Source: Micavibrio sp. (GTDB taxonomy: Bacteria; Pseudomonadota; Alphaproteobacteria; Micavibrionales; Micavibrionaceae). From it: a stretch of DNA of 64,000 nucleotides. Below the pieces are notes generated by a model, which was not told the origin of the DNA, searched no databases, and was given only the letters and a program-made list of their open reading frames with translations. Position numbers and translations under genes: made by a program. This document shows positions 1 to 64,000 of the stretch, one piece after another. Every line of letters starts with the position of its first letter. The stretch's first letter is position 1. Location: assembly GCA_002687495.1 (NCBI GenBank), contig NZAJ01000093.1, positions 238 through 64,237 on the forward strand, read 5' to 3'.

Positions 1-1
1 T

Positions 2-157
2 GTGATCATCGTTGGGGCACTCACCGCTCTTGCGCCCGTTGATGGCAGCTTCTCCTTCATGGCGTTTTTAGGCGTTATCTTTGCCTCGATCAATATTTTC
101 GGCGGCTTCATTATTACCAGACGTATGCTGCATATGTTTAAAAAGAAAGGCTCTTAA
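2..157 (+). CDS. pntA: NAD(P) transhydrogenase alpha subunit, C-terminal membrane part (5'-truncated by window edge)
   Basis: Frame 2 is open from the window edge: VIIVGALTALAPVDGSFSFMAFLGVIFASINIFGGFIITRRMLHMFKKKGS*, ending at TAA 155-157. The INIFGGF..T.RML.MF tail is typical of the small alpha-2 subunit. It lies directly upstream of pntB. Confidence 0.8.
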   Translation: MIIVGALTALAPVDGSFSFMAFLGVIFASINIFGGFIITRRMLHMFKKKGS

Positions 158-163
158 ACCACA

Positions 164-1552
164 ATGGAAACTCTAGCATCCCTTACATATTTGGTGTCTG
201 CAGTTCTATTTATTCTAGCGCTGCGCGGCCTTTCTCACCCTGAAAGCGCACGACAAGGTTTGAATTTTGGAATTGCCGGTATGGCTATCGCGATTATCAC
301 GACTATGATCTTACCAGCCGTTGGTGGTTGGCTTTGGATCGTTTTAGGTATCGGTATTGGCGGCGCTATCGGCACAACCATTGCCCAAAAAATTGAGATG
401 ACATCTCTGCCTCAATTAATGGCCGCGTTTCACTCTCTCGTTGGCCTTGCTGCGGTGTGCGTTGCAACCGCCGCTTTTGGTTCGCCGGAAGCATTTAATA
501 TTGGCACGCATGACGATATCCACCTCGCCTCTCTTATTGAAATGGCTTTAGGCCTTGCGATTGGTGCCATCACCTTTACAGGGTCTATTGTCGCTTGGGG
601 TAAGTTAGAGGGACGCATTTCTGGCAAGCCTGTTATTTTCGGCGGTCAGCATGCTCTTAATGGGACATTAGCCATTGCCTTGGTACTTCTTATTATCTTA
701 CTTTGCGCAACGGAAAGCAGCTTTGTCTTTTTCCTTATCGCAGTTTTAGCTATGGCTTTAGGTGTTTTAATCATCATTCCAATTGGCGGCGCAGATATGC
801 CTGTGATTGTTTCAATGCTGAATTCTTATTCAGGTTGGGCTGCCGCAGGGATTGGCTTTACGCTTCACAACAACCTGCTGATCATTACTGGCGCGCTTGT
901 CGGTGCTTCTGGTGCTATTTTGTCTTACATCATGTGTAAAGGCATGAATCGCTCATTTCTATCTGTCATACTCGGCGGATTTGGCGGTGAGCAATCCTCT
1001 GGCGCTGCAGAAGATATGGGCGATCGTCAAGCCAAGATCGGCTCTGCGGATGATGCAGCCTTTATCATGAAGAATGCTTCTAAAGTCATTATCGTTCCTG
1101 GATATGGTATGGCGGTTGCGCAAGCACAGCATGCTTTGCGTGAAATGTCTGATATTCTGAAGGCTGAAGGTGTGGATGTTAAATATGCTATTCACCCCGT
1201 TGCAGGCCGCATGCCTGGCCATATGAACGTACTTTTAGCCGAAGCGAATGTCCCCTATGATGAAGTTTTCGAGATGGAGGACATCAATAGAGAATTTGCA
1301 CAAGCTGATGTCGTTTATGTGATTGGCGCGAATGATATTACAAACCCAGCAGCGAAAAATGATGCTGGATCGCCTATTTATGGCATGCCTGTTTTAGATG
1401 TCGATAAAGCGAAAACTGTCTTGTTTGTAAAACGTTCACTCGGCTCTGGCTATGCTGGGATTGATAACCCTCTCTTTTTTGAAGAAGGCACGATGATGCT
1501 TCTCGATGATGCAAAGAAAATGACGGAAGACATCATTAAAGCTATGGAATAA
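164..1552 (+). CDS. pntB: NAD(P) transhydrogenase subunit beta
   Basis: 462 aa. Polytopic N-terminal half plus a soluble dIII domain with VPGYGMAVAQAQH and GANDITNPAA motifs. Confidence 0.95.
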   Translation: METLASLTYLVSAVLFILALRGLSHPESARQGLNFGIAGMAIAIITTMILPAVGGWLWIVLGIGIGGAIGTTIAQKIEMTSLPQLMAAFHSLVGLAAVCVATAAFGSPEAFNIGTHDDIHLASLIEMALGLAIGAITFTGSIVAWGKLEGRISGKPVIFGGQHALNGTLAIALVLLIILLCATESSFVFFLIAVLAMALGVLIIIPIGGADMPVIVSMLNSYSGWAAAGIGFTLHNNLLIITGALVGASGAILSYIMCKGMNRSFLSVILGGFGGEQSSGAAEDMGDRQAKIGSADDAAFIMKNASKVIIVPGYGMAVAQAQHALREMSDILKAEGVDVKYAIHPVAGRMPGHMNVLLAEANVPYDEVFEMEDINREFAQADVVYVIGANDITNPAAKNDAGSPIYGMPVLDVDKAKTVLFVKRSLGSGYAGIDNPLFFEEGTMMLLDDAKKMTEDIIKAME

Positions 1553-1642
1553 ACCTGATTTTCCGAATTGTTTTTCCTCTTTGTTAATCTTTTTAGGGGC
1601 ATTATAGAACTTAATATTAGGTCATAATTATATAACACATAT

Positions 1643-2653
1643 ATGAATTTTAAGAGCGCCATCATTCCCAATTTAGAGCCTCGCTTTCAAGAACCTGAAG
1701 GCTGGAGATGGCACAGTTTCAAAAGAAATGAGCGCGAAATACGTTTCGGCTCCGTCTTTCCAAAAGACAAAGTGCCTGATGCTGTTGTGATCGGACTTGG
1801 CGGTCTCTCAGAATTTGCAGAAAAATATTTCGAGATTGCGCATTGGTGCCTTGAGCATAATCTAGCTTTTTGGATAATGGATTGGTATGGGCAAGGACGC
1901 TCAGGACGCTATCTAGACAATCCGCATAAACGCCATGCGGTCGATTTCGACGAAGATGTTGAGGACTTACATTATTTCTATATGGAGTATGTTAAGCACG
2001 CTTGTGTACATCCTGATGTCGGACGCATCCCTGTCGCCATGCTTGCGCATTCTATGGGCGGCAATATTGGCTTAAGATTCCTTCATAAATATCCTGACAT
2101 ATTTGAATGCGCCGCATTTAGCGCGCCGATGTTTGGCGTTAAAGCCTTATCCGTTATTCCTAAGCCCCTTCGCCTTCTCGCGACATCTAGTCTTAATCGC
2201 TTAGCGGGCGAGTCATACGCCTATGGACATGCCGAATGGCGTGAGGATTCACGCCCCGCTCCGGGGGATGATCTTTTTTCTACAGACCCATTTCGTGGTG
2301 CCATTCATAATGCTTGGTGCTTAGCAGATCCAGAGCTGCAAGTTGGGCATGTGACTTATGGTTGGGTACATCACGCTGCGCAGTCATGCGATTACATCCA
2401 AAGAGTTAAGTTTTTAAAATCCATACAAACGCATTGCCTAATCGGAATGGCGGGCGATGAACATTTTGTCGATAATGCTGCTGTGCAACACGGAGCTAAA
2501 ACATTAGCAAACGCTAAGTTAATTGAGTATTCTAAGGCTAAACACGAATTGTTAATGGAAAAAAATGAAATAAGAGATGATTTTCTTAATCATTTTTATA
2601 TACTTATAAAAGAAAATATAATAGAACGCCCCGAAGCCTTGAAACCTTTTTAA
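1643..2653 (+). CDS. alpha/beta hydrolase (lysophospholipase-like)
   Basis: 336 aa. Nucleophile elbow AHSMGG and an alpha/beta-fold layout with a late conserved His region. Confidence 0.8.
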   Translation: MNFKSAIIPNLEPRFQEPEGWRWHSFKRNEREIRFGSVFPKDKVPDAVVIGLGGLSEFAEKYFEIAHWCLEHNLAFWIMDWYGQGRSGRYLDNPHKRHAVDFDEDVEDLHYFYMEYVKHACVHPDVGRIPVAMLAHSMGGNIGLRFLHKYPDIFECAAFSAPMFGVKALSVIPKPLRLLATSSLNRLAGESYAYGHAEWREDSRPAPGDDLFSTDPFRGAIHNAWCLADPELQVGHVTYGWVHHAAQSCDYIQRVKFLKSIQTHCLIGMAGDEHFVDNAAVQHGAKTLANAKLIEYSKAKHELLMEKNEIRDDFLNHFYILIKENIIERPEALKPF

Positions 2654-2696
2654 ATAAAAGGCACTGTAGAGACTGAATGAATTTAAGGAGATAAAA

Positions 2697-2927
2697 ATGG
2701 ATAATTCCGAAAAAGACAAAATTCGTTTAAGCGACCGCATACTTTCTGCGCTTCAACTTTCGCTTGAGCAAGAAGATCTTAAGATTGCTGAGCTCTTAAC
2801 TTCAGCGATGGAACAATCCATGACACGTAACACGGGTGGCGGTGAATTTATTGAGCGCCGCGATTATCCGCCTGAGATTGAAGATGCGATGGACATGCTT
2901 CATAAGCTTCGCTCTAAAAACAAATAA
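2697..2927 (+). CDS. small hypothetical protein (76 aa)
   Basis: Strong SD (AAGGAG) 7 nt upstream of the ATG. Charged, helical-looking sequence with no recognisable family. Confidence 0.55.
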   Translation: MDNSEKDKIRLSDRILSALQLSLEQEDLKIAELLTSAMEQSMTRNTGGGEFIERRDYPPEIEDAMDMLHKLRSKNK

Positions 2928-2966
2928 ACATTGACATAATAATTATTATTTTTGTATTAAGCTCTG

Positions 2967-3497
2967 ATGAAAGATTCAGAGCTTAATGTTTATATACGTG
3001 ATTTAGCGCGTGATGATTTAGAAGACGTTGCCACCATGAAGTCGCACACGGATTCTGCTTTGATTCATGAAAACCATGGCATATTCATTCCGCCATCTGA
3101 TTTATATCCTTCAAATCTAGATACATACACAACGCTCTTTAACGCAGAGGCAGACGGAGAGAGCAAGCTTATCACGGCTTATATGCGTGGGTTTTATAAA
3201 GATCACAAGCTCAAAGCCTTCATTCGTTTTCATACGGAGGCAACCCTGCCATCTGGAAAAGTTGATGATCTTTACGTCCATCCTGACATGTGGAAGCAAG
3301 GCGTAGGAAAAGCACTCCTAGATAATGCTTTTAAAACATTCAAATAGGCTGGCAAGCGTGTAGCTCTTATAGATACTTACGCAGATCATGCTGGAGCTAA
3401 TGCATTTTATCAGAAGCTTGGAGGAAAGATTTTAAAGCCAGAAGTAATTGGCTCAGAAGTAAATACAACTTATTACAGTTTTAATTTAGAGGCCTAA
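2967..3497 (+). pseudogene. GNAT-family N-acetyltransferase interrupted by an in-frame TAG at 3345-3347
   Basis: ORF 2967-3347 contains the acetyl-CoA motif QGVGKALL. The same frame continues for 49 codons after the TAG to TAA 3495-3497. That continuation (AGKRVALIDTYADHAGANAFYQKLGGK...YYSFNLEA) aligns with the C-terminus of the adjacent GNAT paralog. Confidence 0.7.
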
Positions 3498-3500
3498 AAG

Positions 3501-4055
3501 ATGAGCACACAAAACATCAAACCCCATAGACCTCATGTCAGAGATTTAAGCGTAGCATATTTGGATAAAATCACTCTTATCGCGACAAATGCCATCATAC
3601 AGCATTTCCCAAACGTCAGATTTAACAAACCTGTTTTTCATAGCCTACAGCAAAATAAACGTGAAGACCTATCCGATCTTTTTCAAAAATATTCTTCAAA
3701 ACCAGTATATCCTTACCTCGACCAAAGCGTTAAAGGCTATACGCGTGGTTATTTTGATAGCAGCAATACATTAAAAGGATTCAGCTTTTACTCTAAAAAC
3801 CCTGATTTGATTGGTGAGTTTTTCATGCATAGCCTATATGTTGACCCTAAATTTCAAGGTCAAGGTATAGGGACATCGTTACTACAAGATGCTTTTGATA
3901 CCGCCATAGCGGATGGGGCGGTCACGCTACGCTTGGAAGCGCCATCCGAACGCATAAAAACTCATGATTTTTATCAAAAAATGGGAGGCATCCCAGATAA
4001 TCGTCGACTTATAGGAAAACAAGGAAAATCAATCCAATATAGCTTTGATCTCTAA
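3501..4055 (+). CDS. GNAT-family N-acetyltransferase
   Basis: 184 aa. QGQGIGTSLL acetyl-CoA-binding motif. Paralog of the upstream interrupted gene. Confidence 0.85.
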   Translation: MSTQNIKPHRPHVRDLSVAYLDKITLIATNAIIQHFPNVRFNKPVFHSLQQNKREDLSDLFQKYSSKPVYPYLDQSVKGYTRGYFDSSNTLKGFSFYSKNPDLIGEFFMHSLYVDPKFQGQGIGTSLLQDAFDTAIADGAVTLRLEAPSERIKTHDFYQKMGGIPDNRRLIGKQGKSIQYSFDL

Positions 4056-4059
4056 AGCT

Positions 4060-6171
<2,112 letters not shown>

Positions 6172-6263
6172 TCATCACGGTTTAACAACTCATCCGACAC
6201 TTTGTTATTGACATAATCTTAAAAATCATTAGATTAGCGTATTATTATTAAAATGAGTATGCA

Positions 6264-7382
6264 ATGAGTAACGGCAACCAAATACAGGCCGAAGCGCCTA
6301 AATCTATTACAGAGCAAATTACGGATCAGATCGATAATATTGATCCTGACTTTGATAAGCTCCCCATAGAGGATCAATATCTAATCGATGATGTTATAAA
6401 AATGTGCTGCGAGCCTGGCGTTAGAAAATTATTAGGCATGCAGCTTGTTTCCGTTAATGGAGACTCTAAGCTCCTCAATGAGAAAAAATTAATCGATAAA
6501 CAATTAGACATTCCCGGGGTGTTTAATGTTAAATTTCATCCACTACAATATCGCTCACTTCACTTCAGGCATTTCATCGGTGTAGAGCCAGAAAATGCGC
6601 CTTTATTTAATCATCGTCAAGTTCAAGCGCTTGTTTTACGCAGATCTTGCAGCCCTTTCCAAATCAGCGATCTCTTTAGCAATGAAGAATATAAGAACGT
6701 TGCCGAGCGCTTTTTCTTAGATAATCGTCAGGGTATGAATATGCATGCTTATGGGGAGACGCTAGCCCACCACATAAGTGGTACTGATGATCTCATCAGA
6801 GTACTAAAATTCATGAAAAGCTTAGATAAAATCACTTATCCAAGACCTGAAATCATCGCTGCACTTTTAACAAACAATAGAGATGGTGTAATGAGCGCCT
6901 TTAAAGGTAAGCAGCAAAATTTCTTTGATGCTTTATTCTATTTTGAGAGAAACATTAATGCCTTCATTGAAGAACATGTCCCTCAATATTCTAACGATAT
7001 TAATATTCAAGCCATCCAAGAGATGAGTGCAAGCGCCATAGTTCTAAAGCGCTTTTTCGACCCGGTCGTTGATGCAGGCGGTATGAGCCAGCAGAGCATG
7101 CAAGAAAAAATCGAGGCAAAAGAAAAAATGCCCGAATTTACTGATATTTTTAATGACCGTACATGCTACGAGCCGTTACAACAATTCCAAGCTAAAGATG
7201 TAAGCTTGCTCTATGATTTTATATGCTTAGATGATCCAGACAAATTTGAGCAGCTTCACGAAGTCTTTAAGAGTGCGCAATTCGCAGAAATTGATTACTC
7301 TGCTCTGAATGCGGCGATGCAGGGCTATAGCACGAAACCACAAACGCTCGAAGACGTATATTTTGATATACCTAAATTCTAG
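6264..7382 (+). CDS. hypothetical protein (ORFan, 372 aa)
   Basis: Long clean ORF with no signal peptide or recognisable motif. It is on the opposite strand to its flanking genes. Spot base counts suggest it is more AT-rich than its neighbours. Confidence 0.7.
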   Translation: MSNGNQIQAEAPKSITEQITDQIDNIDPDFDKLPIEDQYLIDDVIKMCCEPGVRKLLGMQLVSVNGDSKLLNEKKLIDKQLDIPGVFNVKFHPLQYRSLHFRHFIGVEPENAPLFNHRQVQALVLRRSCSPFQISDLFSNEEYKNVAERFFLDNRQGMNMHAYGETLAHHISGTDDLIRVLKFMKSLDKITYPRPEIIAALLTNNRDGVMSAFKGKQQNFFDALFYFERNINAFIEEHVPQYSNDINIQAIQEMSASAIVLKRFFDPVVDAGGMSQQSMQEKIEAKEKMPEFTDIFNDRTCYEPLQQFQAKDVSLLYDFICLDDPDKFEQLHEVFKSAQFAEIDYSALNAAMQGYSTKPQTLEDVYFDIPKF

Positions 7383-7385
7383 GTA

Positions 7386-9059
7386 TTAAGCTGCTTTTTC
7401 CAGCAATTTATCAGCTGCGGCGCGGGCTTCTATTGTGATTTCAGCCCCTGAGAGCATCCGCGCAATTTCTTCACGGCGTTCTTGATCGCTCTTAAGAGGG
7501 GTGATTGATGTGCGCACGTCATCTTCGCCGCTCTTATGCACAATCCAGTGATGATTTCCGCGCGCTGCGACTTGCGGAGAATGCGTCACCACCATGACTT
7601 GATGGGTTTTTGCAAGCATTGCCAAGCGCTCACCCACAGCATCTGCAACCGCGCCGCCAATGCCTGTATCCACCTCATCAAATATTAGCGTGCCCGCGCT
7701 TCCTACCTGCGCGAGCACAACTTTTAAGGCTAACATAAAACGCGCCATCTCGCCGCCAGAGGCGATCTTAGAAAGCGGCCCCGCTTCGGCACCGGGATTA
7801 GTTGCAATTAAAAAGGCGACATCATCAATACCCTGCTCGCCCCAATTCTCGCGTGGCTTTTCGTTCAGCGCGGTTACAAAACGCGCCTTTTCTAACTTCA
7901 AAGGCACAAGCTCTTTCATCACCGCTTGATCAAGTTTTGCTGCATATTCAGCGCGCACATCGCTAATATCGAGTGCCAGCTCTTCATATTTTTGTGCAGC
8001 TTTATTAGCTTCAATTGAGAGTGCAGATAAAATATCATCTTGTGCTTCGATGGTTTCGAGGCGCTGCTCAAGCTCGGTTAATTTATCACCCAGCCCTTCG
8101 ACTGTGCACTCATGTTTGCGTGCAGCAGAGCGCAGCGCATAGAGACGATCATCGACATCTTCAAAGCGATAAGGTTGATCTTCCATATCCATGAACATGC
8201 CATCAATTATGCTGCGTGCTGCATCGAGTTCAGCGCTCGCGCGATCCATCGCTTCCATGATCTCAGCGGATTTTTCGCCGATTTTATCTTCCGCTCTACC
8301 GATCACGCGATAAGCTTTTTGGATCATCGCATCGGCGCTACCTTCTGCGGTGAGATAGCCATGCGCGGCATTTAAAGCCTCTAAAACTTGATCTCTATTT
8401 TGCAGCGATAATTTTAGTTTCGAGAGCTCTTCTTCCTCACCTTGTTGCGGGGCTAATTTGTGCAGCTCCTCTACAACGTGGCGGAGATATTCTTCTTCCT
8501 CGCGCAATTTTTGTGCATTTTCTTCAGCGCTTTGCAGCGCTTTTTCGGCGCTGCGCCAAGCTTTAAAATATTGGCTAAGCGTGTGAACTTTTTCATCCAG
8601 CCCTGCATATTCATCGAGCAAGCCGATATGATGAATGGGGTTGAGCAAGCTATGTGTGTCGAACTGGCCATGAATTTCAACAAGGCTATCCCCGACTTGG
8701 CGAAGGAGATTGGCACTGATCGGCACGTCATTAATATAGGCTTTTGATTTCCCATCACTGCCCAGTGTGCGGCGCAGGATCAGCGCTTCACCTGCATCAA
8801 TATCAAATTCCGCTTCTTGTAAAATCTTATAGGCTTTGTGAGTGGGCGCAATCTCGTAACTGGCTGTAACGCTCGCCTTATCCGCACCTTTTCGCACCAG
8901 ACGGCTTTCCGCGCGCGCCCCTAAAGCAAGGCCAAGCGAATCGAGAAGGATGGATTTTCCGGCGCCCGTTTCTCCTGTGAGCGCACAAAGGCCACGCTGA
9001 AAATCTATTTCCAGCTTTTCAATGAGAACAACATTGTGAATCGTTAAGGCACTCAGCAT
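7386..9059 (-). CDS. recN: DNA repair protein RecN
   Basis: 557 aa. Walker A GETGAGKS, a long coiled-coil middle, and a C-terminal SMC-like signature/Walker B (SGGE...LIFDEVDTGIGG). Confidence 0.95.
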   Translation of the reverse strand: MLSALTIHNVVLIEKLEIDFQRGLCALTGETGAGKSILLDSLGLALGARAESRLVRKGADKASVTASYEIAPTHKAYKILQEAEFDIDAGEALILRRTLGSDGKSKAYINDVPISANLLRQVGDSLVEIHGQFDTHSLLNPIHHIGLLDEYAGLDEKVHTLSQYFKAWRSAEKALQSAEENAQKLREEEEYLRHVVEELHKLAPQQGEEEELSKLKLSLQNRDQVLEALNAAHGYLTAEGSADAMIQKAYRVIGRAEDKIGEKSAEIMEAMDRASAELDAARSIIDGMFMDMEDQPYRFEDVDDRLYALRSAARKHECTVEGLGDKLTELEQRLETIEAQDDILSALSIEANKAAQKYEELALDISDVRAEYAAKLDQAVMKELVPLKLEKARFVTALNEKPRENWGEQGIDDVAFLIATNPGAEAGPLSKIASGGEMARFMLALKVVLAQVGSAGTLIFDEVDTGIGGAVADAVGERLAMLAKTHQVMVVTHSPQVAARGNHHWIVHKSGEDDVRTSITPLKSDQERREEIARMLSGAEITIEARAAADKLLEKAA

Positions 9060-9109
9060 ATCGTCACTTTAGATGATTCTACGCCTGTTTGTATAGCGGC
9101 TATGACGGC

Positions 9110-10672
9110 CTATCCAATGGAAAGAGGCGCTGGCGGTGCCCCGCTTTGCCCATCATTGCCGGGCTGCATCTGCGCGATAATTTCGTTATACTCAGCCATG
9201 CCTTTTTTCAGGCCACTTTGCTCTTTAATTTTACTGAATGTTAAACCGCCAAATTTTTCGGGATGAGTTCTGACATAACGATCAATCACTACCCACGTGG
9301 TTTTAATGCCGTTTTTAAGGAAAACATCGCCTGTTGTCTTGGACGTTGGCTCCTCACCATCATGGCTCTTGATCCAATCTCTTGTTAGATCTACAAGATC
9401 CTCGGCGGTATAGCTGTGTACAGTAAAGCCACGTTTTTCTTTACAATCCGCAAGAGATTTATATTTCGGCTCATCCTCGTCATTCAGAATATGTTTTGGA
9501 ATATTTAGAGTAATATTTTCCCAATTCGTTTTTATGCCATTTGGTAAAATGACTTCTCCTGAATGCATAGATGGTTCCTCACCCTTATGGGTTTTAATAT
9601 ATTCTTTTATCACTTGATCAAGAATATCTTCAGTCAGTTTCCCACTTAAGCCCATCGCTTCGGTGAAATCTGTAACGAGCTTATAGCACGACGTTAAGCC
9701 TCTTAATTTTTTTTGAAATGCCATGTACAGACCCCCTCTCGTACTCCCATCGGGTAAATAAATCTTATTTTTTTTCAAGGTCGAAGAGCCTGTTTCCTCA
9801 ATCTCCTTTTTAAGGATTTTTATATAAAGCGCTTCACTGAGCGGGATTTTTTCAACGGCTTTGCTCTTATCCTCAACCGCTTTATGAAAGATAGCTTTAA
9901 AGGGTTTTTCTCGTTTTTCGTTATCTAACGGGCTTAATAAGCGCGCGATAAAGGAATCGATATTAGAGCCTTGCGGCTCGCGTCTCATACCGGGGAGCGC
10001 GGCGATCATTTTCTTATTTATTGTCTCGAAATATTTCGCCGGATAAATCACGTTAGAGCTAAAACAAACTTGGCCGACCTGATCACAGAGTAAAAGCTGC
10101 ATTCCTTTTTGCGGATCGCCGCTTTCATCATGGATGTTAATCAGCACATAAGGATGTTTACGCATTGAGTCTGGATCAAGCTTACTCACTTTAATGTCTA
10201 GATGCTCTGTATGGATGCCGCGCTGCTGTAAATGCGTGAGCACGCTCGCGATACGCGGCCAGCTTTTTAGCTCATAGCTGCTGCCACTGCCCTCACCCGT
10301 AAAGGCAGGCGTTTGGCGCAGTGGTTCCACCAGTACTTTTTCTAAATGCTCAACAGATGCGCCCGCTTCTTCTAAGAGGCTGAATAGCTCCTCTAAATTC
10401 TCAGCGTTTTTCCATGATTGAGCAATATTTTCTAGTGCCTGATCGATATAGTCTGCGGCTTGTAGCTTCTCGTTTATATGAGCGTCTTGAGGTGCTTTCA
10501 TATAAGAAAGCTCTTCTGTTGCCTCCAATAAGAGATCATCAGCCTCTTTTGAGCCATCATAAAGCGCGGCCAGCTCTGAGCACTCACCGTGGGCTTTGTT
10601 AAAAGCCTCTAAGCTTACGTCCTTATATTTTCCCTGATGTGCAGGATTAGTGCTTGTCGTTTCACTCGCCAT
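9110..10672 (-). CDS. hypothetical protein with three tandem repeat modules of about 70 aa
   Basis: 520 aa. The C-terminal half repeats the pattern ..EDL......IK.H.GEEP....G.V.L.NGIKT.W..I.. at residues about 277-345, 346-420 and 421-490. No known family recognised. Confidence 0.75.
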   Translation of the reverse strand: MASETTSTNPAHQGKYKDVSLEAFNKAHGECSELAALYDGSKEADDLLLEATEELSYMKAPQDAHINEKLQAADYIDQALENIAQSWKNAENLEELFSLLEEAGASVEHLEKVLVEPLRQTPAFTGEGSGSSYELKSWPRIASVLTHLQQRGIHTEHLDIKVSKLDPDSMRKHPYVLINIHDESGDPQKGMQLLLCDQVGQVCFSSNVIYPAKYFETINKKMIAALPGMRREPQGSNIDSFIARLLSPLDNEKREKPFKAIFHKAVEDKSKAVEKIPLSEALYIKILKKEIEETGSSTLKKNKIYLPDGSTRGGLYMAFQKKLRGLTSCYKLVTDFTEAMGLSGKLTEDILDQVIKEYIKTHKGEEPSMHSGEVILPNGIKTNWENITLNIPKHILNDEDEPKYKSLADCKEKRGFTVHSYTAEDLVDLTRDWIKSHDGEEPTSKTTGDVFLKNGIKTTWVVIDRYVRTHPEKFGGLTFSKIKEQSGLKKGMAEYNEIIAQMQPGNDGQSGAPPAPLSIG

Positions 10673-10747
10673 AAATAGCCGCCATAAATTTTATTCTTAT
10701 TATTGGGGCGGACTATATACAAAATATGTAAAATATTCAAGCTTTTA

Positions 10748-11569
10748 TTATTCAGGCCTTAGGAGCGATTCGATTGAGCGCTCCACAAGACCGCGCTCAT
10801 CTTCAACCAACTGCCTTTGCTGAGGATCAAGCAAAGCATAGCTGCGCTCATACCAGCTACTACCAGGGTAGTTATAGCCTAACACCGCGGCAACTTGCGT
10901 TGCCTCATTTTGCAGGCCGAGCGTGACATAAATCTCGACTAAACGGTGTAAAGCTTCGGCTGTATGGCTGGTAGTTTGGTATTTTTCAATCACGCTTTTA
11001 AAGCGATTAATCGCGGCGTTTAGATGGTTGCGCTCTAGGTAATAGCGGCCGATCTCCATTTCTTTACCGGCGAGGTGATCGACAACAAGATCACGTTTTA
11101 GTGTGGCATCACGCGTGTAGCGACTATCGGGGAAACGGCGGATCAAGCTTTCGAAAGCCGTAAGCGCATCTTGTGACATACCCTGATCACGCTCTACGCC
11201 AGATATCTGACGGTAATAGCACAGCGCCTTGAGGTAATATGCGTAATCAATATCGCTGCTGCCTGGGTGAAGTTCAATAAAGCGATCCAAAGACATTACA
11301 GCTTCGTCATAGCGCTCGCCTTCAAAGTAAGCATAAGCTGCCATGAGCTGGGCTTGCGTTGCCCATTTTGAGTATGGATGCTGGCGCTCGACCTCTTCAA
11401 AATCTCTTGTCGCGGCGATATATTCACCATCATCAAGCGCTTTTGCTGCGCGGTTATACAGCACATCTGCGGTTTCTTCGACCTGCACATCTGTGCGCTC
11501 GCCATTTGAAGAGCAGCCAGCAAGGAGTGCTAGAATACATGTAGAGAAAATTAAGCCGGATATACGCAT
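10748..11569 (-). CDS. bamD: outer membrane protein assembly factor BamD (TPR lipoprotein)
   Basis: 273 aa. Lipobox LLAGC at the N-terminus and TPR-like repeats. Conserved position between lpxC and recN. Confidence 0.9.
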   Translation of the reverse strand: MRISGLIFSTCILALLAGCSSNGERTDVQVEETADVLYNRAAKALDDGEYIAATRDFEEVERQHPYSKWATQAQLMAAYAYFEGERYDEAVMSLDRFIELHPGSSDIDYAYYLKALCYYRQISGVERDQGMSQDALTAFESLIRRFPDSRYTRDATLKRDLVVDHLAGKEMEIGRYYLERNHLNAAINRFKSVIEKYQTTSHTAEALHRLVEIYVTLGLQNEATQVAAVLGYNYPGSSWYERSYALLDPQQRQLVEDERGLVERSIESLLRPE

Positions 11570-11643
11570 ATTATGATCGCCTATTTATTTCAAAAGTGGA
11601 TATAGCTTAATACCCAACTTTGAGAAGGTCGAGTCTTTATGGC

Positions 11644-12507
11644 TTAAGCATCCACGATTTCATAAGCGTCTTTATCAGCGAAGAGCGCATGAAGAATTTC
11701 ATTATTCATTTCATGGCCTGCTTTGAAACCATCGTAACGGCCTTGGATTGGTGCACCAGCAAGATATAGATCGCCGATAGCGTCTAAAAGCTTGTGGCGG
11801 ATAAATTCGCGCTCGCAGCGCAGGCCTTCCGGGTTCATGATTTTTTCGCGATCTAGGACAATGGCGTTGTCTAAAGAAGCGCCCTGCGCCAAGCCAATGG
11901 AGCGCAAATACTCACCTTCGTGATAGAAACCAAAAGTACGGCACTCTGCGATGTCATGCATAAAGTTACCATTAAGTAGTGTTGTTTCGAATGCTTGCTT
12001 GCCGATCTGTGGATGATCAAATTCGATCTCGCCACAGAAAGAAGCTGTGTCAGCGGGGCTAAGTTTTACGCGCTTACCGTCTTTTTCTACGCTTACATCT
12101 TTTAAGATACGGATAACTTTACGAGATTGTTCTTGCTGCTCGATACCGGCATTTTTGATCATCTCTACGAATGGTAAAGCAGAGCCATCCATGATTGGCA
12201 CTTCCGCACCATCAAGCTCTAGAATTGCGTTATCAATGTTACAGCCGCGTAGTGCTGACATCAGGTGCTCGATCGTTCCTACGCCAACACCGTCTGCGTT
12301 TGAAACATAAGTGCACATGCGTGTATCACTCACTAAATCCCAACGTGCTGGAATTAGATTGTCAGTTTTTAAATCATCGATATCAGTCCGCACGAACGCG
12401 ATCCCGCAATTTTCAGGAGCAGGTTTAATTGTCAGTGTAATTTGTTTACCTGAATGCAGGCCAACGCCTTGAATAGATGCCTGCTGTTTTACGGTATTTT
12501 GTGTCAT
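11644..12507 (-). CDS. lpxC: UDP-3-O-acyl-N-acetylglucosamine deacetylase
   Basis: 287 aa. The N-terminus TVKQQASIQGVGLHSGK and the TIEHLMSAL motif are typical of LpxC. Confidence 0.95.
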   Translation of the reverse strand: MTQNTVKQQASIQGVGLHSGKQITLTIKPAPENCGIAFVRTDIDDLKTDNLIPARWDLVSDTRMCTYVSNADGVGVGTIEHLMSALRGCNIDNAILELDGAEVPIMDGSALPFVEMIKNAGIEQQEQSRKVIRILKDVSVEKDGKRVKLSPADTASFCGEIEFDHPQIGKQAFETTLLNGNFMHDIAECRTFGFYHEGEYLRSIGLAQGASLDNAIVLDREKIMNPEGLRCEREFIRHKLLDAIGDLYLAGAPIQGRYDGFKAGHEMNNEILHALFADKDAYEIVDA

Positions 12508-12716
12508 TCTTCGTGCCTAGCTACTTCTTAGTCTTATTCGTTTTATAAGTTTTAATGATCCGCTTTAGGTTATTGCTTCTTCTTATATAGATCTTAAGGC
12601 GGATTTATTACATTAAAATATGCTTATAATATAGGCGCAGCCTCGCTCAATAGCTAATCACAGTTTATTTCTTTTTGTTACATTGCAACATAAGAAGCGC
12701 TAGGAAGCGCTAGTAA

Positions 12717-12743
12717 GAAAAAAAGCCCCTTTAATAAGGGGCT
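12717..12743 (-). terminator. rho-independent terminator downstream of ftsZ
   Basis: The minus strand reads AGCCCCTT-ATTA-AAGGGGCT followed by TTTTTTT, about 32 nt after the ftsZ stop (12776-12778). Confidence 0.8.
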
Positions 12744-12775
12744 ATAGTTTCGTGTAAAATTCTTCAAATGCGGCT

Positions 12776-14515
12776 TTAGTTTGCCTGTCTGCGCAGGAAC
12801 GCTGGAATATCTAGCTGATCATCCACGTTTTCGGCAGGCTTTGCCGGCGAATCAATGGCTAAAGAGCCTTGAGACGGCGCGATTGGCGCAGAGGTTTGCA
12901 TAGCTGGCGTTGATGGCGTTGGCTTTTGTCTTGGTGGCTGCGCAATTGCAGGACGCGCACCTAATGTATCGCCAAGTCCTTCGATATGCTCTTGTACGCT
13001 CCCTGTAATTCTTTCGAAGAGTGAAGGTGTGCGTTTACGCTGCTGCTTTTGCTGCGCATTTGATTTTGGCGGATTAAGCGACATTGAAGGCGCAGACATT
13101 GCTGTTTGCTCAGGCTGCTTTTCCTCAGCCGCTTTTTCGGGCACATGTGCGCCGTGGAAACTGCTGATATAAGATGCTGCACCTGATGGCGCTTCTACCG
13201 GCTTAGGCGGAATGAACGCATCATTAAAACGTGTGCCTCTTAAGGCTGTGTTGCGTGCAACTCCAGCATTTTCTTCACCTTTACTTGTATCGGCAAATTC
13301 ACCCTGATCAAACATATCAACACCACTTTCAGAGCGAGCCGCTTTTTGCTTTTCTACAATTTGCTGCGCTGGTGTTTGCGTCGGTGATGGCGCTTTTATA
13401 CCTTGTATTGTCTTTGCTGAAACAAAAACAGGCGGTTGAGATGTAATCGAAGTACCACCGTCAGTCGGACCACCAGTAGGCTGCACCGCATCCGTGTTTG
13501 GTGTTGCGCGCTCAAGGCCATTACCACCTGAAAGTGATGCTGCACCTTCTTTTTCAATACCTGTAGCAACGATAGATACGCGCATACGGCCTTCAAGATT
13601 TTCATCAAATGTTGCACCAAAAATGATATTCGCTTCTGGATCAACTTCATCACGAATACGGTTACATGCTTCATCCGCTTCGAAGAGTGTCATGTCATAA
13701 CCACCAGTTACATTGATGATTACACCATGCGCGCCTTTCATTGATACATCATCAAGAAGCGGGTTATTAATCGCAGCTTCTGCAGCTTCAATAGCGCGTT
13801 TTTCGCCCTCAGCTTCGCCAGTTCCCATCATCGCCTTACCCTGCTCAAGCATCGCTGTGCGGATATCTGCGAAGTCCAAGTTCACAAGACCTGGGCGCAC
13901 CATAAGATCTGTTACGCCGCGCACACCCGCTTGAAGAACCGAATCAGCCATTTCAAAAGCTTGTGCAAATGTTGTTTTCTCATTGGCAATGCGGAAGAGA
14001 TTTTGATTCGGAATAACGAGCAAAGTATCAACATAATCTTGTAGCTCTTTAATACCATTTTCAGCAGACTTCATGCGGTGTGAGCCTTCAAAATGGAAAG
14101 GCTTTGTGACCACACCTACTGTCAAAATACCGCGCTCGCGACATGCTTTAGCAATTACCGGCGCAGCACCTGTACCAGTACCGCCGCCCATACCACATGT
14201 GATAAAGGCCATATTCGCACCTTCAAGGTGACGTAAAACTTCTTCCAATGATTCTTCAGCCGCCGCTTTACCAACTTCCGGCTTAGAGCCTGCACCCAGA
14301 CCACCCGTTACATGCTCACCGAGCTGCACTTTTGTCATGGATAGCGATTTATTCAATGCTTGGGAGTCCGTATTGCATACAACGAACTCGCACCCTTCAA
14401 GATTTGAAGAGATCATATTATTTACGGCATTTCCACCTGCCCCACCGACACCGACTACGGCAATACGTGGCGACAAGCTTGGTGTATCAGAAGGCTGCAT
14501 AGTAATATTGATCAT
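12776..14515 (-). CDS. ftsZ: cell division protein FtsZ (long C-terminal linker)
   Basis: 579 aa. [10 protein letters not shown] and [10 protein letters not shown] tubulin motifs, a P/Q/S/A-rich linker and a conserved C-terminal peptide DIPAFLRRQ. Confidence 0.97.
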
Positions 14516-14635
14516 GGTGTCTTAGTCCCCATAGATTTGGTTTTGAGCTTAATGCTGACTGACGAGCATTTCGCGGCAGGTTATAAAAGTCAGATTAGGT
14601 GATTTGCGCTACGCAGAAAAGTAAAAAATGATATG

Positions 14636-14729
14636 GATTCACAGTGTTTAACAGCTTTTTCACTTCTTAGAGTCTAGCACTGCTTAAGCTCAAAACGCAA
14701 CGAATCACGCTAAGTGACTCAACTGATTC
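14636..14729. promoter_or_regulatory. cluster of five GANTC (CcrM-type methylation) sites upstream of ftsZ
   Basis: GATTC 14636-14640, GAGTC 14670-14674, GAATC 14702-14706, GACTC 14716-14720, GATTC 14725-14729. These lie 120-215 bp upstream of the ftsZ start. Confidence 0.5.
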
Positions 14730-14796
14730 AATTTTTACCACCCACACCCCTTCCACATGATGCGCACAGACTATACAAAGCTTACGCACAAAGGCC

Positions 14797-14805
14797 TGTG
14801 GATAA
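14797..14805 (-). promoter_or_regulatory. perfect consensus DnaA box (TTATCCACA on the minus strand)
   Basis: The plus strand reads TGTGGATAA at 14797-14805, 5 bp downstream of the ftsA stop in the ftsA-ftsZ spacer. Confidence 0.4.
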
Positions 14806-14809
14806 GTTT

Positions 14810-16081
14810 TTACCAATTTTCATGAAGCCAGTGTTTAATGCGTCCCCAAATTGATCCTGCTTCGAGGTGACTCATAATTTCTGCAGGCATTTCATCACCG
14901 TGCTCACTGATATAGGTGAGCAAGCCAGCCGTCGTAGCAAAAGCCGGACCGCTGACCGCATCCGGAAGGCCAGACAAACGGATCGGGCGACCAAGGCGCA
15001 CTTGCTTATCAAGCACATGTGCCGCTAGCTCTTTAACGCCAGCAAGCTGGCTCGCGCCACCTGTAAGCACAACGCGGCGCCCTATCACACCTGATAAACC
15101 ACTATCATTAAGCTTAGCGCGCACCATTTCGAAAATCTCTTCAACGCGCGGCTGAATGATACCGACAAGCAAAGAGCGCGGCACATGATTAGGCCCCGCA
15201 TGCTCATCCTCACCTAATCTCGGCACATCGATCAGCTCGCTTTCATCCATATGAGACGCCATTGCATGCCCATAAAGTGCTTTTAAGCGCTCAGCATCTT
15301 GCAGGGATGTTGTCAGGCCGCGTGCGATATCGCTTGTAACGTGCTGACCACCCACTGGAAGCGCGTCACCATAAATCATACGCCCGCCTTGAAAGACTGC
15401 GAATGAAGTCACGCCTGCGCCCATATCTATGACTGTGCAGCCTAAATCCATTTCATCCTCGACCAGGCAAGCAAGCCCTGCAGCATAAGCAGACGAGCAA
15501 AGCGCCGTAATATCGAGGTGAGAGCGCTCGATTGCGCCCGCCATATTTCTAAGAGCGCTCATATCGCCGGTTACCATATGAATATCTACGCTCATATCTT
15601 GGCCAAACATGCCGCGCGGCTCCACAATTCCTTCGGCACCATCAATACGGTAGCCAATTGGAATGGTATGGATGAGCTCATATTCATCACTTAAGACTTG
15701 CTCTTGCGCTTTAGCCATTGCATGGCGAATGTCGTTATCTGTGATTTCATGACCATCGATTTGTAAGTCTGCAGTGTTTGCATGGCTTACTGCATGAATA
15801 CCCGGCAGATTGACAATCACCTCTCTAAGTGGATAGCCCTTCATCACATCAGCGGCCATATTTTCTGCAGCATGCACTGTTTGGCGGATCACGCTTTCCG
15901 CTGCATCAAGATCACTAATTGTGCCGCTTTTAATGCCTTTAGAGGCATGATGCCCTACGCCTAAAATCTCAAAACCGCCTTGATCATCAACCACACGCCC
16001 TATGAAACAGGCAATCTTTGCAGAGCCTATATCCAATGCCGCGAGAAGTGAGCCTTTAGGTTTATGTTTTGATTTCACCAT
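14810..16081 (-). CDS. ftsA: cell division protein FtsA
   Basis: 423 aa. Actin-like ATPase motifs (LDIGSAKI, DMGAGVTS, LTGGASQL) in the canonical ftsQ-ftsA-ftsZ order. Confidence 0.95.
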   Translation of the reverse strand: MVKSKHKPKGSLLAALDIGSAKIACFIGRVVDDQGGFEILGVGHHASKGIKSGTISDLDAAESVIRQTVHAAENMAADVMKGYPLREVIVNLPGIHAVSHANTADLQIDGHEITDNDIRHAMAKAQEQVLSDEYELIHTIPIGYRIDGAEGIVEPRGMFGQDMSVDIHMVTGDMSALRNMAGAIERSHLDITALCSSAYAAGLACLVEDEMDLGCTVIDMGAGVTSFAVFQGGRMIYGDALPVGGQHVTSDIARGLTTSLQDAERLKALYGHAMASHMDESELIDVPRLGEDEHAGPNHVPRSLLVGIIQPRVEEIFEMVRAKLNDSGLSGVIGRRVVLTGGASQLAGVKELAAHVLDKQVRLGRPIRLSGLPDAVSGPAFATTAGLLTYISEHGDEMPAEIMSHLEAGSIWGRIKHWLHENW

Positions 16082-16124
16082 GATGCTTTCTTATCAAATT
16101 CTTTAATTGATACTCAAAAGTTTT

Positions 16125-17012
16125 TTATATATTGTCACCAGCGCGTTGCATGGTTTGGTAATCTTGAACAGCTCCCGGGCGTGTGCGCACCGCAATTCTA
16201 TCGTCTTCACGTAAATCAATCGCGATAATGTCTTTATCTAGAATCGCGCTATCATTATGCGCTTTGACTAAGCGCTGCAAGCCCTCAAGTACGCCATGCT
16301 CTGGAAGCTTAATTTCTTTACCATCTTTTAAAAGCAAATCCCAGCGGCGATTGCCTATTCTTTGCGCGCCGCTCACACGCGCCTTTATTTCGGGCTGTGT
16401 TTCAAGATCCTTTAAAAGCGTGCTTAAATTTTGCGCTGCGCCTTCACCACTTAGCCTTAGCAAGTGCTTAAATGGTTCGATTTGATCTGTTGCAATATTT
16501 TCGCCCTTTTCATCCAGCAGCTTTATACCCGCCTCGCTTTTATACAAGGCTGTTGGCTGGCGCTCTTCTAGACGTATATATAAAGTGTCAGGCCAACGTC
16601 TTTGCACATAAGCCTTTTCAACCCAGCTAATTTTTTCCAATTGTGCACGTACTTCTTGGGGGTTAAAGGCTAGCAGCGGGTCATCTTCTTGCATGTTAAT
16701 AATAGCGAGAATAATTTCAGCGCTGGCATTTTCTCGCCCTTCAACAAGGATATCTTTGACGCGAAAACCTAAATCAGCACTCATTTCTACGAAACGATCA
16801 CGCGCCCACTCCCCACCGCGCGCCATCGAGCCGCTTAAGTAAAGCCAAGAGCTTAGCCAAATAACGATAACGACAACGGCCAAGGCGATACCAAAGCGGC
16901 GCATCCATGGCAGCATCACCGCCAAAAAACCTTTACGGCGTTTATTCACATCAGCGCGGCGCGTCCCAGCGCTACGAGATTTTTTGCGAGTATATTTTCT
17001 TTTTCGAGCCAT
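16125..17012 (-). CDS. ftsQ: cell division protein FtsQ
   Basis: 295 aa. Basic N-tail, a single TM segment and a POTRA-like region (VKDILVEG...). Positioned between ddl and ftsA. Confidence 0.85.
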   Translation of the reverse strand: MARKRKYTRKKSRSAGTRRADVNKRRKGFLAVMLPWMRRFGIALAVVVIVIWLSSWLYLSGSMARGGEWARDRFVEMSADLGFRVKDILVEGRENASAEIILAIINMQEDDPLLAFNPQEVRAQLEKISWVEKAYVQRRWPDTLYIRLEERQPTALYKSEAGIKLLDEKGENIATDQIEPFKHLLRLSGEGAAQNLSTLLKDLETQPEIKARVSGAQRIGNRRWDLLLKDGKEIKLPEHGVLEGLQRLVKAHNDSAILDKDIIAIDLREDDRIAVRTRPGAVQDYQTMQRAGDNI

Positions 17013-17039
17013 GACGTTTAGCCTTATATCAGATATAAA

Positions 17040-18281
17040 TTAGCTCTTACGCTTTAAGAGGCGCGCATCTTTTGGCACTGGGTCTTTAGGCAAGCGATGC
17101 GCCCGATGCAAGCTAAATGCTTCTTTGATTAAAGAGGATAAAAAGCTTGTAAAAAAGACTGGTTCTTGCGCGGCCTCCCACAGGAAATAGCCAAATGAGC
17201 CCGGCAAAGGGTTCACTTCATTGAGCCAAATCTCATTTGTTTTTGCATTGCTGATAAAGTCGATACGCGGCGCGCCTGAGCCATCCATTAACTCAAACAT
17301 CTCGCACGCCCAGTTTTTAATCTGCTCGCTCATTTCTTTTGGCAGATCAGGATTAATATCACGGGTGAGTGAGAGCATCCCTTCACTAACAGCGCCGCCG
17401 CCTGTTTTCGTGCCTAGCTTATTGCCGGTCTTATCATCACCGCCACTTAAGTATTTTGTTTTAAAATCAAGCAGCTCTTCCGAGGTTTTAGGGCGCTCAA
17501 TTGCTGAGCATTTCAACCCGCCAAAAGCCTTGCTGACGGACACGTTATATTCAACTAAATTATCAACGAATGGCTCTAGGATAGCTGTATCATCATATTC
17601 AAAGATCGCCGGTAAGCATGTACGAAGCTGCTCTATGTCATTCACTTTGGCAATGCCGATAGAGCTCCCTAAGTGGGCAGGCTTCACAATGCAGGGGAAT
17701 TTCATATCGCCCATAAGCATTTTTATCTGCTCTTCAGGCACCATATAACCTTGATCAGGGCGCTTAATCACGGCATAGGGCAGCATTGCAATTGAGCTAC
17801 CATGCAACATGCGCTTGGTCGCCACCTTATCCATGAGCACTGCCGAAGCCATCGTGCGCATTCCGACATAAGGGATATTTGCACTCTCCAGCAAGCCTTG
17901 CATATTACCATCCTCACCATTGAGCCCGTGAAATACAGGGATGAGCGCATCAAACTCAATACGCTCAAGCGAAGAGGCAAAAAGCTTTGTTCTTGTTCTG
18001 ATAATCGCGGGACGCTGCGTGGCGCTTAAATCAATTGTCCAGCCACCAAGCGTTTCAAGCTGCTCGCTGCTGAGCATGTAATTAGAGCGCTCTTTCAAAG
18101 ATTCATCCCCAGCAATCCAGCGCCCATCAGTGGTGATATAGATTGGGAAAGCTTCATATTCGCTTTGATCAATGGCGTGTAGAACCTGAAGGCCAGAAAC
18201 CACACTCACATCATGTTCCGGGCTACGTCCGCCAAATAAAACTGCGATTTTTTTCTTTTTATCCGAATGTTTCATGCTCAT
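17040..18281 (-). CDS. ddl: D-alanine--D-alanine ligase, atypically long form
   Basis: 413 aa. N-terminus KIAVLFGGRSPEHDVSVVSG, ATP-grasp core and NEVNPLPG. An insertion of about 23 aa follows the omega-loop KY (KYLSGGDDKTGNKLGTKTGGGAVSEGML). Confidence 0.9.
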   Translation of the reverse strand: MSMKHSDKKKKIAVLFGGRSPEHDVSVVSGLQVLHAIDQSEYEAFPIYITTDGRWIAGDESLKERSNYMLSSEQLETLGGWTIDLSATQRPAIIRTRTKLFASSLERIEFDALIPVFHGLNGEDGNMQGLLESANIPYVGMRTMASAVLMDKVATKRMLHGSSIAMLPYAVIKRPDQGYMVPEEQIKMLMGDMKFPCIVKPAHLGSSIGIAKVNDIEQLRTCLPAIFEYDDTAILEPFVDNLVEYNVSVSKAFGGLKCSAIERPKTSEELLDFKTKYLSGGDDKTGNKLGTKTGGGAVSEGMLSLTRDINPDLPKEMSEQIKNWACEMFELMDGSGAPRIDFISNAKTNEIWLNEVNPLPGSFGYFLWEAAQEPVFFTSFLSSLIKEAFSLHRAHRLPKDPVPKDARLLKRKS

Positions 18282-18378
18282 AAGATGCTAAGCGCCTTTA
18301 CCCGTAATATGTGAGTCTTTATAAGAATTATGAATCATATTTAATCATGAATGCCCCAAGCATTAAAGAGGCCGTACG

Positions 18379-19137
18379 TTGGAAAGTTTTGATAACACCC
18401 ATTTTTTAGCATTTGGCGATGGTGAGCAACCTATCTATTGGGCGCATGGCTGGGGACAATCACATAAAGCCTTCCTGCCATGGGCAGAGCGTTTCAAAGC
18501 TTTTGGGAAGCATATCCTGCTAGATTTTGCAGGGCACGGCGCCTCCCCTATCCCGCCTACAGCTTGGGGAACTGAGGATTATGCCGATGAAGCGGCTAAA
18601 CTTATTAAAGCACGCGAAGATGGCAAGCCGGTCATTTGGGTTGGACATAGCTTTGGCTGCCGCGTCGGGCTTCAGCTCGCTGCGCGTCACCCTGAGCTCA
18701 TCGCTGGCTTATGCCTGATCGCTGGTGCAGGACTAAAACGCAAAAGATCCCTATGGCAGAGGCTTTATTTCGGCGGGCGTATAAAACTGTTTAAGCTTTT
18801 GAAAAAGCTCATTCCTTTAGGCTTATCGCAGGATTGGCTCTATACAAAATTCGGCAGCCCCGATTATAAGAGCGCAGGCGAAATGCGCAAAATTTTCGTC
18901 AAAGTGGTCAATGAAGATCTTTCAGAGGTTGCTCAGCAAATCCAATGTCCTGTCACGCTTATTTACGGTAGCGACGATCAAGAAACGCCGCCAGAGATAG
19001 GCGAGCGCCTACATAAACTTATAAAAAACTCTAAGCTTATTGTTTTAGACGGGTTTGACCATTACACTCTTCTTTCTAGTGGACAACATCAAGCTGCTGG
19101 GCATTTAGACAACTTAATTAAGAGCGTAAAATCTTAG
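18379..19137 (+). CDS. alpha/beta hydrolase
   Basis: 252 aa. TTG start with AGAGG 7 nt upstream. GHSFG nucleophile elbow, and candidate GSDD and FDHY acid/His positions. Its stop codon TAG (19135-19137) directly abuts the ATG of the next gene. Confidence 0.8.
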   Translation: MESFDNTHFLAFGDGEQPIYWAHGWGQSHKAFLPWAERFKAFGKHILLDFAGHGASPIPPTAWGTEDYADEAAKLIKAREDGKPVIWVGHSFGCRVGLQLAARHPELIAGLCLIAGAGLKRKRSLWQRLYFGGRIKLFKLLKKLIPLGLSQDWLYTKFGSPDYKSAGEMRKIFVKVVNEDLSEVAQQIQCPVTLIYGSDDQETPPEIGERLHKLIKNSKLIVLDGFDHYTLLSSGQHQAAGHLDNLIKSVKS

Positions 19138-20775
19138 ATGACGGACTTTGCTGTAACCTTACTTCTTTTCATTGCTTTCATCGGCTTTTCAGCCAAGCGC
19201 ACGATGAGCTATATGCATATTTACCAGCAAGAAGAATATGATAGCCCTCGTTTTAAACGCTGGATGTTTAAAAACAAAGTTTTCGATAAGCGTTTAAGTT
19301 CGATCCTATTTATCTTATCGCTTGCTTTACTACCTGCGACATTACTTTTTGATGTGATTCCTGTTTTTGCAGCGAATTTCATTTTGTTTTTTATCTTCGC
19401 TTTAGTTGCGTATTTTGAAAAAGATCCACGCAAGAAATCCAAGAAAAAACTTGTTATGACTGAGCGCGTGAAGCGCATTTATGCACCAGCGGTTTTAGTC
19501 AGTGCGCTTAGCGGGTTATGGTGCTTTTTATTGCCGCAAGCTTATCCGTTATGGATTATTAATATCCAGCTCATTCCTTTTTGGATTATGGCTGTGAATG
19601 GTGCGCTAGCTCCACATGAGGCGCGCGTTCAGCAGAAATTCTGGCAGGAGGCGCATGACAAGCTTGTTGATTATCGTCCTTATGTGATCGGTATTACAGG
19701 CTCTTTCGGTAAGACATCCGTAAAGCATATTTTAGGGCATATCCTTAAAATGCATGGCTCTACCTTAATTACACCAGGTAGCGTTAATACACCGATGGGC
19801 ATTACACGTATTATTCGTGAGCAATTAGAGCCCGAGCATAAATATTTCATCTGTGAGATGGGTGCTTACGGGCCAGGTTCAATTAATCGTTTATGCCAGC
19901 TTGCCCCACCAGATATGGGGCTGATCACGTCTATCGGTCATGCGCATTATGAGCGTTTCAAATCACTCGAGACAGTGGCTGAGGCGAAATATGAGCTCGC
20001 GGAATCTGTATTGCGTAAAGATGATGGCGTTGTCATTGTGAATGAGCAGACATTGCGCTTTGCTCATACGCGTCAAATTCGCGATCAATATAGACATCAA
20101 TTCATAGTGTGTAGTGATGCACATGCGCCAACAGCGGATGGAAAAGCACCTGAGCCTAGTGATGCGATGATCCATAGCATTGAGCAAGATGCATCAGGTT
20201 TGAAGATTAACTTCAAATGGAAAAATATCACTTATGCAATTACGGCGCCGATCTATGGCTTGCATCATGGGCATAATATTGTTTTGGCCTTTATTGCTGC
20301 GCTTGAGCTTAGAGTGGATGAAAAAGACATCCAAGCTGCGCTGAACAGCTTGCCGCAGATTGATCACCGCCTACAGGTAAAGCCACAAAGTAACGGTACA
20401 ATTGTTATTGATGATGCTTACAACTCCAACCCTGTCGGGTTTGCGAGCGCGCTTGATTTGCTCAACACCTTGGCGCGAAAGGGTCGTAAAATCCTTATCA
20501 CGCCAGGCATGGTCGAGCTTGGCGCCGCGCATAAAGACGCGCATGAGAAAATCGGCATTCATGCTGGTAAGGTTTGCGATGTTGTGATCGTCATTAAATC
20601 TGAGCGCATCCCGAGCTTTGTTGAAGGGTTTAAGTCTAGCGGTGGCAAGCATATCTTGGAAGTTGAGAGCTTTGGCGAAGCGCAGCGTTGGGTCAATGAT
20701 AACGCGCAACGCGGCGATGTCGTTTTAATAGAGAATGACCTTCCTGATCTCTATGAACGCGTGCCGAAATTTTAA
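19138..20775 (+). CDS. murF: MurF-family Mur ligase with an N-terminal polytopic membrane region
   Basis: 545 aa. Residues 1-157 contain about five hydrophobic segments. After those come P-loop GITGSFGKTS, TPGSVNTPMGI, EMGAYGPG, GHAHYERF and IDDAYNSNP, which together resemble UDP-MurNAc-tripeptide--D-Ala-D-Ala ligase. Confidence 0.8.
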   Translation: MTDFAVTLLLFIAFIGFSAKRTMSYMHIYQQEEYDSPRFKRWMFKNKVFDKRLSSILFILSLALLPATLLFDVIPVFAANFILFFIFALVAYFEKDPRKKSKKKLVMTERVKRIYAPAVLVSALSGLWCFLLPQAYPLWIINIQLIPFWIMAVNGALAPHEARVQQKFWQEAHDKLVDYRPYVIGITGSFGKTSVKHILGHILKMHGSTLITPGSVNTPMGITRIIREQLEPEHKYFICEMGAYGPGSINRLCQLAPPDMGLITSIGHAHYERFKSLETVAEAKYELAESVLRKDDGVVIVNEQTLRFAHTRQIRDQYRHQFIVCSDAHAPTADGKAPEPSDAMIHSIEQDASGLKINFKWKNITYAITAPIYGLHHGHNIVLAFIAALELRVDEKDIQAALNSLPQIDHRLQVKPQSNGTIVIDDAYNSNPVGFASALDLLNTLARKGRKILITPGMVELGAAHKDAHEKIGIHAGKVCDVVIVIKSERIPSFVEGFKSSGGKHILEVESFGEAQRWVNDNAQRGDVVLIENDLPDLYERVPKF

Positions 20776-20821
20776 TTTTACTCTTCGGCTTTTGGGCTAC
20801 AAAGACTTCTTTTTAAAGCGC

Positions 20822-21802
20822 TTAATGCTCGCCGATACGTTTAATTTCCCATTTGAGGAGATTAACGCCAAATTTATCAAGGGCGCGGGCGATCAGCTCA
20901 TCACCTAGCATTTCCAAATCGCGCGCCTTCGCATCCCCCGTATTGAGCATAAAATTACAATGTTTTTCGCTCATCTGCGCGCCGCCAATTTTTAGGCCCC
21001 GCCCCCCTACCATCTCGACGATCTGCCAACTGCGTGTCCCTTCTGGCAGGCCAGCGCGTTTCAGCGCTTCGGCGGAAGGATTTGCAAAAGTAGAGCCGCC
21101 CGTTTGCTCTTTTATAGGCTGGGTGTCATTACGCTTTTTCTTAATCTCGGTAATGCGCGCTTTTACGGTTTTATAGTCCTCGGCCTCGCCCTTTAATATG
21201 CCAGAGAGGAAAATATAATCATGCGGCGCACCTGAATGACGATAGCTCATATGCATATCTTTTAAGAGCATGCGGTGAAGCTCACCCTTTCGATCTAGCG
21301 CGCTCACGCCCAAAAGCACGTCTTTTACTTCTGCACCATAAGCACCAGCATTCATACGTAGCGCGCCGCCGAAACTTCCCGGAATACCAGAGAGAAACTC
21401 CATCCCGCCGATGCCCGCCTTCACAGCCGCCGCCGCAATATTCCCATTCAGCGCGCCGCACCCCGCTTCGATATAAGCATGCTTTGAGCATCCCGTACCC
21501 GATACGGGATCAAGCTCCCCGCCTTCGCGGGGATGCTGCTTAGCGTGAGCACTCACTTTAGCAAAGGGTTTACCGAGCTGAACACATGCGCCACGTATCC
21601 CGCCATCGCGAATGATGGTATTAGCCAGCCCGCCAATGATGGTGAGCGGCTCGTTGGCAGGCCAGCTTTGCAAGAACATACTTAAGTCTTCGGCATCAGC
21701 CGGCTTAAATAACAGATCAGCTTTACCACCACAACGAAACCAGCTCATTGCCCCAAGCGGTGCATTTTCTATGATTTCGCCTTTTAAGCCTTTGATATTC
21801 AT
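20822..21802 (-). CDS. murB: UDP-N-acetylenolpyruvoylglucosamine reductase
   Basis: 326 aa. FAD-binding N-domain (GGKADLLF, IIGGLANTI), an SYR motif (MSYRHS) and the C-terminal MurB domain. Confidence 0.95.
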   Translation of the reverse strand: MNIKGLKGEIIENAPLGAMSWFRCGGKADLLFKPADAEDLSMFLQSWPANEPLTIIGGLANTIIRDGGIRGACVQLGKPFAKVSAHAKQHPREGGELDPVSGTGCSKHAYIEAGCGALNGNIAAAAVKAGIGGMEFLSGIPGSFGGALRMNAGAYGAEVKDVLLGVSALDRKGELHRMLLKDMHMSYRHSGAPHDYIFLSGILKGEAEDYKTVKARITEIKKKRNDTQPIKEQTGGSTFANPSAEALKRAGLPEGTRSWQIVEMVGGRGLKIGGAQMSEKHCNFMLNTGDAKARDLEMLGDELIARALDKFGVNLLKWEIKRIGEH

Positions 21803-21843
21803 TGATAATATTCGTTCTCTTTAGTTTATTCGTCGTTTTTTAT

Positions 21844-21873
21844 AGGGAGGGGGGCTACCCTCCTTGTTTTTAT
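21844..21873 (+). terminator. terminator-like hairpin plus T-tract on the plus strand, just outside the murB start
   Basis: AGGGAGGG (21844-21851) pairs with CCCTCCTT (21858-21865), giving 8 bp including one G-U pair. The loop is GGGCTA, followed by GTTTTTATT. No plus-strand gene ends here. Confidence 0.45.
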
Positions 21874-22125
21874 TAGATTTTCTTTCAGTTTGTTCGTATA
21901 GGCACAGTTTTAGTGTATATCAGCCGAGCATAGGCCAAGAAAGAAACAAAGGAAAGAGGCCGGCGGTTTTTTGTCATCGATAAAAACATGCATATATTAT
22001 AGGAATAAATTCATCACATGTCAATCTTATAGACTCATAAAAGCCGTATTTAAATTTGACAGTCATGCGTGTTTTTTGCGATCTTATATTCCGAGAGAAC
22101 AACACAAACGAGACGGTTTAAATTT

Positions 22126-22437
22126 ATGAATGCAATGACTGGCTTTGATGGCCACGCCAAGGCTTTAGATATGGTTACTCTTTTTATTCCCGCGCAATAT
22201 TGCGAAGCTTTTAACAAAAGCGCACAAAAGATCCCACCGCTTTTGACAGCGGAGAAAAAGCTTGAGACAAGCGAATATACGCGCACAAATAAACATGTGC
22301 ATGAGCGACAAACAAGCCGCCGATATATCGCAGCGCTTTTTACCAGTCGCGCTGATGCTGAGCATTTTGCTAACAAGCTTGTCAGTTATGCGCAGCCAGA
22401 CTCAATGATTAAAGACCAGCTTATTTTTGAGGGTTAG
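22126..22437 (+). CDS. hypothetical small protein (103 aa) in the murB-murC gap
   Basis: ORF 22069-22437, with the first ATG at 22126. Composition is protein-like, unlike the overlapping Cys/hydrophobic-rich minus-strand ORF. The SD is weak. Confidence 0.35.
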   Translation: MNAMTGFDGHAKALDMVTLFIPAQYCEAFNKSAQKIPPLLTAEKKLETSEYTRTNKHVHERQTSRRYIAALFTSRADAEHFANKLVSYAQPDSMIKDQLIFEG

Positions 22438-22485
22438 TGGTCACGCCCTGATGTTTATCTGAAGGGCAATTGCTGTTAAGTGCTG

Positions 22486-23928
22486 TTAAGCGGCCGCTCC
22501 ATTCACCTTCGCCTGCTCTTCTTTGAGTTTTTCAGGTAGAGCATGCGCGATTGAGGTGATATCACCCGCGCCCATACAGATCACATAATCGCCTTCATGA
22601 GCAAGGCTTGCGACTACTCGCGGCAGATCGTCACGCTCTGGAAGAGCTTGAACAGCGCGGTGGCCGTGTGCCTTAATCCCTTCAACAAGGCCGAGTTTAT
22701 CTGCGCCTTCAATTGGGTCTTCCCCTGCTTCATAGACATCCATCACGATCACTTGATCTGCGCCATTAAAGCAGGTGCAGAATTCCTCGAAGAGATCATG
22801 AAGCCTTGAATAGCGGTGGGGCTGCATCACAGCAATAACTTTACCGCCTGTATCTTCGACCGCCATACGCGCAGCTTTAAGGACTGTTTCAATTTCAGTT
22901 GGGTGGTGGGCGTAATCATCAATGATAGTAATGCCCTCAACTTCACCGCAATGGGTGAAGCGGCGCTTAACGCCTTTGAAGTTTTCAAGCGCGCTTTTAA
23001 TCAGCGGCGCTGCGATTTCAAGCTCTAGCGCTATGGCGATCGCGGCAGTTGCATTCAGGACATTATGGTCGCCCAGCATCGGCAGGAAGATATCCTTGAG
23101 GGCTTTGTCATTGGGTAGCGCGACATCAAAGGTCGAGCCTTTAGCGCTGGTACGCACGTTAGAGATTTGCACGTCGGCTTGCGGGTTTGTGCCATAGGTA
23201 ATGATTTTGCGATCTTTCACAGACGGGATGAGCGCTTGCACTTCGGGGTGATCAATACAGAGCACGGCAAAGCCATAAAATGGCAGATTATGAATGAACT
23301 GACGGTAAGCGGCTTTGACATTTTCGAAGGTGCCGTAATGCTCCATATGCTCTGGGTCCATGTTTGTCACAACACAAGCCGTGGCCGGAAGGCGCGTGAA
23401 TGTGCCATCGCTCTCATCGGCTTCGACGACCATGATATCGGAAGCGCCGAGGCGGGTGTTCGTACCGTAAGCATTGACGATGCCGCCATTAATAACGGTT
23501 GGGTCTAGGCTTTCCAGCATCGCGCCGACCATAGAAGTGGTTGTCGTTTTGCCGTGGGTTCCGGCAATCGCGATAGCCCATTTGAGGCGCATAAGCTCGG
23601 CGAGCATTTCAGCGCGACGAATAACGGGGATGCCTGCTTCGCGTGCTGCGACAAGCTCCGGGTTGCTAGGCTTAATCGCAGAGGACATCACAACGCATGC
23701 AAGCTCTTTACCGTCTTTTGTTTTTATATGCTCGGCTTCATGACCGATATAGATACTCATTCCCTTGTCACGCAGCCGCTTTACATTAGCGCTATCTGAC
23801 ATGTCAGAGCCTTGCACTTCATAGCCAAGAGCGTGCAGAACTTCGGCAATACCGCTCATACCGATACCGCCAATGCCGATAAAATGAAGCGCACCTATAT
23901 CTTTTGGTAAACCATATTGCATGCTCAT
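22486..23928 (-). CDS. murC: UDP-N-acetylmuramate--L-alanine ligase
   Basis: 480 aa. [15 protein letters not shown]-terminal Rossmann motif and P-loop GTHGKTTTT. Confidence 0.95.
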
Positions 23929-23979
23929 GACTTATACTCCTTGAACGTATCTTTATACGTTTTATATTTCCGTACTCAA

Positions 23980-25104
23980 TTATTTAACAATAGTTTCGCG
24001 TTCGCCCCAGCCACTGACCAGTTCGGTGACAAGGTTACCAAGGCGGCGGGCGGCATCTGGCTTGGCGCACTCACGTGCGTTTTCTGCGGCTTTAAATAAT
24101 TTCGATGGGTTTCTTAAAATTGTTTCAATGCGCTCGCTCACCACTTCAGGCGTGAAGCTATTTTCAATCATCACCCATGCACCGCCGCGATCAGCCACAA
24201 CATCAGCATTCATTTTTTGCTGTTGGTCTTTATGGTGAGGGTAAGGCACAAAAATCGCAGGGCGCCCAGCGGCTGTTATTTCTGCAACGGTTGATGCGCC
24301 AGAGCGGCCTATAAAAAGGTGGCATTTTTCAAGCTCGCCTGAAACATCTTCAACAAAGGGCATGAGCTTTACATCGATCTGCGCTTCCTCATAGGCTTGT
24401 TGCGTTTGCTCTAGATATTCTTCGCGGCATTGCTGCGTGATATGTAAGCGGGCGCGCAGTTCTTCGGGAAGTGTTTTTAGCGCTTGAGGGAGAACATCAC
24501 TAAAGACTTTCGCACCTAATGATCCGCCCATAACAAACACATTGAGCGCCCCATCCATTTCAAGAGGCGGATATGGTTTTGTATAAAGCGCTGTAATTTC
24601 TTCGCGCACAGGGTTACCTGTAAAAACCGTGCGCATGGAGGTTTCTTTATCTATGCCATGCAAATTTGGAACAGAAGAAGCTATACGCTCAGCTTGATGA
24701 GCGAGGGCGAGATTTGCGCGACCAATGATCGCGTTTTGCTCATGAAGAACGGTTGGGATTTTCGCATCTTGCGCAGCTTTAACGGCGGGGAAAGATGGGT
24801 AGCCGCCAAAGCCAACGACAGCAGCAGGCTTTTTCTTAGAGATGAGGGCTTTAGCTTGTAGCAACCCTAAAACCAGATTCATCGCGCCTTTAACTTTACC
24901 GATCAGGCCTGCACCTAGCGTTCCTGATTTAACAATATGATGCGGAATATCGGGAAACAGATTTTTAAATTTCTCGCCGCGTTCATCGCTAATCCACTCA
25001 ACATCATAGCCACGAGACACGAGGTCACGTGCGAGTGCTGCAGCAGGCATTACGTGCCCACCTGTTCCGCCCGCAGCGACAATTACAAGGTTCTTTTTTC
25101 TCAT
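23980..25104 (-). CDS. murG: undecaprenyldiphospho-muramoylpentapeptide beta-N-acetylglucosaminyltransferase
   Basis: 374 aa. AAGGTGGHVMPA motif. 4-bp overlap with ftsW. Confidence 0.95.
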   Translation of the reverse strand: MRKKNLVIVAAGGTGGHVMPAAALARDLVSRGYDVEWISDERGEKFKNLFPDIPHHIVKSGTLGAGLIGKVKGAMNLVLGLLQAKALISKKKPAAVVGFGGYPSFPAVKAAQDAKIPTVLHEQNAIIGRANLALAHQAERIASSVPNLHGIDKETSMRTVFTGNPVREEITALYTKPYPPLEMDGALNVFVMGGSLGAKVFSDVLPQALKTLPEELRARLHITQQCREEYLEQTQQAYEEAQIDVKLMPFVEDVSGELEKCHLFIGRSGASTVAEITAAGRPAIFVPYPHHKDQQQKMNADVVADRGGAWVMIENSFTPEVVSERIETILRNPSKLFKAAENARECAKPDAARRLGNLVTELVSGWGERETIVK

Positions 25105-26273
25105 AAACCTACCTTATCTTGACTGCGTGGCGCTTGTAAAGATAGACCTCCACGTGAGATCCCTTTACGCACAGAACGCCGCGTTAACGCCAAGACAATA
25201 CCAAAGGCAAACCCCATTGATAAAAGCGATGAACCGCCATAACTCATGAAAGGCAAAGTCATACCTTTTGCAGGAAGAAGCTGCATGGCTGAGCCCATAT
25301 GAATGAGAGCTTGCAGGCCGAACATGCTTAAAATACCGCCGACACTTAAAACAACGAACATATCCTCACAAGAGATAAGGCGGTTGAGGCCGCGAAAAAT
25401 TATGAAGCCATAAATGCCTATAATTAGCGCCAGGAAGACGAGCCCCATTTCCTCACCTGCGACTGAAAAGATAAAGTCAGCATGAGAATCAGGGAGATTA
25501 AGCTTCACACTGCCCTGCCCCGGCCCTGTCCCTAAAACGCCGCCTTCGCGAAAAGCTTCTAAGGATTTTTCCACCTGAAAGTTATCGCCTGTTTCGGGAT
25601 TGAAATAGCGATCGACTCGACTTTGCACATGCTCAAAGCTCATATAGATCATCACGATCGCGCCGATTCCTGCGACAATTAGCAATATCACCCAGCGAAA
25701 CGGTAAGCCTGCCAAGAAAATTTGCGCGCCCCACACAGAGGTGAGCACGAAGGTCATCCCAAAGTCAGGTTGAAGAAGCAAAAGCGTTACGCTTAGGCAA
25801 TACAGCACGCCCGTAATGATAAAACCGGGGAAGTTCTCACGTGCTTTTTTCAGTGACATGAACCATGCCGCCATCACAATAAAAGCGGGCTTTAAAAACT
25901 CTGAAGGCTGAAGGGAGAAGCCAAAAATATGAAGCCAGCGCTGCGCGCCTTTAATCTCCATGCCCGTAAGCAGCACCAAGATCATGGCCGCGACCGCTCC
26001 TAAATAGACAAAAGCTGATAAGCGCCTGATTATCTTTAACGGCATTAAGGATAAGCCTAACATGATGCCTAGCGCGGGGATTAAGAAGATTATATGGCGT
26101 ATAAGGAAATGATAATCCGATAAGCCGATATGATTAGCGACTGATGGGCTTGCGGTTGCAACAAGAGCAACGCCAAATATTGAGAGCACCAAAATTGCGG
26201 CGAGCATCCCGCGATCTACCGTCCACCACCAACGTCCTAAAATAGATGTATTCGTACGGGAGAATAGGCTCAT
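25101..26273 (-). CDS. ftsW: peptidoglycan glycosyltransferase / lipid II flippase FtsW
   Basis: 390 aa polytopic SEDS protein (QPSEF.K, PFMSYGGSS). Confidence 0.93.
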   Translation of the reverse strand: MSLFSRTNTSILGRWWWTVDRGMLAAILVLSIFGVALVATASPSVANHIGLSDYHFLIRHIIFLIPALGIMLGLSLMPLKIIRRLSAFVYLGAVAAMILVLLTGMEIKGAQRWLHIFGFSLQPSEFLKPAFIVMAAWFMSLKKARENFPGFIITGVLYCLSVTLLLLQPDFGMTFVLTSVWGAQIFLAGLPFRWVILLIVAGIGAIVMIYMSFEHVQSRVDRYFNPETGDNFQVEKSLEAFREGGVLGTGPGQGSVKLNLPDSHADFIFSVAGEEMGLVFLALIIGIYGFIIFRGLNRLISCEDMFVVLSVGGILSMFGLQALIHMGSAMQLLPAKGMTLPFMSYGGSSLLSMGFAFGIVLALTRRSVRKGISRGGLSLQAPRSQDKVGL

Positions 26274-27613
26274 AGGGCTTTCACCAATTCCGCGAAAGCA
26301 TTGCCGCGCTCTTCGAAGTTTTTAAACTGATCCCATGATGCACATGCGGGAGATAGTAGCACCACACCGCTTTGCCCAGAAGATTGCGCCATCTCATGCG
26401 CGCCTTTAACCGCGCGCTCTAAGGTGGAGCTGCGGCTATAAGCTATATTATGAGCTTCAAACCATTGAGCAAAATCGTCCTCGGCTTCACCAATAACGAA
26501 TGCATGTTTTATACGCTCTTTAAAAGCATCTAAGCCTTCAAGCCCGCCGTCTTTAGCGCGTCCACCGACAATCCAGTATATATCCTTATAAGAGGATAAG
26601 GCTTTAGATGTGGCTTCAGCATTGGTGGCTTTTGAGTCGTTGATATAAAGCACATCGCCAATCTGTGCGACGCGATATTGACGATGATTAAGACCTGGAA
26701 AGCTCTGTAAGGCGTTCATAAAATCTTGATCATCTATGCCGAGGATGCGGCAGATACATAAAACAGCCAATGCGTTTTGCAAGTTATGGCTTCCGCGAAT
26801 GGCCGGCGCACTTAAGGCATTTGCGTTTTGAACATCCATCGTTAAGCTGATCAGCTCACGCAGCTTTTGCGCTTTAACCTCTTCATGAATTTCCCATGAA
26901 TACATGTCATCAGTGGAGATCACCGCATAGGCTTTTTCGCATTTTTCTGGTGGCGGGCCAAAAATACGCGCCTTAGCCGCGGCATATTTATCAATATCGC
27001 CATGACGATCAATATGATCCGGGGTAATGTTGAGCAGCAAGGCAATATCTGGGGTGAAGCTTGGGCATAAATCCATTTGGTAGGATGAGATTTCAAGAAT
27101 ATAGACACCACCCTCTAGGGTAGAGAAGTCTTCTAGCGCGAGGGCAGCTGTGCCGATATTGCCGCCCATCTGATTAGGGATTTTTAATGCCTGTAATATG
27201 TGATGCATCAGGGCTGTTGTGGTGGATTTACCATTTGTGCCTGTAATGCCTATCACACGATTAGGCTTGTCTTGCGCTTGATTGCAGCGATGAAAAATCT
27301 CGATGTCACTAATAATTTCTATATTGGCAGCATTAGCCGCTTTGACAACCGGATGTGGTTCAGGGAAGTATAGCGGGACACCCGGCGCGAGCACGAGTGC
27401 GGCGCAGTCTTTCAGGGCTTGCTCATCAAGCTGTTTGATCTCCGCGCCTAAAGCTTTGGCTTTTTCACGTGCGGATTCGTTATCATCCCACGCGATGACC
27501 TTACCGCCTGCCGCGCAAAGCGCTTTGACAGAGGCGAGCCCAGATATGCCAAGGCCAAAAACAGCAAGCATTTTGCCATCTATGCTTTGAATATAAGGCG
27601 TGCAGTTAATCAT
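26270..27613 (-). CDS. murD: UDP-N-acetylmuramoylalanine--D-glutamate ligase
   Basis: 447 aa. P-loop GITGTNGKSTT and the dcw position between mraY and ftsW. Confidence 0.95.
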   Translation of the reverse strand: MINCTPYIQSIDGKMLAVFGLGISGLASVKALCAAGGKVIAWDDNESAREKAKALGAEIKQLDEQALKDCAALVLAPGVPLYFPEPHPVVKAANAANIEIISDIEIFHRCNQAQDKPNRVIGITGTNGKSTTTALMHHILQALKIPNQMGGNIGTAALALEDFSTLEGGVYILEISSYQMDLCPSFTPDIALLLNITPDHIDRHGDIDKYAAAKARIFGPPPEKCEKAYAVISTDDMYSWEIHEEVKAQKLRELISLTMDVQNANALSAPAIRGSHNLQNALAVLCICRILGIDDQDFMNALQSFPGLNHRQYRVAQIGDVLYINDSKATNAEATSKALSSYKDIYWIVGGRAKDGGLEGLDAFKERIKHAFVIGEAEDDFAQWFEAHNIAYSRSSTLERAVKGAHEMAQSSGQSGVVLLSPACASWDQFKNFEERGNAFAELVKAL

Positions 27614-27620
27614 AAATATC

Positions 27621-28706
27621 CTAGCGGAGTTTTAATGTCGCAAGGCCGATGAGCGCTAAGATCACAGCGATAATCCAAAAGCGGATAACGATAGTTGGCT
27701 CTGACCAGCCTTTTTTCTCGAAATGATGATGAAGCGGTGCCATTGCAAACACCCGTTTTCCGGTGAGCTTAAAGCTTGTCACTTGAACAATGACGGAAAC
27801 TGTTTCCAAAACAAATAGGCCGCCAATAATCGCCAAGACAAGCTCATGTTTGACCATAACAGCGATAGCACCAAGCACCCCGCCCATAGCAAGGGAACCG
27901 GTATCACCCATAAAGATCATAGCTGGTGGGGCGTTATACCATAAAAAGCCCATAGCACCGCCAATGAGCGCGCCACATAAAATCGCAAGCTCACCGCTGC
28001 CGATGACATATGGCACTTTGAGGTAATTCGCAAAAATTTCATTCCCGACAAGATAGGCGATCAAACCAAAACAGGCTGCGGCGATGGCTACTGGTACAAT
28101 CGCAAGGCCATCAAGACCATCTGTTAAATTTACAGCATTAGACGCGCCAATCATGACGAAGAGCGCCCATGGTACAAAGAATAAACCAACATAGATAAAA
28201 GTCTCTTTCATCATAGGAATGGCTACATGCTGATTAATATGATCGGGCAATGTATTCATGACGCCAAAGGCCGCAATACCGCCAAACAGGATTTGACCCA
28301 GAATTTTAAGCTTTCCAGAAAGGCCTTTAGAGTTTTTCTTTGTTAGCTTGAGGTAATCATCAGCAAAACCAATCAGACCGTAGCCCACCATCACGAGTAA
28401 TGCATACCATATAAGTGGATTAGAGAGATCAGACCAAAGAAGCGTTGAGATTGTCACCGAGATTAAAATCATCAAGCCGCCCATACTTGGCGTACCGACT
28501 TTGCTCGCATGAGCTTCTTCTAAATATTCACGAACATTGCTAGCGCCAGCTTGTTTGGCTTTAAGCCATGTGATCATCGGCTTGGCAATTAAAAAGCAAA
28601 TCATTAGCGCTGTCAGCACAGCCAAACCTGTTCTGAATGTCAAATAATTGAACAGGTTGAAAAAGATATGTGTTTCAGCCAGCGGCGTTAAGAGATGATA
28701 TAGCAT
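27621..28706 (-). CDS. mraY: phospho-N-acetylmuramoyl-pentapeptide transferase
   Basis: 361 aa. NAVNLTDGLDGLA and PLHHHFE motifs. Confidence 0.97.
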   Translation of the reverse strand: MLYHLLTPLAETHIFFNLFNYLTFRTGLAVLTALMICFLIAKPMITWLKAKQAGASNVREYLEEAHASKVGTPSMGGLMILISVTISTLLWSDLSNPLIWYALLVMVGYGLIGFADDYLKLTKKNSKGLSGKLKILGQILFGGIAAFGVMNTLPDHINQHVAIPMMKETFIYVGLFFVPWALFVMIGASNAVNLTDGLDGLAIVPVAIAAACFGLIAYLVGNEIFANYLKVPYVIGSGELAILCGALIGGAMGFLWYNAPPAMIFMGDTGSLAMGGVLGAIAVMVKHELVLAIIGGLFVLETVSVIVQVTSFKLTGKRVFAMAPLHHHFEKKGWSEPTIVIRFWIIAVILALIGLATLKLR

Positions 28707-28776
28707 AATATTTTTATATAGCCTTTATACTTTTTGTCTTTTTTTAAAAGCGATCAAATGCGCTTTTATTGACTTT

Positions 28777-29241
28777 TTATTGTAGAACTTCTTCCTTCGT
28801 ATCACGCACTCGAGACGCGGAAACAGCGCGGATTACTCCAGCATAGCGCATACCTTCACGCCCATGACGATAGAGCATATAATCTCCAGGTCTTATTACT
28901 TCAGGAACAACGGCGGCCAGTTTGGCACGAGGAGCGATCGCTTGCAAGCTCTCAGTAACATTTGCCACGACACCAAAACCACGATCTAGATACACCAAGT
29001 CCAGATCGTCGATATAGCGAGGCAAGCGCACTTTATGCTCTTTTTCTTTAGGCACTTTCAAATCCACTTCCAAGAAATCAGGCAAAGCGTTTTTCAGCAA
29101 AACTTTACGTCTGCCCCGCCCTGTATCAATCACACTTTCAACATGCAAAATTGTATATGGCGTCTTTGGCTTTGGACGAACACTGACTTTCATCCCGCCG
29201 ACTTGCCTATGATGCCAATGTGAGTGTCTTGGTGCTTTCAT
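28777..29241 (-). CDS. hypothetical basic protein (154 aa) occupying the canonical murF position
   Basis: An AGAGGGA SD lies 6 nt upstream of the ATG, 15 bp after the murE stop. The mraY start is 70 bp downstream with no terminator between. His-rich N-terminus (HSHWHH). No Mur ligase motifs. Confidence 0.65.
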   Translation of the reverse strand: MKAPRHSHWHHRQVGGMKVSVRPKPKTPYTILHVESVIDTGRGRRKVLLKNALPDFLEVDLKVPKEKEHKVRLPRYIDDLDLVYLDRGFGVVANVTESLQAIAPRAKLAAVVPEVIRPGDYMLYRHGREGMRYAGVIRAVSASRVRDTKEEVLQ

Positions 29242-29256
29242 GGTGTATCCCTCTCT

Positions 29257-30702
29257 TTAGTCTTTTTCTTGTCTTAAAGTTTGAATTGCATTTGCGGCTT
29301 CTTCCGCATCATCGAAATGATCTGTATGGGTGGCAAAGCTTTGGCCTTGCTCATGGCCTTTTCCTGCGATCAGCAAGATATCGCCTTTTCTAAGCTGTGA
29401 AATGCCCGCTCTGATCGCTTCACGGCGATCACCTATTTCTTCTAATGTGCTGGAGGCGCTTAAAATTTCCGCGCGAATGCTGGCAGGATCTTCTGAGCGC
29501 GGATTATCATCCGTAACGATTGCGGCATCAGCTAAGCGGCTTGCAATCTCGCCCATGATCGGGCGTTTCCCCTTATCACGATCGCCGCCGCAGCCAAATA
29601 CACATACAAGCTTAGAGCCATCGGCGACATGCGGACGCAGCGCGTTTAAAACCGTTTCCAGCGCATCTGGTGTATGGGCATAATCAACATAAATACCTGC
29701 TTTTTCAGGGTGCCCGTCAATAAGCTGTAGGCGCCCTGGCGCGCCTTTTATTTGCCCTAAGGCCTCAAGATAGATATTCGTTTTATCCGGATTTGAGCCA
29801 ATCGCCATACCAAGAGCGCATAGAGCATTCATTGCTTGAAATTCTCCAACCAAAGGCAGTTCAATTGTATATGGGTTTCCATGCACACCAAGTGCTATCA
29901 CTTGACCATGGCTATTTGCCGCGCGCTCAACCAGACGGATATACTCAGCCCTATACCCATAATCGATAACCTTAATGGAGCGCTTTTCACAGATTGCCTT
30001 AAGTGTATCAAATTCCGGTACATCCGCATTTAAAACAGCGATACCTTTATCAAGCAGCACCTCTGAGAATAGACGCGCTTTTGCTTGCAGGTAGTTCTCC
30101 ATCGTTTGGTGATAATCAAGATGATCACGGCTTAGGTTCGTAAATCCCGCAACTTTAATGCTCGCGCCATCGAGGCGAGATTGATCAAGCCCATGAGATG
30201 AGGCTTCCATTGCCAAATGCGTCACATTTTGCTCTTCTCTTAAGCGCTTAAATTCTTTATGCAGAGCCACTGTTTCAAGGGTTGTCATTTTCCCGCTTAA
30301 TGTGCCTAGTGATTCCGCACGTTCGCCTGAATAGCTCCAAAGCTGCTGTAGGAACGACACAACAGATGTCTTCCCGTTTGTGCCTGTTACTGCGGCAATC
30401 ATAGCAGGCTGCTCTTTATAAAAGGCGGCGGCTAGCAGCGCGAAGAGATGGCGAGGATTATCATCTGTGATTAACTCAGGCTGAGCCGCTGTATCAGACA
30501 GCCCATCAATATTTTCAGGCCGTTGCGTACCGCTCGGCGCCAAGATATAGCGCGCGCCGTTCGCAAGCGCTTTACCGATAAAATCACGACCATCAAATTT
30601 TTCACCCGGAAATGCAGCGAAGAGAAAGCCCGGCTCAACCGCACGGCTATCTTGAGTAAGACCCGTAATATTCGAAACGATAGAGGCGATATCAAGTGTC
30701 AT
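29257..30702 (-). CDS. murE: UDP-N-acetylmuramoyl-L-alanyl-D-glutamate--2,6-diaminopimelate ligase
   Basis: 481 aa. P-loop GTNGKTS and the DNPRSEDP motif of meso-DAP-adding enzymes. Confidence 0.95.
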   Translation of the reverse strand: MTLDIASIVSNITGLTQDSRAVEPGFLFAAFPGEKFDGRDFIGKALANGARYILAPSGTQRPENIDGLSDTAAQPELITDDNPRHLFALLAAAFYKEQPAMIAAVTGTNGKTSVVSFLQQLWSYSGERAESLGTLSGKMTTLETVALHKEFKRLREEQNVTHLAMEASSHGLDQSRLDGASIKVAGFTNLSRDHLDYHQTMENYLQAKARLFSEVLLDKGIAVLNADVPEFDTLKAICEKRSIKVIDYGYRAEYIRLVERAANSHGQVIALGVHGNPYTIELPLVGEFQAMNALCALGMAIGSNPDKTNIYLEALGQIKGAPGRLQLIDGHPEKAGIYVDYAHTPDALETVLNALRPHVADGSKLVCVFGCGGDRDKGKRPIMGEIASRLADAAIVTDDNPRSEDPASIRAEILSASSTLEEIGDRREAIRAGISQLRKGDILLIAGKGHEQGQSFATHTDHFDDAEEAANAIQTLRQEKD

Positions 30703-30703
30703 C

Positions 30704-32425
30704 TTAATGCCCCTCCTTCGTGCTGATATATTGTTTCAAAGACTCCCCGAAGCGCTCTTGCGATGAGCCATCCGCGGCAGGTGTAATCCCTAAAATCGAA
30801 ACCATAGATTTGATAACATTGGCCACAGCTGGCGCAGCAACCCATCCACCTGTGGCGTAACCCCAAGTTCGCTTTTGACCTTTTGGCTCGTCAACTGCGA
30901 TATAGATCGCATATTGAGGATCATCCATTGGGAAAACACCAACAAAAGAAGAGAGCTTTTTCTTATTATCATAACGGCCATTTACCAACTTTTCAGCCGT
31001 ACCGGTTTTACCGCCAACGCGGTAGCCTTTAACCTCAGCTTTGCTGCCTGTTCCATCACTCACAACCAAGCGCAGGAGCGCGCGCATGCGCTGCGCTGTT
31101 TCAGGCGAGATAATGCGAATATCTTCATGTGCCTTTTCATTAGCGCGCTCATCCATCACTAGATGCGGCTGGATGATATAGCCACCATTCACAATAGAGG
31201 AGACAGCCGCTGTGAGTTGAAGCGGCGTCGTTGCTACGCCGTGCCCATAGGATGCTGTCAGTGTATTCGCCTCACGCCAAGGCGAAGGCACAAGCGGACG
31301 CGCCACTTCTTTCACTTCAAAATCGAGTGGGCTGAGCAAGCCTAAATCTTGGTAGAAGGCGCGCAACTTTTCTGTACCGATTGCCTGCGCCATCATCGCA
31401 GTACCGATATTTGAAGAATGCATAAAGACTTCTGGCGCGCTTAACGCATGATCAGCCGCGTGATAATCATTGATAGAAAAGCGTCCGACTTTTATCGGCT
31501 GGGTGACATCAAATTTCACACCAATCGGCACATCACGCGTTTCAAAAAATGCTGCCGTTGAGAGCACTTTAAAGACAGAGCCAAGCTCATACACACCTAG
31601 CGTTACGCGATTGAACAGAGCATCAGCGCTTGCATCTCCCGCATTATGCGGATTGAAATCAGGTAATGAGCTCGCCGCTAAAACCTCGCCTGTATTGACA
31701 TCCATGATAACACCCGCAGCGCCAATCGCTTCGAAATCATCCATAGCGCTCAGCACTTCACGACGAAGAACATGCTGCAAACGCACATCTAGCGTAAGCT
31801 TCACATCCCGACCTTGCGATAAAAGACCATCAAAACTGCGCTCTATACCCGCTAAACCTTGATTATCTAAAGAGGCGTAGCCAAGCATATGCGCAGCCAT
31901 TGCACCTTGCGGATAGAAACGCTGATATTCATATTCAAACTCCAAGCCTGGCTCACCAATCAACAACACAGCATGCTGCTGCGCTGGTGTGATACGGCGC
32001 TTTAGCCACACAAAGCGTTTACCGCTTTGTAGTTTTTGCAACACATCGCCATATGCTAGATCAGGAAAAATCTCGATTAATTGCTTAGCGGAGCTTTCAG
32101 GGTCAGCAATAAATTTACTATCTGCATAAAGAGAGGAGATTTTTAGCGTCGTCGCCATAAGCGTGCCATTGCGGTCATAGATATTACCGCGCTTAGCCAC
32201 CACCTGATCAGCCGCGCCAGAGCGCTCATATCTTAAGCCGTTATCCCCTTCACGCGCAGCACCTTGAATAATCGTCAGATCAAACGCACGCACAAGCAAC
32301 ATGGCATAAGCCAGTATAAAGAAACCGCTTACTAACACCAAACGTCCACGCGCCAAATCAAGTGTAGAGCTACGCTCACCCTCAAGCTTTAAGGCCGATC
32401 TGCGCATTTGACGAAGGCGGATCAT
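30704..32425 (-). CDS. ftsI: penicillin-binding protein 3 (division transpeptidase)
   Basis: 573 aa. N-terminal TM segment, SVFK (SxxK), SSN and KTGT motifs. Confidence 0.93.
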   Translation of the reverse strand: MIRLRQMRRSALKLEGERSSTLDLARGRLVLVSGFFILAYAMLLVRAFDLTIIQGAAREGDNGLRYERSGAADQVVAKRGNIYDRNGTLMATTLKISSLYADSKFIADPESSAKQLIEIFPDLAYGDVLQKLQSGKRFVWLKRRITPAQQHAVLLIGEPGLEFEYEYQRFYPQGAMAAHMLGYASLDNQGLAGIERSFDGLLSQGRDVKLTLDVRLQHVLRREVLSAMDDFEAIGAAGVIMDVNTGEVLAASSLPDFNPHNAGDASADALFNRVTLGVYELGSVFKVLSTAAFFETRDVPIGVKFDVTQPIKVGRFSINDYHAADHALSAPEVFMHSSNIGTAMMAQAIGTEKLRAFYQDLGLLSPLDFEVKEVARPLVPSPWREANTLTASYGHGVATTPLQLTAAVSSIVNGGYIIQPHLVMDERANEKAHEDIRIISPETAQRMRALLRLVVSDGTGSKAEVKGYRVGGKTGTAEKLVNGRYDNKKKLSSFVGVFPMDDPQYAIYIAVDEPKGQKRTWGYATGGWVAAPAVANVIKSMVSILGITPAADGSSQERFGESLKQYISTKEGH

Positions 32426-32988
32426 TGCGCACCTCCCTCAGACTCAGACGTTAAGCCCTGTAACAATGCACCAAAGTCGCGCACCGGCTCTGCCTGCTCA
32501 TTTTCTTTTGAAGTTTCAAGATCAGAAACCTCATCTGCAAGCTCCTCAACAACAGGCTCATCTTGAGCGCTTATCTGCGGCTCATAGCTTTTTGGCTCAG
32601 CAGGTTTTTTAATCTCGATTTGTATACGGCTAGATGGGCGCGGCGCTTGATAAGAGACATCTTGCGCAGAAGCTGCTTCACCCTGCTCAATCCCAGATGT
32701 TGGCTTATCGTAAAAAACAGCATCCTTAGAGGTGATTAGCTTTTGCGTATCTGGCGGGGAGAGCTCTAAAAACTCTTCAGCCAAACGCTCTAAACGCTCA
32801 GGCCTATTCAAATAAACCCATTCCGCTTGCAGCATCTCGATCTGCTCACGCTCACGCTCAATCGAACGCTTCAACTCATCGCGGCGCTCTTCTGCGCGCT
32901 GCACATTTTGTGATGTATGAAGCAGCGCTACACCCGAGAGCGCCACAAGCCCGTAAACAACAAAGTTTCTTGTTTTCATCACCCTCAT
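32422..32988 (-). CDS. ftsL: FtsL-like cell division protein with an acidic C-terminal extension
   Basis: 188 aa. A single TM segment, then a coiled-coil (RAEERRDELKRSIEREREQIEMLQAEW). 4-bp overlaps with rsmH and ftsI. Confidence 0.7.
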   Translation of the reverse strand: MRVMKTRNFVVYGLVALSGVALLHTSQNVQRAEERRDELKRSIEREREQIEMLQAEWVYLNRPERLERLAEEFLELSPPDTQKLITSKDAVFYDKPTSGIEQGEAASAQDVSYQAPRPSSRIQIEIKKPAEPKSYEPQISAQDEPVVEELADEVSDLETSKENEQAEPVRDFGALLQGLTSESEGGAQ

Positions 32989-33917
32989 GCGCCAGCCCCC
33001 TTATAAAGAGCCGCCCGCAATTTAGCAGAGCGTGAACGAGGATTTTCAGCCAATTCTTTCTCAGACGGCAAAAGCGCTTTACGCGTTACAAGCTCAAACA
33101 AGGCTTCACGCTGCTGCTCCGGCATATAACGCGAACCACCTTGCCCACCCGCAAAGTCACGGAATGTCTGCTTTACAATACGGTCTTCCAAAGAATGGAA
33201 AGAGACAATAACAACGCGCCCGTCTTTGTTCAAAATCTCAGGCGCAGCTTCCAAAGCACGCTCAAGCTCCCCAAGCTCATCATTAACAGCAATTCTTAAA
33301 GCTTGGAATGTGCGCGTAGCCGGGTCAATATCATGTGGTTTCGGGCGCGGCAAACAACCCCGCACAATCTCCGCCAACTGAAAAGTTGTCTCAATCGCAG
33401 CCTCTTTACGCTTCTCAACGATTTTTCGCGCAATACGCCTAGATTTACGCTCTTCGCCATATTTATAAATCAGATTTGCCAATGGCACCTCTTCAAGAGA
33501 CGCCACCACATCCGCTGCGCTCTCACCCTCCTGCGGGTTCATACGCATATCTAGCGGGGCATCAAAGCGGAACGAGAAGCCACGCCGCCCTTCATCCAAC
33601 TGAAAGGAAGACACACCTAAATCAAGCACAAAACCATCAACTCTAGCAATATCATTCTCACGCAAGAGCCGCCCAACATCCCCGAAGCACCCCCGCAAAA
33701 AGATCAGGCGCTCGCCATATTTTTCCTTCAAAGCCTGAGCACGCTCAAAGGCATCAGGATCGCGATCTATCGCCACCACCTTACAGTTTGCAACCTCCAA
33801 AATGGCCGCACTATAACCACCCGCACCAAATGTGCCATCAACATAAACACCACCATCCTTAGGGGATAGTGAGTCCAAAACTTCCGGCAACATGACTGGA
33901 TAGTGAGACACGATCAA
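32985..33917 (-). CDS. rsmH: 16S rRNA (cytosine1402-N4)-methyltransferase
   Basis: 310 aa, TTG start. HYPVML, DGTFGAGGYS, DLGVSS and SFHSLEDR motifs. Confidence 0.95.
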   Translation of the reverse strand: MIVSHYPVMLPEVLDSLSPKDGGVYVDGTFGAGGYSAAILEVANCKVVAIDRDPDAFERAQALKEKYGERLIFLRGCFGDVGRLLRENDIARVDGFVLDLGVSSFQLDEGRRGFSFRFDAPLDMRMNPQEGESAADVVASLEEVPLANLIYKYGEERKSRRIARKIVEKRKEAAIETTFQLAEIVRGCLPRPKPHDIDPATRTFQALRIAVNDELGELERALEAAPEILNKDGRVVIVSFHSLEDRIVKQTFRDFAGGQGGSRYMPEQQREALFELVTRKALLPSEKELAENPRSRSAKLRAALYKGAGA

Positions 33918-33963
33918 ATGACTTTCATGGGCAAAACAGACAGAATTTAACGCAGTATTTTAC

Positions 33964-34162
33964 GAATCACGGATGGACTCAAAAAAGGCTTAAGAACAAG
34001 CCTTGACTCTATTAGAAGTATCACTGAAGGCATGAATTCGTCAATTTTTCCGCCGAGTCGCACACCAAGTTACACACATATATTTTCCTGTGGGGGAATC
34101 ATTTACGGAATCAAATTTATACACCATATCGATAAACCCAACACACTACTTGCAATTGACTC
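33964..34162. promoter_or_regulatory. cluster of seven GANTC sites in the divergent rsmH / FTR1 intergenic region
   Basis: Sites start at 33964 (GAATC), 33976 (GACTC), 34005 (GACTC), 34055 (GAGTC), 34096 (GAATC), 34108 (GAATC) and 34158 (GACTC). Confidence 0.5.
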
Positions 34163-34180
34163 GCATTTACATTAAAGATT

Positions 34181-34196
34181 TTAAGAATAATTCTCA
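34181..34196. promoter_or_regulatory. iron-responsive-operator-like imperfect palindrome upstream of the FTR1 permease
   Basis: TTAAGAA-TAA-TTCTCA lies 43-58 bp upstream of the ATG. It matches 11/14 positions of the Irr ICE motif TTTAGAA-N3-TTCTAAA and is also Fur-box-like. Confidence 0.35.
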
Positions 34197-34238
34197 CCAC
34201 CTTCCCAATTCCTTTTAAAGGAGCCAAGGAGAGCATAT

Positions 34239-35036
34239 ATGTTAGAAACCACACTGATCACTTTTCGCGAAGGTTTAGAAGCCTTTCTAGTTGTCGCCAT
34301 CATGCTGGCTTACCTCAAAAAATCAGGACAATATGCACTCATGCAGCCCGTCTATACAGGCATTGGCGCAGCGCTCATCTTGAGCGTCACAACAGGTTGG
34401 CACGTTGCAGAGCTTGCAGAAAACCCCATATGGGAAGGCGCACTCGCCATTATTTCCGGCATAATGGTCACCAGCTTTACCGTCTATGTTATGCGCACAG
34501 CCAGCAACATCCGCAGTGAGATCACACAAAAGCTACAGGATGAGATTAGCTATAAAACAGGCACAAAAGCTTGGTTTGGCGTTTTCATTTTCACAACATT
34601 AATGATTGCACGCGAAGGTATGGAAACCGCGCTTATGCTTGGCTCAATCAGCGCAGAGATGAACACGGCCAGCTTAACAATAGGTGCTATATTCGGATTT
34701 TCACTCGTTGCACTCATTGGCTATATGTGGACCAAACAGAGCCAGCTCATTAACTTACGCCTCTTCATGCAAGCGACAGGCATTTTCCTCATCCTCTTTG
34801 CCGTTCATCTTTTCATTAATGGTGTGCATGAGCTCAGTGAAGCTTTCGCACTCCCCTTACTCAATGACAAGATACAGCTTTTCATCCATGATGTAACAGA
34901 GCCACTTGGCCCAGAAAGCCGTTTCGCAGACCTTATCACACTCAGCCTCCTAGCTGTGCCATGTGGCTGGATTGGCTTAAGCTACTTGAAAACCAAGTTT
35001 CTTAAACCCACAGCTTCAGCTATGGCTGCGGAGTAA
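34239..35036 (+). CDS. FTR1-family high-affinity iron permease
   Basis: 265 aa, polytopic. Two REG(L/M)E motifs (FREGLEAF, AREGMETA). Confidence 0.85.
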   Translation: MLETTLITFREGLEAFLVVAIMLAYLKKSGQYALMQPVYTGIGAALILSVTTGWHVAELAENPIWEGALAIISGIMVTSFTVYVMRTASNIRSEITQKLQDEISYKTGTKAWFGVFIFTTLMIAREGMETALMLGSISAEMNTASLTIGAIFGFSLVALIGYMWTKQSQLINLRLFMQATGIFLILFAVHLFINGVHELSEAFALPLLNDKIQLFIHDVTEPLGPESRFADLITLSLLAVPCGWIGLSYLKTKFLKPTASAMAAE

Positions 35037-35047
35037 GTAAAAAGAAG

Positions 35048-35422
35048 AAGGTTCAGAAGATCTATAAGCCGGGTTCTGTCTCCCGCAAGGGAGGATGGCT
35101 ATTCATCTAGACCTGCCATTACTGACAGGTTCAAGCGATCTACCCGGGCTGCGGCGTGGAATACACCATATGCAGCCCCTATTTGATCTTGCTTAACGAA
35201 AGGGTTTACACTGCCAGCCCTGTTACCAGAGCCGCGGTGCGCTCTTACCACACCATTTCAACCTTACCTGTGAAGGCATAAAAGCCAACCATCGGCGGTT
35301 TATTTTCTGCTGCACTTTCCGTCGGGTCGCCCCGCCCGGCCGTTAACCGGTTTCGTCACTCCATAAAGCCCGGACTTTCCTAATGAGCAAAGCTCATTCA
35401 GCCATCCGATCTTCTGAACGGC
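35048..35422 (-). ncRNA. rnpB: RNase P RNA, bacterial type A
   Basis: The minus strand contains GGAAAGTCCGGGC (P4 5' side), GGTAAGAGCGCACC, CCCGGGTAG and ACAGAACCCGGCTTA (P4 3' side). The P1 helix forms by pairing GTTCAGAAGATC (35419-35408) with GATCTTCTGAAC (35062-35051). Confidence 0.93.
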
Positions 35423-35532
35423 TGGGACTATGACTTATTTTGTCAAATAAAGCAATTTTTTGATTTTTACACTTCACTTACATACATCAATGTATATATA
35501 AATGCATAACATTTCTCTTTAAGGCTTATATC

Positions 35533-36726
35533 ATGAAAGAATTCATCGCCCTTATGGCTCTACTCACCGCGATGGTCGCACTCTCGATCGATGCGGTTCT
35601 GCCAGCTTTAGAACCCATGGCACATGATTTAAGTGTCGTAAGCCGCAATGATATTCAATATGTTGTCGGCGCTTTTTTCATAGGCACAATCTTCGGACAA
35701 TTCATATATGGCCCGGTTTCAGATACAATCGGTAGACGCAAATCGCTTCTTTCCGGCATCATCCTTTTCATGATAGGCAGCATCATCTGCCTTATAGCAC
35801 CCAACCTAGAGACAATGCTCATAGGGCGCGCCATGCAAGGGCTTGGCGCCTCTGGCCCACGCATCATGACAATGGCTATGGTGCGCGATAAATATACAGG
35901 CCGTGAAATGGCGCGTATTATGTCGATCATTATGAGCTGCTTTATCTTGGTCCCCGCGCTTGCACCTTCAGTTGGACAGCTTATCTTAATGTTCGCAAGC
36001 TGGCACGGGATCTTCATTCTCTATATGAGTTACGCACTCATCGTTTTCATCTGGAGCTATCTGCGCCTAGATGAAACCTTAGCACCAGAAAAGCACCGCC
36101 CATTTGATATACCTGATCTTTATGGCGCATTAAAAGAAGCAGCAACAAGCCGCATAACTCTAGGCTACTCGCTATGTAGCGGTGTTATTTTTGCGATGAT
36201 GCTAGGCTATATTCATAGTGCAGAGCAGATTTACCACGAAATATTTAAGGTCGGCGATATGTTCCCTGTTTATTTCGGCATGCTGGCTTTAGGCCTTGGC
36301 GCCGCTTCATTCATTAATTCTGCAATGGTTAGACGCTATGGTATGCGTAACATCACTATGTGCGCTCTTGCTGCTGCGATCCTTGCCTCATTTTTAAATT
36401 TGGTCTTTACGCTCTATTTTGGCGGCAATCTCTTAAGCTTTATGATGGCCGCAGGCATCATCTTCTTTTGCATGGGCATGACCTTCGGTAATGTCAGCAC
36501 CATGGCTTTAGAGCCGATGGGACATATAGCAGGAATGGCTTCTGCGTTTATGGCCTCTGTATCAACGCTGATATCACTACTTATCGGCGGCAGTATTGGC
36601 CAAATGTATGATGGTACAATCTTACCGCTTTCTATTGGCTATTTCGCCTTGAGCACGATAGCGTTGATCATGATGTTTTGGATTGAGCGGGGCGTTCCAC
36701 ATTCACATGAAAAGCCAACCCCTTAA
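35533..36726 (+). CDS. MFS transporter (Bcr/CflA-type drug efflux)
   Basis: 397 aa, about 12 TM segments. The GPVSDTIGRRK loop motif is typical of the MFS DHA1 family. Confidence 0.85.
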   Translation: MKEFIALMALLTAMVALSIDAVLPALEPMAHDLSVVSRNDIQYVVGAFFIGTIFGQFIYGPVSDTIGRRKSLLSGIILFMIGSIICLIAPNLETMLIGRAMQGLGASGPRIMTMAMVRDKYTGREMARIMSIIMSCFILVPALAPSVGQLILMFASWHGIFILYMSYALIVFIWSYLRLDETLAPEKHRPFDIPDLYGALKEAATSRITLGYSLCSGVIFAMMLGYIHSAEQIYHEIFKVGDMFPVYFGMLALGLGAASFINSAMVRRYGMRNITMCALAAAILASFLNLVFTLYFGGNLLSFMMAAGIIFFCMGMTFGNVSTMALEPMGHIAGMASAFMASVSTLISLLIGGSIGQMYDGTILPLSIGYFALSTIALIMMFWIERGVPHSHEKPTP

Positions 36727-36738
36727 AAAGACTCATCT

Positions 36739-37392
36739 TTATCGCGCCTGCACGAGCGCTGCGAGACGCTCTAAAGGCTGATCAGGATAGTGAAGCTTAA
36801 AGGCTTCCCACAGCACATCTTCAGGCAATTCAGGGTTATACCCTAATTTTATCAAGGCCTTATAACGATCAAATGAATCTGAAACTGTAATCGGATCAGG
36901 ATATACCCCTAAATCATGCGCGGCAAGCTCAGCCCAAGGGAACAGCGCACCAGGATCAGCTTTTCGTCCCGGCGCAATGTCTGAATGCGCAAGCATGTTT
37001 TTAATTTCAAATCGTTTCGTAATATTTTTGCAAAGCCCTATCACGCTTGCGATTTGCTCATTTGGAAACGCGCTATAGCCAAATTCTTCACCCGGATTTT
37101 GAATTTCAATTCCTATACTCGCCGAGTTAATATCCGTCTCCCCCTGCCAGTAAGAACACCCCGCATGCCAGGCGCGTTTATCCTCATCAACAAGATTAAA
37201 AACTGCACCATTCTCATCAATAAGGTAATGAGCGCTCACCTCTTTTTCAGGGTTACAAAGCCAGTCTGTGGCAGCCTCTTCAGCGCTTGGACGGCCAGTA
37301 TAATGCAGGATAATCATATAAGGCGCGCCTTTCATATCAGGAGCGCGCTCATTGAAATTAGGGGAGCGATAAGTGGTGTAATCTATATCCAT
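36739..37392 (-). CDS. N-acetylmuramoyl-L-alanine amidase (AmpD-like, amidase_2)
   Basis: 217 aa. ILHYTG, SAHYLID, RAWHAG, SIGIEI and AHSDIAPGRKADPG motifs. Confidence 0.85.
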   Translation of the reverse strand: MDIDYTTYRSPNFNERAPDMKGAPYMIILHYTGRPSAEEAATDWLCNPEKEVSAHYLIDENGAVFNLVDEDKRAWHAGCSYWQGETDINSASIGIEIQNPGEEFGYSAFPNEQIASVIGLCKNITKRFEIKNMLAHSDIAPGRKADPGALFPWAELAAHDLGVYPDPITVSDSFDRYKALIKLGYNPELPEDVLWEAFKLHYPDQPLERLAALVQAR

Positions 37393-37456
37393 GTAACTAT
37401 TTCAGTCAGTTGTGCGAATTTATGAATATGATAACGTAAAAAGGATAGATTTTAAA

Positions 37457-38086
37457 ATGCGCGGACTTATTTTACTCACGGCTTTCATAATGCTGCTTAT
37501 TGGTGGTGTAGCCTATTTATACTCATCAACACCGGCGCGTGCAAAAGGAGACATGCTTATGGATAAGAAACCTGAAGGTTACCCTGTTGCTATATTAGCG
37601 GGTGGGTGTTTTTGGTGCACAGAGAGCGAGTATCGCGCTATTGATGGCGTGCTCTATACACGCGTTGGCTATATTGGCGGGCATTTAGATAATCCGAAAT
37701 ATGAGGATACGCATGATAGCAAGTCTGGTCACGCTGAAGCGGTTGAGGTGACTTATGATCCTAAGGCGGTGAGTTATGAAGAGCTTTTGCGCTATTTCTT
37801 GACCAAAGCGCATGATCCGACGCAGCTTAATCGTCAAGGCCCGGATATTGGCACGCAATATCGCTCTGCCATTTTCTATGCAAGCGAAGAAGAAAAAGCG
37901 CTGGCGCAAAAAGTGATTGATGAGGTGAGCGCCGAAAAAGTTTGGGACAAGCCGATTGTCACGACCTTAGAGCCTGCAACAACATTTTGGGAAGCGGAAG
38001 ATTACCATCAGCAATATTACGAGAAATATGAAGAGCGCACAGGACGTCCTCATATAAATGATTGGCTGAAAAGGCAAAGCCGTTAA
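37457..38086 (+). CDS. msrA: peptide-methionine (S)-S-oxide reductase with an N-terminal membrane anchor or signal
   Basis: GGCFWCTE catalytic motif. I chose the ATG at 37457, which has AAGGA upstream. The ORF is open from a GTG at 37412. The N-terminus MRGLILLTAFIMLLIGGVAYL is hydrophobic. Confidence 0.9.
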   Translation: MRGLILLTAFIMLLIGGVAYLYSSTPARAKGDMLMDKKPEGYPVAILAGGCFWCTESEYRAIDGVLYTRVGYIGGHLDNPKYEDTHDSKSGHAEAVEVTYDPKAVSYEELLRYFLTKAHDPTQLNRQGPDIGTQYRSAIFYASEEEKALAQKVIDEVSAEKVWDKPIVTTLEPATTFWEAEDYHQQYYEKYEERTGRPHINDWLKRQSR

Positions 38087-38117
38087 GGCTTTGACCGTTA
38101 CTTTAAGCGGCTAAACC

Positions 38118-41009
38118 TTAAGCCGCTTTAGCTTTACTCATAACATCGGCGCAGCGGTTACAGAGATCGCCATTTTCATCAACCTCAGGCGTGATTTTCC
38201 AGCAGCGTTGACATTTCGAGCCTTCGGCCTTGTTAATCTCAACACCCACAGCGCCAGCATTTAACGTCACAGCAGACGTAATACAAACATCAGCCATATC
38301 GACATTTTCAAATACGCTTAAGTCTTGCGCTGTAATCACAGGGGCCGCCTCTAAAGATGAGCCAAGCTCTTTTGATTTACGCAATGGCTCGATCGCTTCC
38401 AGAACAGCCTTACGTACCGGCATGATTTTTTCCCATTTCGCCGCCAAAGCTTCATTACTCCAGCTTGCAGGTGTTTCAGGGAAATCACGCAAATGCACCG
38501 AAGCCGCTTCATCGAACAAGTCTTTTGGGGCGTGGCTCCATGCTTCTTCCGCTGTAAAGCTCAAAACCGGGGCAAGCCAAGCTGATAGACGCTCAAAGAT
38601 ATGCGCCATAACAGTTACGCTCGCGCGGCGCTCAAAGCTATCCAATGCATCACAGTATAGGCGGTCTTTACGGATATCGAAATAGAAAGATGAAAGCTCG
38701 GCGTTACAATAATCATGCAATGCTTTTGTCATTTTCATGAATTCATAATTCTCGATATAGCCGCGAACCTTCTTATCCATCTCTGCGAGCTGATGCAAAG
38801 CGAGTTGCTCAAGTTCTGGCATTGAAGACACATCCTCAATGAGATCAGCTTTACTTACACCATCAAGTGCACCCAAAAGATAGCGCAAAGTATTGCGGAT
38901 GCGGCGATAGAGATCGCCAGTCATTTTGAGGGTATCTTTACCAATGCGGATATCTTCAGAATAATCAGAGAGCAGCGCCCATAGGCGGATAATATCCGCG
39001 CCATATTGATCCATCATTTTCAAAGGATCAACGACATTGCCCAGAGATTTGGACATTTTATAGCCCTTATCATCAAGTACGAAGCCGTGGGTTAATACAT
39101 TTTGATAAGGCGCTACGCCATTTGTTCCAACGCTTTCAAGAAGGGACGAGTGGAACCAACCGCGATGTTGGTCAGAGCCTTCAAGGTAAAGATCAATTTG
39201 CTTTACCCCTTCATAGCATGGCCATGTCTGAGTATCTCCCACAACAAATTCATGCGTTGAGCCGCTTTCAAACCAGACATCGACAATATCCATCACTTTT
39301 TGATATTGGTCAGCCTTTTCACCGAGGAAGCGCTCCTCTACGCCCTCTTTATACCACGCATCCGCGCCCTCTTCTTCGAAGGCCTTTTGGATTTCATCAT
39401 AGATAGCAGGATCATTTAGCACTTCGCCTGTATCTTTATGCAAGAACAAAGCGATTGGCACGCCCCATGCGCGCTGACGCGAGATACACCAGTCAGGACG
39501 GTTTTGGATCATTGATGTGATGCGCGCTTCGCCTTTGGCAGGAAGCCATGCTGTTTCCTTAATAGCATGCAATGCGTTTTCACGAAGCGTTGCATTTGAA
39601 TCCTTAAAGGTCGCCCTATCCATACCGATAAACCATTGCGGGGTTGTACGGAAGATGATCGGCGCTTTTGAGCGCCAGCTATGCGGATATTCATGGCGGA
39701 TAGAGCCTTTAGCCAGTAGCTTCCCTTGCTCAACAAGCGCTTTAAGCACTGCGAAGTTACCATTGCCGATCTCGCCTTTTTGGGTATAGACTTCAAGGCC
39801 TGCAAAAAGCCCCACATGCGGGCGGAACTTCCCATCATCAGTAACGTTATCTGTAATTTCGATTTGCTGATTTGGGGAGCGGTTTTTATTCTCGGCATTA
39901 ATGAGATGGAAGTCATCCTCACCATGACCAGCGGCGCAGTGCACGAAACCTGTACCCGCATCAGCGGTTACAAAATCACCACATAAAAGCGGCACGCCGA
40001 TCTCATAATCATAATATGGATCTGCATCTGCTAGAGGGTGCTTAGCAATTGAGCCCGCAGCTTCTGAGCCTTTAAATGTGCCAAGCTGCGTCCAGCTTTC
40101 GATTTTTGCCGCTTGTTGAACACTTTCTGCGAGCGCAGTTGCGAGGGCAATCTTATGTGTGCCGTTTTCATCTTCATATTCGTAAACGCCATATTCCAGA
40201 TCTTCACCAAACGCGATTGCGCGGTTAGATGGAATTGTCCAAGGCGTTGTCGTCCAGATTACGATATCAGCGCCTTTTAAAATCTCGACATTGGTTTGCA
40301 CAACTGGAAAGCGTACCCAGATAGTGATGGATTTATGCTCTTTATATTCCACTTCCGCTTCGGCGAGCGCCGTTTTTTCAACGACAGACCACATCACAGG
40401 CTTTGCACCTTTATATAGGCCGCCATTAAGTGCGAATTTGTGAATCTCACGCACGATTTTACTTTCGGCGCGGTTTGTCATCGTACGGTAAGGCCCGCCA
40501 ACTGGCTTGCCCTGATCATTTATTTTTTCCTGCCAATCGCCGCTAACGCCTAAGCGCTTGAATTGCGCGCTTTGTATATCGACCCATTTTTGCGCAAATT
40601 GGCGGCACTCTTCACGGAATTCGAGTGCTGGCACTTCGTCTTTATCTTGCCCAGCATTGCGGTATTTCTCTTCGATTTTCCACTCAATCGGCAAGCCATG
40701 ACAGTCCCAACCCGGAACATATGGCGCATCATACCCCATCATCGTGCGGGATTTTACGACCACATCTTTGAGGATTTTGTTAAGCGCATGCCCCATATGG
40801 ATATCGCCATTTGCGTATGGAGGGCCATCATGCAGAATCCATTTCGGACGCCCTGCAGATTTTTCGCGAATTTTCTCATATAGCCCTAACTCTTCCCATT
40901 CAGCCATAATTTCAGGCTCTTTCTGTGGTAAACCACCACGCATTGGGAATTCTGTTTTCGGTAAGAAAACGCTATCTTTATAGGTGTCTTTATTCTGATT
41001 ATCGCTCAT
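38118..41009 (-). CDS. ileS: isoleucine--tRNA ligase
   Basis: 963 aa. HMGH (HIGH-type) and KMSKS motifs and a C-terminal Zn-binding Cys cluster. Confidence 0.97.
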
Positions 41010-41075
41010 TGTCTATGCCTTTATTATTGAGGGCACTATGGCGTGGGATCGCGGAGAAATCAAGCTTGAAAACAC

Positions 41076-41414
41076 CTATAATTCTGCCCTAGCAACATGG
41101 TTCTGAATTGCCTCTGTATTAATTTCAACCTTCGCCGTTTTCCAATCCTTTGCACTCAGATCATATAATCCAGACAATTTAGAAGAACTGTTTTTCATTA
41201 CCCCTTGATTTTTCAAGGATTCAGCAACTACATCTGTATCAGAGAGCTGCTCAGGGCTCAAATTAACCTTATATGCTGATCTAACACCAACATTAGCACT
41301 GTCATAGTGTATTACCACAGCCATAAAATCATTCGGACTTGCCACATCTTTATATATCTCATATAAACGCTCTACACCCTTAAACGATAAAGAATTTGAT
41401 ATATCAATACTCAT
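41076..41414 (-). CDS. hypothetical protein (ORFan, about 112 aa)
   Basis: ATG at 41414 is preceded by GGAGG with 5-nt spacing. The track ORF extends to a GTG at 41426. No recognisable motifs, and the sequence looks AT-rich. Confidence 0.5.
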   Translation of the reverse strand: MSIDISNSLSFKGVERLYEIYKDVASPNDFMAVVIHYDSANVGVRSAYKVNLSPEQLSDTDVVAESLKNQGVMKNSSSKLSGLYDLSAKDWKTAKVEINTEAIQNHVARAEL

Positions 41415-41481
41415 TTTCACCTCCACAGATATCCTAAATCTAAGGACGTAGTTAACACTAGATTGTTTTTATGTCAATATT

Positions 41482-42402
41482 CTACATCCCTAAAAGCCAG
41501 ATCGCGGCAGGGATATAAAAGAGCGCGAGGAGTGTGCCGATTAAAACTGTCGTAGCGGCTTTTTCAGGGTGCAGGCCTAGCTGCGCTGCAAAGGCGACAA
41601 TATTTGCGGCTTGCGGAACAAGTGCGAGGATCATTAGCATGTGATGCACTTGCTCATCAAAGAGCTGAAGATACGCATTATCAATCGCGATACATCCCAG
41701 CGCAAGTAAAGGCCACATAATGATCTTGCCGACAAAAGAGAAAGCGATAAAGCGTGGACCAAGCTCAAAATGCTTCATTTGCGCCATAGCTGCGCCGATC
41801 AGCATCATACCAATCAATACATACGCCCCTTTGAAGTAAGACCAATATGTGTAAAACACGGTTGGAAGCTCTACATTTAGGACATTTATGATCAGCCCTG
41901 CTGCAATCGCATAGAGAGAGGGAAAGCGGGCAAGTTTTATGAGGGATGTGCGCACATCAAAGTTACCGCGCGCAGCGATATAATAAGCAACTGTTGATTC
42001 AAAGACATTGCCGCCCAAAATCATCAGCATATAAATCCCGATCACCTGCTCTTCGAAGAGTAAGAACACAACCGGCAAACCGAAATAGCCCATATTCCCC
42101 ATTGAGGCACACATTGCGACAAGGTTGGCGCGGCTATCGCCATAGATTTTGCGCCCTGCATTCAAGATCGTCATTGAGACAATCACAGAGAGCAGATAGA
42201 CAACGATAGGCAGGATAATATAGGAGAGCTTAAGCTCTAAATCTGCCATAAAGCCGAAAGCGACAATCGGCAAAATGATATAGATTGATAGGCTGCCTAG
42301 CGTTTTAGGGTCGACTTCAAAAAATTTCGAGGCGAGATAGCCGATCAAAATAATCACATAAAGTGGAATCAAATTATTAAGAAGCAGAAAGAATGTATCC
42401 AT
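41482..42402 (-). CDS. AEC-family (auxin efflux carrier) transporter
   Basis: 306 aa, about 10 TM segments. The N-terminus LLLNNLIPLYVIILIGYLASKF is typical of this family. Confidence 0.8.
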   Translation of the reverse strand: MDTFFLLLNNLIPLYVIILIGYLASKFFEVDPKTLGSLSIYIILPIVAFGFMADLELKLSYIILPIVVYLLSVIVSMTILNAGRKIYGDSRANLVAMCASMGNMGYFGLPVVFLLFEEQVIGIYMLMILGGNVFESTVAYYIAARGNFDVRTSLIKLARFPSLYAIAAGLIINVLNVELPTVFYTYWSYFKGAYVLIGMMLIGAAMAQMKHFELGPRFIAFSFVGKIIMWPLLALGCIAIDNAYLQLFDEQVHHMLMILALVPQAANIVAFAAQLGLHPEKAATTVLIGTLLALFYIPAAIWLLGM

Positions 42403-42417
42403 GATCGCAGGCTCAAA

Positions 42418-43344
42418 TTAAAGTAAAGGTTTGAGGATTTCACGCGCTTGCGCACAATCTTCATTCATTTGCGCAATCAGCTCATCGAGAGAGTTAAATT
42501 TCGCTTCACTGCGCAAGCGTTTAACTGGGCGCACATGTATGACCTGATCATATATGTCACGATCAAAATCAAAAATATAAGTCTCGATTTGCGCTGTTGG
42601 GATCTCAAACATAGGACGAATGCCGATATTGGTTGCTGAAGCGTGCCAAACATCTTCGCCTTCAATACGAGTTAAGGTCGCATATACGCCATAGGCAGGA
42701 TGCACTGTATCGCCTAGCGCGACATTAGCTGTTGGAAAGCCGAGCTCACGTCCGCGCTGATCGCCCTTAACCACGATGCCGCGCATCTCCCAATCCCAGC
42801 CCAGAATTTCATTTGCGCGCTCTATTTTACCATGACGCAAAGATTGGCGAATAAGGCTAGAGGAATAAATCTCACCCTCTTGTGAAGCTATTTTATTCAC
42901 CGCGCTGACTTCAAAGCCTGCCTTTTCAAGCGTTTCAATTGTGCCCTTACGCATTTGACCAAACTGAAAATCATCACCAACAACGATATGCGCGGCACCT
43001 AGCCCCTGCTTTAAAATATTCTCGATAAAAGCATCCGCAGTTTGGCTCGCGAAGTCCCAGTTAAACTCTAAAGAGTAGAGATGATTGACGCCATGAATCG
43101 CTAAGCGCTCAGCTTTTAAGGCGGGCGGCGTTATGCGCGTTGGCGGGTCATCGCTACGAAACAGGCTGCGCGGGTGTGGCTCGAATGTCAAAACCGCCAA
43201 ATCCAGTTCTTTGCTTTTCGCGATCTCGGCGCCCTTTTGCAGCAAGGCTTGATGCCCTTTATGCACGCCATCAAAATTCCCAATCACGACGACAGCGCCG
43301 CGGGCATTTTCAGGTATTTCAGAGAGCGAGGTCAAAATATTCAT
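42418..43344 (-). CDS. ribF: bifunctional riboflavin kinase / FMN adenylyltransferase
   Basis: 308 aa. GNFDGVHKGH, FEPHPR and GFPTAN motifs. Confidence 0.95.
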   Translation of the reverse strand: MNILTSLSEIPENARGAVVVIGNFDGVHKGHQALLQKGAEIAKSKELDLAVLTFEPHPRSLFRSDDPPTRITPPALKAERLAIHGVNHLYSLEFNWDFASQTADAFIENILKQGLGAAHIVVGDDFQFGQMRKGTIETLEKAGFEVSAVNKIASQEGEIYSSSLIRQSLRHGKIERANEILGWDWEMRGIVVKGDQRGRELGFPTANVALGDTVHPAYGVYATLTRIEGEDVWHASATNIGIRPMFEIPTAQIETYIFDFDRDIYDQVIHVRPVKRLRSEAKFNSLDELIAQMNEDCAQAREILKPLL

Positions 43345-43477
43345 AGCTTATTTAGGTAGTCTTTTTCTATTTGTAAAACAAGCCTTTTAGCGAGGTTTTT
43401 CGAAGCTGCGAGTGAAGCTGTGAGTGAAGCTGTATAGAGGCTTGCTTCAAGCAGATGAAATCGCTAGTCTCGCGAGC

Positions 43478-44044
43478 ATGACAAAATACATGGCGTTCGT
43501 TTTAGCTTTTATCGTGCTTGTTGCTGATCAAATCAGCAAGTGGGCGGTTACTCAATTCATGATCAAGCCTGCGATTGATGTGGGGTATCTCGCAAAAACA
43601 GAGCTAAAGCCGAAAGGGTTTTTCGAGTGGCTCATTTCGGCAGATATGTTGCTACCATACACGCATATAGAGATTCTTCCCTTCTTCAATATTGTGATGG
43701 TCTGGAATAAGGGCATCTCGTTTGGCCTATTCAATCAAAGCGGACAGCTTGGTGTGTGGCTGATGCTCGCACTGTCTAGCGCTATCATTATATTCTTTAC
43801 CATATGGATGCTTCGCTGCACGAGCCGCTACATGCTGATTTGCATGGCGTTGATTATTGGCGGCGCTATCGGCAATGTCATAGACCGCGCACGTTTCGGC
43901 GCTGTTGTTGATTTCTTAGATTTTCACGCTTTCGGTTATCACTATCCTGCATTTAACATTTCTGATAGCGCGATTGTTATTGGTGTTTTTCTGTTAATCA
44001 TTCACTCGTTCTTTTTTGAAACACAGCATAAAAATGCTACATAG
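43478..44044 (+). CDS. lspA: lipoprotein signal peptidase II
   Basis: DQ.SKW, WNKGISFG and NVIDR...G.VVDF motifs. I chose the ATG at 43478. The ORF is open from a GTG at 43424, which sits inside a tandem repeat. Confidence 0.9.
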   Translation: MTKYMAFVLAFIVLVADQISKWAVTQFMIKPAIDVGYLAKTELKPKGFFEWLISADMLLPYTHIEILPFFNIVMVWNKGISFGLFNQSGQLGVWLMLALSSAIIIFFTIWMLRCTSRYMLICMALIIGGAIGNVIDRARFGAVVDFLDFHAFGYHYPAFNISDSAIVIGVFLLIIHSFFFETQHKNAT

Positions 44045-44059
44045 GTAATGCGTAAATAG

Positions 44060-44599
44060 ATGGAAATTAAAATGACTAAGCATATTTTTTATACAGCAAG
44101 CCTTTTGGTTATAAGTGGTTTAAGCCTTGGAGCATGTTCTGGCACTAAAGAAACGCTAGGTTTAAACAAAGCTATTCCAGATGAGTTTAAGGTTGTGCGT
44201 CACGCGCCTTTGGAAATGCCACCTAATTATGCATTAAGACCGCCAGAGCCAGGCATGGCGCGCCCACAAGAGCAAGAAATGGCCGAGCATGCTGCGCAAA
44301 CCGTCTTTGGAGGCAGTGCATCAACTACGCCGCCCGCTTATAGTTCTGATGCGGCTGACACGCTTTTACAGCAAGCTGGCGCTCATAATTTAGATCCTGA
44401 GATTCGTCAAAAAATTGATGGTGAGCGCAGAGAGCTCAATGATACGAATAAAACGGTTGCGAAAAAGCTCCTTAATATCGGTAGCGATGATGTAGGAGCA
44501 ACGATTGTTGATGCTGAGAAAGAAGCTGAGCGCATCAAAAACAATCAAGAAACTGGTAAGGATATCACCGAAGGTGAAGTCCCTAGCATTGATGAATAA
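44060..44599 (+). CDS. DUF3035-like lipoprotein
   Basis: 179 aa. Lipobox LSLGAC. Lies directly after lspA, as in many Alphaproteobacteria. The true start may be the ATG at 44072. Confidence 0.7.
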   Translation: MEIKMTKHIFYTASLLVISGLSLGACSGTKETLGLNKAIPDEFKVVRHAPLEMPPNYALRPPEPGMARPQEQEMAEHAAQTVFGGSASTTPPAYSSDAADTLLQQAGAHNLDPEIRQKIDGERRELNDTNKTVAKKLLNIGSDDVGATIVDAEKEAERIKNNQETGKDITEGEVPSIDE

Positions 44600-44675
44600 T
44601 CACGCTATATAGCGAAAAGCTAGCTACTCATATGAGCATTTATGTGCTCATGGCTGTATTTATTTTTGAATCCAT

Positions 44676-46130
44676 ATGTATTCGAGGTCTTTTATGCATA
44701 GATCATTTTATTCTTTAAAGCTTTTAACATTTGGAGCGGTGAGCTGCCTAGCGATGGCGTGTTTATCAAGCAAAGTGATTGCAGAACAGAACCGCCCTGC
44801 CCCGCAGGAAGCAGAGAGTGAAAGCGCTAAAGATAAAGTCTTTAATGCGCAGGAATTTATGCTGGATAATGGCATGCAGGTTGTGGTCATCCCGAACCAT
44901 AGAGCCCCCGTTGTCACACATATGGTTTGGTATAAAACAGGCGCAGCGATGGAGCCTGCAGGTAAATCAGGAATTGCGCATTATCTCGAACACCTCATGT
45001 TCAAAGGCTCTGACGTGATTGGCGCTGAGGCACTGGCGCCGGGTGAGTTTTCTAAGACAATTCGTCGTTTAGGCGGCAATGATAATGCATTTACGTCACA
45101 AGATTACACCGCTTATTTCCAATCAGTACCGGTCAGCGCTTTAGAACAAGTTATGCGCATGGAAGCAGGACGCATGCGCGGGATGAACCCACCTTTAGAA
45201 GATGTAAAGTCAGAGCTGAGCGTGATCTTTGAAGAGCGCCGCATGCGTACAGATAACGATCCGCAAGCGCGTTTTTACGAACAGCTTCGCGCACATAGCT
45301 ATATCAACCATCCTTACGGCACGCCTATTATTGGCTGGATGCATGAGGTTGCAGGACTTAGCTGGGAGGATGCCAAAAGCTATTATCAGAAATGGTATGC
45401 GCCAAATAATGCTATTTTAGTGGTAAGCGGCGATGTAAGCCCTGCAGAAGTTTTGAGTAAAGCCATAGACATATACGGCAAAATCCCAGCGCAAGATTTA
45501 GATGAGCGCCAATATTTAACTAGCCCGCCAGCAGAGAGCCAAGCCCGTCTTATCATGAAAGATAAAGCTGTGCGTGAGAGCGCGCTTTATATCATGTTTA
45601 GAGTGCCGAGCGCTCACCAAGATAAGCATAAAGCGCTGGCTTTGGATGTTTTCAGAGAACTTATGGCAGGTGGGCCTAGTGCACAGCTATATCGCTCTAT
45701 CGTTTCTGATCAAAAATTGGCAAGCTCTGCCGGACTTTCCTATGATAGCACTAGCTGGAGTGATGCAGATATTACGATTTATGCGACACCTCTGCCTGGT
45801 GTTGAGATTGAGGTTTTAGAAAAGGCACTTCTTGATGAGCTGCGCGCCGTTGTCGAAGATGGGGTTGAAGCCGATGATGTTGAAAATGCGATTACCCGCC
45901 TTCAAGAGCAAGCGATATATGCCCGTGACAGCTTGTCTGGCCCCGCAATGATTATTGGCCGCGCCCTTGCGAGTGGCATGAGCTTAAATGATGTCGAATA
46001 TTGGCCGCATGATATTCAAAATGTGACGGCCACTGGCATTCAAAATGTCGTGAAAGAATATCTTGATCCAGATACACCTCATGAACAGCCACCCGTGACA
46101 GGCATTTTAATGCCAGCAGATAAAGAATAG
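44676..46130 (+). CDS. M16-family zinc peptidase (active subunit)
   Basis: 484 aa. Signal peptide and the inverted zinc motif HYLEHLMF (HxxEH). Confidence 0.9.
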   Translation: MYSRSFMHRSFYSLKLLTFGAVSCLAMACLSSKVIAEQNRPAPQEAESESAKDKVFNAQEFMLDNGMQVVVIPNHRAPVVTHMVWYKTGAAMEPAGKSGIAHYLEHLMFKGSDVIGAEALAPGEFSKTIRRLGGNDNAFTSQDYTAYFQSVPVSALEQVMRMEAGRMRGMNPPLEDVKSELSVIFEERRMRTDNDPQARFYEQLRAHSYINHPYGTPIIGWMHEVAGLSWEDAKSYYQKWYAPNNAILVVSGDVSPAEVLSKAIDIYGKIPAQDLDERQYLTSPPAESQARLIMKDKAVRESALYIMFRVPSAHQDKHKALALDVFRELMAGGPSAQLYRSIVSDQKLASSAGLSYDSTSWSDADITIYATPLPGVEIEVLEKALLDELRAVVEDGVEADDVENAITRLQEQAIYARDSLSGPAMIIGRALASGMSLNDVEYWPHDIQNVTATGIQNVVKEYLDPDTPHEQPPVTGILMPADKE

Positions 46131-46142
46131 GAGCTTATCACT

Positions 46143-47507
46143 ATGAGAGTTATTTCAACGTTTTTCCTTATTCTATTATGTGCGTTCAGCTTTCAAGCTC
46201 ATGCTCAAGATGATGGCTCTATTTTGGATATTCAGAGCCTCACGAGTGAGAGCGGTATTGAGATTTGGCTTGTCGAAGATCATAGCGTGCCTGTGATTGC
46301 TTTAAGAGCTGGATTTAAAAATAGTGGTACAGCTTATGATCCGCAAGATAAGCAAGGCTTGGCGCGTTTAGCGTCTAATACAATGGATGAAGGTGCAGCG
46401 CATTTAAGTGCGCAGAATTTTCAAAAAGAATTAAGAGATAACTCCATATCGCTGTTTTTTAATGCAGATAGGGATTCTTTTGGCGCCTCGCTCAAGACGC
46501 TGAGTAAAAATAAAGAGCGTGCCTTTGAGCTTTTAGAACTTGCCTTGAGCAAGCCGCGTTTTGAAGCAGAAGCTGTTGAGCGCATGCGTAATGCTAATCA
46601 AAGCCGTATCCGTAATTCGCTAACTGATCCATCATGGATGGCGGCGCGTTTAATGAATGATATTGCCTTTGAAGACCACCCTTATGCAATGAATAGTGGC
46701 GGAACGCTCTCTGGGCTGGATAATATCAATAGCGATGATCTTAAAGCCTTTCATAGCGCGCATATTGGTAAGAATAATCTAGAAATTGCCATTGCCGGAG
46801 ACATAACCGCAGAGGAAGCGATTGAGATTGTCGATGAGACTTTTGGCGGACTTCCTGATGTTGAGCTAAAAACACTCGAAGATTTAAATATCCAAAATAC
46901 TGGGCATGCTTATCTTTATGAGCGCGATATCCCACAAAGTGTTATTCGCATTACTTTTCAAGGCATTAAAAAAGATGCCCCTGATTACTTTGCCGCACAA
47001 GTTATGAATTTTATCCTTGGCTCATCTGGTTTTGGTTCACGCCTAACCGAAGAGATTAGAGAAAAACGCGGTTTAACTTATGGTATTTATTCAAGCCTTT
47101 ATAATTTAGAGCATGTTAGTGCACTTATAATCTCCACATCAACGGCTAATGAAAATGTTGCGGAGATGATTGAGCTCATCAATAAAGAATTAAGCAAAAT
47201 CGCAGAAAAGCCTGTGAGTGAGAAAGAGCTTAAAGATGCGCAATCTTATCTCTTAGGCTCTCTGCCGTTAGAGCTTACCTCAACAGACAAGATCGCGGAT
47301 TTGCTATTAGCGTTAAAACTCGATAACCTACCACTCAATTATCTAGATCAACGTGCGCAAGCCATTGAAGCAATGAATGTGGAGGCTGTGCAAGCCAGCG
47401 CAAAAAAACTGCTGGCAGATGGCGGGATGAATATCGTGATTGTGGGCCAGCCAGGCGCGCTTAATTTAGATATAAATGAAATCGATAGCTTGCCGAATGT
47501 CGAATAA
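46143..47507 (+). CDS. M16-family peptidase (non-catalytic partner; lacks HxxEH)
   Basis: 454 aa. Signal peptide and M16 fold-like regions. Lies 12 bp after the active subunit. Confidence 0.85.
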   Translation: MRVISTFFLILLCAFSFQAHAQDDGSILDIQSLTSESGIEIWLVEDHSVPVIALRAGFKNSGTAYDPQDKQGLARLASNTMDEGAAHLSAQNFQKELRDNSISLFFNADRDSFGASLKTLSKNKERAFELLELALSKPRFEAEAVERMRNANQSRIRNSLTDPSWMAARLMNDIAFEDHPYAMNSGGTLSGLDNINSDDLKAFHSAHIGKNNLEIAIAGDITAEEAIEIVDETFGGLPDVELKTLEDLNIQNTGHAYLYERDIPQSVIRITFQGIKKDAPDYFAAQVMNFILGSSGFGSRLTEEIREKRGLTYGIYSSLYNLEHVSALIISTSTANENVAEMIELINKELSKIAEKPVSEKELKDAQSYLLGSLPLELTSTDKIADLLLALKLDNLPLNYLDQRAQAIEAMNVEAVQASAKKLLADGGMNIVIVGQPGALNLDINEIDSLPNVE

Positions 47508-47556
47508 AGCATAATAATAAAGGCACTTATTTATATGGGGATTAGAACTTAAATAT

Positions 47557-49122
47557 ATGCTTACTGATTTAGCAGCGTGGCACGCTTTAGAAGCTCACAA
47601 AAAAGAGATGGAAGAGACATCCATCAAATCACTTTTCGAAATAGACCCAAAGCGCTTTAAGAGCTTTCACATCCGTACAGATGGTTTGCTTTTTGATTAT
47701 TCAAAGCATCGCGCTAGCCTCAAAACAATTGAGCTCTTATGCAACCTTGCCAAAGAATGCGGGCTTGAAAAACGCCGCCAAGATATGTTGGACGGTAAGG
47801 AAATCAATGAGAGCGAGCAGCGTGCTGTCTTGCATATGGCGCTTCGTGGTTCAACAGACCCAAACCTTGTTGTCGATGGTGAGAATATCGCTGAATTCGT
47901 TGGCGGTGTGCAGGCACAGATTAAGCGCATATCAGAAGAAATTCGCAATAATCCAAAGATCACGGATGTGGTCAATATAGGGATTGGTGGTTCTGATCTG
48001 GGGCCGCGTATGTGCTATAAAGCGCTTATTCCGCTGGGTGAAGGGCCGAATTTGCACTTCATTTCTAATATTGACGGGCGCTCTTTGGAGAAGCGTTTAC
48101 AGCCTCTTAACCCTGAAAATACGCTTTTAATTGTTGCTTCAAAAACTTTCACAACGATGGAGACTTTGGGCAACGCAACGGATGCGCGCGAGTGGCTTTT
48201 GACCAAGCTTAAAGAGGAAGACTTACACGATCATATCGTTGCGGTTACAAATAACGTCGAAAAAGCGATGAGCTTTGGTGTTGATGAACAGCATATCTTG
48301 CCGCTAAGAGACTGGATTGGTGGTCGTTACAGCGTATGGGGCGCTGTAGGCTTGGCCATTGCTGTCGCGTTTGGCTATGAAGTCTTTGAAGAGCTTTTAA
48401 AGGGAGCGCGCCTTGCTGATGAGCATTTTATGAGCGCGCCTTTTGAGAAGAACATCCCTGTATTGATGGCGATGCTAGGGATTTGGTATCGTAATTTTTG
48501 GGATTATCCAGCGCATGCTATCCTGCCCTACTCACATGATTTCAGAGATTTCCCACGCTTTTTGCAGCAGATGGATATGGAATCAAATGGTAAAAGCGTA
48601 GGCTTAAATGGCGAGCGCCTACCTTATGCAACAGGTCCGATTATCTTTGGTGAGGCTGGCACCAATGCACAGCACGCCTTTATGCAGCTGTTACATCAGA
48701 GCGAACAGATCATTCCATCGGATTTCCTTATCTCAGCCAATGCGTATCACGATCTACCAGATCACCACACGCACCTCATCAGTAACGCACTTGCGCAAAG
48801 TAAAGCACTGATGGAAGGACAATCACATGAGGATGATTTACAGCGTAATTTCCCAGGCAACCGCCCAAGCTCTACCTTCATGATGCGTTATCCTGATGCG
48901 CAGCGTTTAGGCATGCTTATAGCTTTTTATGAGCACAAGGTCTTCACGCAAGGCGTGGTTTGGGGCATTAACAGCTTTGATCAATGGGGCGTTGAGCTTG
49001 GCAAAACGATTGCTAAGGACCTTTATGTCACAATGAACCAAGAAGGTCTCAAAGATGGTGGTGACAGCTCGACAAGTGGGCTTATGAATGCCTTTTCAAC
49101 ACATTGCGAACACGCCGCTTAA
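47557..49122 (+). CDS. pgi: glucose-6-phosphate isomerase
   Basis: 521 aa. GIGGSDLGP, ASKTFTT and ESNGK motifs. Confidence 0.95.
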   Translation: MLTDLAAWHALEAHKKEMEETSIKSLFEIDPKRFKSFHIRTDGLLFDYSKHRASLKTIELLCNLAKECGLEKRRQDMLDGKEINESEQRAVLHMALRGSTDPNLVVDGENIAEFVGGVQAQIKRISEEIRNNPKITDVVNIGIGGSDLGPRMCYKALIPLGEGPNLHFISNIDGRSLEKRLQPLNPENTLLIVASKTFTTMETLGNATDAREWLLTKLKEEDLHDHIVAVTNNVEKAMSFGVDEQHILPLRDWIGGRYSVWGAVGLAIAVAFGYEVFEELLKGARLADEHFMSAPFEKNIPVLMAMLGIWYRNFWDYPAHAILPYSHDFRDFPRFLQQMDMESNGKSVGLNGERLPYATGPIIFGEAGTNAQHAFMQLLHQSEQIIPSDFLISANAYHDLPDHHTHLISNALAQSKALMEGQSHEDDLQRNFPGNRPSSTFMMRYPDAQRLGMLIAFYEHKVFTQGVVWGINSFDQWGVELGKTIAKDLYVTMNQEGLKDGGDSSTSGLMNAFSTHCEHAA

Positions 49123-49286
49123 ACGCATCTTGCTAATATTGATTTCCTGTTTTTGGTTAAGTGTGGCATGATATAGATATAAATCCTGCGTAGAATATAA
49201 AGGGTGCGCTTATGCTTTTATAGACTGAGCACGCTTGCTAAGTAACATCGTAGAACAAAGATCATAGCGAAGGATACGCCTTTCAT

Positions 49287-50585
49287 ATGGATAGCATTCC
49301 AGCCCCACAAGATATGCCGCGCCTTAGTCAAGCTGAGCTAGAAAAAGTTATCAGGCTCCATGCCGCCTATCTCAAAGGCATGGTTGGCGGGCAGCGTCTT
49401 AACCTTTCTTATAAAAATCTTTCTTCATTAGATTTTAGTGGCAATGACTTAAGTAATGCGGATTTCACAGGCTGTAGCTTGATGGAATCGCATCTGGTGC
49501 GCTGCAACTTAAAAGGTGCGAGTTTTTATGGCTGTGATTTACGTCATGCCAATATGCGCCATAGTGATTTACAGCGCGCGGATTTACGCGGGGCTTATCT
49601 GGCGGGTGCCAATCTGACCAATGCGAATATGAGCGGGATTGATTTGGGCGAAGGCATTATCATGACGCGCAGTAAAAACGGCACGATGGTTGAGCGCCCT
49701 CGCCTTGCGGGTGAAGGCGGTCGGACTGTGCTAACTGGGGCGAAGCTTGGACATAGCACGCTTGATCATGCGCGGGCGGCAGCGGCTATTTTTACGGATG
49801 CTGATTTATCGGGTGTGAGCTTTTACGGCGCGAATTTAGAAGGCGCGGATTTTGAAGGCGCAAACCTCACAGGCAGTGATCTTAGCGGCGCGAATTTAGA
49901 GCGCGTTAATATGCGCGCTTGTATCCTCACCAAGGCCAAATTATTCGATACAGAGCGCAGAGGCCTTGATCTGACCGATAGCATTACCGATCACGCGATT
50001 GGCGCTACGATTGAAAACCTTGGCCGCCCTCTCGAAGAGTTATTGGAGATGCATACATTATGGATCGCCACATCTGGCAAAAAAGGACACCAGCTTGATT
50101 TAAGTGGCTATGATTTGCGCGATGCGCGTAATTTAAAGAACTATCCCTTGACCGCAGTCATGTGTATTGGCGCGAATTTCTTAGGACAAGATATGCGTCA
50201 TTCCGAGCTTCAAAGCGGGGTGTTTGATCGCTCAGATTTTCGTGATTGCCGCTTTAATTATGCGGATTTACGCGCTAGCAGCTATAAGCATGCGAAATTT
50301 GTAAGAGCCAATTTGGATGGTGCGAAGCTCAACGCCCTAGAAATTCAACGCGGCGGCGGGGAAACATATATGGCTCGCACAGATTTAAGCGGGGCGAATT
50401 TACGCTTTGCCAGCTTAAAAGAAGCGGATTTACGCGACAGCATATTAATGGGCGTTGATCTTCGTGATGCGGATTTACGTGGGGCAGATTTGCGCCGCGC
50501 CGATTTCACTGGCGCGCTTATTGATTACACTAAGTTTGATGGCGCATCGTTAGAAGATGCCATTATTGACCTTAGCGGGGTATAG
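49287..50585 (+). CDS. pentapeptide-repeat protein
   Basis: 432 aa. Two long blocks of A(D/N)LxG-type pentapeptide repeats separated by a non-repeat segment of about 60 aa. Confidence 0.9.
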   Translation: MDSIPAPQDMPRLSQAELEKVIRLHAAYLKGMVGGQRLNLSYKNLSSLDFSGNDLSNADFTGCSLMESHLVRCNLKGASFYGCDLRHANMRHSDLQRADLRGAYLAGANLTNANMSGIDLGEGIIMTRSKNGTMVERPRLAGEGGRTVLTGAKLGHSTLDHARAAAAIFTDADLSGVSFYGANLEGADFEGANLTGSDLSGANLERVNMRACILTKAKLFDTERRGLDLTDSITDHAIGATIENLGRPLEELLEMHTLWIATSGKKGHQLDLSGYDLRDARNLKNYPLTAVMCIGANFLGQDMRHSELQSGVFDRSDFRDCRFNYADLRASSYKHAKFVRANLDGAKLNALEIQRGGGETYMARTDLSGANLRFASLKEADLRDSILMGVDLRDADLRGADLRRADFTGALIDYTKFDGASLEDAIIDLSGV

Positions 50586-50688
50586 AGAGAGCCGTTGCTG
50601 AACTCTAGACGCATCATAGCCACGGTTATAAGCGTCCATTGATAATATGGCATTCATCAATTCCGGTTTTAGTGTCATTTCAATTCTC

Positions 50689-51420
50689 CTATTCTGCTAT
50701 TGGTTTGTTTGGCCAACTAAAATAACTATAAGTCATGTTTAATTTACGAGCCTGATCTGGCAACCACCGATCAACAACGCCCCATGTAGTGGGTTCATCG
50801 GTGATCTCGAGAGTGATGCTTTTCAGCTTCACTCCTTCACCGAACAGCTCTTCAAAGCGATTAGCAACAGTATAGCTACCTATTCTTTCACCATTGTTTT
50901 TACACTCTTCTATCGTATCTTTCGCCCAGGCACAGGTCTCCTTATCATAGACAAGCTCAACGGATTTTGGGTCATTCAGGTCAGTAAAGGTGACCATCTT
51001 TATGAAACGATCCGTACCTAGTGGCGCTTTAGTACCGACAGGTAGCGAGTCATAATATTCATAGCCTGCCGGCGTTTCTGCTCCGGCACCCGATGGCACA
51101 GGAAACGAAGCATAAAACTCTAAGTCAGAGCTATGAGCTATGAGTGCAAATACATTGCCACGCTCGCCTAGGTTAATAACAACAGCTTCTCCAGATACCT
51201 CGCCGTAGTTACTGGCTTCAGGAGGAAATGTTACAGGATTATCATTCCCCATCTGACGAATCGCATAACCGCTCTTTACTCCTTCAGGCGTTTCAATTTC
51301 AACCGTCATCTTATAACGCCATGAACTTGGCATCTGATTAGCTTGCACATATGCAAAAATTCCAACCAATAATAAAATCGGTAACAATATGATTGTGAAC
51401 AAAACTTTCTTCATGCTCAT
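50689..51420 (-). CDS. hypothetical exported or membrane-anchored protein
   Basis: 243 aa. N-terminal hydrophobic helix (VLFTIILLPILLLVGIFAYV). No known motif. Confidence 0.6.
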   Translation of the reverse strand: MSMKKVLFTIILLPILLLVGIFAYVQANQMPSSWRYKMTVEIETPEGVKSGYAIRQMGNDNPVTFPPEASNYGEVSGEAVVINLGERGNVFALIAHSSDLEFYASFPVPSGAGAETPAGYEYYDSLPVGTKAPLGTDRFIKMVTFTDLNDPKSVELVYDKETCAWAKDTIEECKNNGERIGSYTVANRFEELFGEGVKLKSITLEITDEPTTWGVVDRWLPDQARKLNMTYSYFSWPNKPIAE

Positions 51421-51536
51421 CCCCCCTGCGCCCTTTGAGATATTATATTACAGCGCCTATATTTTATCCACCAGTTAAGAAGCTGAAAAATCTATCAAAG
51501 CTGACAGTCTGAGCGCGGCTGTTTATTATACAGGCC

Positions 51537-53426
51537 ATGCGTATTAGACATTTGCCCGAAACTTTGATCAACCAGATTGCCGCCGGTGAGGTAATTGAGC
51601 GTCCATTTGCGGCTGTGAAAGAGCTGGTTGAGAATGCCATTGATGCGGGGGCCAGCCGCATTGATATCTCTTTGCGCGATGGCGGGAAGAGCTTAATCGT
51701 CATCTCTGATAATGGCTGTGGAATGGGGCAAGAAGATTTAGAAGCGGCCGTTGAGCGCCATGCGACATCGAAGCTGCCGGAAAATGATCTGGTTCATATT
51801 GAGCATATGGGCTTTCGCGGGGAAGCACTCGCCTCTATCGGGGCGGTGGCACGGCTGAAGATTATGAGCCGCGAGCAAGGCGCAGCGGAGAGTTTCGAGA
51901 TTAATGTTGAGGGCGGTAAAAAAGGCGACGTTATGCCAAGCGCGCACCCTTTGGGTACGCAAATTGAGGTGCGTGATCTGTTTTTTGCCACACCAGCCCG
52001 CTTAAAGTTTTTAAAATCGGAACGTAGCGAATATATGGCCGTTAAAGATGTTATTACACGTCTTGCGATGGCTTTTCCGCAAATTGCCTTTAGCCTGACC
52101 CATGATGAGAAGGTGGGTTTAAAGCTGCCTGCGACACAGGATGCGAGCAGCCGTCTCTCCGCGATTATGGGCAAAGAATTTGGTGAAAATGCCATGAAAA
52201 TCGAGGCTGAGCGCGAAGGTCTGACGCTTTCTGGTTATGCTGGATTACCAACGCTTCATCGCGGCACAGCCCAGCATCAATATCTTTTTGTCAATGGACG
52301 TCCGGTCAAAGATAAACTTTTAACGGGATGCGTACGGGCCGCTTATGCCGATGTGCTTCATGGAGGTCGCCACCCTCTTTTAGCGCTTTCACTTCATGTG
52401 CCGCCAGAAGAAGTGGATGTTAACGTACATCCGCAAAAAGCCGAGGTGCGTTTTCGTGATCCAGGGCTGGTTCGCGGCTTGATTATATCCGCCTTGAAAA
52501 AAGCTATTCATGAGCATGGCGGCGCGGCCTCCTCCAGTGTTTCAATGCAAGCTTTGGGGCGCTTCAGCCCTGAGCATAGCGCAAGCGCGGGTGCTTCTGC
52601 GCCCTCACCGTCCCTGCCGCTTACGCGTTCTCAAGGCGCGCCTGTACCGATGAGCTATGCACGCTCTGGGAGCGGTGCGCCAGCCTATATGCCGTCCTAT
52701 AATTCTGCGATGCATGACTCGCAAATGGCTGTTTTTGAGCCGATTACGCCTGCACATAGCCAAGGCTCTTTAGCCGTGGATATGGCGCCTGCCGCGCGCT
52801 TTGAAGCAGAAGCCAATGAAATACAAGAGGTGCGAAGCGATAACTTCCCGCTTGGTTCTGCGCGGGCGCAGCTTCATCAGAATTATATTGTTGCGCAAAC
52901 CTCTCAAGGCCTCGTGATTGTTGATCAACATGCAGCGCATGAGCGCCTTGTTTATGAGCGCTTTAAGGCGCAAATGGAGGAGCGCGGCATTGAAAAGCAA
53001 GGCCTGCTCAGCCCGGAAATTATCGAGCTAGAGGAGCGTGATGCAGCGCGCTTGCTTAAGCATAGTGAAGCACTTGCCAAGCTCGGGCTTGAGATTGAGC
53101 CTTTTGGCGCAGGCGCTATTGCGGTGCAGAGCCTTCCTGCGTTACTAGGGGACAAGCCAAATTTGCAAGGGCTTATTAACGACTTGGTTGATGAACTTGC
53201 TGAGCATGGTAATGCGCTCTCGCTGGAGGAACGTTTAAACCATATTCTTTCAACAATGGCCTGTCATGGCTCTATCCGCAGTGGGCGGCGCATGAATGCG
53301 GATGAAATGAATGCTCTGCTGAGACAAATGGAGCAAACACCTCTGTCCGGGCAGTGCAATCACGGACGCCCGACCTATATTGAGTTATCATTGGCTGATA
53401 TTGAAAAACTCTTTGGCCGCAGGTAG
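51537..53426 (+). CDS. mutL: DNA mismatch repair protein MutL
   Basis: 629 aa. GHKL ATPase motifs (IAAGEVIERP, ELVENAIDAG, DNGCGM) and a C-terminal dimerisation domain. Confidence 0.95.
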   Translation: MRIRHLPETLINQIAAGEVIERPFAAVKELVENAIDAGASRIDISLRDGGKSLIVISDNGCGMGQEDLEAAVERHATSKLPENDLVHIEHMGFRGEALASIGAVARLKIMSREQGAAESFEINVEGGKKGDVMPSAHPLGTQIEVRDLFFATPARLKFLKSERSEYMAVKDVITRLAMAFPQIAFSLTHDEKVGLKLPATQDASSRLSAIMGKEFGENAMKIEAEREGLTLSGYAGLPTLHRGTAQHQYLFVNGRPVKDKLLTGCVRAAYADVLHGGRHPLLALSLHVPPEEVDVNVHPQKAEVRFRDPGLVRGLIISALKKAIHEHGGAASSSVSMQALGRFSPEHSASAGASAPSPSLPLTRSQGAPVPMSYARSGSGAPAYMPSYNSAMHDSQMAVFEPITPAHSQGSLAVDMAPAARFEAEANEIQEVRSDNFPLGSARAQLHQNYIVAQTSQGLVIVDQHAAHERLVYERFKAQMEERGIEKQGLLSPEIIELEERDAARLLKHSEALAKLGLEIEPFGAGAIAVQSLPALLGDKPNLQGLINDLVDELAEHGNALSLEERLNHILSTMACHGSIRSGRRMNADEMNALLRQMEQTPLSGQCNHGRPTYIELSLADIEKLFGRR

Positions 53427-53456
53427 ACTCTTTACCTAACGATAACCGTAAGGACG

Positions 53457-54008
53457 ATGACTATGGATCATGACGCGCTCAAAAAAGAAAAAAGCATATT
53501 AATGAATATGTATGGCTTGTTTGGAGCCGCTATTATCTTGAGCGTTTTACCACATGTGGCGGCGGCCGTTTTATCGCTGATCTTTTTTAGCTTTGCTCTT
53601 ATACGCTGTTACGCTTTGCGCAAGAAGGCTGAGCACGCCTCGTTGATTGAAAATCATATGAGTTATTTGATCCGTACTTTTTGGATTTCGGCGCTGATTG
53701 CGTTTGTAACCATGATCGCTGCGGGGATTTATCTGTTCTCATCGATTGATCCGATGGCGTTTTACCCATGCGCTGAGCCGATTATTGCGCATGCGCAAGA
53801 AATGGCGGAGAAATCTGATATCGCCCTACTCGCCTCAATGAGCCAGCCTTGTATGGCAAATTTTTTAGAGGCTAATCGTCATGCTTTGATGGCCGCGCTT
53901 GCAATCGCAGCAGTGCCTGTTTTGCTTTATGTAGGCTATCGATTTGCCGCGGGCTTATCACGCGCTAGTAAAGGCTATCGTATGGCTAACCCTAAGGGAT
54001 GGCTGTAG
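53457..54008 (+). CDS. hypothetical integral membrane protein (about 4 TM)
   Basis: 183 aa with four hydrophobic segments. Its stop overlaps or abuts the next ORF. Confidence 0.6.
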   Translation: MTMDHDALKKEKSILMNMYGLFGAAIILSVLPHVAAAVLSLIFFSFALIRCYALRKKAEHASLIENHMSYLIRTFWISALIAFVTMIAAGIYLFSSIDPMAFYPCAEPIIAHAQEMAEKSDIALLASMSQPCMANFLEANRHALMAALAIAAVPVLLYVGYRFAAGLSRASKGYRMANPKGWL

Positions 54009-54013
54009 AGATC

Positions 54014-54664
54014 ATGAAACTGAACATTTATTTTGCTGGTGGTTTATTTGATCATAAAGAGCTGGTCGGCAATAAGATCATGGCTGAGGCGATCATGCGA
54101 GAAAGCACGCATTTTCGTATTATCTTGCCACAAGATTTAGAGCATGAAAGTAGCCGCGATATTCATATCCGCAATGCTGATTTACTAGGCGTTGCGCAAG
54201 CTGATGCTTTGATTGTGAATATGGATGGGGCGCCTTTGGATGATGGTACTGTCGCCGAGTTCATCTTTGCAAAAGCGCTTGATATTCCATGCGTGTTATT
54301 TCGCTCTGATTTTAGAGGCGCAGGCGACGCTCAACATGCTGGCGCTGATCCGTGGAACTTAATGCTTTCAGGCTGGCCTCGATGTGAGCGCTATATCATT
54401 AATGCCCTTGCTCATTATGAGAAGGATTATGAAGCGATGATGGCAAGCTATAGCCATATCGCTAAGGGCTTGGCTGATGCGCTTGATAAGGTTTTGGCAG
54501 CGCCAGCCGTTTTAAGTGATGCACAAGAGTTACGCTTAGCGTTTAAGATGCAGCAAAAGCTATGCGGGAGCGCGTTTGAGCAATATTTAAGTGATGAGAA
54601 AATTGAAGCCCTTATTCAGCGCCGCCTCGATACACATGCCCGCTATTTGCATACACTCTCTTAG
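54014..54664 (+). CDS. nucleoside 2-deoxyribosyltransferase-like protein
   Basis: The N-terminus MKLNIYFAGGLF and the DDGTVAEF..AKALDIP segment resemble the NDT/Rossmann-like family. An alternative ATG at 53999 overlaps the upstream gene. Confidence 0.55.
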   Translation: MKLNIYFAGGLFDHKELVGNKIMAEAIMRESTHFRIILPQDLEHESSRDIHIRNADLLGVAQADALIVNMDGAPLDDGTVAEFIFAKALDIPCVLFRSDFRGAGDAQHAGADPWNLMLSGWPRCERYIINALAHYEKDYEAMMASYSHIAKGLADALDKVLAAPAVLSDAQELRLAFKMQQKLCGSAFEQYLSDEKIEALIQRRLDTHARYLHTLS

Positions 54665-54673
54665 CCAGTAGCG

Positions 54674-55393
54674 TTATGCACTGAGAAGCTGTAAATAACG
54701 GTGAGCGGCTTTTAAATCTCTCATCATTGCATCGCGTTTGCTTTGCTCCATAGGATCAAGGCCGTATTTCTCCTGATCATAGATTTTACCTTTAAAATCT
54801 TCCTCAACATGCGCGGCCGCAAAAAGATCTTCAGGCGTAATCGCATGTTTTATAAAGGCTAGGCCAAGCACAAGCGAGCCGCTAGCGGACACAGCTAATT
54901 GAAAGGCTGTGAAATGATGATCATCTAAATCAGCGATATAAGAGGCGACAAGCTGATGAGCGAGCGGCGGCTGATTTAGGGCTGTGATCGCACTGGTTGT
55001 TTCTAGACGGCTATCAAAATGCTCTTCAAACCAATCAACCCATTTATCCCAAGCTTGTTCCTGCGCTTCGCGCTGCCCTGGCGGCTCATCCCCTGCGCGG
55101 TAGCAAATAAGGTCTGTATCTATATATTTAAGAACGGCGCTTTCCATTGCCGCACGCTCTCTGGCCACGCGATCTAAACAGGTGGTTAGGATTTGCGTAA
55201 TTGGCATGCTATCAGGAATGATCGTTTCTTGCTGCGCACTCCATTCGGCGGCAATTGCGAAGGCCATATCTTCGCTCGGGGCAAGCAGAGTCGCGCCTGA
55301 GGGGCATTTCACCGGGCGCTTATCGAGCATCACATGCCAGCCATTTGCCGCATCATCTTTTAGTGTTGAGACGAGTTTATAAAACTTTTTCAC
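54674..55393 (-). CDS. ATP12-family F1-ATPase assembly chaperone
   Basis: 239 aa. The pattern WHV.LD.RPVK.P....L..P...LA.AIA.EW is typical of ATP12. Confidence 0.85.
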   Translation of the reverse strand: MKKFYKLVSTLKDDAANGWHVMLDKRPVKCPSGATLLAPSEDMAFAIAAEWSAQQETIIPDSMPITQILTTCLDRVARERAAMESAVLKYIDTDLICYRAGDEPPGQREAQEQAWDKWVDWFEEHFDSRLETTSAITALNQPPLAHQLVASYIADLDDHHFTAFQLAVSASGSLVLGLAFIKHAITPEDLFAAAHVEEDFKGKIYDQEKYGLDPMEQSKRDAMMRDLKAAHRYLQLLSA

Positions 55394-57351
55394 TCTTTTG
55401 GGCCCTCTTGATTATCTTTCTTAACGCCAGCCTCTTTAGCTTCATTACTTTCAGCTTTTTGGGGCTGTTCTTGCTTTGGCTGTTCCAGTTGCTGCTTTTC
55501 AATCACAAACGCTTTACAGGGGTGATCATCATCCAAGCTCACACCAACAAGCGTTACAGCATAAAAGGCTGGATTGACCGCCCCGAGCAAAAGCCCGCCA
55601 ATTTTCTTGCTGACATCTTTTATGCTCGGTCTGATTGTAGGGTTTGAAAGCGATCCAGAAAGCACCACACCTGTTGAGATATTGCCGATCGATACATCTT
55701 TTGCCTTTGGCGAGATTTTCAGATCCAGCACATCCTTTACGACATCATAATCCCCAGCGCCCGTTACCGATATGCGTTTAGTATCTAAGAGCATCGTTTT
55801 GATTTCGGCTAGAGAGCCTTTTAGATTAAGGTCCAGCACAGCACAGCCAACATTGAGCTCTTCTTCAGGGCTGAAACTAGGCAGCATCGCATTGAGCAAG
55901 CCGCCGCCCCAAAGCTCAAGCAAGCCTGTTCTCATCTGCCCTTGCCCTGCAACAAAGCTAAAGTGACCATCCATTGCGCTTAGCATTTGATCAACAGTGC
56001 GGCCTTGCGTTTTCATATTGAGCGCAAAATCACCGCTTCCCTTTAGCGAAGCTTCAGGCATGACTTGCTCTTGCAAGGCACCGTGGTTAAATTTCTTCAC
56101 ATTTATTTGCATACTCATAGTGGCTGGGTCTTGAGCCGCATTAATTTCAAAATCCCCTGTGAGATCGCCTTGGCTTATCTTTCCTGATAAAGGGTCTAGG
56201 GTGAGTATTTTGTTTTTAATGAGTAACGGTGCTTTAACTTCACCGAGGTTAACTGCACCGCTGCGGAGCTCTTCGATATCAAGAGCGATATCTATGTCGA
56301 GATCAGAAAACTCAAAATCACCTGAGTTGCTTTTATCCGTGCTCACAAGAGCATTGAGCGTATTAATTGTAGTCATCAAAGCGCTTTGCCCATCCACATC
56401 AGAAAGATGTAATCTTTTGGCCTTAAGCGTGCCTTTTACAACTTTGGTTTCGCCTTGTTCGCTATAGGATAGATCAGGCTCAATTTGTGTCTTATTCGGC
56501 TCGATCACTAAATCCCCATCGATATCCCAGCCAGATGATGCGAGGGCTTGAAGATTAAGCGTTCCTTTTAAAACCACATTTTCGTTATCACTCACCATCA
56601 AATCAGCAAGCTCAAAACCGCCCAAGACTTTTGGCTTCATGTTCGCCGTTATGGAGATCGCACCGATTTTCATTTCTAGCGGGCGTTCTTCAGCAAGCTT
56701 ATATTGCGTAGCCGCTCCAGAGTTCACGCGTTCAAAACCGATACTCGCTGTGATTGGGGTTTGCTCAATAGAAGCCTTAATAGATAATGGCACTTTATTC
56801 TCTTGAGCTTTTTCTTCATTGAAAAACACATATTCAACTGCGAGTGCTTTAGGCAATAGAGTCCCCGCATTGGCTTTTAAGTTTTTCAATTCAATATTTT
56901 TTATATAGCCATTGGCAAATGCGAGGGCGAAAAAGCTCATATCAAGACGGAGCTTTTCAATGCTCATAACAGGCTTATCGCTTAGCACCAACTCTTTAGG
57001 CGCTTGAGGTGTTTCTGCCTCTTGCTCTTGTTCTTGCGTCTGCTCAACTTCGGCAGTTTCTAGCGCTTCAAAGAACTCTATATTTGATGCATCGATCGAG
57101 ATATAGGGGAAAAATTTCATATGCCCAAATTCATTAATCTTAGCGTGATAGCCAGATTTAATGGTAAGCACTTCTTCCACCGCGCCTTTGAGGGTATCGC
57201 TATTACCGCCAATAAAGGTGAGCGCGGTTAGGGACATAAAAAGCAATACGCCAAGATAGAATGTGAATTTAAATGCAAATTTAAATAGGCGCTTAGGTAA
57301 TGACTTTTTCTGTGGCTTTTCTGTTTGAAGGCCGTTCTCGTCTTCGCTCAT
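55390..57351 (-). CDS. AsmA-family-like envelope protein
   Basis: 653 aa. N-terminal TM anchor, a long beta-rich body and a C-terminal acidic/Lys-rich tail. 4-bp overlap with the ATP12 gene. Confidence 0.55.
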   Translation of the reverse strand: MSEDENGLQTEKPQKKSLPKRLFKFAFKFTFYLGVLLFMSLTALTFIGGNSDTLKGAVEEVLTIKSGYHAKINEFGHMKFFPYISIDASNIEFFEALETAEVEQTQEQEQEAETPQAPKELVLSDKPVMSIEKLRLDMSFFALAFANGYIKNIELKNLKANAGTLLPKALAVEYVFFNEEKAQENKVPLSIKASIEQTPITASIGFERVNSGAATQYKLAEERPLEMKIGAISITANMKPKVLGGFELADLMVSDNENVVLKGTLNLQALASSGWDIDGDLVIEPNKTQIEPDLSYSEQGETKVVKGTLKAKRLHLSDVDGQSALMTTINTLNALVSTDKSNSGDFEFSDLDIDIALDIEELRSGAVNLGEVKAPLLIKNKILTLDPLSGKISQGDLTGDFEINAAQDPATMSMQINVKKFNHGALQEQVMPEASLKGSGDFALNMKTQGRTVDQMLSAMDGHFSFVAGQGQMRTGLLELWGGGLLNAMLPSFSPEEELNVGCAVLDLNLKGSLAEIKTMLLDTKRISVTGAGDYDVVKDVLDLKISPKAKDVSIGNISTGVVLSGSLSNPTIRPSIKDVSKKIGGLLLGAVNPAFYAVTLVGVSLDDDHPCKAFVIEKQQLEQPKQEQPQKAESNEAKEAGVKKDNQEGPKE

Positions 57352-57387
57352 AATATTCCTTTATATTTTTTAAGGGCTGCTTAGCCT

Positions 57388-58401
57388 TTATTCAAATGGA
57401 TCTTCTTTTAAGTTCGGGCTAAAGCCGAGCTTCTTCCAACTTGTTTTCAGCTCCGGTGGTAATGGCGCTGTAATATCCAGTATTCCAGCGCGCCCCGGAT
57501 GCGGCAAAATAATGCGGCGTGCATGAAGATGAAGTCGATCAGCCAAGCCTAATGCCGATAGATCTGCTTCGGCTTTACGGCGTGCTTCATGCGTTTCCTC
57601 CTGCTCAGGCAGGCGGGCATATTTGTTATCCCCTACGATTGGGCAGCCCATAAGTTCACTATGGACGCGAATTTGGTGCGTGCGGCCTGTGCGTGGCCAA
57701 AATGCCATAAAGGCTGCGCTGTCTAGAGCTTGTTCAAGCATGATAAATTCAGTGATTGCTGTTTTACCCTGTTCTTCATCAACGACCATGCGCTCTTTAT
57801 TATTGCCACCAGCTTTGAATAAAGGGGCTTTGATTGTACCCTCATGCATCTCAGGTGTTGGGCAGACAACAGCCCAATAGATTTTCTTTACATCCCTACT
57901 TTTGAAAGCATCACCTAATTTGCGCGCTATTTTTGCTGAGCGCGCCAAGAGTAATATACCGCTTGTTTCTTTATCCAAGCGATGTACAAGGCGCGGCTTT
58001 ACGCCGTCTCTATCGGCAAGTGCTTCTAGGAGGCCATCAATGTGATATTTAATTTTGCTGCCGCCTTGCGTGGGTATGCCATGCGGTTTATTCAGCGCGA
58101 TAACATCTTCATCTTGATAGATCACTAGATCTTTCATGAAAGCGCGGTCTTTATCGCTCAGCTTAAATGTCTTTTGTTCTTTTTCACGCTGCCCTTCGAT
58201 CGGCGGAATGCGCACCTCTTGCCCTGCACTTAGGCGCGATTCAGGTTTTGCGCGTTTACCATCTACGCGAATTTGACCTTTACGCATAAGCTTTTGTGAC
58301 AAGCCATAAGGTAGCTCCGGCACTTCTTTTTTCAGCCAACGATCAAGGCGCTGACCGTCATCATCATCTTTAACTTTTATATGTCTTACTTGTGTGCTCA
58401 T
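57388..58401 (-). CDS. RluA-family 23S rRNA pseudouridine synthase (RluC/D-like, with S4 domain)
   Basis: 337 aa. HRLDKETSG catalytic motif and an N-terminal S4-like region. Confidence 0.9.
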   Translation of the reverse strand: MSTQVRHIKVKDDDDGQRLDRWLKKEVPELPYGLSQKLMRKGQIRVDGKRAKPESRLSAGQEVRIPPIEGQREKEQKTFKLSDKDRAFMKDLVIYQDEDVIALNKPHGIPTQGGSKIKYHIDGLLEALADRDGVKPRLVHRLDKETSGILLLARSAKIARKLGDAFKSRDVKKIYWAVVCPTPEMHEGTIKAPLFKAGGNNKERMVVDEEQGKTAITEFIMLEQALDSAAFMAFWPRTGRTHQIRVHSELMGCPIVGDNKYARLPEQEETHEARRKAEADLSALGLADRLHLHARRIILPHPGRAGILDITAPLPPELKTSWKKLGFSPNLKEDPFE

Positions 58402-58781
58402 GAAATAAAAGACCTCGCAGCAGCCATCGCTGCAAAAAGAGCAATGATTGAAATTATAACGGATATACCAACATAAAGAGCGGCGCTTACATAATTGCCG
58501 CGCTCAAACAATGTGGCAAAATCTAAAGAGAATGTCGAAAATGTTGTGAAGGCGCCGAGCAATCCCGTGATCAGGAATGCACGCATAAATTCGGGCGGGC
58601 TGAAATAATGGGCAAGCACGACCACGAGCGCACCCATCACGGCAGAGCCTGTAATATTCACAAATAATGTTCCGTAAGGAAAACCATGACCTAATAGCTT
58701 TACGGCAGCCATATTCGCACCATGGCGCAGCATAGCGCCCATCGCGCCGCCAGCGGCTATTGCTGCAAATGTTTGTATCAT
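58398..58781 (-). CDS. crcB: fluoride ion channel CrcB/FluC
   Basis: 127 aa, 4 TM segments. GAMLR, the F.N..G-type motif FVNITGS, and GAFTTFSTF. Confidence 0.93.
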   Translation of the reverse strand: MIQTFAAIAAGGAMGAMLRHGANMAAVKLLGHGFPYGTLFVNITGSAVMGALVVVLAHYFSPPEFMRAFLITGLLGAFTTFSTFSLDFATLFERGNYVSAALYVGISVIISIIALFAAMAAARSFIS

Positions 58782-58833
58782 TCTTATATCCTATCTATAG
58801 ACTTTGCGCTTACACTAAGATATTTAGCTTCAC

Positions 58834-59709
58834 ATGTTAAGTGCTTTCACACCAAGCTTACGCGGAATTATTGTCGGGCTCATCGGCTTTTTGTCATTCG
58901 CCGCTGCAGATACGTGCGCGAAATGGCTTGGCATGCGCTATGAAACAGCTAGCGTTATCTTTTGGACCTATTTGATTTGCTTGATTTTGGGCCTTATCGC
59001 TTCGCCATTTTTGGGCGGGATTAAAGCGACATTAAAGACACCAAAGCTGCCTATCCATATAGCGCGCGGGGTTTGCTCTATCGGGATTGCGGCGTGCGTT
59101 ATCAAGGCGATGTCGATGGGATTGCCGCAAGCCAGCCTCTACACAATCCTTTTTTTAGCCCCCTTTTTAACCGCCTTACTTGCTTGGCCGCTTTATAAAG
59201 AACCAGTTCCAGCAAAGCATTGGGGGATTATAGCTTTGGGTTTTGCAGGCACGTTAATTGCGCTGCGCCCTGGTATTGAGCCAATATCATTGGAAGAGCT
59301 CTATGCTTTTGCCGCTCTTGGTTTTGTTGTTATTCTGGGATTGCTTGCGCGCCCACTAGATGCGCGTGAGAGCCTTCATTCTTTATCTTTTTACCCAGCG
59401 CTGATTACGCTCATCATTGTAACACCGTTTTTATTTGATCAAGGCTTAAGCCTGCCTGAGAGCATGCATCACTGGTTCATCTATGTGTTAGGGGCTATAT
59501 GTGTTCTGATGGGATTAAGCGGGATCGCACATGGTTTTCGCATTGCGCCCTATTCGCTGGTAGCGCCGCTTCAATATAGCGAAATGGTTTTTGCCGTTTT
59601 GGCCGGATATATCCTTTTTAACGATCAGCTTGATCTGTGGACATATATCGGCTCTGCGCTTATTATTTTGAGTGGAATTTGGCTCGTCGTAAAAGGAAAA
59701 CATCACTGA
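58834..59709 (+). CDS. EamA/DMT-family transporter
   Basis: 291 aa, about 10 TM segments with a duplicated EamA-like architecture. Confidence 0.8.
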   Translation: MLSAFTPSLRGIIVGLIGFLSFAAADTCAKWLGMRYETASVIFWTYLICLILGLIASPFLGGIKATLKTPKLPIHIARGVCSIGIAACVIKAMSMGLPQASLYTILFLAPFLTALLAWPLYKEPVPAKHWGIIALGFAGTLIALRPGIEPISLEELYAFAALGFVVILGLLARPLDARESLHSLSFYPALITLIIVTPFLFDQGLSLPESMHHWFIYVLGAICVLMGLSGIAHGFRIAPYSLVAPLQYSEMVFAVLAGYILFNDQLDLWTYIGSALIILSGIWLVVKGKHH

Positions 59710-60653
59710 TGAAACGCGTATCTTTTGTCATCACACTCTATAACAAAACGCCCTATCTCCCTTATCTTTTAGGCGGTTTAGCCGCGCAGAAAGGTGATTT
59801 TGAAGCGGAATATGTTTTTGTCGATGATGGCTCAACCGATGACACGGTCAAGGCTTTAAAGGAACAAACGCAAGGCTGGGACAATGTCATTATCATTGAG
59901 CAGAAAAATGCTGGGCCGGCTGTTGCTATCAATAATGGCTTTAAGCGCGCTAGCGGTGATTACATTAAGCCTATCGATGGTGATGACATGCTTTTACCGC
60001 ATGCAACACAGAGCCTCATCGAAGCTTTAGAAGCGCATGATGCTGATTTTTCTTATGCGCCTTATATCCAACAAAGCGCCTATATTGTAGGACAAGACCC
60101 GCAAGAGGCGTTACAAATCGCGCATAATGAAAATGCGGCGCACAGTTATGAGGACAACTTCTTTCACATCAGTTTAAAAAGTGCACAGACAAACCCTACA
60201 TGCTGGATCGCGAAACGCGAAATCGTTGAACGTTCTGGCGGAAGCGATGAGGCCATCTTTATTCAGGATTATTCTTTAGAGCTGCGCCTTGCTTTAATCT
60301 GCAAAGCTGCGCGCCTTGATGATGTCATTATGGCGATCCCACAAGAAGCCGAAGGCCGTTTATCAGGCAATGATGCGCAAATTTTGCATGATGTGAATTT
60401 GGCTCTCATGCGCTTTGTTCGCGAGCATGAAGCAACGCTCTCTCGAGATGTGATTCAGCACTCTATTCGCCGTGCGTTAGGCCGCGCTTGGAAATGGCAA
60501 AAACGTCATAGCACGATTGATTTGAGCGGTGTAAAGCTTGCTATTCGTTATTTAACAAGCTCTTTTATCATAGCAAAGCCGAGTGAAGAATTAGAAAAGA
60601 TCACATGCGCTCCTTTTACGCATAATGCTCAACTTCGCTTGAAGAGCGCTTAA
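59709..60653 (+). CDS. family 2 glycosyltransferase
   Basis: The start ATG overlaps the EamA stop (TGATG). VSFVITLYN, VFVDDGSTDDT and DGDD motifs. Confidence 0.85.
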   Translation: MKRVSFVITLYNKTPYLPYLLGGLAAQKGDFEAEYVFVDDGSTDDTVKALKEQTQGWDNVIIIEQKNAGPAVAINNGFKRASGDYIKPIDGDDMLLPHATQSLIEALEAHDADFSYAPYIQQSAYIVGQDPQEALQIAHNENAAHSYEDNFFHISLKSAQTNPTCWIAKREIVERSGGSDEAIFIQDYSLELRLALICKAARLDDVIMAIPQEAEGRLSGNDAQILHDVNLALMRFVREHEATLSRDVIQHSIRRALGRAWKWQKRHSTIDLSGVKLAIRYLTSSFIIAKPSEELEKITCAPFTHNAQLRLKSA

Positions 60654-60715
60654 GGATAGGCATCGACAAGATTGGAAATCTTGACACATTACCATAACTA
60701 TGCACATATGCATGC

Positions 60716-61279
60716 ATGAGCGATAAAACTAGCAACGTAATGAATGCCTTTGAGAATGGCCGCTTGCGATATCACACAAGGCAATCGGCCTGCCCATTTT
60801 TAAATCAGGCAGATTTGCATTTTTTAAAAGAGATTCAGAGGCGCTCTGAGAACAACCTCATCCAGTTTCATGATCCTGTCATGGATGAGCTAAGGCTTCG
60901 CATCATTGCGGCAGGTTATAGTGATGAGATGAATGCCGCGTTCAGAGAGATGCTTAAAACACCTGACACGATTAATAGAGAGGCATTAATCACTATTTTA
61001 GAGCCGCTTAAAGATTTTTATCAATCACGCATAGATGAAGAATTAGATAGGCAGAAAGGATATGTAGATCAACTCAATTCTCACCGTAATGTCGAACAAT
61101 TATCAGAAGATATATATGATTACGACCATGAGATAAAATTGCGTAACATCATGCATTTATATGCTGGGCAATCGCCAGTTCTTGGCAAATTAAACGAGAT
61201 TACGGCGCATATAGATAAGATTATAAATCCGAAGCCGGCTACAGCAGTAGCGCAATTCACTCCCAAGCCAGCTGAATAA
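60716..61279 (+). CDS. hypothetical protein (ORFan, 187 aa)
   Basis: Clean ORF with a helical, charged composition and no recognisable motif. Confidence 0.55.
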   Translation: MSDKTSNVMNAFENGRLRYHTRQSACPFLNQADLHFLKEIQRRSENNLIQFHDPVMDELRLRIIAAGYSDEMNAAFREMLKTPDTINREALITILEPLKDFYQSRIDEELDRQKGYVDQLNSHRNVEQLSEDIYDYDHEIKLRNIMHLYAGQSPVLGKLNEITAHIDKIINPKPATAVAQFTPKPAE

Positions 61280-61328
61280 TGTGCCTCCTTAGGTCTATTT
61301 GAGCCTCTTCACTTGAGTTAGAACACCA

Positions 61329-62237
61329 TCATTTTAATGGAACGGCTTTACCCCAACTGCCATCAGCTTGGCGTGTTGTCTGCATAAAGATCATTTTCTG
61401 ATTTTTTATATCGCCTGCGATAAACCATGCCGTCTTTTCATCCGCGGACAATGAGATTTCTGCATGGTAGAGATCTGTGCCAAGATTCTCTGCTTTTGCT
61501 TCCCCCCAGCTATCTCCAGTTTTTTCACTTAGCATATTTCCTGATGCACCATCTCGGCTAAAACGCATTTTGCCGTTTTGAACATAGGGTTGATCTTCTT
61601 TTGCGGCTGTATTGATAGCGCCTTTTACTGGCTCGGCTTTAGACCATTCATTATCGCCCAAGCGCTGTGCTTGCCAAATATCCATATTGCCGCCGCGATC
61701 TGAGGCCCAATATAAGGTCTTGGTTTGCCAATCATAGTGAGGGTTTGTATCTACGGCGCTACTGCTGAGCCCTATTTTTTCTAAACCGCCCCATTGGCCA
61801 TTTTCATATCGTGCGAGATAGAGATCTGTAGCTTTTTGAAAAAACATCTCACTTCCGGCAATCATCGCGCAGCAATCCGCATCGCCATCATTGATAGGGA
61901 TATTATGCGCAACGCTCCAACGCCCTGATTGATCCTTAAAAGCGATATATAGGTCACTATCACTCCAAGGATTTTTATCATTCTTATGATGGTTTGGCGG
62001 CGCTGCCCCCTCAAGTTTTGGCGCGCCTTTACCTAGAATAGTTGGAAAGAAATTATAGCGTGCATACATAAACACAGCCATATTCCCATCAGGGGAAACC
62101 CATAAGCTATCTGGCCAGCCAGCCCATTCGAAAGGTGAAGTGGATTGCTGAGCAGAACTTCTATTGTCCCCCTGCTCTGCTGCATTTGAACATGCTGGCA
62201 TCAATATAAGTAATAGTAGTAAATATATTCTCATCAT
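61329..62237 (-). CDS. exported lipoprotein with TolB/PD40-like beta-propeller repeats
   Basis: 302 aa. Signal plus Cys (LILMPACS). Repeated S.DG..., DLY and W patterns (LYWASDRGGNMDIWQA) resemble PD40 repeats. Confidence 0.55.
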   Translation of the reverse strand: MMRIYLLLLLILMPACSNAAEQGDNRSSAQQSTSPFEWAGWPDSLWVSPDGNMAVFMYARYNFFPTILGKGAPKLEGAAPPNHHKNDKNPWSDSDLYIAFKDQSGRWSVAHNIPINDGDADCCAMIAGSEMFFQKATDLYLARYENGQWGGLEKIGLSSSAVDTNPHYDWQTKTLYWASDRGGNMDIWQAQRLGDNEWSKAEPVKGAINTAAKEDQPYVQNGKMRFSRDGASGNMLSEKTGDSWGEAKAENLGTDLYHAEISLSADEKTAWFIAGDIKNQKMIFMQTTRQADGSWGKAVPLK

Positions 62238-62239
62238 TT

Positions 62240-63517
62240 TTACCCCCTTAACTTAGCCCAATAATGTAAGCGTTTTTTGACATCTCTTTCAAAGCCACGC
62301 TCAACGGGCCTGTAAAATTCATAGCGCCCTATTGCTTCAGGGAAATAGCTTAGCCCTGAAAAGCCTTCTTCCGTGTCATGATCATAGATATAGCCATCTT
62401 TATACCCCTGATCTTTCATCATTTTAGTCGGGGCATTCATCGCATGTTTGGGCGGCATGAGTGAGCCCGTTTCTTTTGCCAGCCTTTTAGCCTCTGCGAG
62501 CGCCACATATGATGCATTTGATTTAGGTGCGGTTGCCAAATATGTGCAGGCTTGCGCCATAGCGAGCTCTGCTTCAGGGATGCCTAAACGCTCATAAGCT
62601 GTCCATGCGTTATTGGCGATAACAAGGGCTTGTGGGTCGGCATTGCCGATATCTTCTGACGCGACACAAAGCATCCGGCGCAGTATATAGGCTGGATCTT
62701 CTCCTGCGCCAAGCATTCTCGCCATCCAATAAAGCGCGGCATCGACATCACTGGCACGTAAAGATTTATGAAAGGCCGAGATTAAATTAAAATGCGCATC
62801 ATTCCCCTTATCATAAAGTGCGGCGCGGCGCTGAATGAGCTCAAGCAAGGCACTTTCATCTAACTCTTTTCCGTGTGCAATAATTTGCTCAGCCATTGAG
62901 AGTAAATAGCGCCCATCACCATCAGCCATAGTAATGAGCAGCGCTCTGGCTTTCGGTGTAAGGGGCAACTCGCCTGCTTTTTGCAAAAGCGTTTCTAAAG
63001 CTTGTTCATCAAGGCGTTTTAATACCAGCACTTGCGCGCGGGATAAAAGCGCGGCATTCAGCTCAAAAGACGGGTTTTCTGTTGTTGCTCCGATCAAGGT
63101 GATCGTTCCGTCTTCCATGACGGGTAAAAAGGCATCTTGTTGAGATTTATTAAAGCGATGAATTTCATCAACAAAGAGCAAAGTTTTTTGACCATTTGAA
63201 GCTCTAAATCTTGCGGCTTCAAAGACTTTTCTTAAATCTGCAACGCCTGAGAAAATGGCGCTAATTTGCTCATAATGCATATCGCTATGCTGAGAGAGAA
63301 TACGCGCGAGCGTCGTTTTACCACAGCCTGGTGGCCCCCAGAAAATAAGAGATGGAATATGACCGCTCTTCAGCATGCGCGTCAGTGAGCCCTGCTCCCC
63401 GACTAAATGCTCTTGCCCTACAACCTCATTTAGAATATGCGGGCGCAAGCGTTCGGCTAGAGGCGCATTGCTCTGCAAAGCCTCATTTTTTTCATTATTT
63501 GCGAATAAATCTGCCAT
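62240..63517 (-). CDS. rarA: replication-associated recombination protein A (AAA+ ATPase)
   Basis: 425 aa. Walker [12 protein letters not shown], Walker [12 protein letters not shown] and the MgsA C-terminal domain. Confidence 0.95.
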
Positions 63518-63597
63518 TTTTCCTTTGCGTATGCTTGACCAATCCCCTATGACATATACTTCTTTAAAATATATTAGAGAAGATTTAAACAGCGATC

Positions 63598-64000
63598 ATG
63601 ACAAGTTTAAAATATACAGATGAGATAGCGCAGGAAACAGCCGCGCTTTATGAGAAGCTTCAGCCACAATTCTCGCATGAGCGTTGGGAAGATTTAGCAC
63701 CCTATATCGTAGAGATTAACCGCCTTAAAAAAGAAAAGAACGCGGTTATTTTGGCGCATAACTATATGACCTCTGATGTGTTTTATGGTGTCGGCGATAT
63801 TGTTGGGGACAGTTTAGGCCTTGCCCGCATGGCGGCGCAGAGTGATGCAGACATGATCATCCAAGCGGGTGTGCATTTCATGGCTGAAACATCAAAAATT
63901 CTATGCCCAGAGAAAAAAGTGATTATGCCCGATATGGAGGCTGGCTGCTCTTTGGCTGAGGGGATTACCGCAGAAGAATTACGCGCCTTTAAAGCTAAGC
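63598..64000 (+). CDS. nadA: quinolinate synthase (3'-truncated by window edge)
   Basis: The frame is open from ATG 63598 to the window end. It contains ILAHNYM, VHFMAETSKIL and AGCSLA motifs. Confidence 0.9.
   Translation, partial: MTSLKYTDEIAQETAALYEKLQPQFSHERWEDLAPYIVEINRLKKEKNAVILAHNYMTSDVFYGVGDIVGDSLGLARMAAQSDADMIIQAGVHFMAETSKILCPEKKVIMPDMEAGCSLAEGITAEELRAFKAK

Follow-up and report, generated by a model that had tools for sequence, protein, structure and literature searches.

On the plus strand, within the minus-strand dcw block of the 64-kb window (the whole stretch of 64,000 nucleotides of Micavibrio sp. DNA that was analysed), two genes are flanked by murB and ddl and diverge from the latter. 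They code for a hydrolase (ORF 18379-19137, 252 aa) and a ligase (ORF 19138-20775, 545 aa). This placement and the abutting stop and start codons, both described in an initial sequence-only reading, were reproduced to the nucleotide, the TAG stop codon of the hydrolase (19135-19137) being followed directly by the ATG of the ligase at 19138. The hydrolase start codon is a TTG at 18379, preceded by a Shine-Dalgarno-like AAAGAGG with a 7-nt spacer. The features referred to below are as follows:

17040-18281, minus strand: long-form cassette ddl (413 aa) at the ddl position of the dcw cluster, divergent from the hydrolase-ligase pair
18282-18378, no strand: 97-bp divergent intergenic region between ddl and the hydrolase gene, presumed from its position only to be the promoter region of both transcription units
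18379-19137, plus strand: alpha/beta-fold serine hydrolase (252 aa; Pfam, NCBIfam, conserved triad)
19138-19665, plus strand: N-terminal membrane domain of the ligase, aa 1-176 (hydropathy, charge, AlphaFold2 model)
19666-20775, plus strand: MurF-type catalytic body of the ligase, ATP-binding central and C-terminal domains (Pfam, NCBIfam, PDB profile search, Foldseek)
20822-21802: murB, in the dcw block, at one flank of the hydrolase-ligase pair
28777-29241, minus strand: ORF154, predicted remnant of the native MurF in the murE-mraY slot (hhalign)

A sigma-70 consensus scan of the intergenic region (18282-18378) returned no site. The GC content of the cassette (42-47%, versus 46% for the window) is not atypical, and this ordinary composition fits an old acquisition common to the whole order.

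Of all Mur ligase families, MurF is the one that the catalytic body of the ligase resembles most. Pfam matches to Mur_ligase_M (PF08245; aa 186-388, 113.5 bits) and Mur_ligase_C (PF02875; aa 410-531, 55.6 bits) were obtained, and the MurF-type motifs GITGSFGKTS, TPGSVNTPMGI, GHAHYERF and IDDAYNSNP, which had been recognised by eye, are all present and invariant across 25 homologues. The P-loop (T187-S194), E240, H270, H410-R411 and D425-D426..N429..N431-P432 are likewise invariant in these homologues, as are all ATP and Mg motifs of the family, and the C-terminal HRxE and DDxYNxNP motifs of MurF are kept. The best NCBIfam match is murF TIGR01143 (216.3 bits), as against murD (69.9 bits), murC (60.3 bits), murE (57.5 bits), mpl (33.5 bits), cyanophycin synthetase (30 bits) and MurT (25.7 bits, cut-off 800), while FolC is absent from the NCBIfam matches. 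The TIGR01143 score lies below the curated cut-off of 288.6, and the ligase falls below the cut-off of every MurF equivalog model in NCBIfam. MurF structures also head both a PDB profile search (e.g. 4qdi, E 3e-37) and a Foldseek search (4qf5 and 3zl8, E about 1e-19). In local alignments the ligase shares 22-25% identity with the nearest canonical alphaproteobacterial MurFs, compared to 46-50% with the ligases of Labrys, Acidobacteriota and Desulfobacterales, indicating that the transmembrane ligase is a xenologue and not the native alphaproteobacterial murF.

Canonical MurF (TIGR01143; 1gg4, 4qdi/4qf5, 4cvk and 3zl8) has the same ATP-binding central and C-terminal domains with all of the conserved motifs, and linkage to ddl and the dcw cluster is common to both. 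There, however, a PF01225 N-domain contacts the UDP part of the substrate, whereas the ligase here, which is below the family cut-off and is always preceded by an alpha/beta hydrolase, has in its stead a stretch of about 176 residues that comprises five transmembrane helices and conserved polar loops. The observation that hydrophobic segments stand in place of the soluble N-domain was thus borne out: there are five such segments (aa about 3-19, 55-71, 75-93, 116-133 and 139-158), Pfam gives no match to the Mur ligase N-domain (PF01225), the TIGR01143 alignment begins only at profile position 72 and the PDB MurF alignments begin at chain residue 114 or later. The membrane domain itself falls within no Pfam or NCBIfam family. 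Kyte-Doolittle means over 19 residues are 1.6-2.6 in the segments and do not exceed 1.08 in the catalytic part, and the AlphaFold2 model (pLDDT mostly >80) places helices at residues 2-31, 36-46, 52-70, 76-93, 100-106, 109-125, 137-144 and 146-179. Since Lys and Arg number 9 and 10 in the two long loops and are absent from the two short loops, the positive-inside rule predicts a topology with the N-terminus outside and the catalytic domain inside. Invariant residues are found in the first loop (R21, Y25, H27, Q30, Q31, E32, Y34, R38, W42 and D50), in the second (E94, D96, R98, K102, K103, L105, T108 and R110) and further along the domain (P147, N154, E161 and Q165). These invariant polar loops, predicted to be cytoplasmic, argue that the transmembrane domain is more than an anchor. 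A profile of the membrane domain only matched 1036 clusters at E<=1e-3, and the complete-looking members (480 aa or longer) span 492-634 aa, mostly 505-570 aa; the membrane domain is therefore fused to a Mur ligase body. Among the 30 members whose source names were looked up, the named taxa are Alphaproteobacteria, Pseudomonadota, Rickettsiales, Bdellovibrionales, Melainabacteria, Chlamydiales and Hydrogenedentota, and none of the 30 is assigned to the Campylobacterota.

The hydrolase matches Abhydrolase_1, Abhydrolase_6 and Hydrolase_4 in Pfam. Its best NCBIfam family is the EstV family lipase NF058580, with which it shares the alpha/beta fold and the Ser-Asp-His triad in a nearly full-length alignment; with a score of 106.8 bits against a cut-off of 300, it can be regarded as a relative, rather than a member, of the EstV/family V carboxylesterases. 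EstV itself, the H. pylori relative, is known only as an esterase that hydrolyses short-chain esters in vitro (PMC3741291). The triad (S91/D200/H228) is intact. Across 75 cassette hydrolases, D200 and H228, together with the HGWG oxyanion motif and the nucleophile elbow G89-H90-S91-F92-G93, are either invariant or conserved to at least 95%. Neither a hydrophobic segment nor a signal peptide is visible in the sequence, and the enzyme is predicted to be cytoplasmic and translationally coupled to the ligase. Its adjacency to the ligase is conserved beyond chance, the hydrolase gene being located directly upstream in all 75 testable related loci (those whose upstream sequence extends for 800 nt or more). 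Of the 74 loci in which the stop-to-start distance was estimated, 29 have a value of -4 or -1 nt, and most of the others one within about 50 nt.

The neighbouring ddl had been treated as a fixed landmark, but it instead forms part of the same cassette as the hydrolase-ligase pair. The encoded protein contains Dala_Dala_lig_N and Dala_Dala_lig_C in Pfam, with PRK01966.1-4 as its best NCBIfam match (245.8 bits, cut-off 262), and is 50-56% identical to the pair-adjoining Ddl of Acidobacteriota, Desulfobacterales and Azospirillum, versus only 23% to the short Ddl of the relative L081, which has a canonical dcw cluster. Relatives hold a short Ddl of roughly 330 aa at the site taken by the cassette Ddl, by which the native ddl has probably been replaced. 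Common to all cassette Ddls are a C-terminal extension and a conserved insertion of roughly 27 aa just past the K215-Y216 equivalent, in the omega-loop region. KYLS is kept in all of them, as are, in the cassette Ddl of the window, the equivalents of E15, S150 and Y216 that are typical of D-Ala-D-Ala ligases; the S281 equivalent is apparently replaced. The residue numbers are taken to follow E. coli DdlB. Van ligase models score far below their cut-offs, and the signature residues suggest D-Ala-D-Ala as the product of the cassette Ddl.

All Micavibrio-type loci have the long Ddl next to the pair and divergent from it, as do 9 of the 15 loci of other lineages, which lie outside dcw clusters and have unrelated flanks. 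Such cassettes outside dcw clusters are found in Labrys, Azospirillum, Acidobacteriota and Desulfobacterales, and a relative is present in 415 species genomes of the Alphaproteobacteria, Acidobacteriota, Desulfobacterota, Melainabacteria, Chlamydiota and Hydrogenedentota. The hydrolase and ligase genes account for two of the three genes of a self-contained cassette that has spread horizontally, the third being the ddl. Only in the related genome L082 and in Labrys (six loci) is a VanX/DdpX-like M15 peptidase gene present, translationally coupled upstream of the hydrolase. This gene is absent wherever murF is a relic and is missing from most cassette copies outside the Micavibrionales, and tblastn with the L082 and Labrys proteins detected none in the window or in Micavibrio-type loci. 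The M15 protein matches DdpX and VanX weakly (35-64 bits versus cut-offs of 176 and 320). In L082 the cassette lies beside an intact canonical murF and, given this coexistence, need not be a simple MurF duplicate; Labrys and Azospirillum presumably also carry it alongside canonical murF.

The murE-mraY slot, in which murF would canonically be expected, had been thought to hold an unrelated ORF. The ORF exists (ORF154, 28777-29241), but hhalign identifies it as a remnant of the C-terminal domain of the native MurF. Short relics of this type align with long relics (probability 99.8%, E 3e-29) and with canonical MurF (98.3%, E 1.6e-14; ORF154 residues 21-149 on MurF 346-476), and the long relics align with canonical MurF over its full length (100%, E 5e-68). 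ORF154 consists of a few N-terminal MurF residues joined to the C-terminal domain, and GxxGK[ST] or DDxYNxNP is kept in none of the 55 relic clusters; it is thus predicted to be left over from the native alphaproteobacterial MurF and to have no catalytic activity. Counting against this identity, a Foldseek search with its AlphaFold2 model (pLDDT 79) gave no significant PDB match. The 150-aa type matched no family in the scan of the window. Dead remnants of the ORF154 type are still conserved as a small protein.

Related genomes form a decay series from an intact murF to an empty slot. The PRK14093 score is 565 bits in the cassette-free relative L081, 455 bits in L082, where cassette and murF occur together, and 40-85 bits in relics of 325-430 aa which are devoid of the P-loop, and two genomes have an empty murF slot of 283 bp. 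Decay of the native murF is observed only where the cassette is present. The Mur-ligase-fold ORFs of the 64-kb window are restricted to the ligase, murC, murD and murE, with no other MurF candidate among them.

Several known systems share parts of this architecture. Van-type glycopeptide-resistance clusters combine a Ddl variant with a VanX dipeptidase. Some actinomycete Van clusters also carry an extra MurF, and the L082/Labrys cassette, with a MurF-like ligase, a VanX/DdpX-like M15 peptidase and, in L082, a dedicated Ddl, is comparable to these clusters. The window, however, contains neither an M15 gene nor VanH, VanT, VanR or VanS, the Ddl retains the D-Ala-D-Ala signature tyrosine (rather than being of the D-Ala-D-Lac or D-Ala-D-Ser type), and Van clusters have nothing that corresponds to the alpha/beta hydrolase or the transmembrane domain. 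MurT, a Mur-ligase homologue that lacks the N-domain and acts on a lipid-linked precursor, lipid II, resembles the ligase in its Mur-ligase fold without a nucleotide-binding domain and, in the MurT/GatD lipid II amidotransferase, in a hydrolase-type partner. It differs in being soluble, in its DUF1727 C-terminal domain and in its glutaminase partner, the alpha/beta hydrolase here not being of the GatD type.

A precedent is found in Helicobacter pylori, whose essential MurF is reported to be an inner-membrane protein (PMC9448923, PMC9507126) with four predicted N-terminal transmembrane domains, noted in passing (PMC9448923) and the only mention of a membrane-spanning MurF found in the literature. 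The impression that the arrangement was undescribed is therefore largely fair, with this one exception. The gene, HP0740, is 1485 bp long (PMC6501431), which corresponds to about 494 aa, a length suited to the M and C domains together with a transmembrane domain. The membrane domains, with five segments ahead of the Mur ligase M and C domains here and four reported in H. pylori, are likened by description. H. pylori MurF is part of the Csd5/CcmA cell-shape complex, whereas no Csd5/CcmA link is known in Micavibrio. The genes HP0738 (ddlA), HP0739 (EstV hydrolase) and HP0740 (murF) are presumably neighbours, which would make them the same three-gene set. The match of the H. pylori Ddl (2pvp) to the cassette Ddl ends at about residue 284, and the H. 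pylori enzyme would thus appear to be without the omega-loop insertion.

Taken together, the cassette is probably the housekeeping Ddl/MurF system of this lineage, working at the membrane and having replaced the native ddl and murF. The cassette Ddl would supply D-Ala-D-Ala, while the ligase would be situated in the inner membrane with its N-terminus outside and with the two conserved basic loops and both catalytic domains in the cytoplasm. Using ATP, it would join the dipeptide to the MurNAc-tripeptide precursor beside MraY, and the conserved cytoplasmic loops may replace the soluble N-domain in holding the nucleotide or pyrophosphate end of the acceptor. The hydrolase, through coupled translation and with its intact Ser-Asp-His triad, would be an obligatory enzymatic partner, which might conceivably trim or edit the stem-peptide terminus or a precursor. 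The last cytoplasmic step of cell-wall precursor synthesis has apparently been taken over by the cassette. Architecture, conservation, cassette structure, murF decay and the lack of a further MurF candidate in the window are direct observations, from which the enzymatic activity, the D-Ala-D-Ala specificity and the roles of the loops and of the hydrolase are deduced.

An origin by movement of the native murF within the dcw cluster, with gain of a membrane anchor, is barely credible. A MurF-like ligase does lie inside the dcw cluster and the canonical slot is without an intact murF, and the sequence-only reading that proposed a relocated, membrane-tethered MurF agrees with the housekeeping interpretation as regards function. 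The relocation itself is contradicted by the decayed native gene still in its slot, by the identity pattern (nearer to cassette ligases of other phyla than to canonical alphaproteobacterial MurFs) and by copies of the same gene pair outside dcw clusters; the native murF decayed in place, and the ligase appears to be a xenologue that came with its own ddl. It is very unlikely that the ligase is a Mur-fold amide ligase, akin to CapB, cyanophycin synthetase or FolC, that serves another, non-peptidoglycan membrane product, the hydrolase being its partner in acyl transfer or as an esterase. The missing substrate-recognition N-domain, the unrelated genomic contexts of some cassette copies and the esterase family of the partner, whose H. 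pylori relative splits short-chain esters in vitro (PMC3741291), would suit such an enzyme, but CapB-, cyanophycin- and FolC-type scores are absent or negligible relative to MurF, a Ddl or a D-Ala-D-Ala dipeptidase-like gene constantly accompanies the cassette, and the native murF decays only in the presence of the cassette.

A weightier, though still doubtful, alternative, raised in outline by the sequence-only reading, is a pathway for a different stem-peptide terminus, in which the ligase would add a dipeptide, possibly D-Ala-D-X, to a membrane-proximal or lipid-linked MurNAc-tripeptide, and the hydrolase, together with the VanX/DdpX-like peptidase where present, would remove or edit canonical termini in the manner of Van clusters. 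Such a pathway would have become the sole route in the Micavibrionales, with the dipeptidase lost afterwards. It would account for observations that sit awkwardly with a housekeeping MurF, namely a ligase below the TIGR01143 cut-off in which the UDP-holding domain of canonical MurF is exchanged for a membrane domain with invariant basic cytoplasmic loops, the co-occurrence with a seemingly functional canonical murF in L082, the M15 gene in the L082 and Labrys operons (odd if the ligase consumes D-Ala-D-Ala, and absent where murF is a relic) and the omega-loop insertion of the Ddl, to which the apparent S281-equivalent replacement may be added as a further oddity for a housekeeping system. MurT provides an established precedent for an N-domain-less Mur ligase on lipid II. 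Against this pathway, the Y216 equivalent, a mark of D-Ala-D-Ala ligases, is still present in the Ddl, the M15 protein is only weakly DdpX/VanX-like and lacking from most cassette copies outside the Micavibrionales, no VanH- or VanT-like gene accompanies the cassette to provide an alternative substrate, and the lipid-linked acceptor is suggested by domain loss alone. It also seems unlikely that the ligase acts on an undecaprenyl-pyrophosphate-linked or otherwise membrane-held MurNAc-tripeptide instead of the soluble UDP precursor, with the hydrolase as an editing or trimming subunit and the cassette as a portable and self-sufficient alternative end to the Mur pathway. The acceptor would then be bound by the five-transmembrane domain with its invariant basic loops, and the cassette would run beside the canonical pathway (L082, Labrys, with the VanX-like helper) or replace it (Micavibrionales, perhaps Campylobacterota).

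Textbooks describe Mur ligases as soluble enzymes of the cytoplasm, and they have long been antibiotic targets. The cassette of membrane-built MurF, hydrolase and Ddl, largely undescribed before, points to a widespread form of MurF, with at least 1036 clusters, that is devoid of the substrate-holding N-domain and always accompanied by a catalytically intact serine hydrolase, and it raises the questions of where the last "cytoplasmic" step really takes place, on which acceptor, and with what task for the hydrolase. The Micavibrionales represent a natural experiment, in which the native enzyme was apparently displaced by the cassette and a dead remnant kept. Should H. pylori MurF prove to be a member of this family, the finding would be of direct relevance to an essential protein in a major pathogen, and inhibitors aimed at the N-domain contacts of canonical MurF would be inapplicable to H. 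pylori MurF.

The dcw cluster of this stretch, which derives from a Micavibrio-type alphaproteobacterial MAG, is encoded on the minus strand in the order mraW, ftsL, ftsI, murE, ORF154, mraY, murD, ftsW, murG, murC, murB, ddl, ftsQ, ftsA, ftsZ and lpxC. Two plus-strand ORFs, coding for an alpha/beta hydrolase and a MurF-type ligase, are found between ddl and murB, and the TAG stop codon of the former directly precedes the ATG of the latter, both as described in the sequence-only reading. The relevant features are:

29257-30702, minus strand: murE, in the dcw cluster
28777-29241, minus strand: ORF154, between murE and mraY
20822-21802, minus strand: murB, in the dcw cluster
19138-20775, plus strand: ligase ORF (545 aa), between ddl and murB
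18379-19137, plus strand: hydrolase ORF (252 aa), between ddl and murB
17040-18281, minus strand: ddl, in the dcw cluster (413 aa product)

The ligase is 100% identical to an NCBI protein labelled "MAG: Mur ligase [Micavibrio sp.]". No island-like anomaly was seen in the composition profile, no Rfam matches were found in positions 17000-30000, and a promoter and terminator consensus scan returned fewer sites than in shuffled sequence, with zero in the ddl-hydrolase spacer. While murB and murC are contiguous in most related loci, they are separated here by a ~680-bp spacer (21803-22485) holding only two overlapping ORFs (108 and 122 aa), neither of which falls in a Pfam family; Rfam has no match to the spacer.

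The ligase matches the Pfam domains Mur_ligase_M and Mur_ligase_C but no Mur ligase N-domain, in agreement with its earlier description as a MurF-like enzyme without the soluble substrate-binding N-terminal domain (N-domain). It scores 216 bits against the murF family TIGR01143, below the cut-off of 288.6, with the alignment beginning at profile position 72, while the NCBIfam models for murD, murC, murE, mpl and MurT all score far below murF. Its closest PDB relatives in a profile search are MurF structures, and Foldseek with the predicted AlphaFold2 model (pLDDT 85.6) likewise points to MurF. Five hydrophobic helices occur within residues 1-176 (hydropathy and AlphaFold2 model), bearing out the approximately five N-terminal hydrophobic segments noted previously. 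The two long loops of this membrane domain contain 9 and 10 Lys and Arg residues and the short loops zero, so that the positive-inside rule predicts an external N-terminus and a cytoplasmic location for the two long loops and the catalytic body. Two sets of residues, R21, Y25, H27, Q30, Q31, E32, Y34, R38, W42 and D50, and E94, D96, R98, K102, K103, L105, T108 and R110, are invariant among homologues that share just 53-64% identity, and the long loops are predicted on this conservation to be more than linkers.

A profile built from the membrane domain only, run against 1.84 billion representative proteins, matched 1036 clusters (E<=1e-3), with source names pointing to Alphaproteobacteria, Pseudomonadota, Rickettsiales, Bdellovibrionales, Melainabacteria, Chlamydiales and Hydrogenedentota. 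The complete-looking members (480 aa or longer) measure 492-634 aa, mostly 505-570 aa, lengths which indicate fusion of the membrane domain to a Mur ligase body. No hydrolase-ligase fusions were found among the listed family members. A tblastn search of 72,556 plasmid records found no transmembrane-type ligase; canonical MurFs alone were matched, via the catalytic part.

The hydrolase carries the alpha/beta-fold domains Abhydrolase_1, Abhydrolase_6 and Hydrolase_4. Its top NCBIfam family is the Helicobacter pylori-type EstV lipase (106.8 bits versus a cut-off of 300), EstV being a short-chain carboxylesterase (PMC3741291). Conservation across 75 cassette hydrolase homologues covers the oxyanion motif HGWG, the nucleophile elbow GHSFG (S91) as well as D200 and H228, and on this basis the hydrolase is predicted to be an active enzyme.

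With each species represented by a single genome, a scan found relatives of the ligase in 415 genomes. Of the 80 best loci, 75 have enough upstream sequence, and in every one of these the hydrolase gene immediately precedes the ligase gene, so that the co-occurrence of the pair proposed for checking is upheld; stop and start codons are an estimated -4 or -1 nt apart in 29 of 74 measured loci and within ~50 nt of each other in most others. The layout in the window is common to all Micavibrio-type loci of this set. The pair is also present in Labrys, Azospirillum halopraeferens, Marivibrio, Stellaceae, Hyphomicrobiaceae, Acidobacteriaceae, Bryobacteraceae and Desulfobacterales, where it is located outside any dcw cluster between unrelated flanks. 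Signs of cassette mobility outside Micavibrionales were observed at two loci: an AbiEii-type AAA ATPase and RloB gene pair is inserted between ligase and ddl in a Desulfobacterales locus (L073:3199-5164), and a phage-integrase fragment lies immediately downstream of the ligase in an Acidobacteriaceae locus (L079:12114-12641).

A long Ddl, 50-56% identical to that of the window, is encoded divergently adjacent to the pair in nine of the 15 non-Micavibrio-type loci. The window ddl, previously taken as a fixed landmark, thus belongs to the cassette. Its 413-aa product shares just 23% identity with the short Ddl that takes this place in related canonical clusters. A conserved insertion of ~27 aa just past the K215-Y216 equivalent and a conserved C-terminal extension are common to the cassette Ddls of several phyla but absent from E. 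coli DdlB. The insertion (~aa 283-312 of the product of 17040-18281, minus strand) is Gly/Lys-rich, directly follows the omega-loop K-Y and ends in SEGMLSLTR[DE][IL]NP, while the tail (~aa 395-413) has a conserved LPxDPxPxDARL. The equivalents of E15, S150 and Y216 of D-Ala-D-Ala ligases are kept. The numbering of the E. coli DdlB reference sequence agreed with known residues. Altered specificity through loss of Y216 was rejected, as this residue is the Y of KYLS and is retained. In a related alphaproteobacterium with canonical murF (L083), an ORF of >800 aa comprising two tandem Ddl units adjoins murB on the opposite strand (14626-16781, minus strand); it was ruled out as a relative of the cassette Ddl, the sequences being unrelated.

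The ORF in the murE-mraY slot had been regarded as unrelated to murF, a view that has to be abandoned: ORF154 matches residues 346-476 of canonical MurF (98.3%, E 1.6e-14). Some related genomes hold a 325-430-aa ORF in this slot (L017:19800-21065, L030:19771-21063, L048:19371-20348, L050:19742-21034, L054:18521-19603). These long relics lack the P-loop; hhalign aligns them with the whole of canonical MurF (100%, E 5e-68), and they score only 40-85 bits against the alphaproteobacterial MurF model PRK14093 (cut-off 544). The motifs GxxGK[ST] and DDxYNxNP are kept in none of 55 relic clusters, versus 65 and 60, respectively, of 65 neighbouring canonical MurFs. The ORF154 type (~150 aa) joins the first few MurF residues to the C-terminal domain and matches the long relics at 99.8%; in two genomes the slot is empty (283 bp). 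As Foldseek of the ORF154 AlphaFold2 model (pLDDT 79) against the PDB gave no significant match (best E 0.45), the assignment of ORF154 as a predicted remnant of the native MurF is based on profile-profile comparison and gene position, not fold. The dead remnants stay intact ORFs in very divergent genomes, the long form accounting for the 55 clusters in the protein collection, and W9, D39, G41, G43, P74, Y84, P118-G119-D120 and R138 are (nearly) invariant in the short form. This conservation suggests a retained, non-catalytic pseudoenzyme role over neutral decay.

Among the clusters with the canonical MurFs nearest the relics, L081 and L087 have a short ddl and no cassette, and no cassette lies within reach in L083, L085 and L086. 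The exception is L082, where ftsI, murE, an intact murF, mraY and the further genes as far as murB are followed by a long ddl (opposite strand), an M15 peptidase gene, the hydrolase and the transmembrane ligase; its murF scores 455 bits against PRK14093, versus 565 for L081. In L082, ftsW directly follows mraY (5147-7402) and murD is not at its usual dcw place. These states read as a series of cassette acquisition, coexistence, relaxation and decay of the native murF, and its loss.

The gene set has a possible counterpart in H. pylori, where HP0738 (ddlA), HP0739 (EstV) and HP0740 (murF) are adjacent, which would equal that of the cassette. Ligases of the cassette type are labelled MurF or "Mur ligase family protein" in databases. 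The H. pylori MurF (HP0740, 1485 bp) is described as an essential inner-membrane protein, with four transmembrane domains predicted at its N-terminus (PMC9448923, PMC9507126, PMC6501431). This remark was the only one on a membrane-type MurF found in the literature, and no description was found of the cassette structure, an obligatory hydrolase, conserved loops or displacement of native murF; the earlier impression that the arrangement is not a described system largely holds for the literature found.

Simple relocation of the native murF, one possibility raised earlier, is contradicted by the native MurF remnant in the slot and by the pairs outside dcw clusters. The main rival, that the cassette produces a distinct Van-like or lipid-linked alternative pathway ending, is supported by its coexistence with murF in L082, the loss of the UDP-binding domain and the M15 peptidase gene. 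The latter lies upstream of the hydrolase, in translational coupling with it, in L082 (12216-13037, plus strand), L066 (8353-9162, plus strand) and five more Labrys loci, and is present in L082 and the six Labrys loci only. The M15 protein, however, scores weakly as a relative of the DdpX/VanX D-Ala-D-Ala dipeptidases and the Ddl keeps its D-Ala-D-Ala signature, and this rival is considered unlikely. No M15 gene was found in the window or in Micavibrio-type loci, and it is missing wherever murF is a relic. As murC, murD and murE are the only other Mur-fold ORFs in the window and the lineage has kept its peptidoglycan genes in full, the working enzyme is most likely the cassette ligase. It would probably add D-Ala-D-Ala, fed by the cassette Ddl, at the membrane beside MraY, with the hydrolase as a putative obligatory catalytic partner and the conserved cytoplasmic loops probably taking the place of the N-domain in holding the acceptor.

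Follow-up and report, generated by a model that had tools for sequence, protein, structure and literature searches.

Few gene orders in bacteria are as conserved as murE-murF-mraY, whose middle gene encodes an essential enzyme, MurF, that is also a drug target. In the window (the whole stretch of 64,000 nucleotides from a Micavibrio sp. genome that we analyzed), the place of murF between murE and mraY is taken by an open reading frame (ORF) for only 154 amino acids. We asked what this small gene is, what has become of murF, and what the gene product may do.

A short basic ORF between murE and mraY

A sequence-only reading of the window had reported, on the strand of murE and mraY and between them, an ORF for an unknown protein. 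Its coordinates, start, and stop were all verified. The ORF and its orthologs are referred to here as stubs, and the features of the locus are as follows.

19138..20775, plus strand: membrane-anchored MurF-like ligase (TM-MurF), the presumed functional MurF replacement; 545 aa, with Mur_ligase_M and Mur_ligase_C
27621..28706, minus strand: mraY, the downstream neighbor, with Glycos_transf_4 and MraY_sig1 matches; ATG at 28706
28745..28768, spacer between the stub and mraY: palindromic hairpin TAAAAGCG-N8-CGCTTTTA, perfect over 8 bp, terminator-like for the antisense (plus) strand only
28777..29241, minus strand: stub ORF, 154 aa, ATG at 29241-29239 and TAA at 28779-28777; read here as a probable lone MurF C-terminal domain (domain 3) relic, noncatalytic, with a pI of 10.1 and under purifying selection
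29248..29255, minus strand: Shine-Dalgarno sequence GAGAGGGA, 6 nt 5' of the stub ATG
29257..30702, minus strand: murE (UDP-MurNAc-L-Ala-D-Glu:meso-DAP ligase), the upstream neighbor; 573.9 bits with NF001124 (cutoff, 476)

The murE stop codon (TAA, 29259-29257) is separated from the stub ATG by 15 nt, and the spacer between the stub and mraY measures 70 nt. The Shine-Dalgarno sequence with its 6-nt spacing was confirmed at 29255-29248. No terminator-like call was made on the coding strand across murE, the stub, and mraY, in agreement with the earlier statement that no terminator separates the gene from its neighbors; the hairpin in the downstream spacer is antisense only, and its fold (z-score, -1.06) was not significant and was no better than those of shuffled sequences. 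At positions 29242 to 29259, the stub and murE share a reading frame, with the TAA and five codons (REGYT) between them, so that read-through of the stop codon would yield a MurE-stub fusion. Such a fusion was rejected as a general mechanism because the frame relation is not kept in the orthologs.

The product is basic, as had been described, with a pI of 10.08 and 29 K+R residues compared with 18 D+E residues. Scans of Pfam and NCBIfam returned no significant match for it, and a P-loop was absent too. The His-rich N terminus mentioned in the sequence-only reading is present in the window's stub (4 His among the first 12 residues) but is confined to its sublineage and is not conserved among the orthologs.

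[quoted passage not shown]

A sister genus carries in the murE-mraY slot a canonical MurF of 486 aa, which scored 385.7 bits with TIGR01143 and 549.7 bits with NF010693 (cutoffs, 288.6 and 544 bits, respectively). BLASTP aligned residues 25 to 149 of the stub with residues 356 to 482 of this protein (E value, 2e-9) and matched the stub to a 430-aa, P-loop-less MurF-like protein from another genus, here called pseudo-MurF (E value, 3e-16). Profile-profile comparisons with hhalign gave 97.1% (E value, 7.6e-11) for canonical MurF and, better than this, 99.5% (E value, 7.2e-23) for pseudo-MurF. An alignment of 45 sequences was colinear over the entire domain 3, with D120 invariant in 45/45. Together with the shared slot, the BLASTP, hhalign, and alignment results point to a remnant of murF that consists of domain 3 alone, and the stub ORF almost certainly descends from the MurF C-terminal domain. 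The protein can thus no longer be called unknown.

By descent, and as judged from these homologies, the stub is a member of the Mur ligase C-terminal domain superfamily, although the PF02875 HMM itself gave no match. Its gene occupies the place in the dcw cluster that canonical murF has, between murE and mraY, and it retains from canonical MurF domain 3 (PF02875) a colinear sequence, the core hydrophobic pattern, and the IVPDV-x-PGD turn. It differs from canonical MurF in its length, in the absence of domains 1 and 2, in its pI (about 10, compared with about 5 to 8 for canonical domain 3), and in its predicted secondary structure, which is not Rossmann-like. Neither TIGR01143 nor NF010693 matched the stub at an E value of <=1. 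The three-domain MurF architecture with its GxxGK[TS] P-loop is absent, domain 3 alone being left, and so are the domain 3 motifs D-x-Y-N-A-[NS]-P and G-D-M-x-E-L-G: stubs read V-[QR]-P-K-P-[RK]-T-P (QPKPRTP-like) at the DxYNANP position and L-K-N-A-L-P-D (LKNALPD-like) at the GDMxELG position. The earlier remarks that the protein has no P-loop or Mur ligase motif and is too short, at 154 aa, to be MurF were therefore accurate. A sequence-profile search of the PDB with the family alignment as the query produced only chance matches (E value, >1).

Distribution of the stub and a graded series in the murF slot

The survey comprised 61 Micavibrio-type MAGs from the order, namely, the window's genome and 60 relatives. 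Whole-genome searches found the stub family in 31 of the 61; weaker matches lay inside open frames of 420 to 520 aa in other genera of the family. Within the genus of the window, 19 of 20 genomes have the stub, and the other one is also without mraY, so that an assembly gap explains its absence there. Every same-genus genome with an assembled slot carries the stub, which answers in the affirmative the earlier question of whether orthologs occupy the same place in related genomes, and the murE-stub-mraY synteny was found at 20 of 20 orthologous loci.

When 1.84 billion representatives were searched exhaustively with a profile, 70 clusters emerged, about half of which are stand-alone proteins of ~140 to 170 aa; about 20 others are proteins of 408 to 462 aa that match at their C termini. 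The carriers of stubs are uncultured, mostly marine, Micavibrio-type MAGs (e.g., "Micavibrio sp. TMED27"). The window's stub has the motifs of this family (TVSV-x-P-x-P-R-T-P-Y, L-I-D-T-G, L-P-R-R-I-A-N-L-N-C-V-Y-T-G, I-V-P-D-V-x-x-P-G-D-F, and R-F-A-G-V-x-R-A) as well as its position in the murE-mraY slot.

The contents of the slot in the surveyed genomes are graded. Family f4 has a 490-aa MurF-like protein that has kept the P-loop, has lost DxYNANP, and scores 136 to 168 bits with TIGR01143; it may represent an early stage of decay or may be a divergent MurF that is still active. At two f4 loci (L039 and L040), the P-loops read GVLGKT and GSVGKS, DxYNANP is replaced by IDETAHISP and IDETLHFCP, and TM-MurF is also present. 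Full-length P-loop-dead proteins fill the slot in genera g2, g3, g14, and g16 of family f1, and a stub of about 150 aa does so in genera g1 (that of the window), g8, g10, and g15. In families f5 and f6, murE abuts mraY, and a genome-wide profile search found no stub.

The unannotated pseudo-MurF is the nearest relative of the stub, the two being alike in their slot, their basic domain 3, and their co-occurrence with TM-MurF. At the loci that we read, it comprises 421 to 430 aa between murE and mraY (about 410 to 460 aa in the family) and scores only 73 bits. Pseudo-MurF keeps domains 1 and 2, whereas the stub begins, at the junction of domains 2 and 3, with a new leader of 25 residues (M-x-x-x-N-x-x-N-W...). 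At four loci (L026, L027, L033, and L034) and in about 20 clusters, the P-loop is replaced by [IV]-A-V-Q-G-x-x-x-R, and domain 1 is well conserved. From their sequences, the full-length pseudo-MurFs look like a maintained pseudoenzyme family of their own.

The cultured species M. aeruginosavorus (strain ARL-13) shows the ancestral arrangement, with a murF of 1,413 nt (GMV_1904), mraZ, and ddl beside murB. Since its murF is normal, the published RNA-seq data for this strain are uninformative on the stub. In family f5, an ORF of ~430 aa (MDFIFESYAFDAKTGVLKL...; L036:2648-3943, also at L035 and L037) follows mraY in place of the usual murD start; it had no Pfam match, and in L037 the frame extends to 531 aa.

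An MraY tree of 35 loci was built to map single versus multiple truncations, and no conclusion was drawn from it because its topology conflicts with the genus assignments. One g3 genome nests within g1 as the sister of that of the window, and G003, G010, G011, and G013, all four of them g1 genomes, fall with families f4 and f6. Recombination or transfer in the dcw cluster could account for this discord, as could a weak single-gene signal.

The mraZ gene (PF02381) was absent from the dcw position (33918-34238 in the window) in the window's genome and in all genomes of the same genus, and a genome-wide search of the window's genome found none. It was also absent in g2, g3, g10, g14, g16, and family f8. 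Genera with mraZ are the stub carriers g8 and g15 and all those of the family that have canonical MurF, and families f4 to f7 have it as well. The possibility of an MraZ- or AbrB-like fold, which had been considered for the stub, is not borne out: PF02381 did not match the stub, and g8 and g15 carry both a stub and a normal mraZ. A role of the stub as a simple substitute for MraZ was rejected because both occur together in these two genera.

A membrane-anchored MurF-like ligase and the proposed displacement of MurF

No canonical murF was found elsewhere in the 1.97-Mb, 90.5%-complete assembly, in which TM-MurF is the best MurF-like sequence. The relocated membrane MurF-like ligase that the sequence-only reading had placed at 19138-20775 was verified by its Mur_ligase_M and Mur_ligase_C domains and its hydrophobic N terminus, and it is relevant here. 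Its score with TIGR01143 was 216 bits (below the 288.6-bit cutoff), over model positions 72 to 403 only, and MurF domain 1 is absent. The approximately 170 N-terminal residues comprise hydrophobic segments and are basic, and the P-loop (GSFGKT) and DAYNSNP are intact. A gene for an alpha/beta-hydrolase (18379-19137) lies directly upstream, its last base (19137) abutting the TM-MurF ATG at 19138.

Canonical MurF and TM-MurF excluded each other in the survey: a MurF above the TIGR01143 cutoff occurs in 24 of the 61 genomes and the N-terminal domain of TM-MurF in 35, with no overlap between the two sets. Just two genomes, 89 to 90% complete, have neither. Covariation of the stub with TM-MurF, which had been suggested as a check, holds in part. 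The f1 genomes with TM-MurF that were examined have a stub or pseudo-MurF, but f5 and f6 have TM-MurF alone. The idea that the stub is a partner of TM-MurF is weakened by these two families, in which TM-MurF is carried, murE abuts mraY, and a stub is found nowhere in the genomes; the stub is therefore dispensable in principle and is not required by TM-MurF.

Purifying selection on the stub

All of the 20 orthologous ORFs are intact (145 to 162 aa), free of internal stops, and start with an ATG at an equivalent position, and most of them have a purine-rich stretch (AAGGAG, GGAG, or GAGG) no more than ~15 nt upstream of the chosen ATG. We estimated dN/dS by the Nei-Gojobori method (NG86) for 13 pairs with a dS of <1.5. 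The median for the stub was 0.095 (0.044 for the closest pair), and the values for its neighbors over the same 13 pairs were 0.051 (mraY) and 0.136 (murE). Differences at codon positions 1, 2, and 3 in 11 close pairs numbered 257, 136, and 782, respectively, so that 782 of 1,175 fall at third positions; one pair of stubs has 38 nucleotide differences and just 4 amino acid changes. By these sequence measures, the stub has the look of a translated gene and is subject to purifying selection of roughly the strength that acts on murE; it is not a decaying pseudogene, and its function is very likely kept at the protein level.

Charge and predicted structure

Domain 3 of canonical MurF has a pI of 4.9 to 8.8, and its net charge lies between about -1 and +1. 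In pseudo-MurF, where domains 1 and 2 are acidic or neutral, the net charge of the same domain is +5 to +8, and its pI is 9.7 to 10.0, depending on the cut chosen for the domain. Stubs have pIs of 9.4 to 10.9 and net charges of +9 to +14 in most cases (+5 to +8 in g8 and g15). The MurE of the window's genome has a net charge of -17.

AlphaFold was run twice, with an alignment of 23 stubs and with one of 45 rows, in which domain 3 sequences of canonical MurF and pseudo-MurF were present too, and gave the same beta-rich secondary structure both times, with pLDDT values of 73.7 and 80.5 and pTM values of 0.63 and 0.69 from shallow alignments and with no control fold. In these models, stub segments that align with helices of canonical domain 3 come out as strands, and a C-terminal helix is present. 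A Foldseek search of the PDB with the models, which derive from those shallow alignments, retrieved no Mur ligase (best E value, 0.25). As both models are beta-rich and are without a Mur ligase match in the PDB, the stub may or may not have retained the ancestral fold. The beta-rich model may be either a failure of prediction or real remodeling, and we do not count the AlphaFold and Foldseek outcome as evidence against homology to MurF domain 3.

A proposed history and its alternatives

Taken as a whole, the observations are best explained by a stub that is the surviving domain 3 of MurF, retained after displacement of the enzyme by TM-MurF, a reading to which we assign a probability of roughly 60%. 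In this scheme, whose order of events is inferred from distribution, the membrane-anchored paralog encoded 8 kb away in the same dcw cluster would have taken over D-Ala-D-Ala addition, and the resident murF would then have lost its catalytic motifs. In the genus of the window, domains 1 and 2 of murF would have been lost as well. At the boundary between domains 2 and 3, a start codon and a ribosome-binding site would have arisen to serve the leftover domain 3, and the charge of this domain has changed from acidic or about neutral to strongly basic.

The retained protein might be a small, nonenzymatic adaptor or regulator for the steps of precursor synthesis from MurE to MraY, being neither a ligase nor an obligatory TM-MurF subunit. 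Candidate binding partners would be an acidic protein, such as MurE, or the anionic face of the membrane beside MraY and TM-MurF. We put this specific role forward only tentatively. It is favored because the stub stays translationally adjacent to murE and mraY and because a protein with a net charge of +10 would be attracted to acidic MurE or to anionic lipid. It is favored also because Mur enzymes are reported to assemble: MurE-MurF fusions and MurG and MreB scaffolds are known, and dcw gene order is thought to mirror the assembly of the encoded proteins (PMC10214165, PMC6420597, PMC3187750). Such multienzyme assemblies offer a rationale for a noncatalytic piece of MurF beside murE and mraY, but the published MurE-MurF contacts run through the central domains and not through the C-terminal domain (PMC10214165), which speaks against the adaptor role. 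A role as a cell wall or division factor, as the sequence-only reading had proposed, is possible.

Several other explanations were weighed against retention of a displaced domain. Insertion of an unrelated, novel small protein at the former murF site, for instance, one with an MraZ/AbrB-like fold, would fit the lack of Pfam and NCBIfam matches and the lack of PDB structural matches for the models, but its probability is close to nil: both sequence and profile comparisons relate the stub significantly to MurF domain 3, graded intermediates occupy the same slot and provide a chain of homology through pseudo-MurF, and the stub is without an MraZ signature. The stub might also be neutral wreckage, i.e., a dead fragment of murF that awaits deletion and is functionless as a protein. 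Loss of the catalytic motifs and complete deletion of the gene in two families are what such a fragment would lead one to expect. Its close-pair dN/dS of 0.04 to 0.10 at a dS of about 1 to 1.4, the excess at third codon positions (782/1,175), the 20 orthologs without internal stops (the start and the Shine-Dalgarno-like stretch being kept in most), and a family that spans at least four genera, with stand-alone stubs in roughly half of the 70 clusters, make this explanation highly improbable.

A split enzyme, in which the stub is an obligatory trans-acting subunit of TM-MurF, gains from the finding that every f1 TM-MurF genome examined has a stub or pseudo-MurF in the slot (one genome, G002, has an unassembled slot and is outside this count) and from the location of both genes in one dcw cluster. 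We nevertheless regard it as very unlikely, since TM-MurF owns a complete domain 3 with DAYNSNP, the piece that it misses is domain 1, which is not in the stub, the stub has lost the ligase motifs, and TM-MurF occurs without any stub in the genomes of families f5 and f6. Neofunctionalization as a polyanion binder would make the stub a remodeled, perhaps refolded, basic regulator that binds nucleic acid or membrane and controls, for example, the dcw genes at the transcriptional or post-transcriptional level. The charge reversal is specific to domain 3 (mostly +9 to +14 in stubs versus about 0 in canonical MurF), AlphaFold twice returned a beta-rich structure with a C-terminal helix (pLDDT, up to 80.5) that has no PDB match, and mraZ is missing in the genus of the window. 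The stub, however, has no known nucleic acid-binding motif or family match and coexists with mraZ in g8 and g15, the AlphaFold alignments were shallow and had no control fold, and the hydrophobic pattern still follows that of canonical domain 3; we consider this alternative unlikely. A bolder form of it, in which the orphaned domain 3 has been rebuilt as a beta-rich, strongly basic fold with a new, nonligase activity, seems quite unlikely to be correct. That activity could be, for example, polyanion binding (RNA, DNA, or membrane) in a regulator of precursor flux or dcw expression. If true, the rebuilt fold would be a natural change of both fold and function in a fragment of an essential enzyme.

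Implications for Mur ligases and their annotation

Literature searches found no paper that links Micavibrio with MurF and none that describes the stub or pseudo-MurF. Another Mur-ligase-fold protein that has been given a different job in the same pathway is MurT, which derives from a Mur ligase and is a subunit of the lipid II amidotransferase MurT/GatD. Unlike the stub, MurT is a catalytic protein and has retained the central domain, which binds ATP.

Displacement by TM-MurF and retention of domain 3 remain our preferred reading, and the stub itself appears to be a conserved, selected, noncatalytic pseudoenzyme or domain relic of MurF. The lineage shows each step of a displacement, from a MurF that is partly degenerate, through one that is catalytically dead and one that is cut to a single domain, to one that is deleted, and a single leftover domain can remain under strong selection over a long time. 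For annotation, the locus carries the warnings that "hypothetical proteins" of this kind in conserved slots may be relics rather than new genes and that a missing canonical murF does not equal missing activity. Because the stub would be a naturally minimized piece of MurF whose retained job is noncatalytic, it may offer a handle on the suspected nonenzymatic (assembly or regulatory) roles of Mur ligases.
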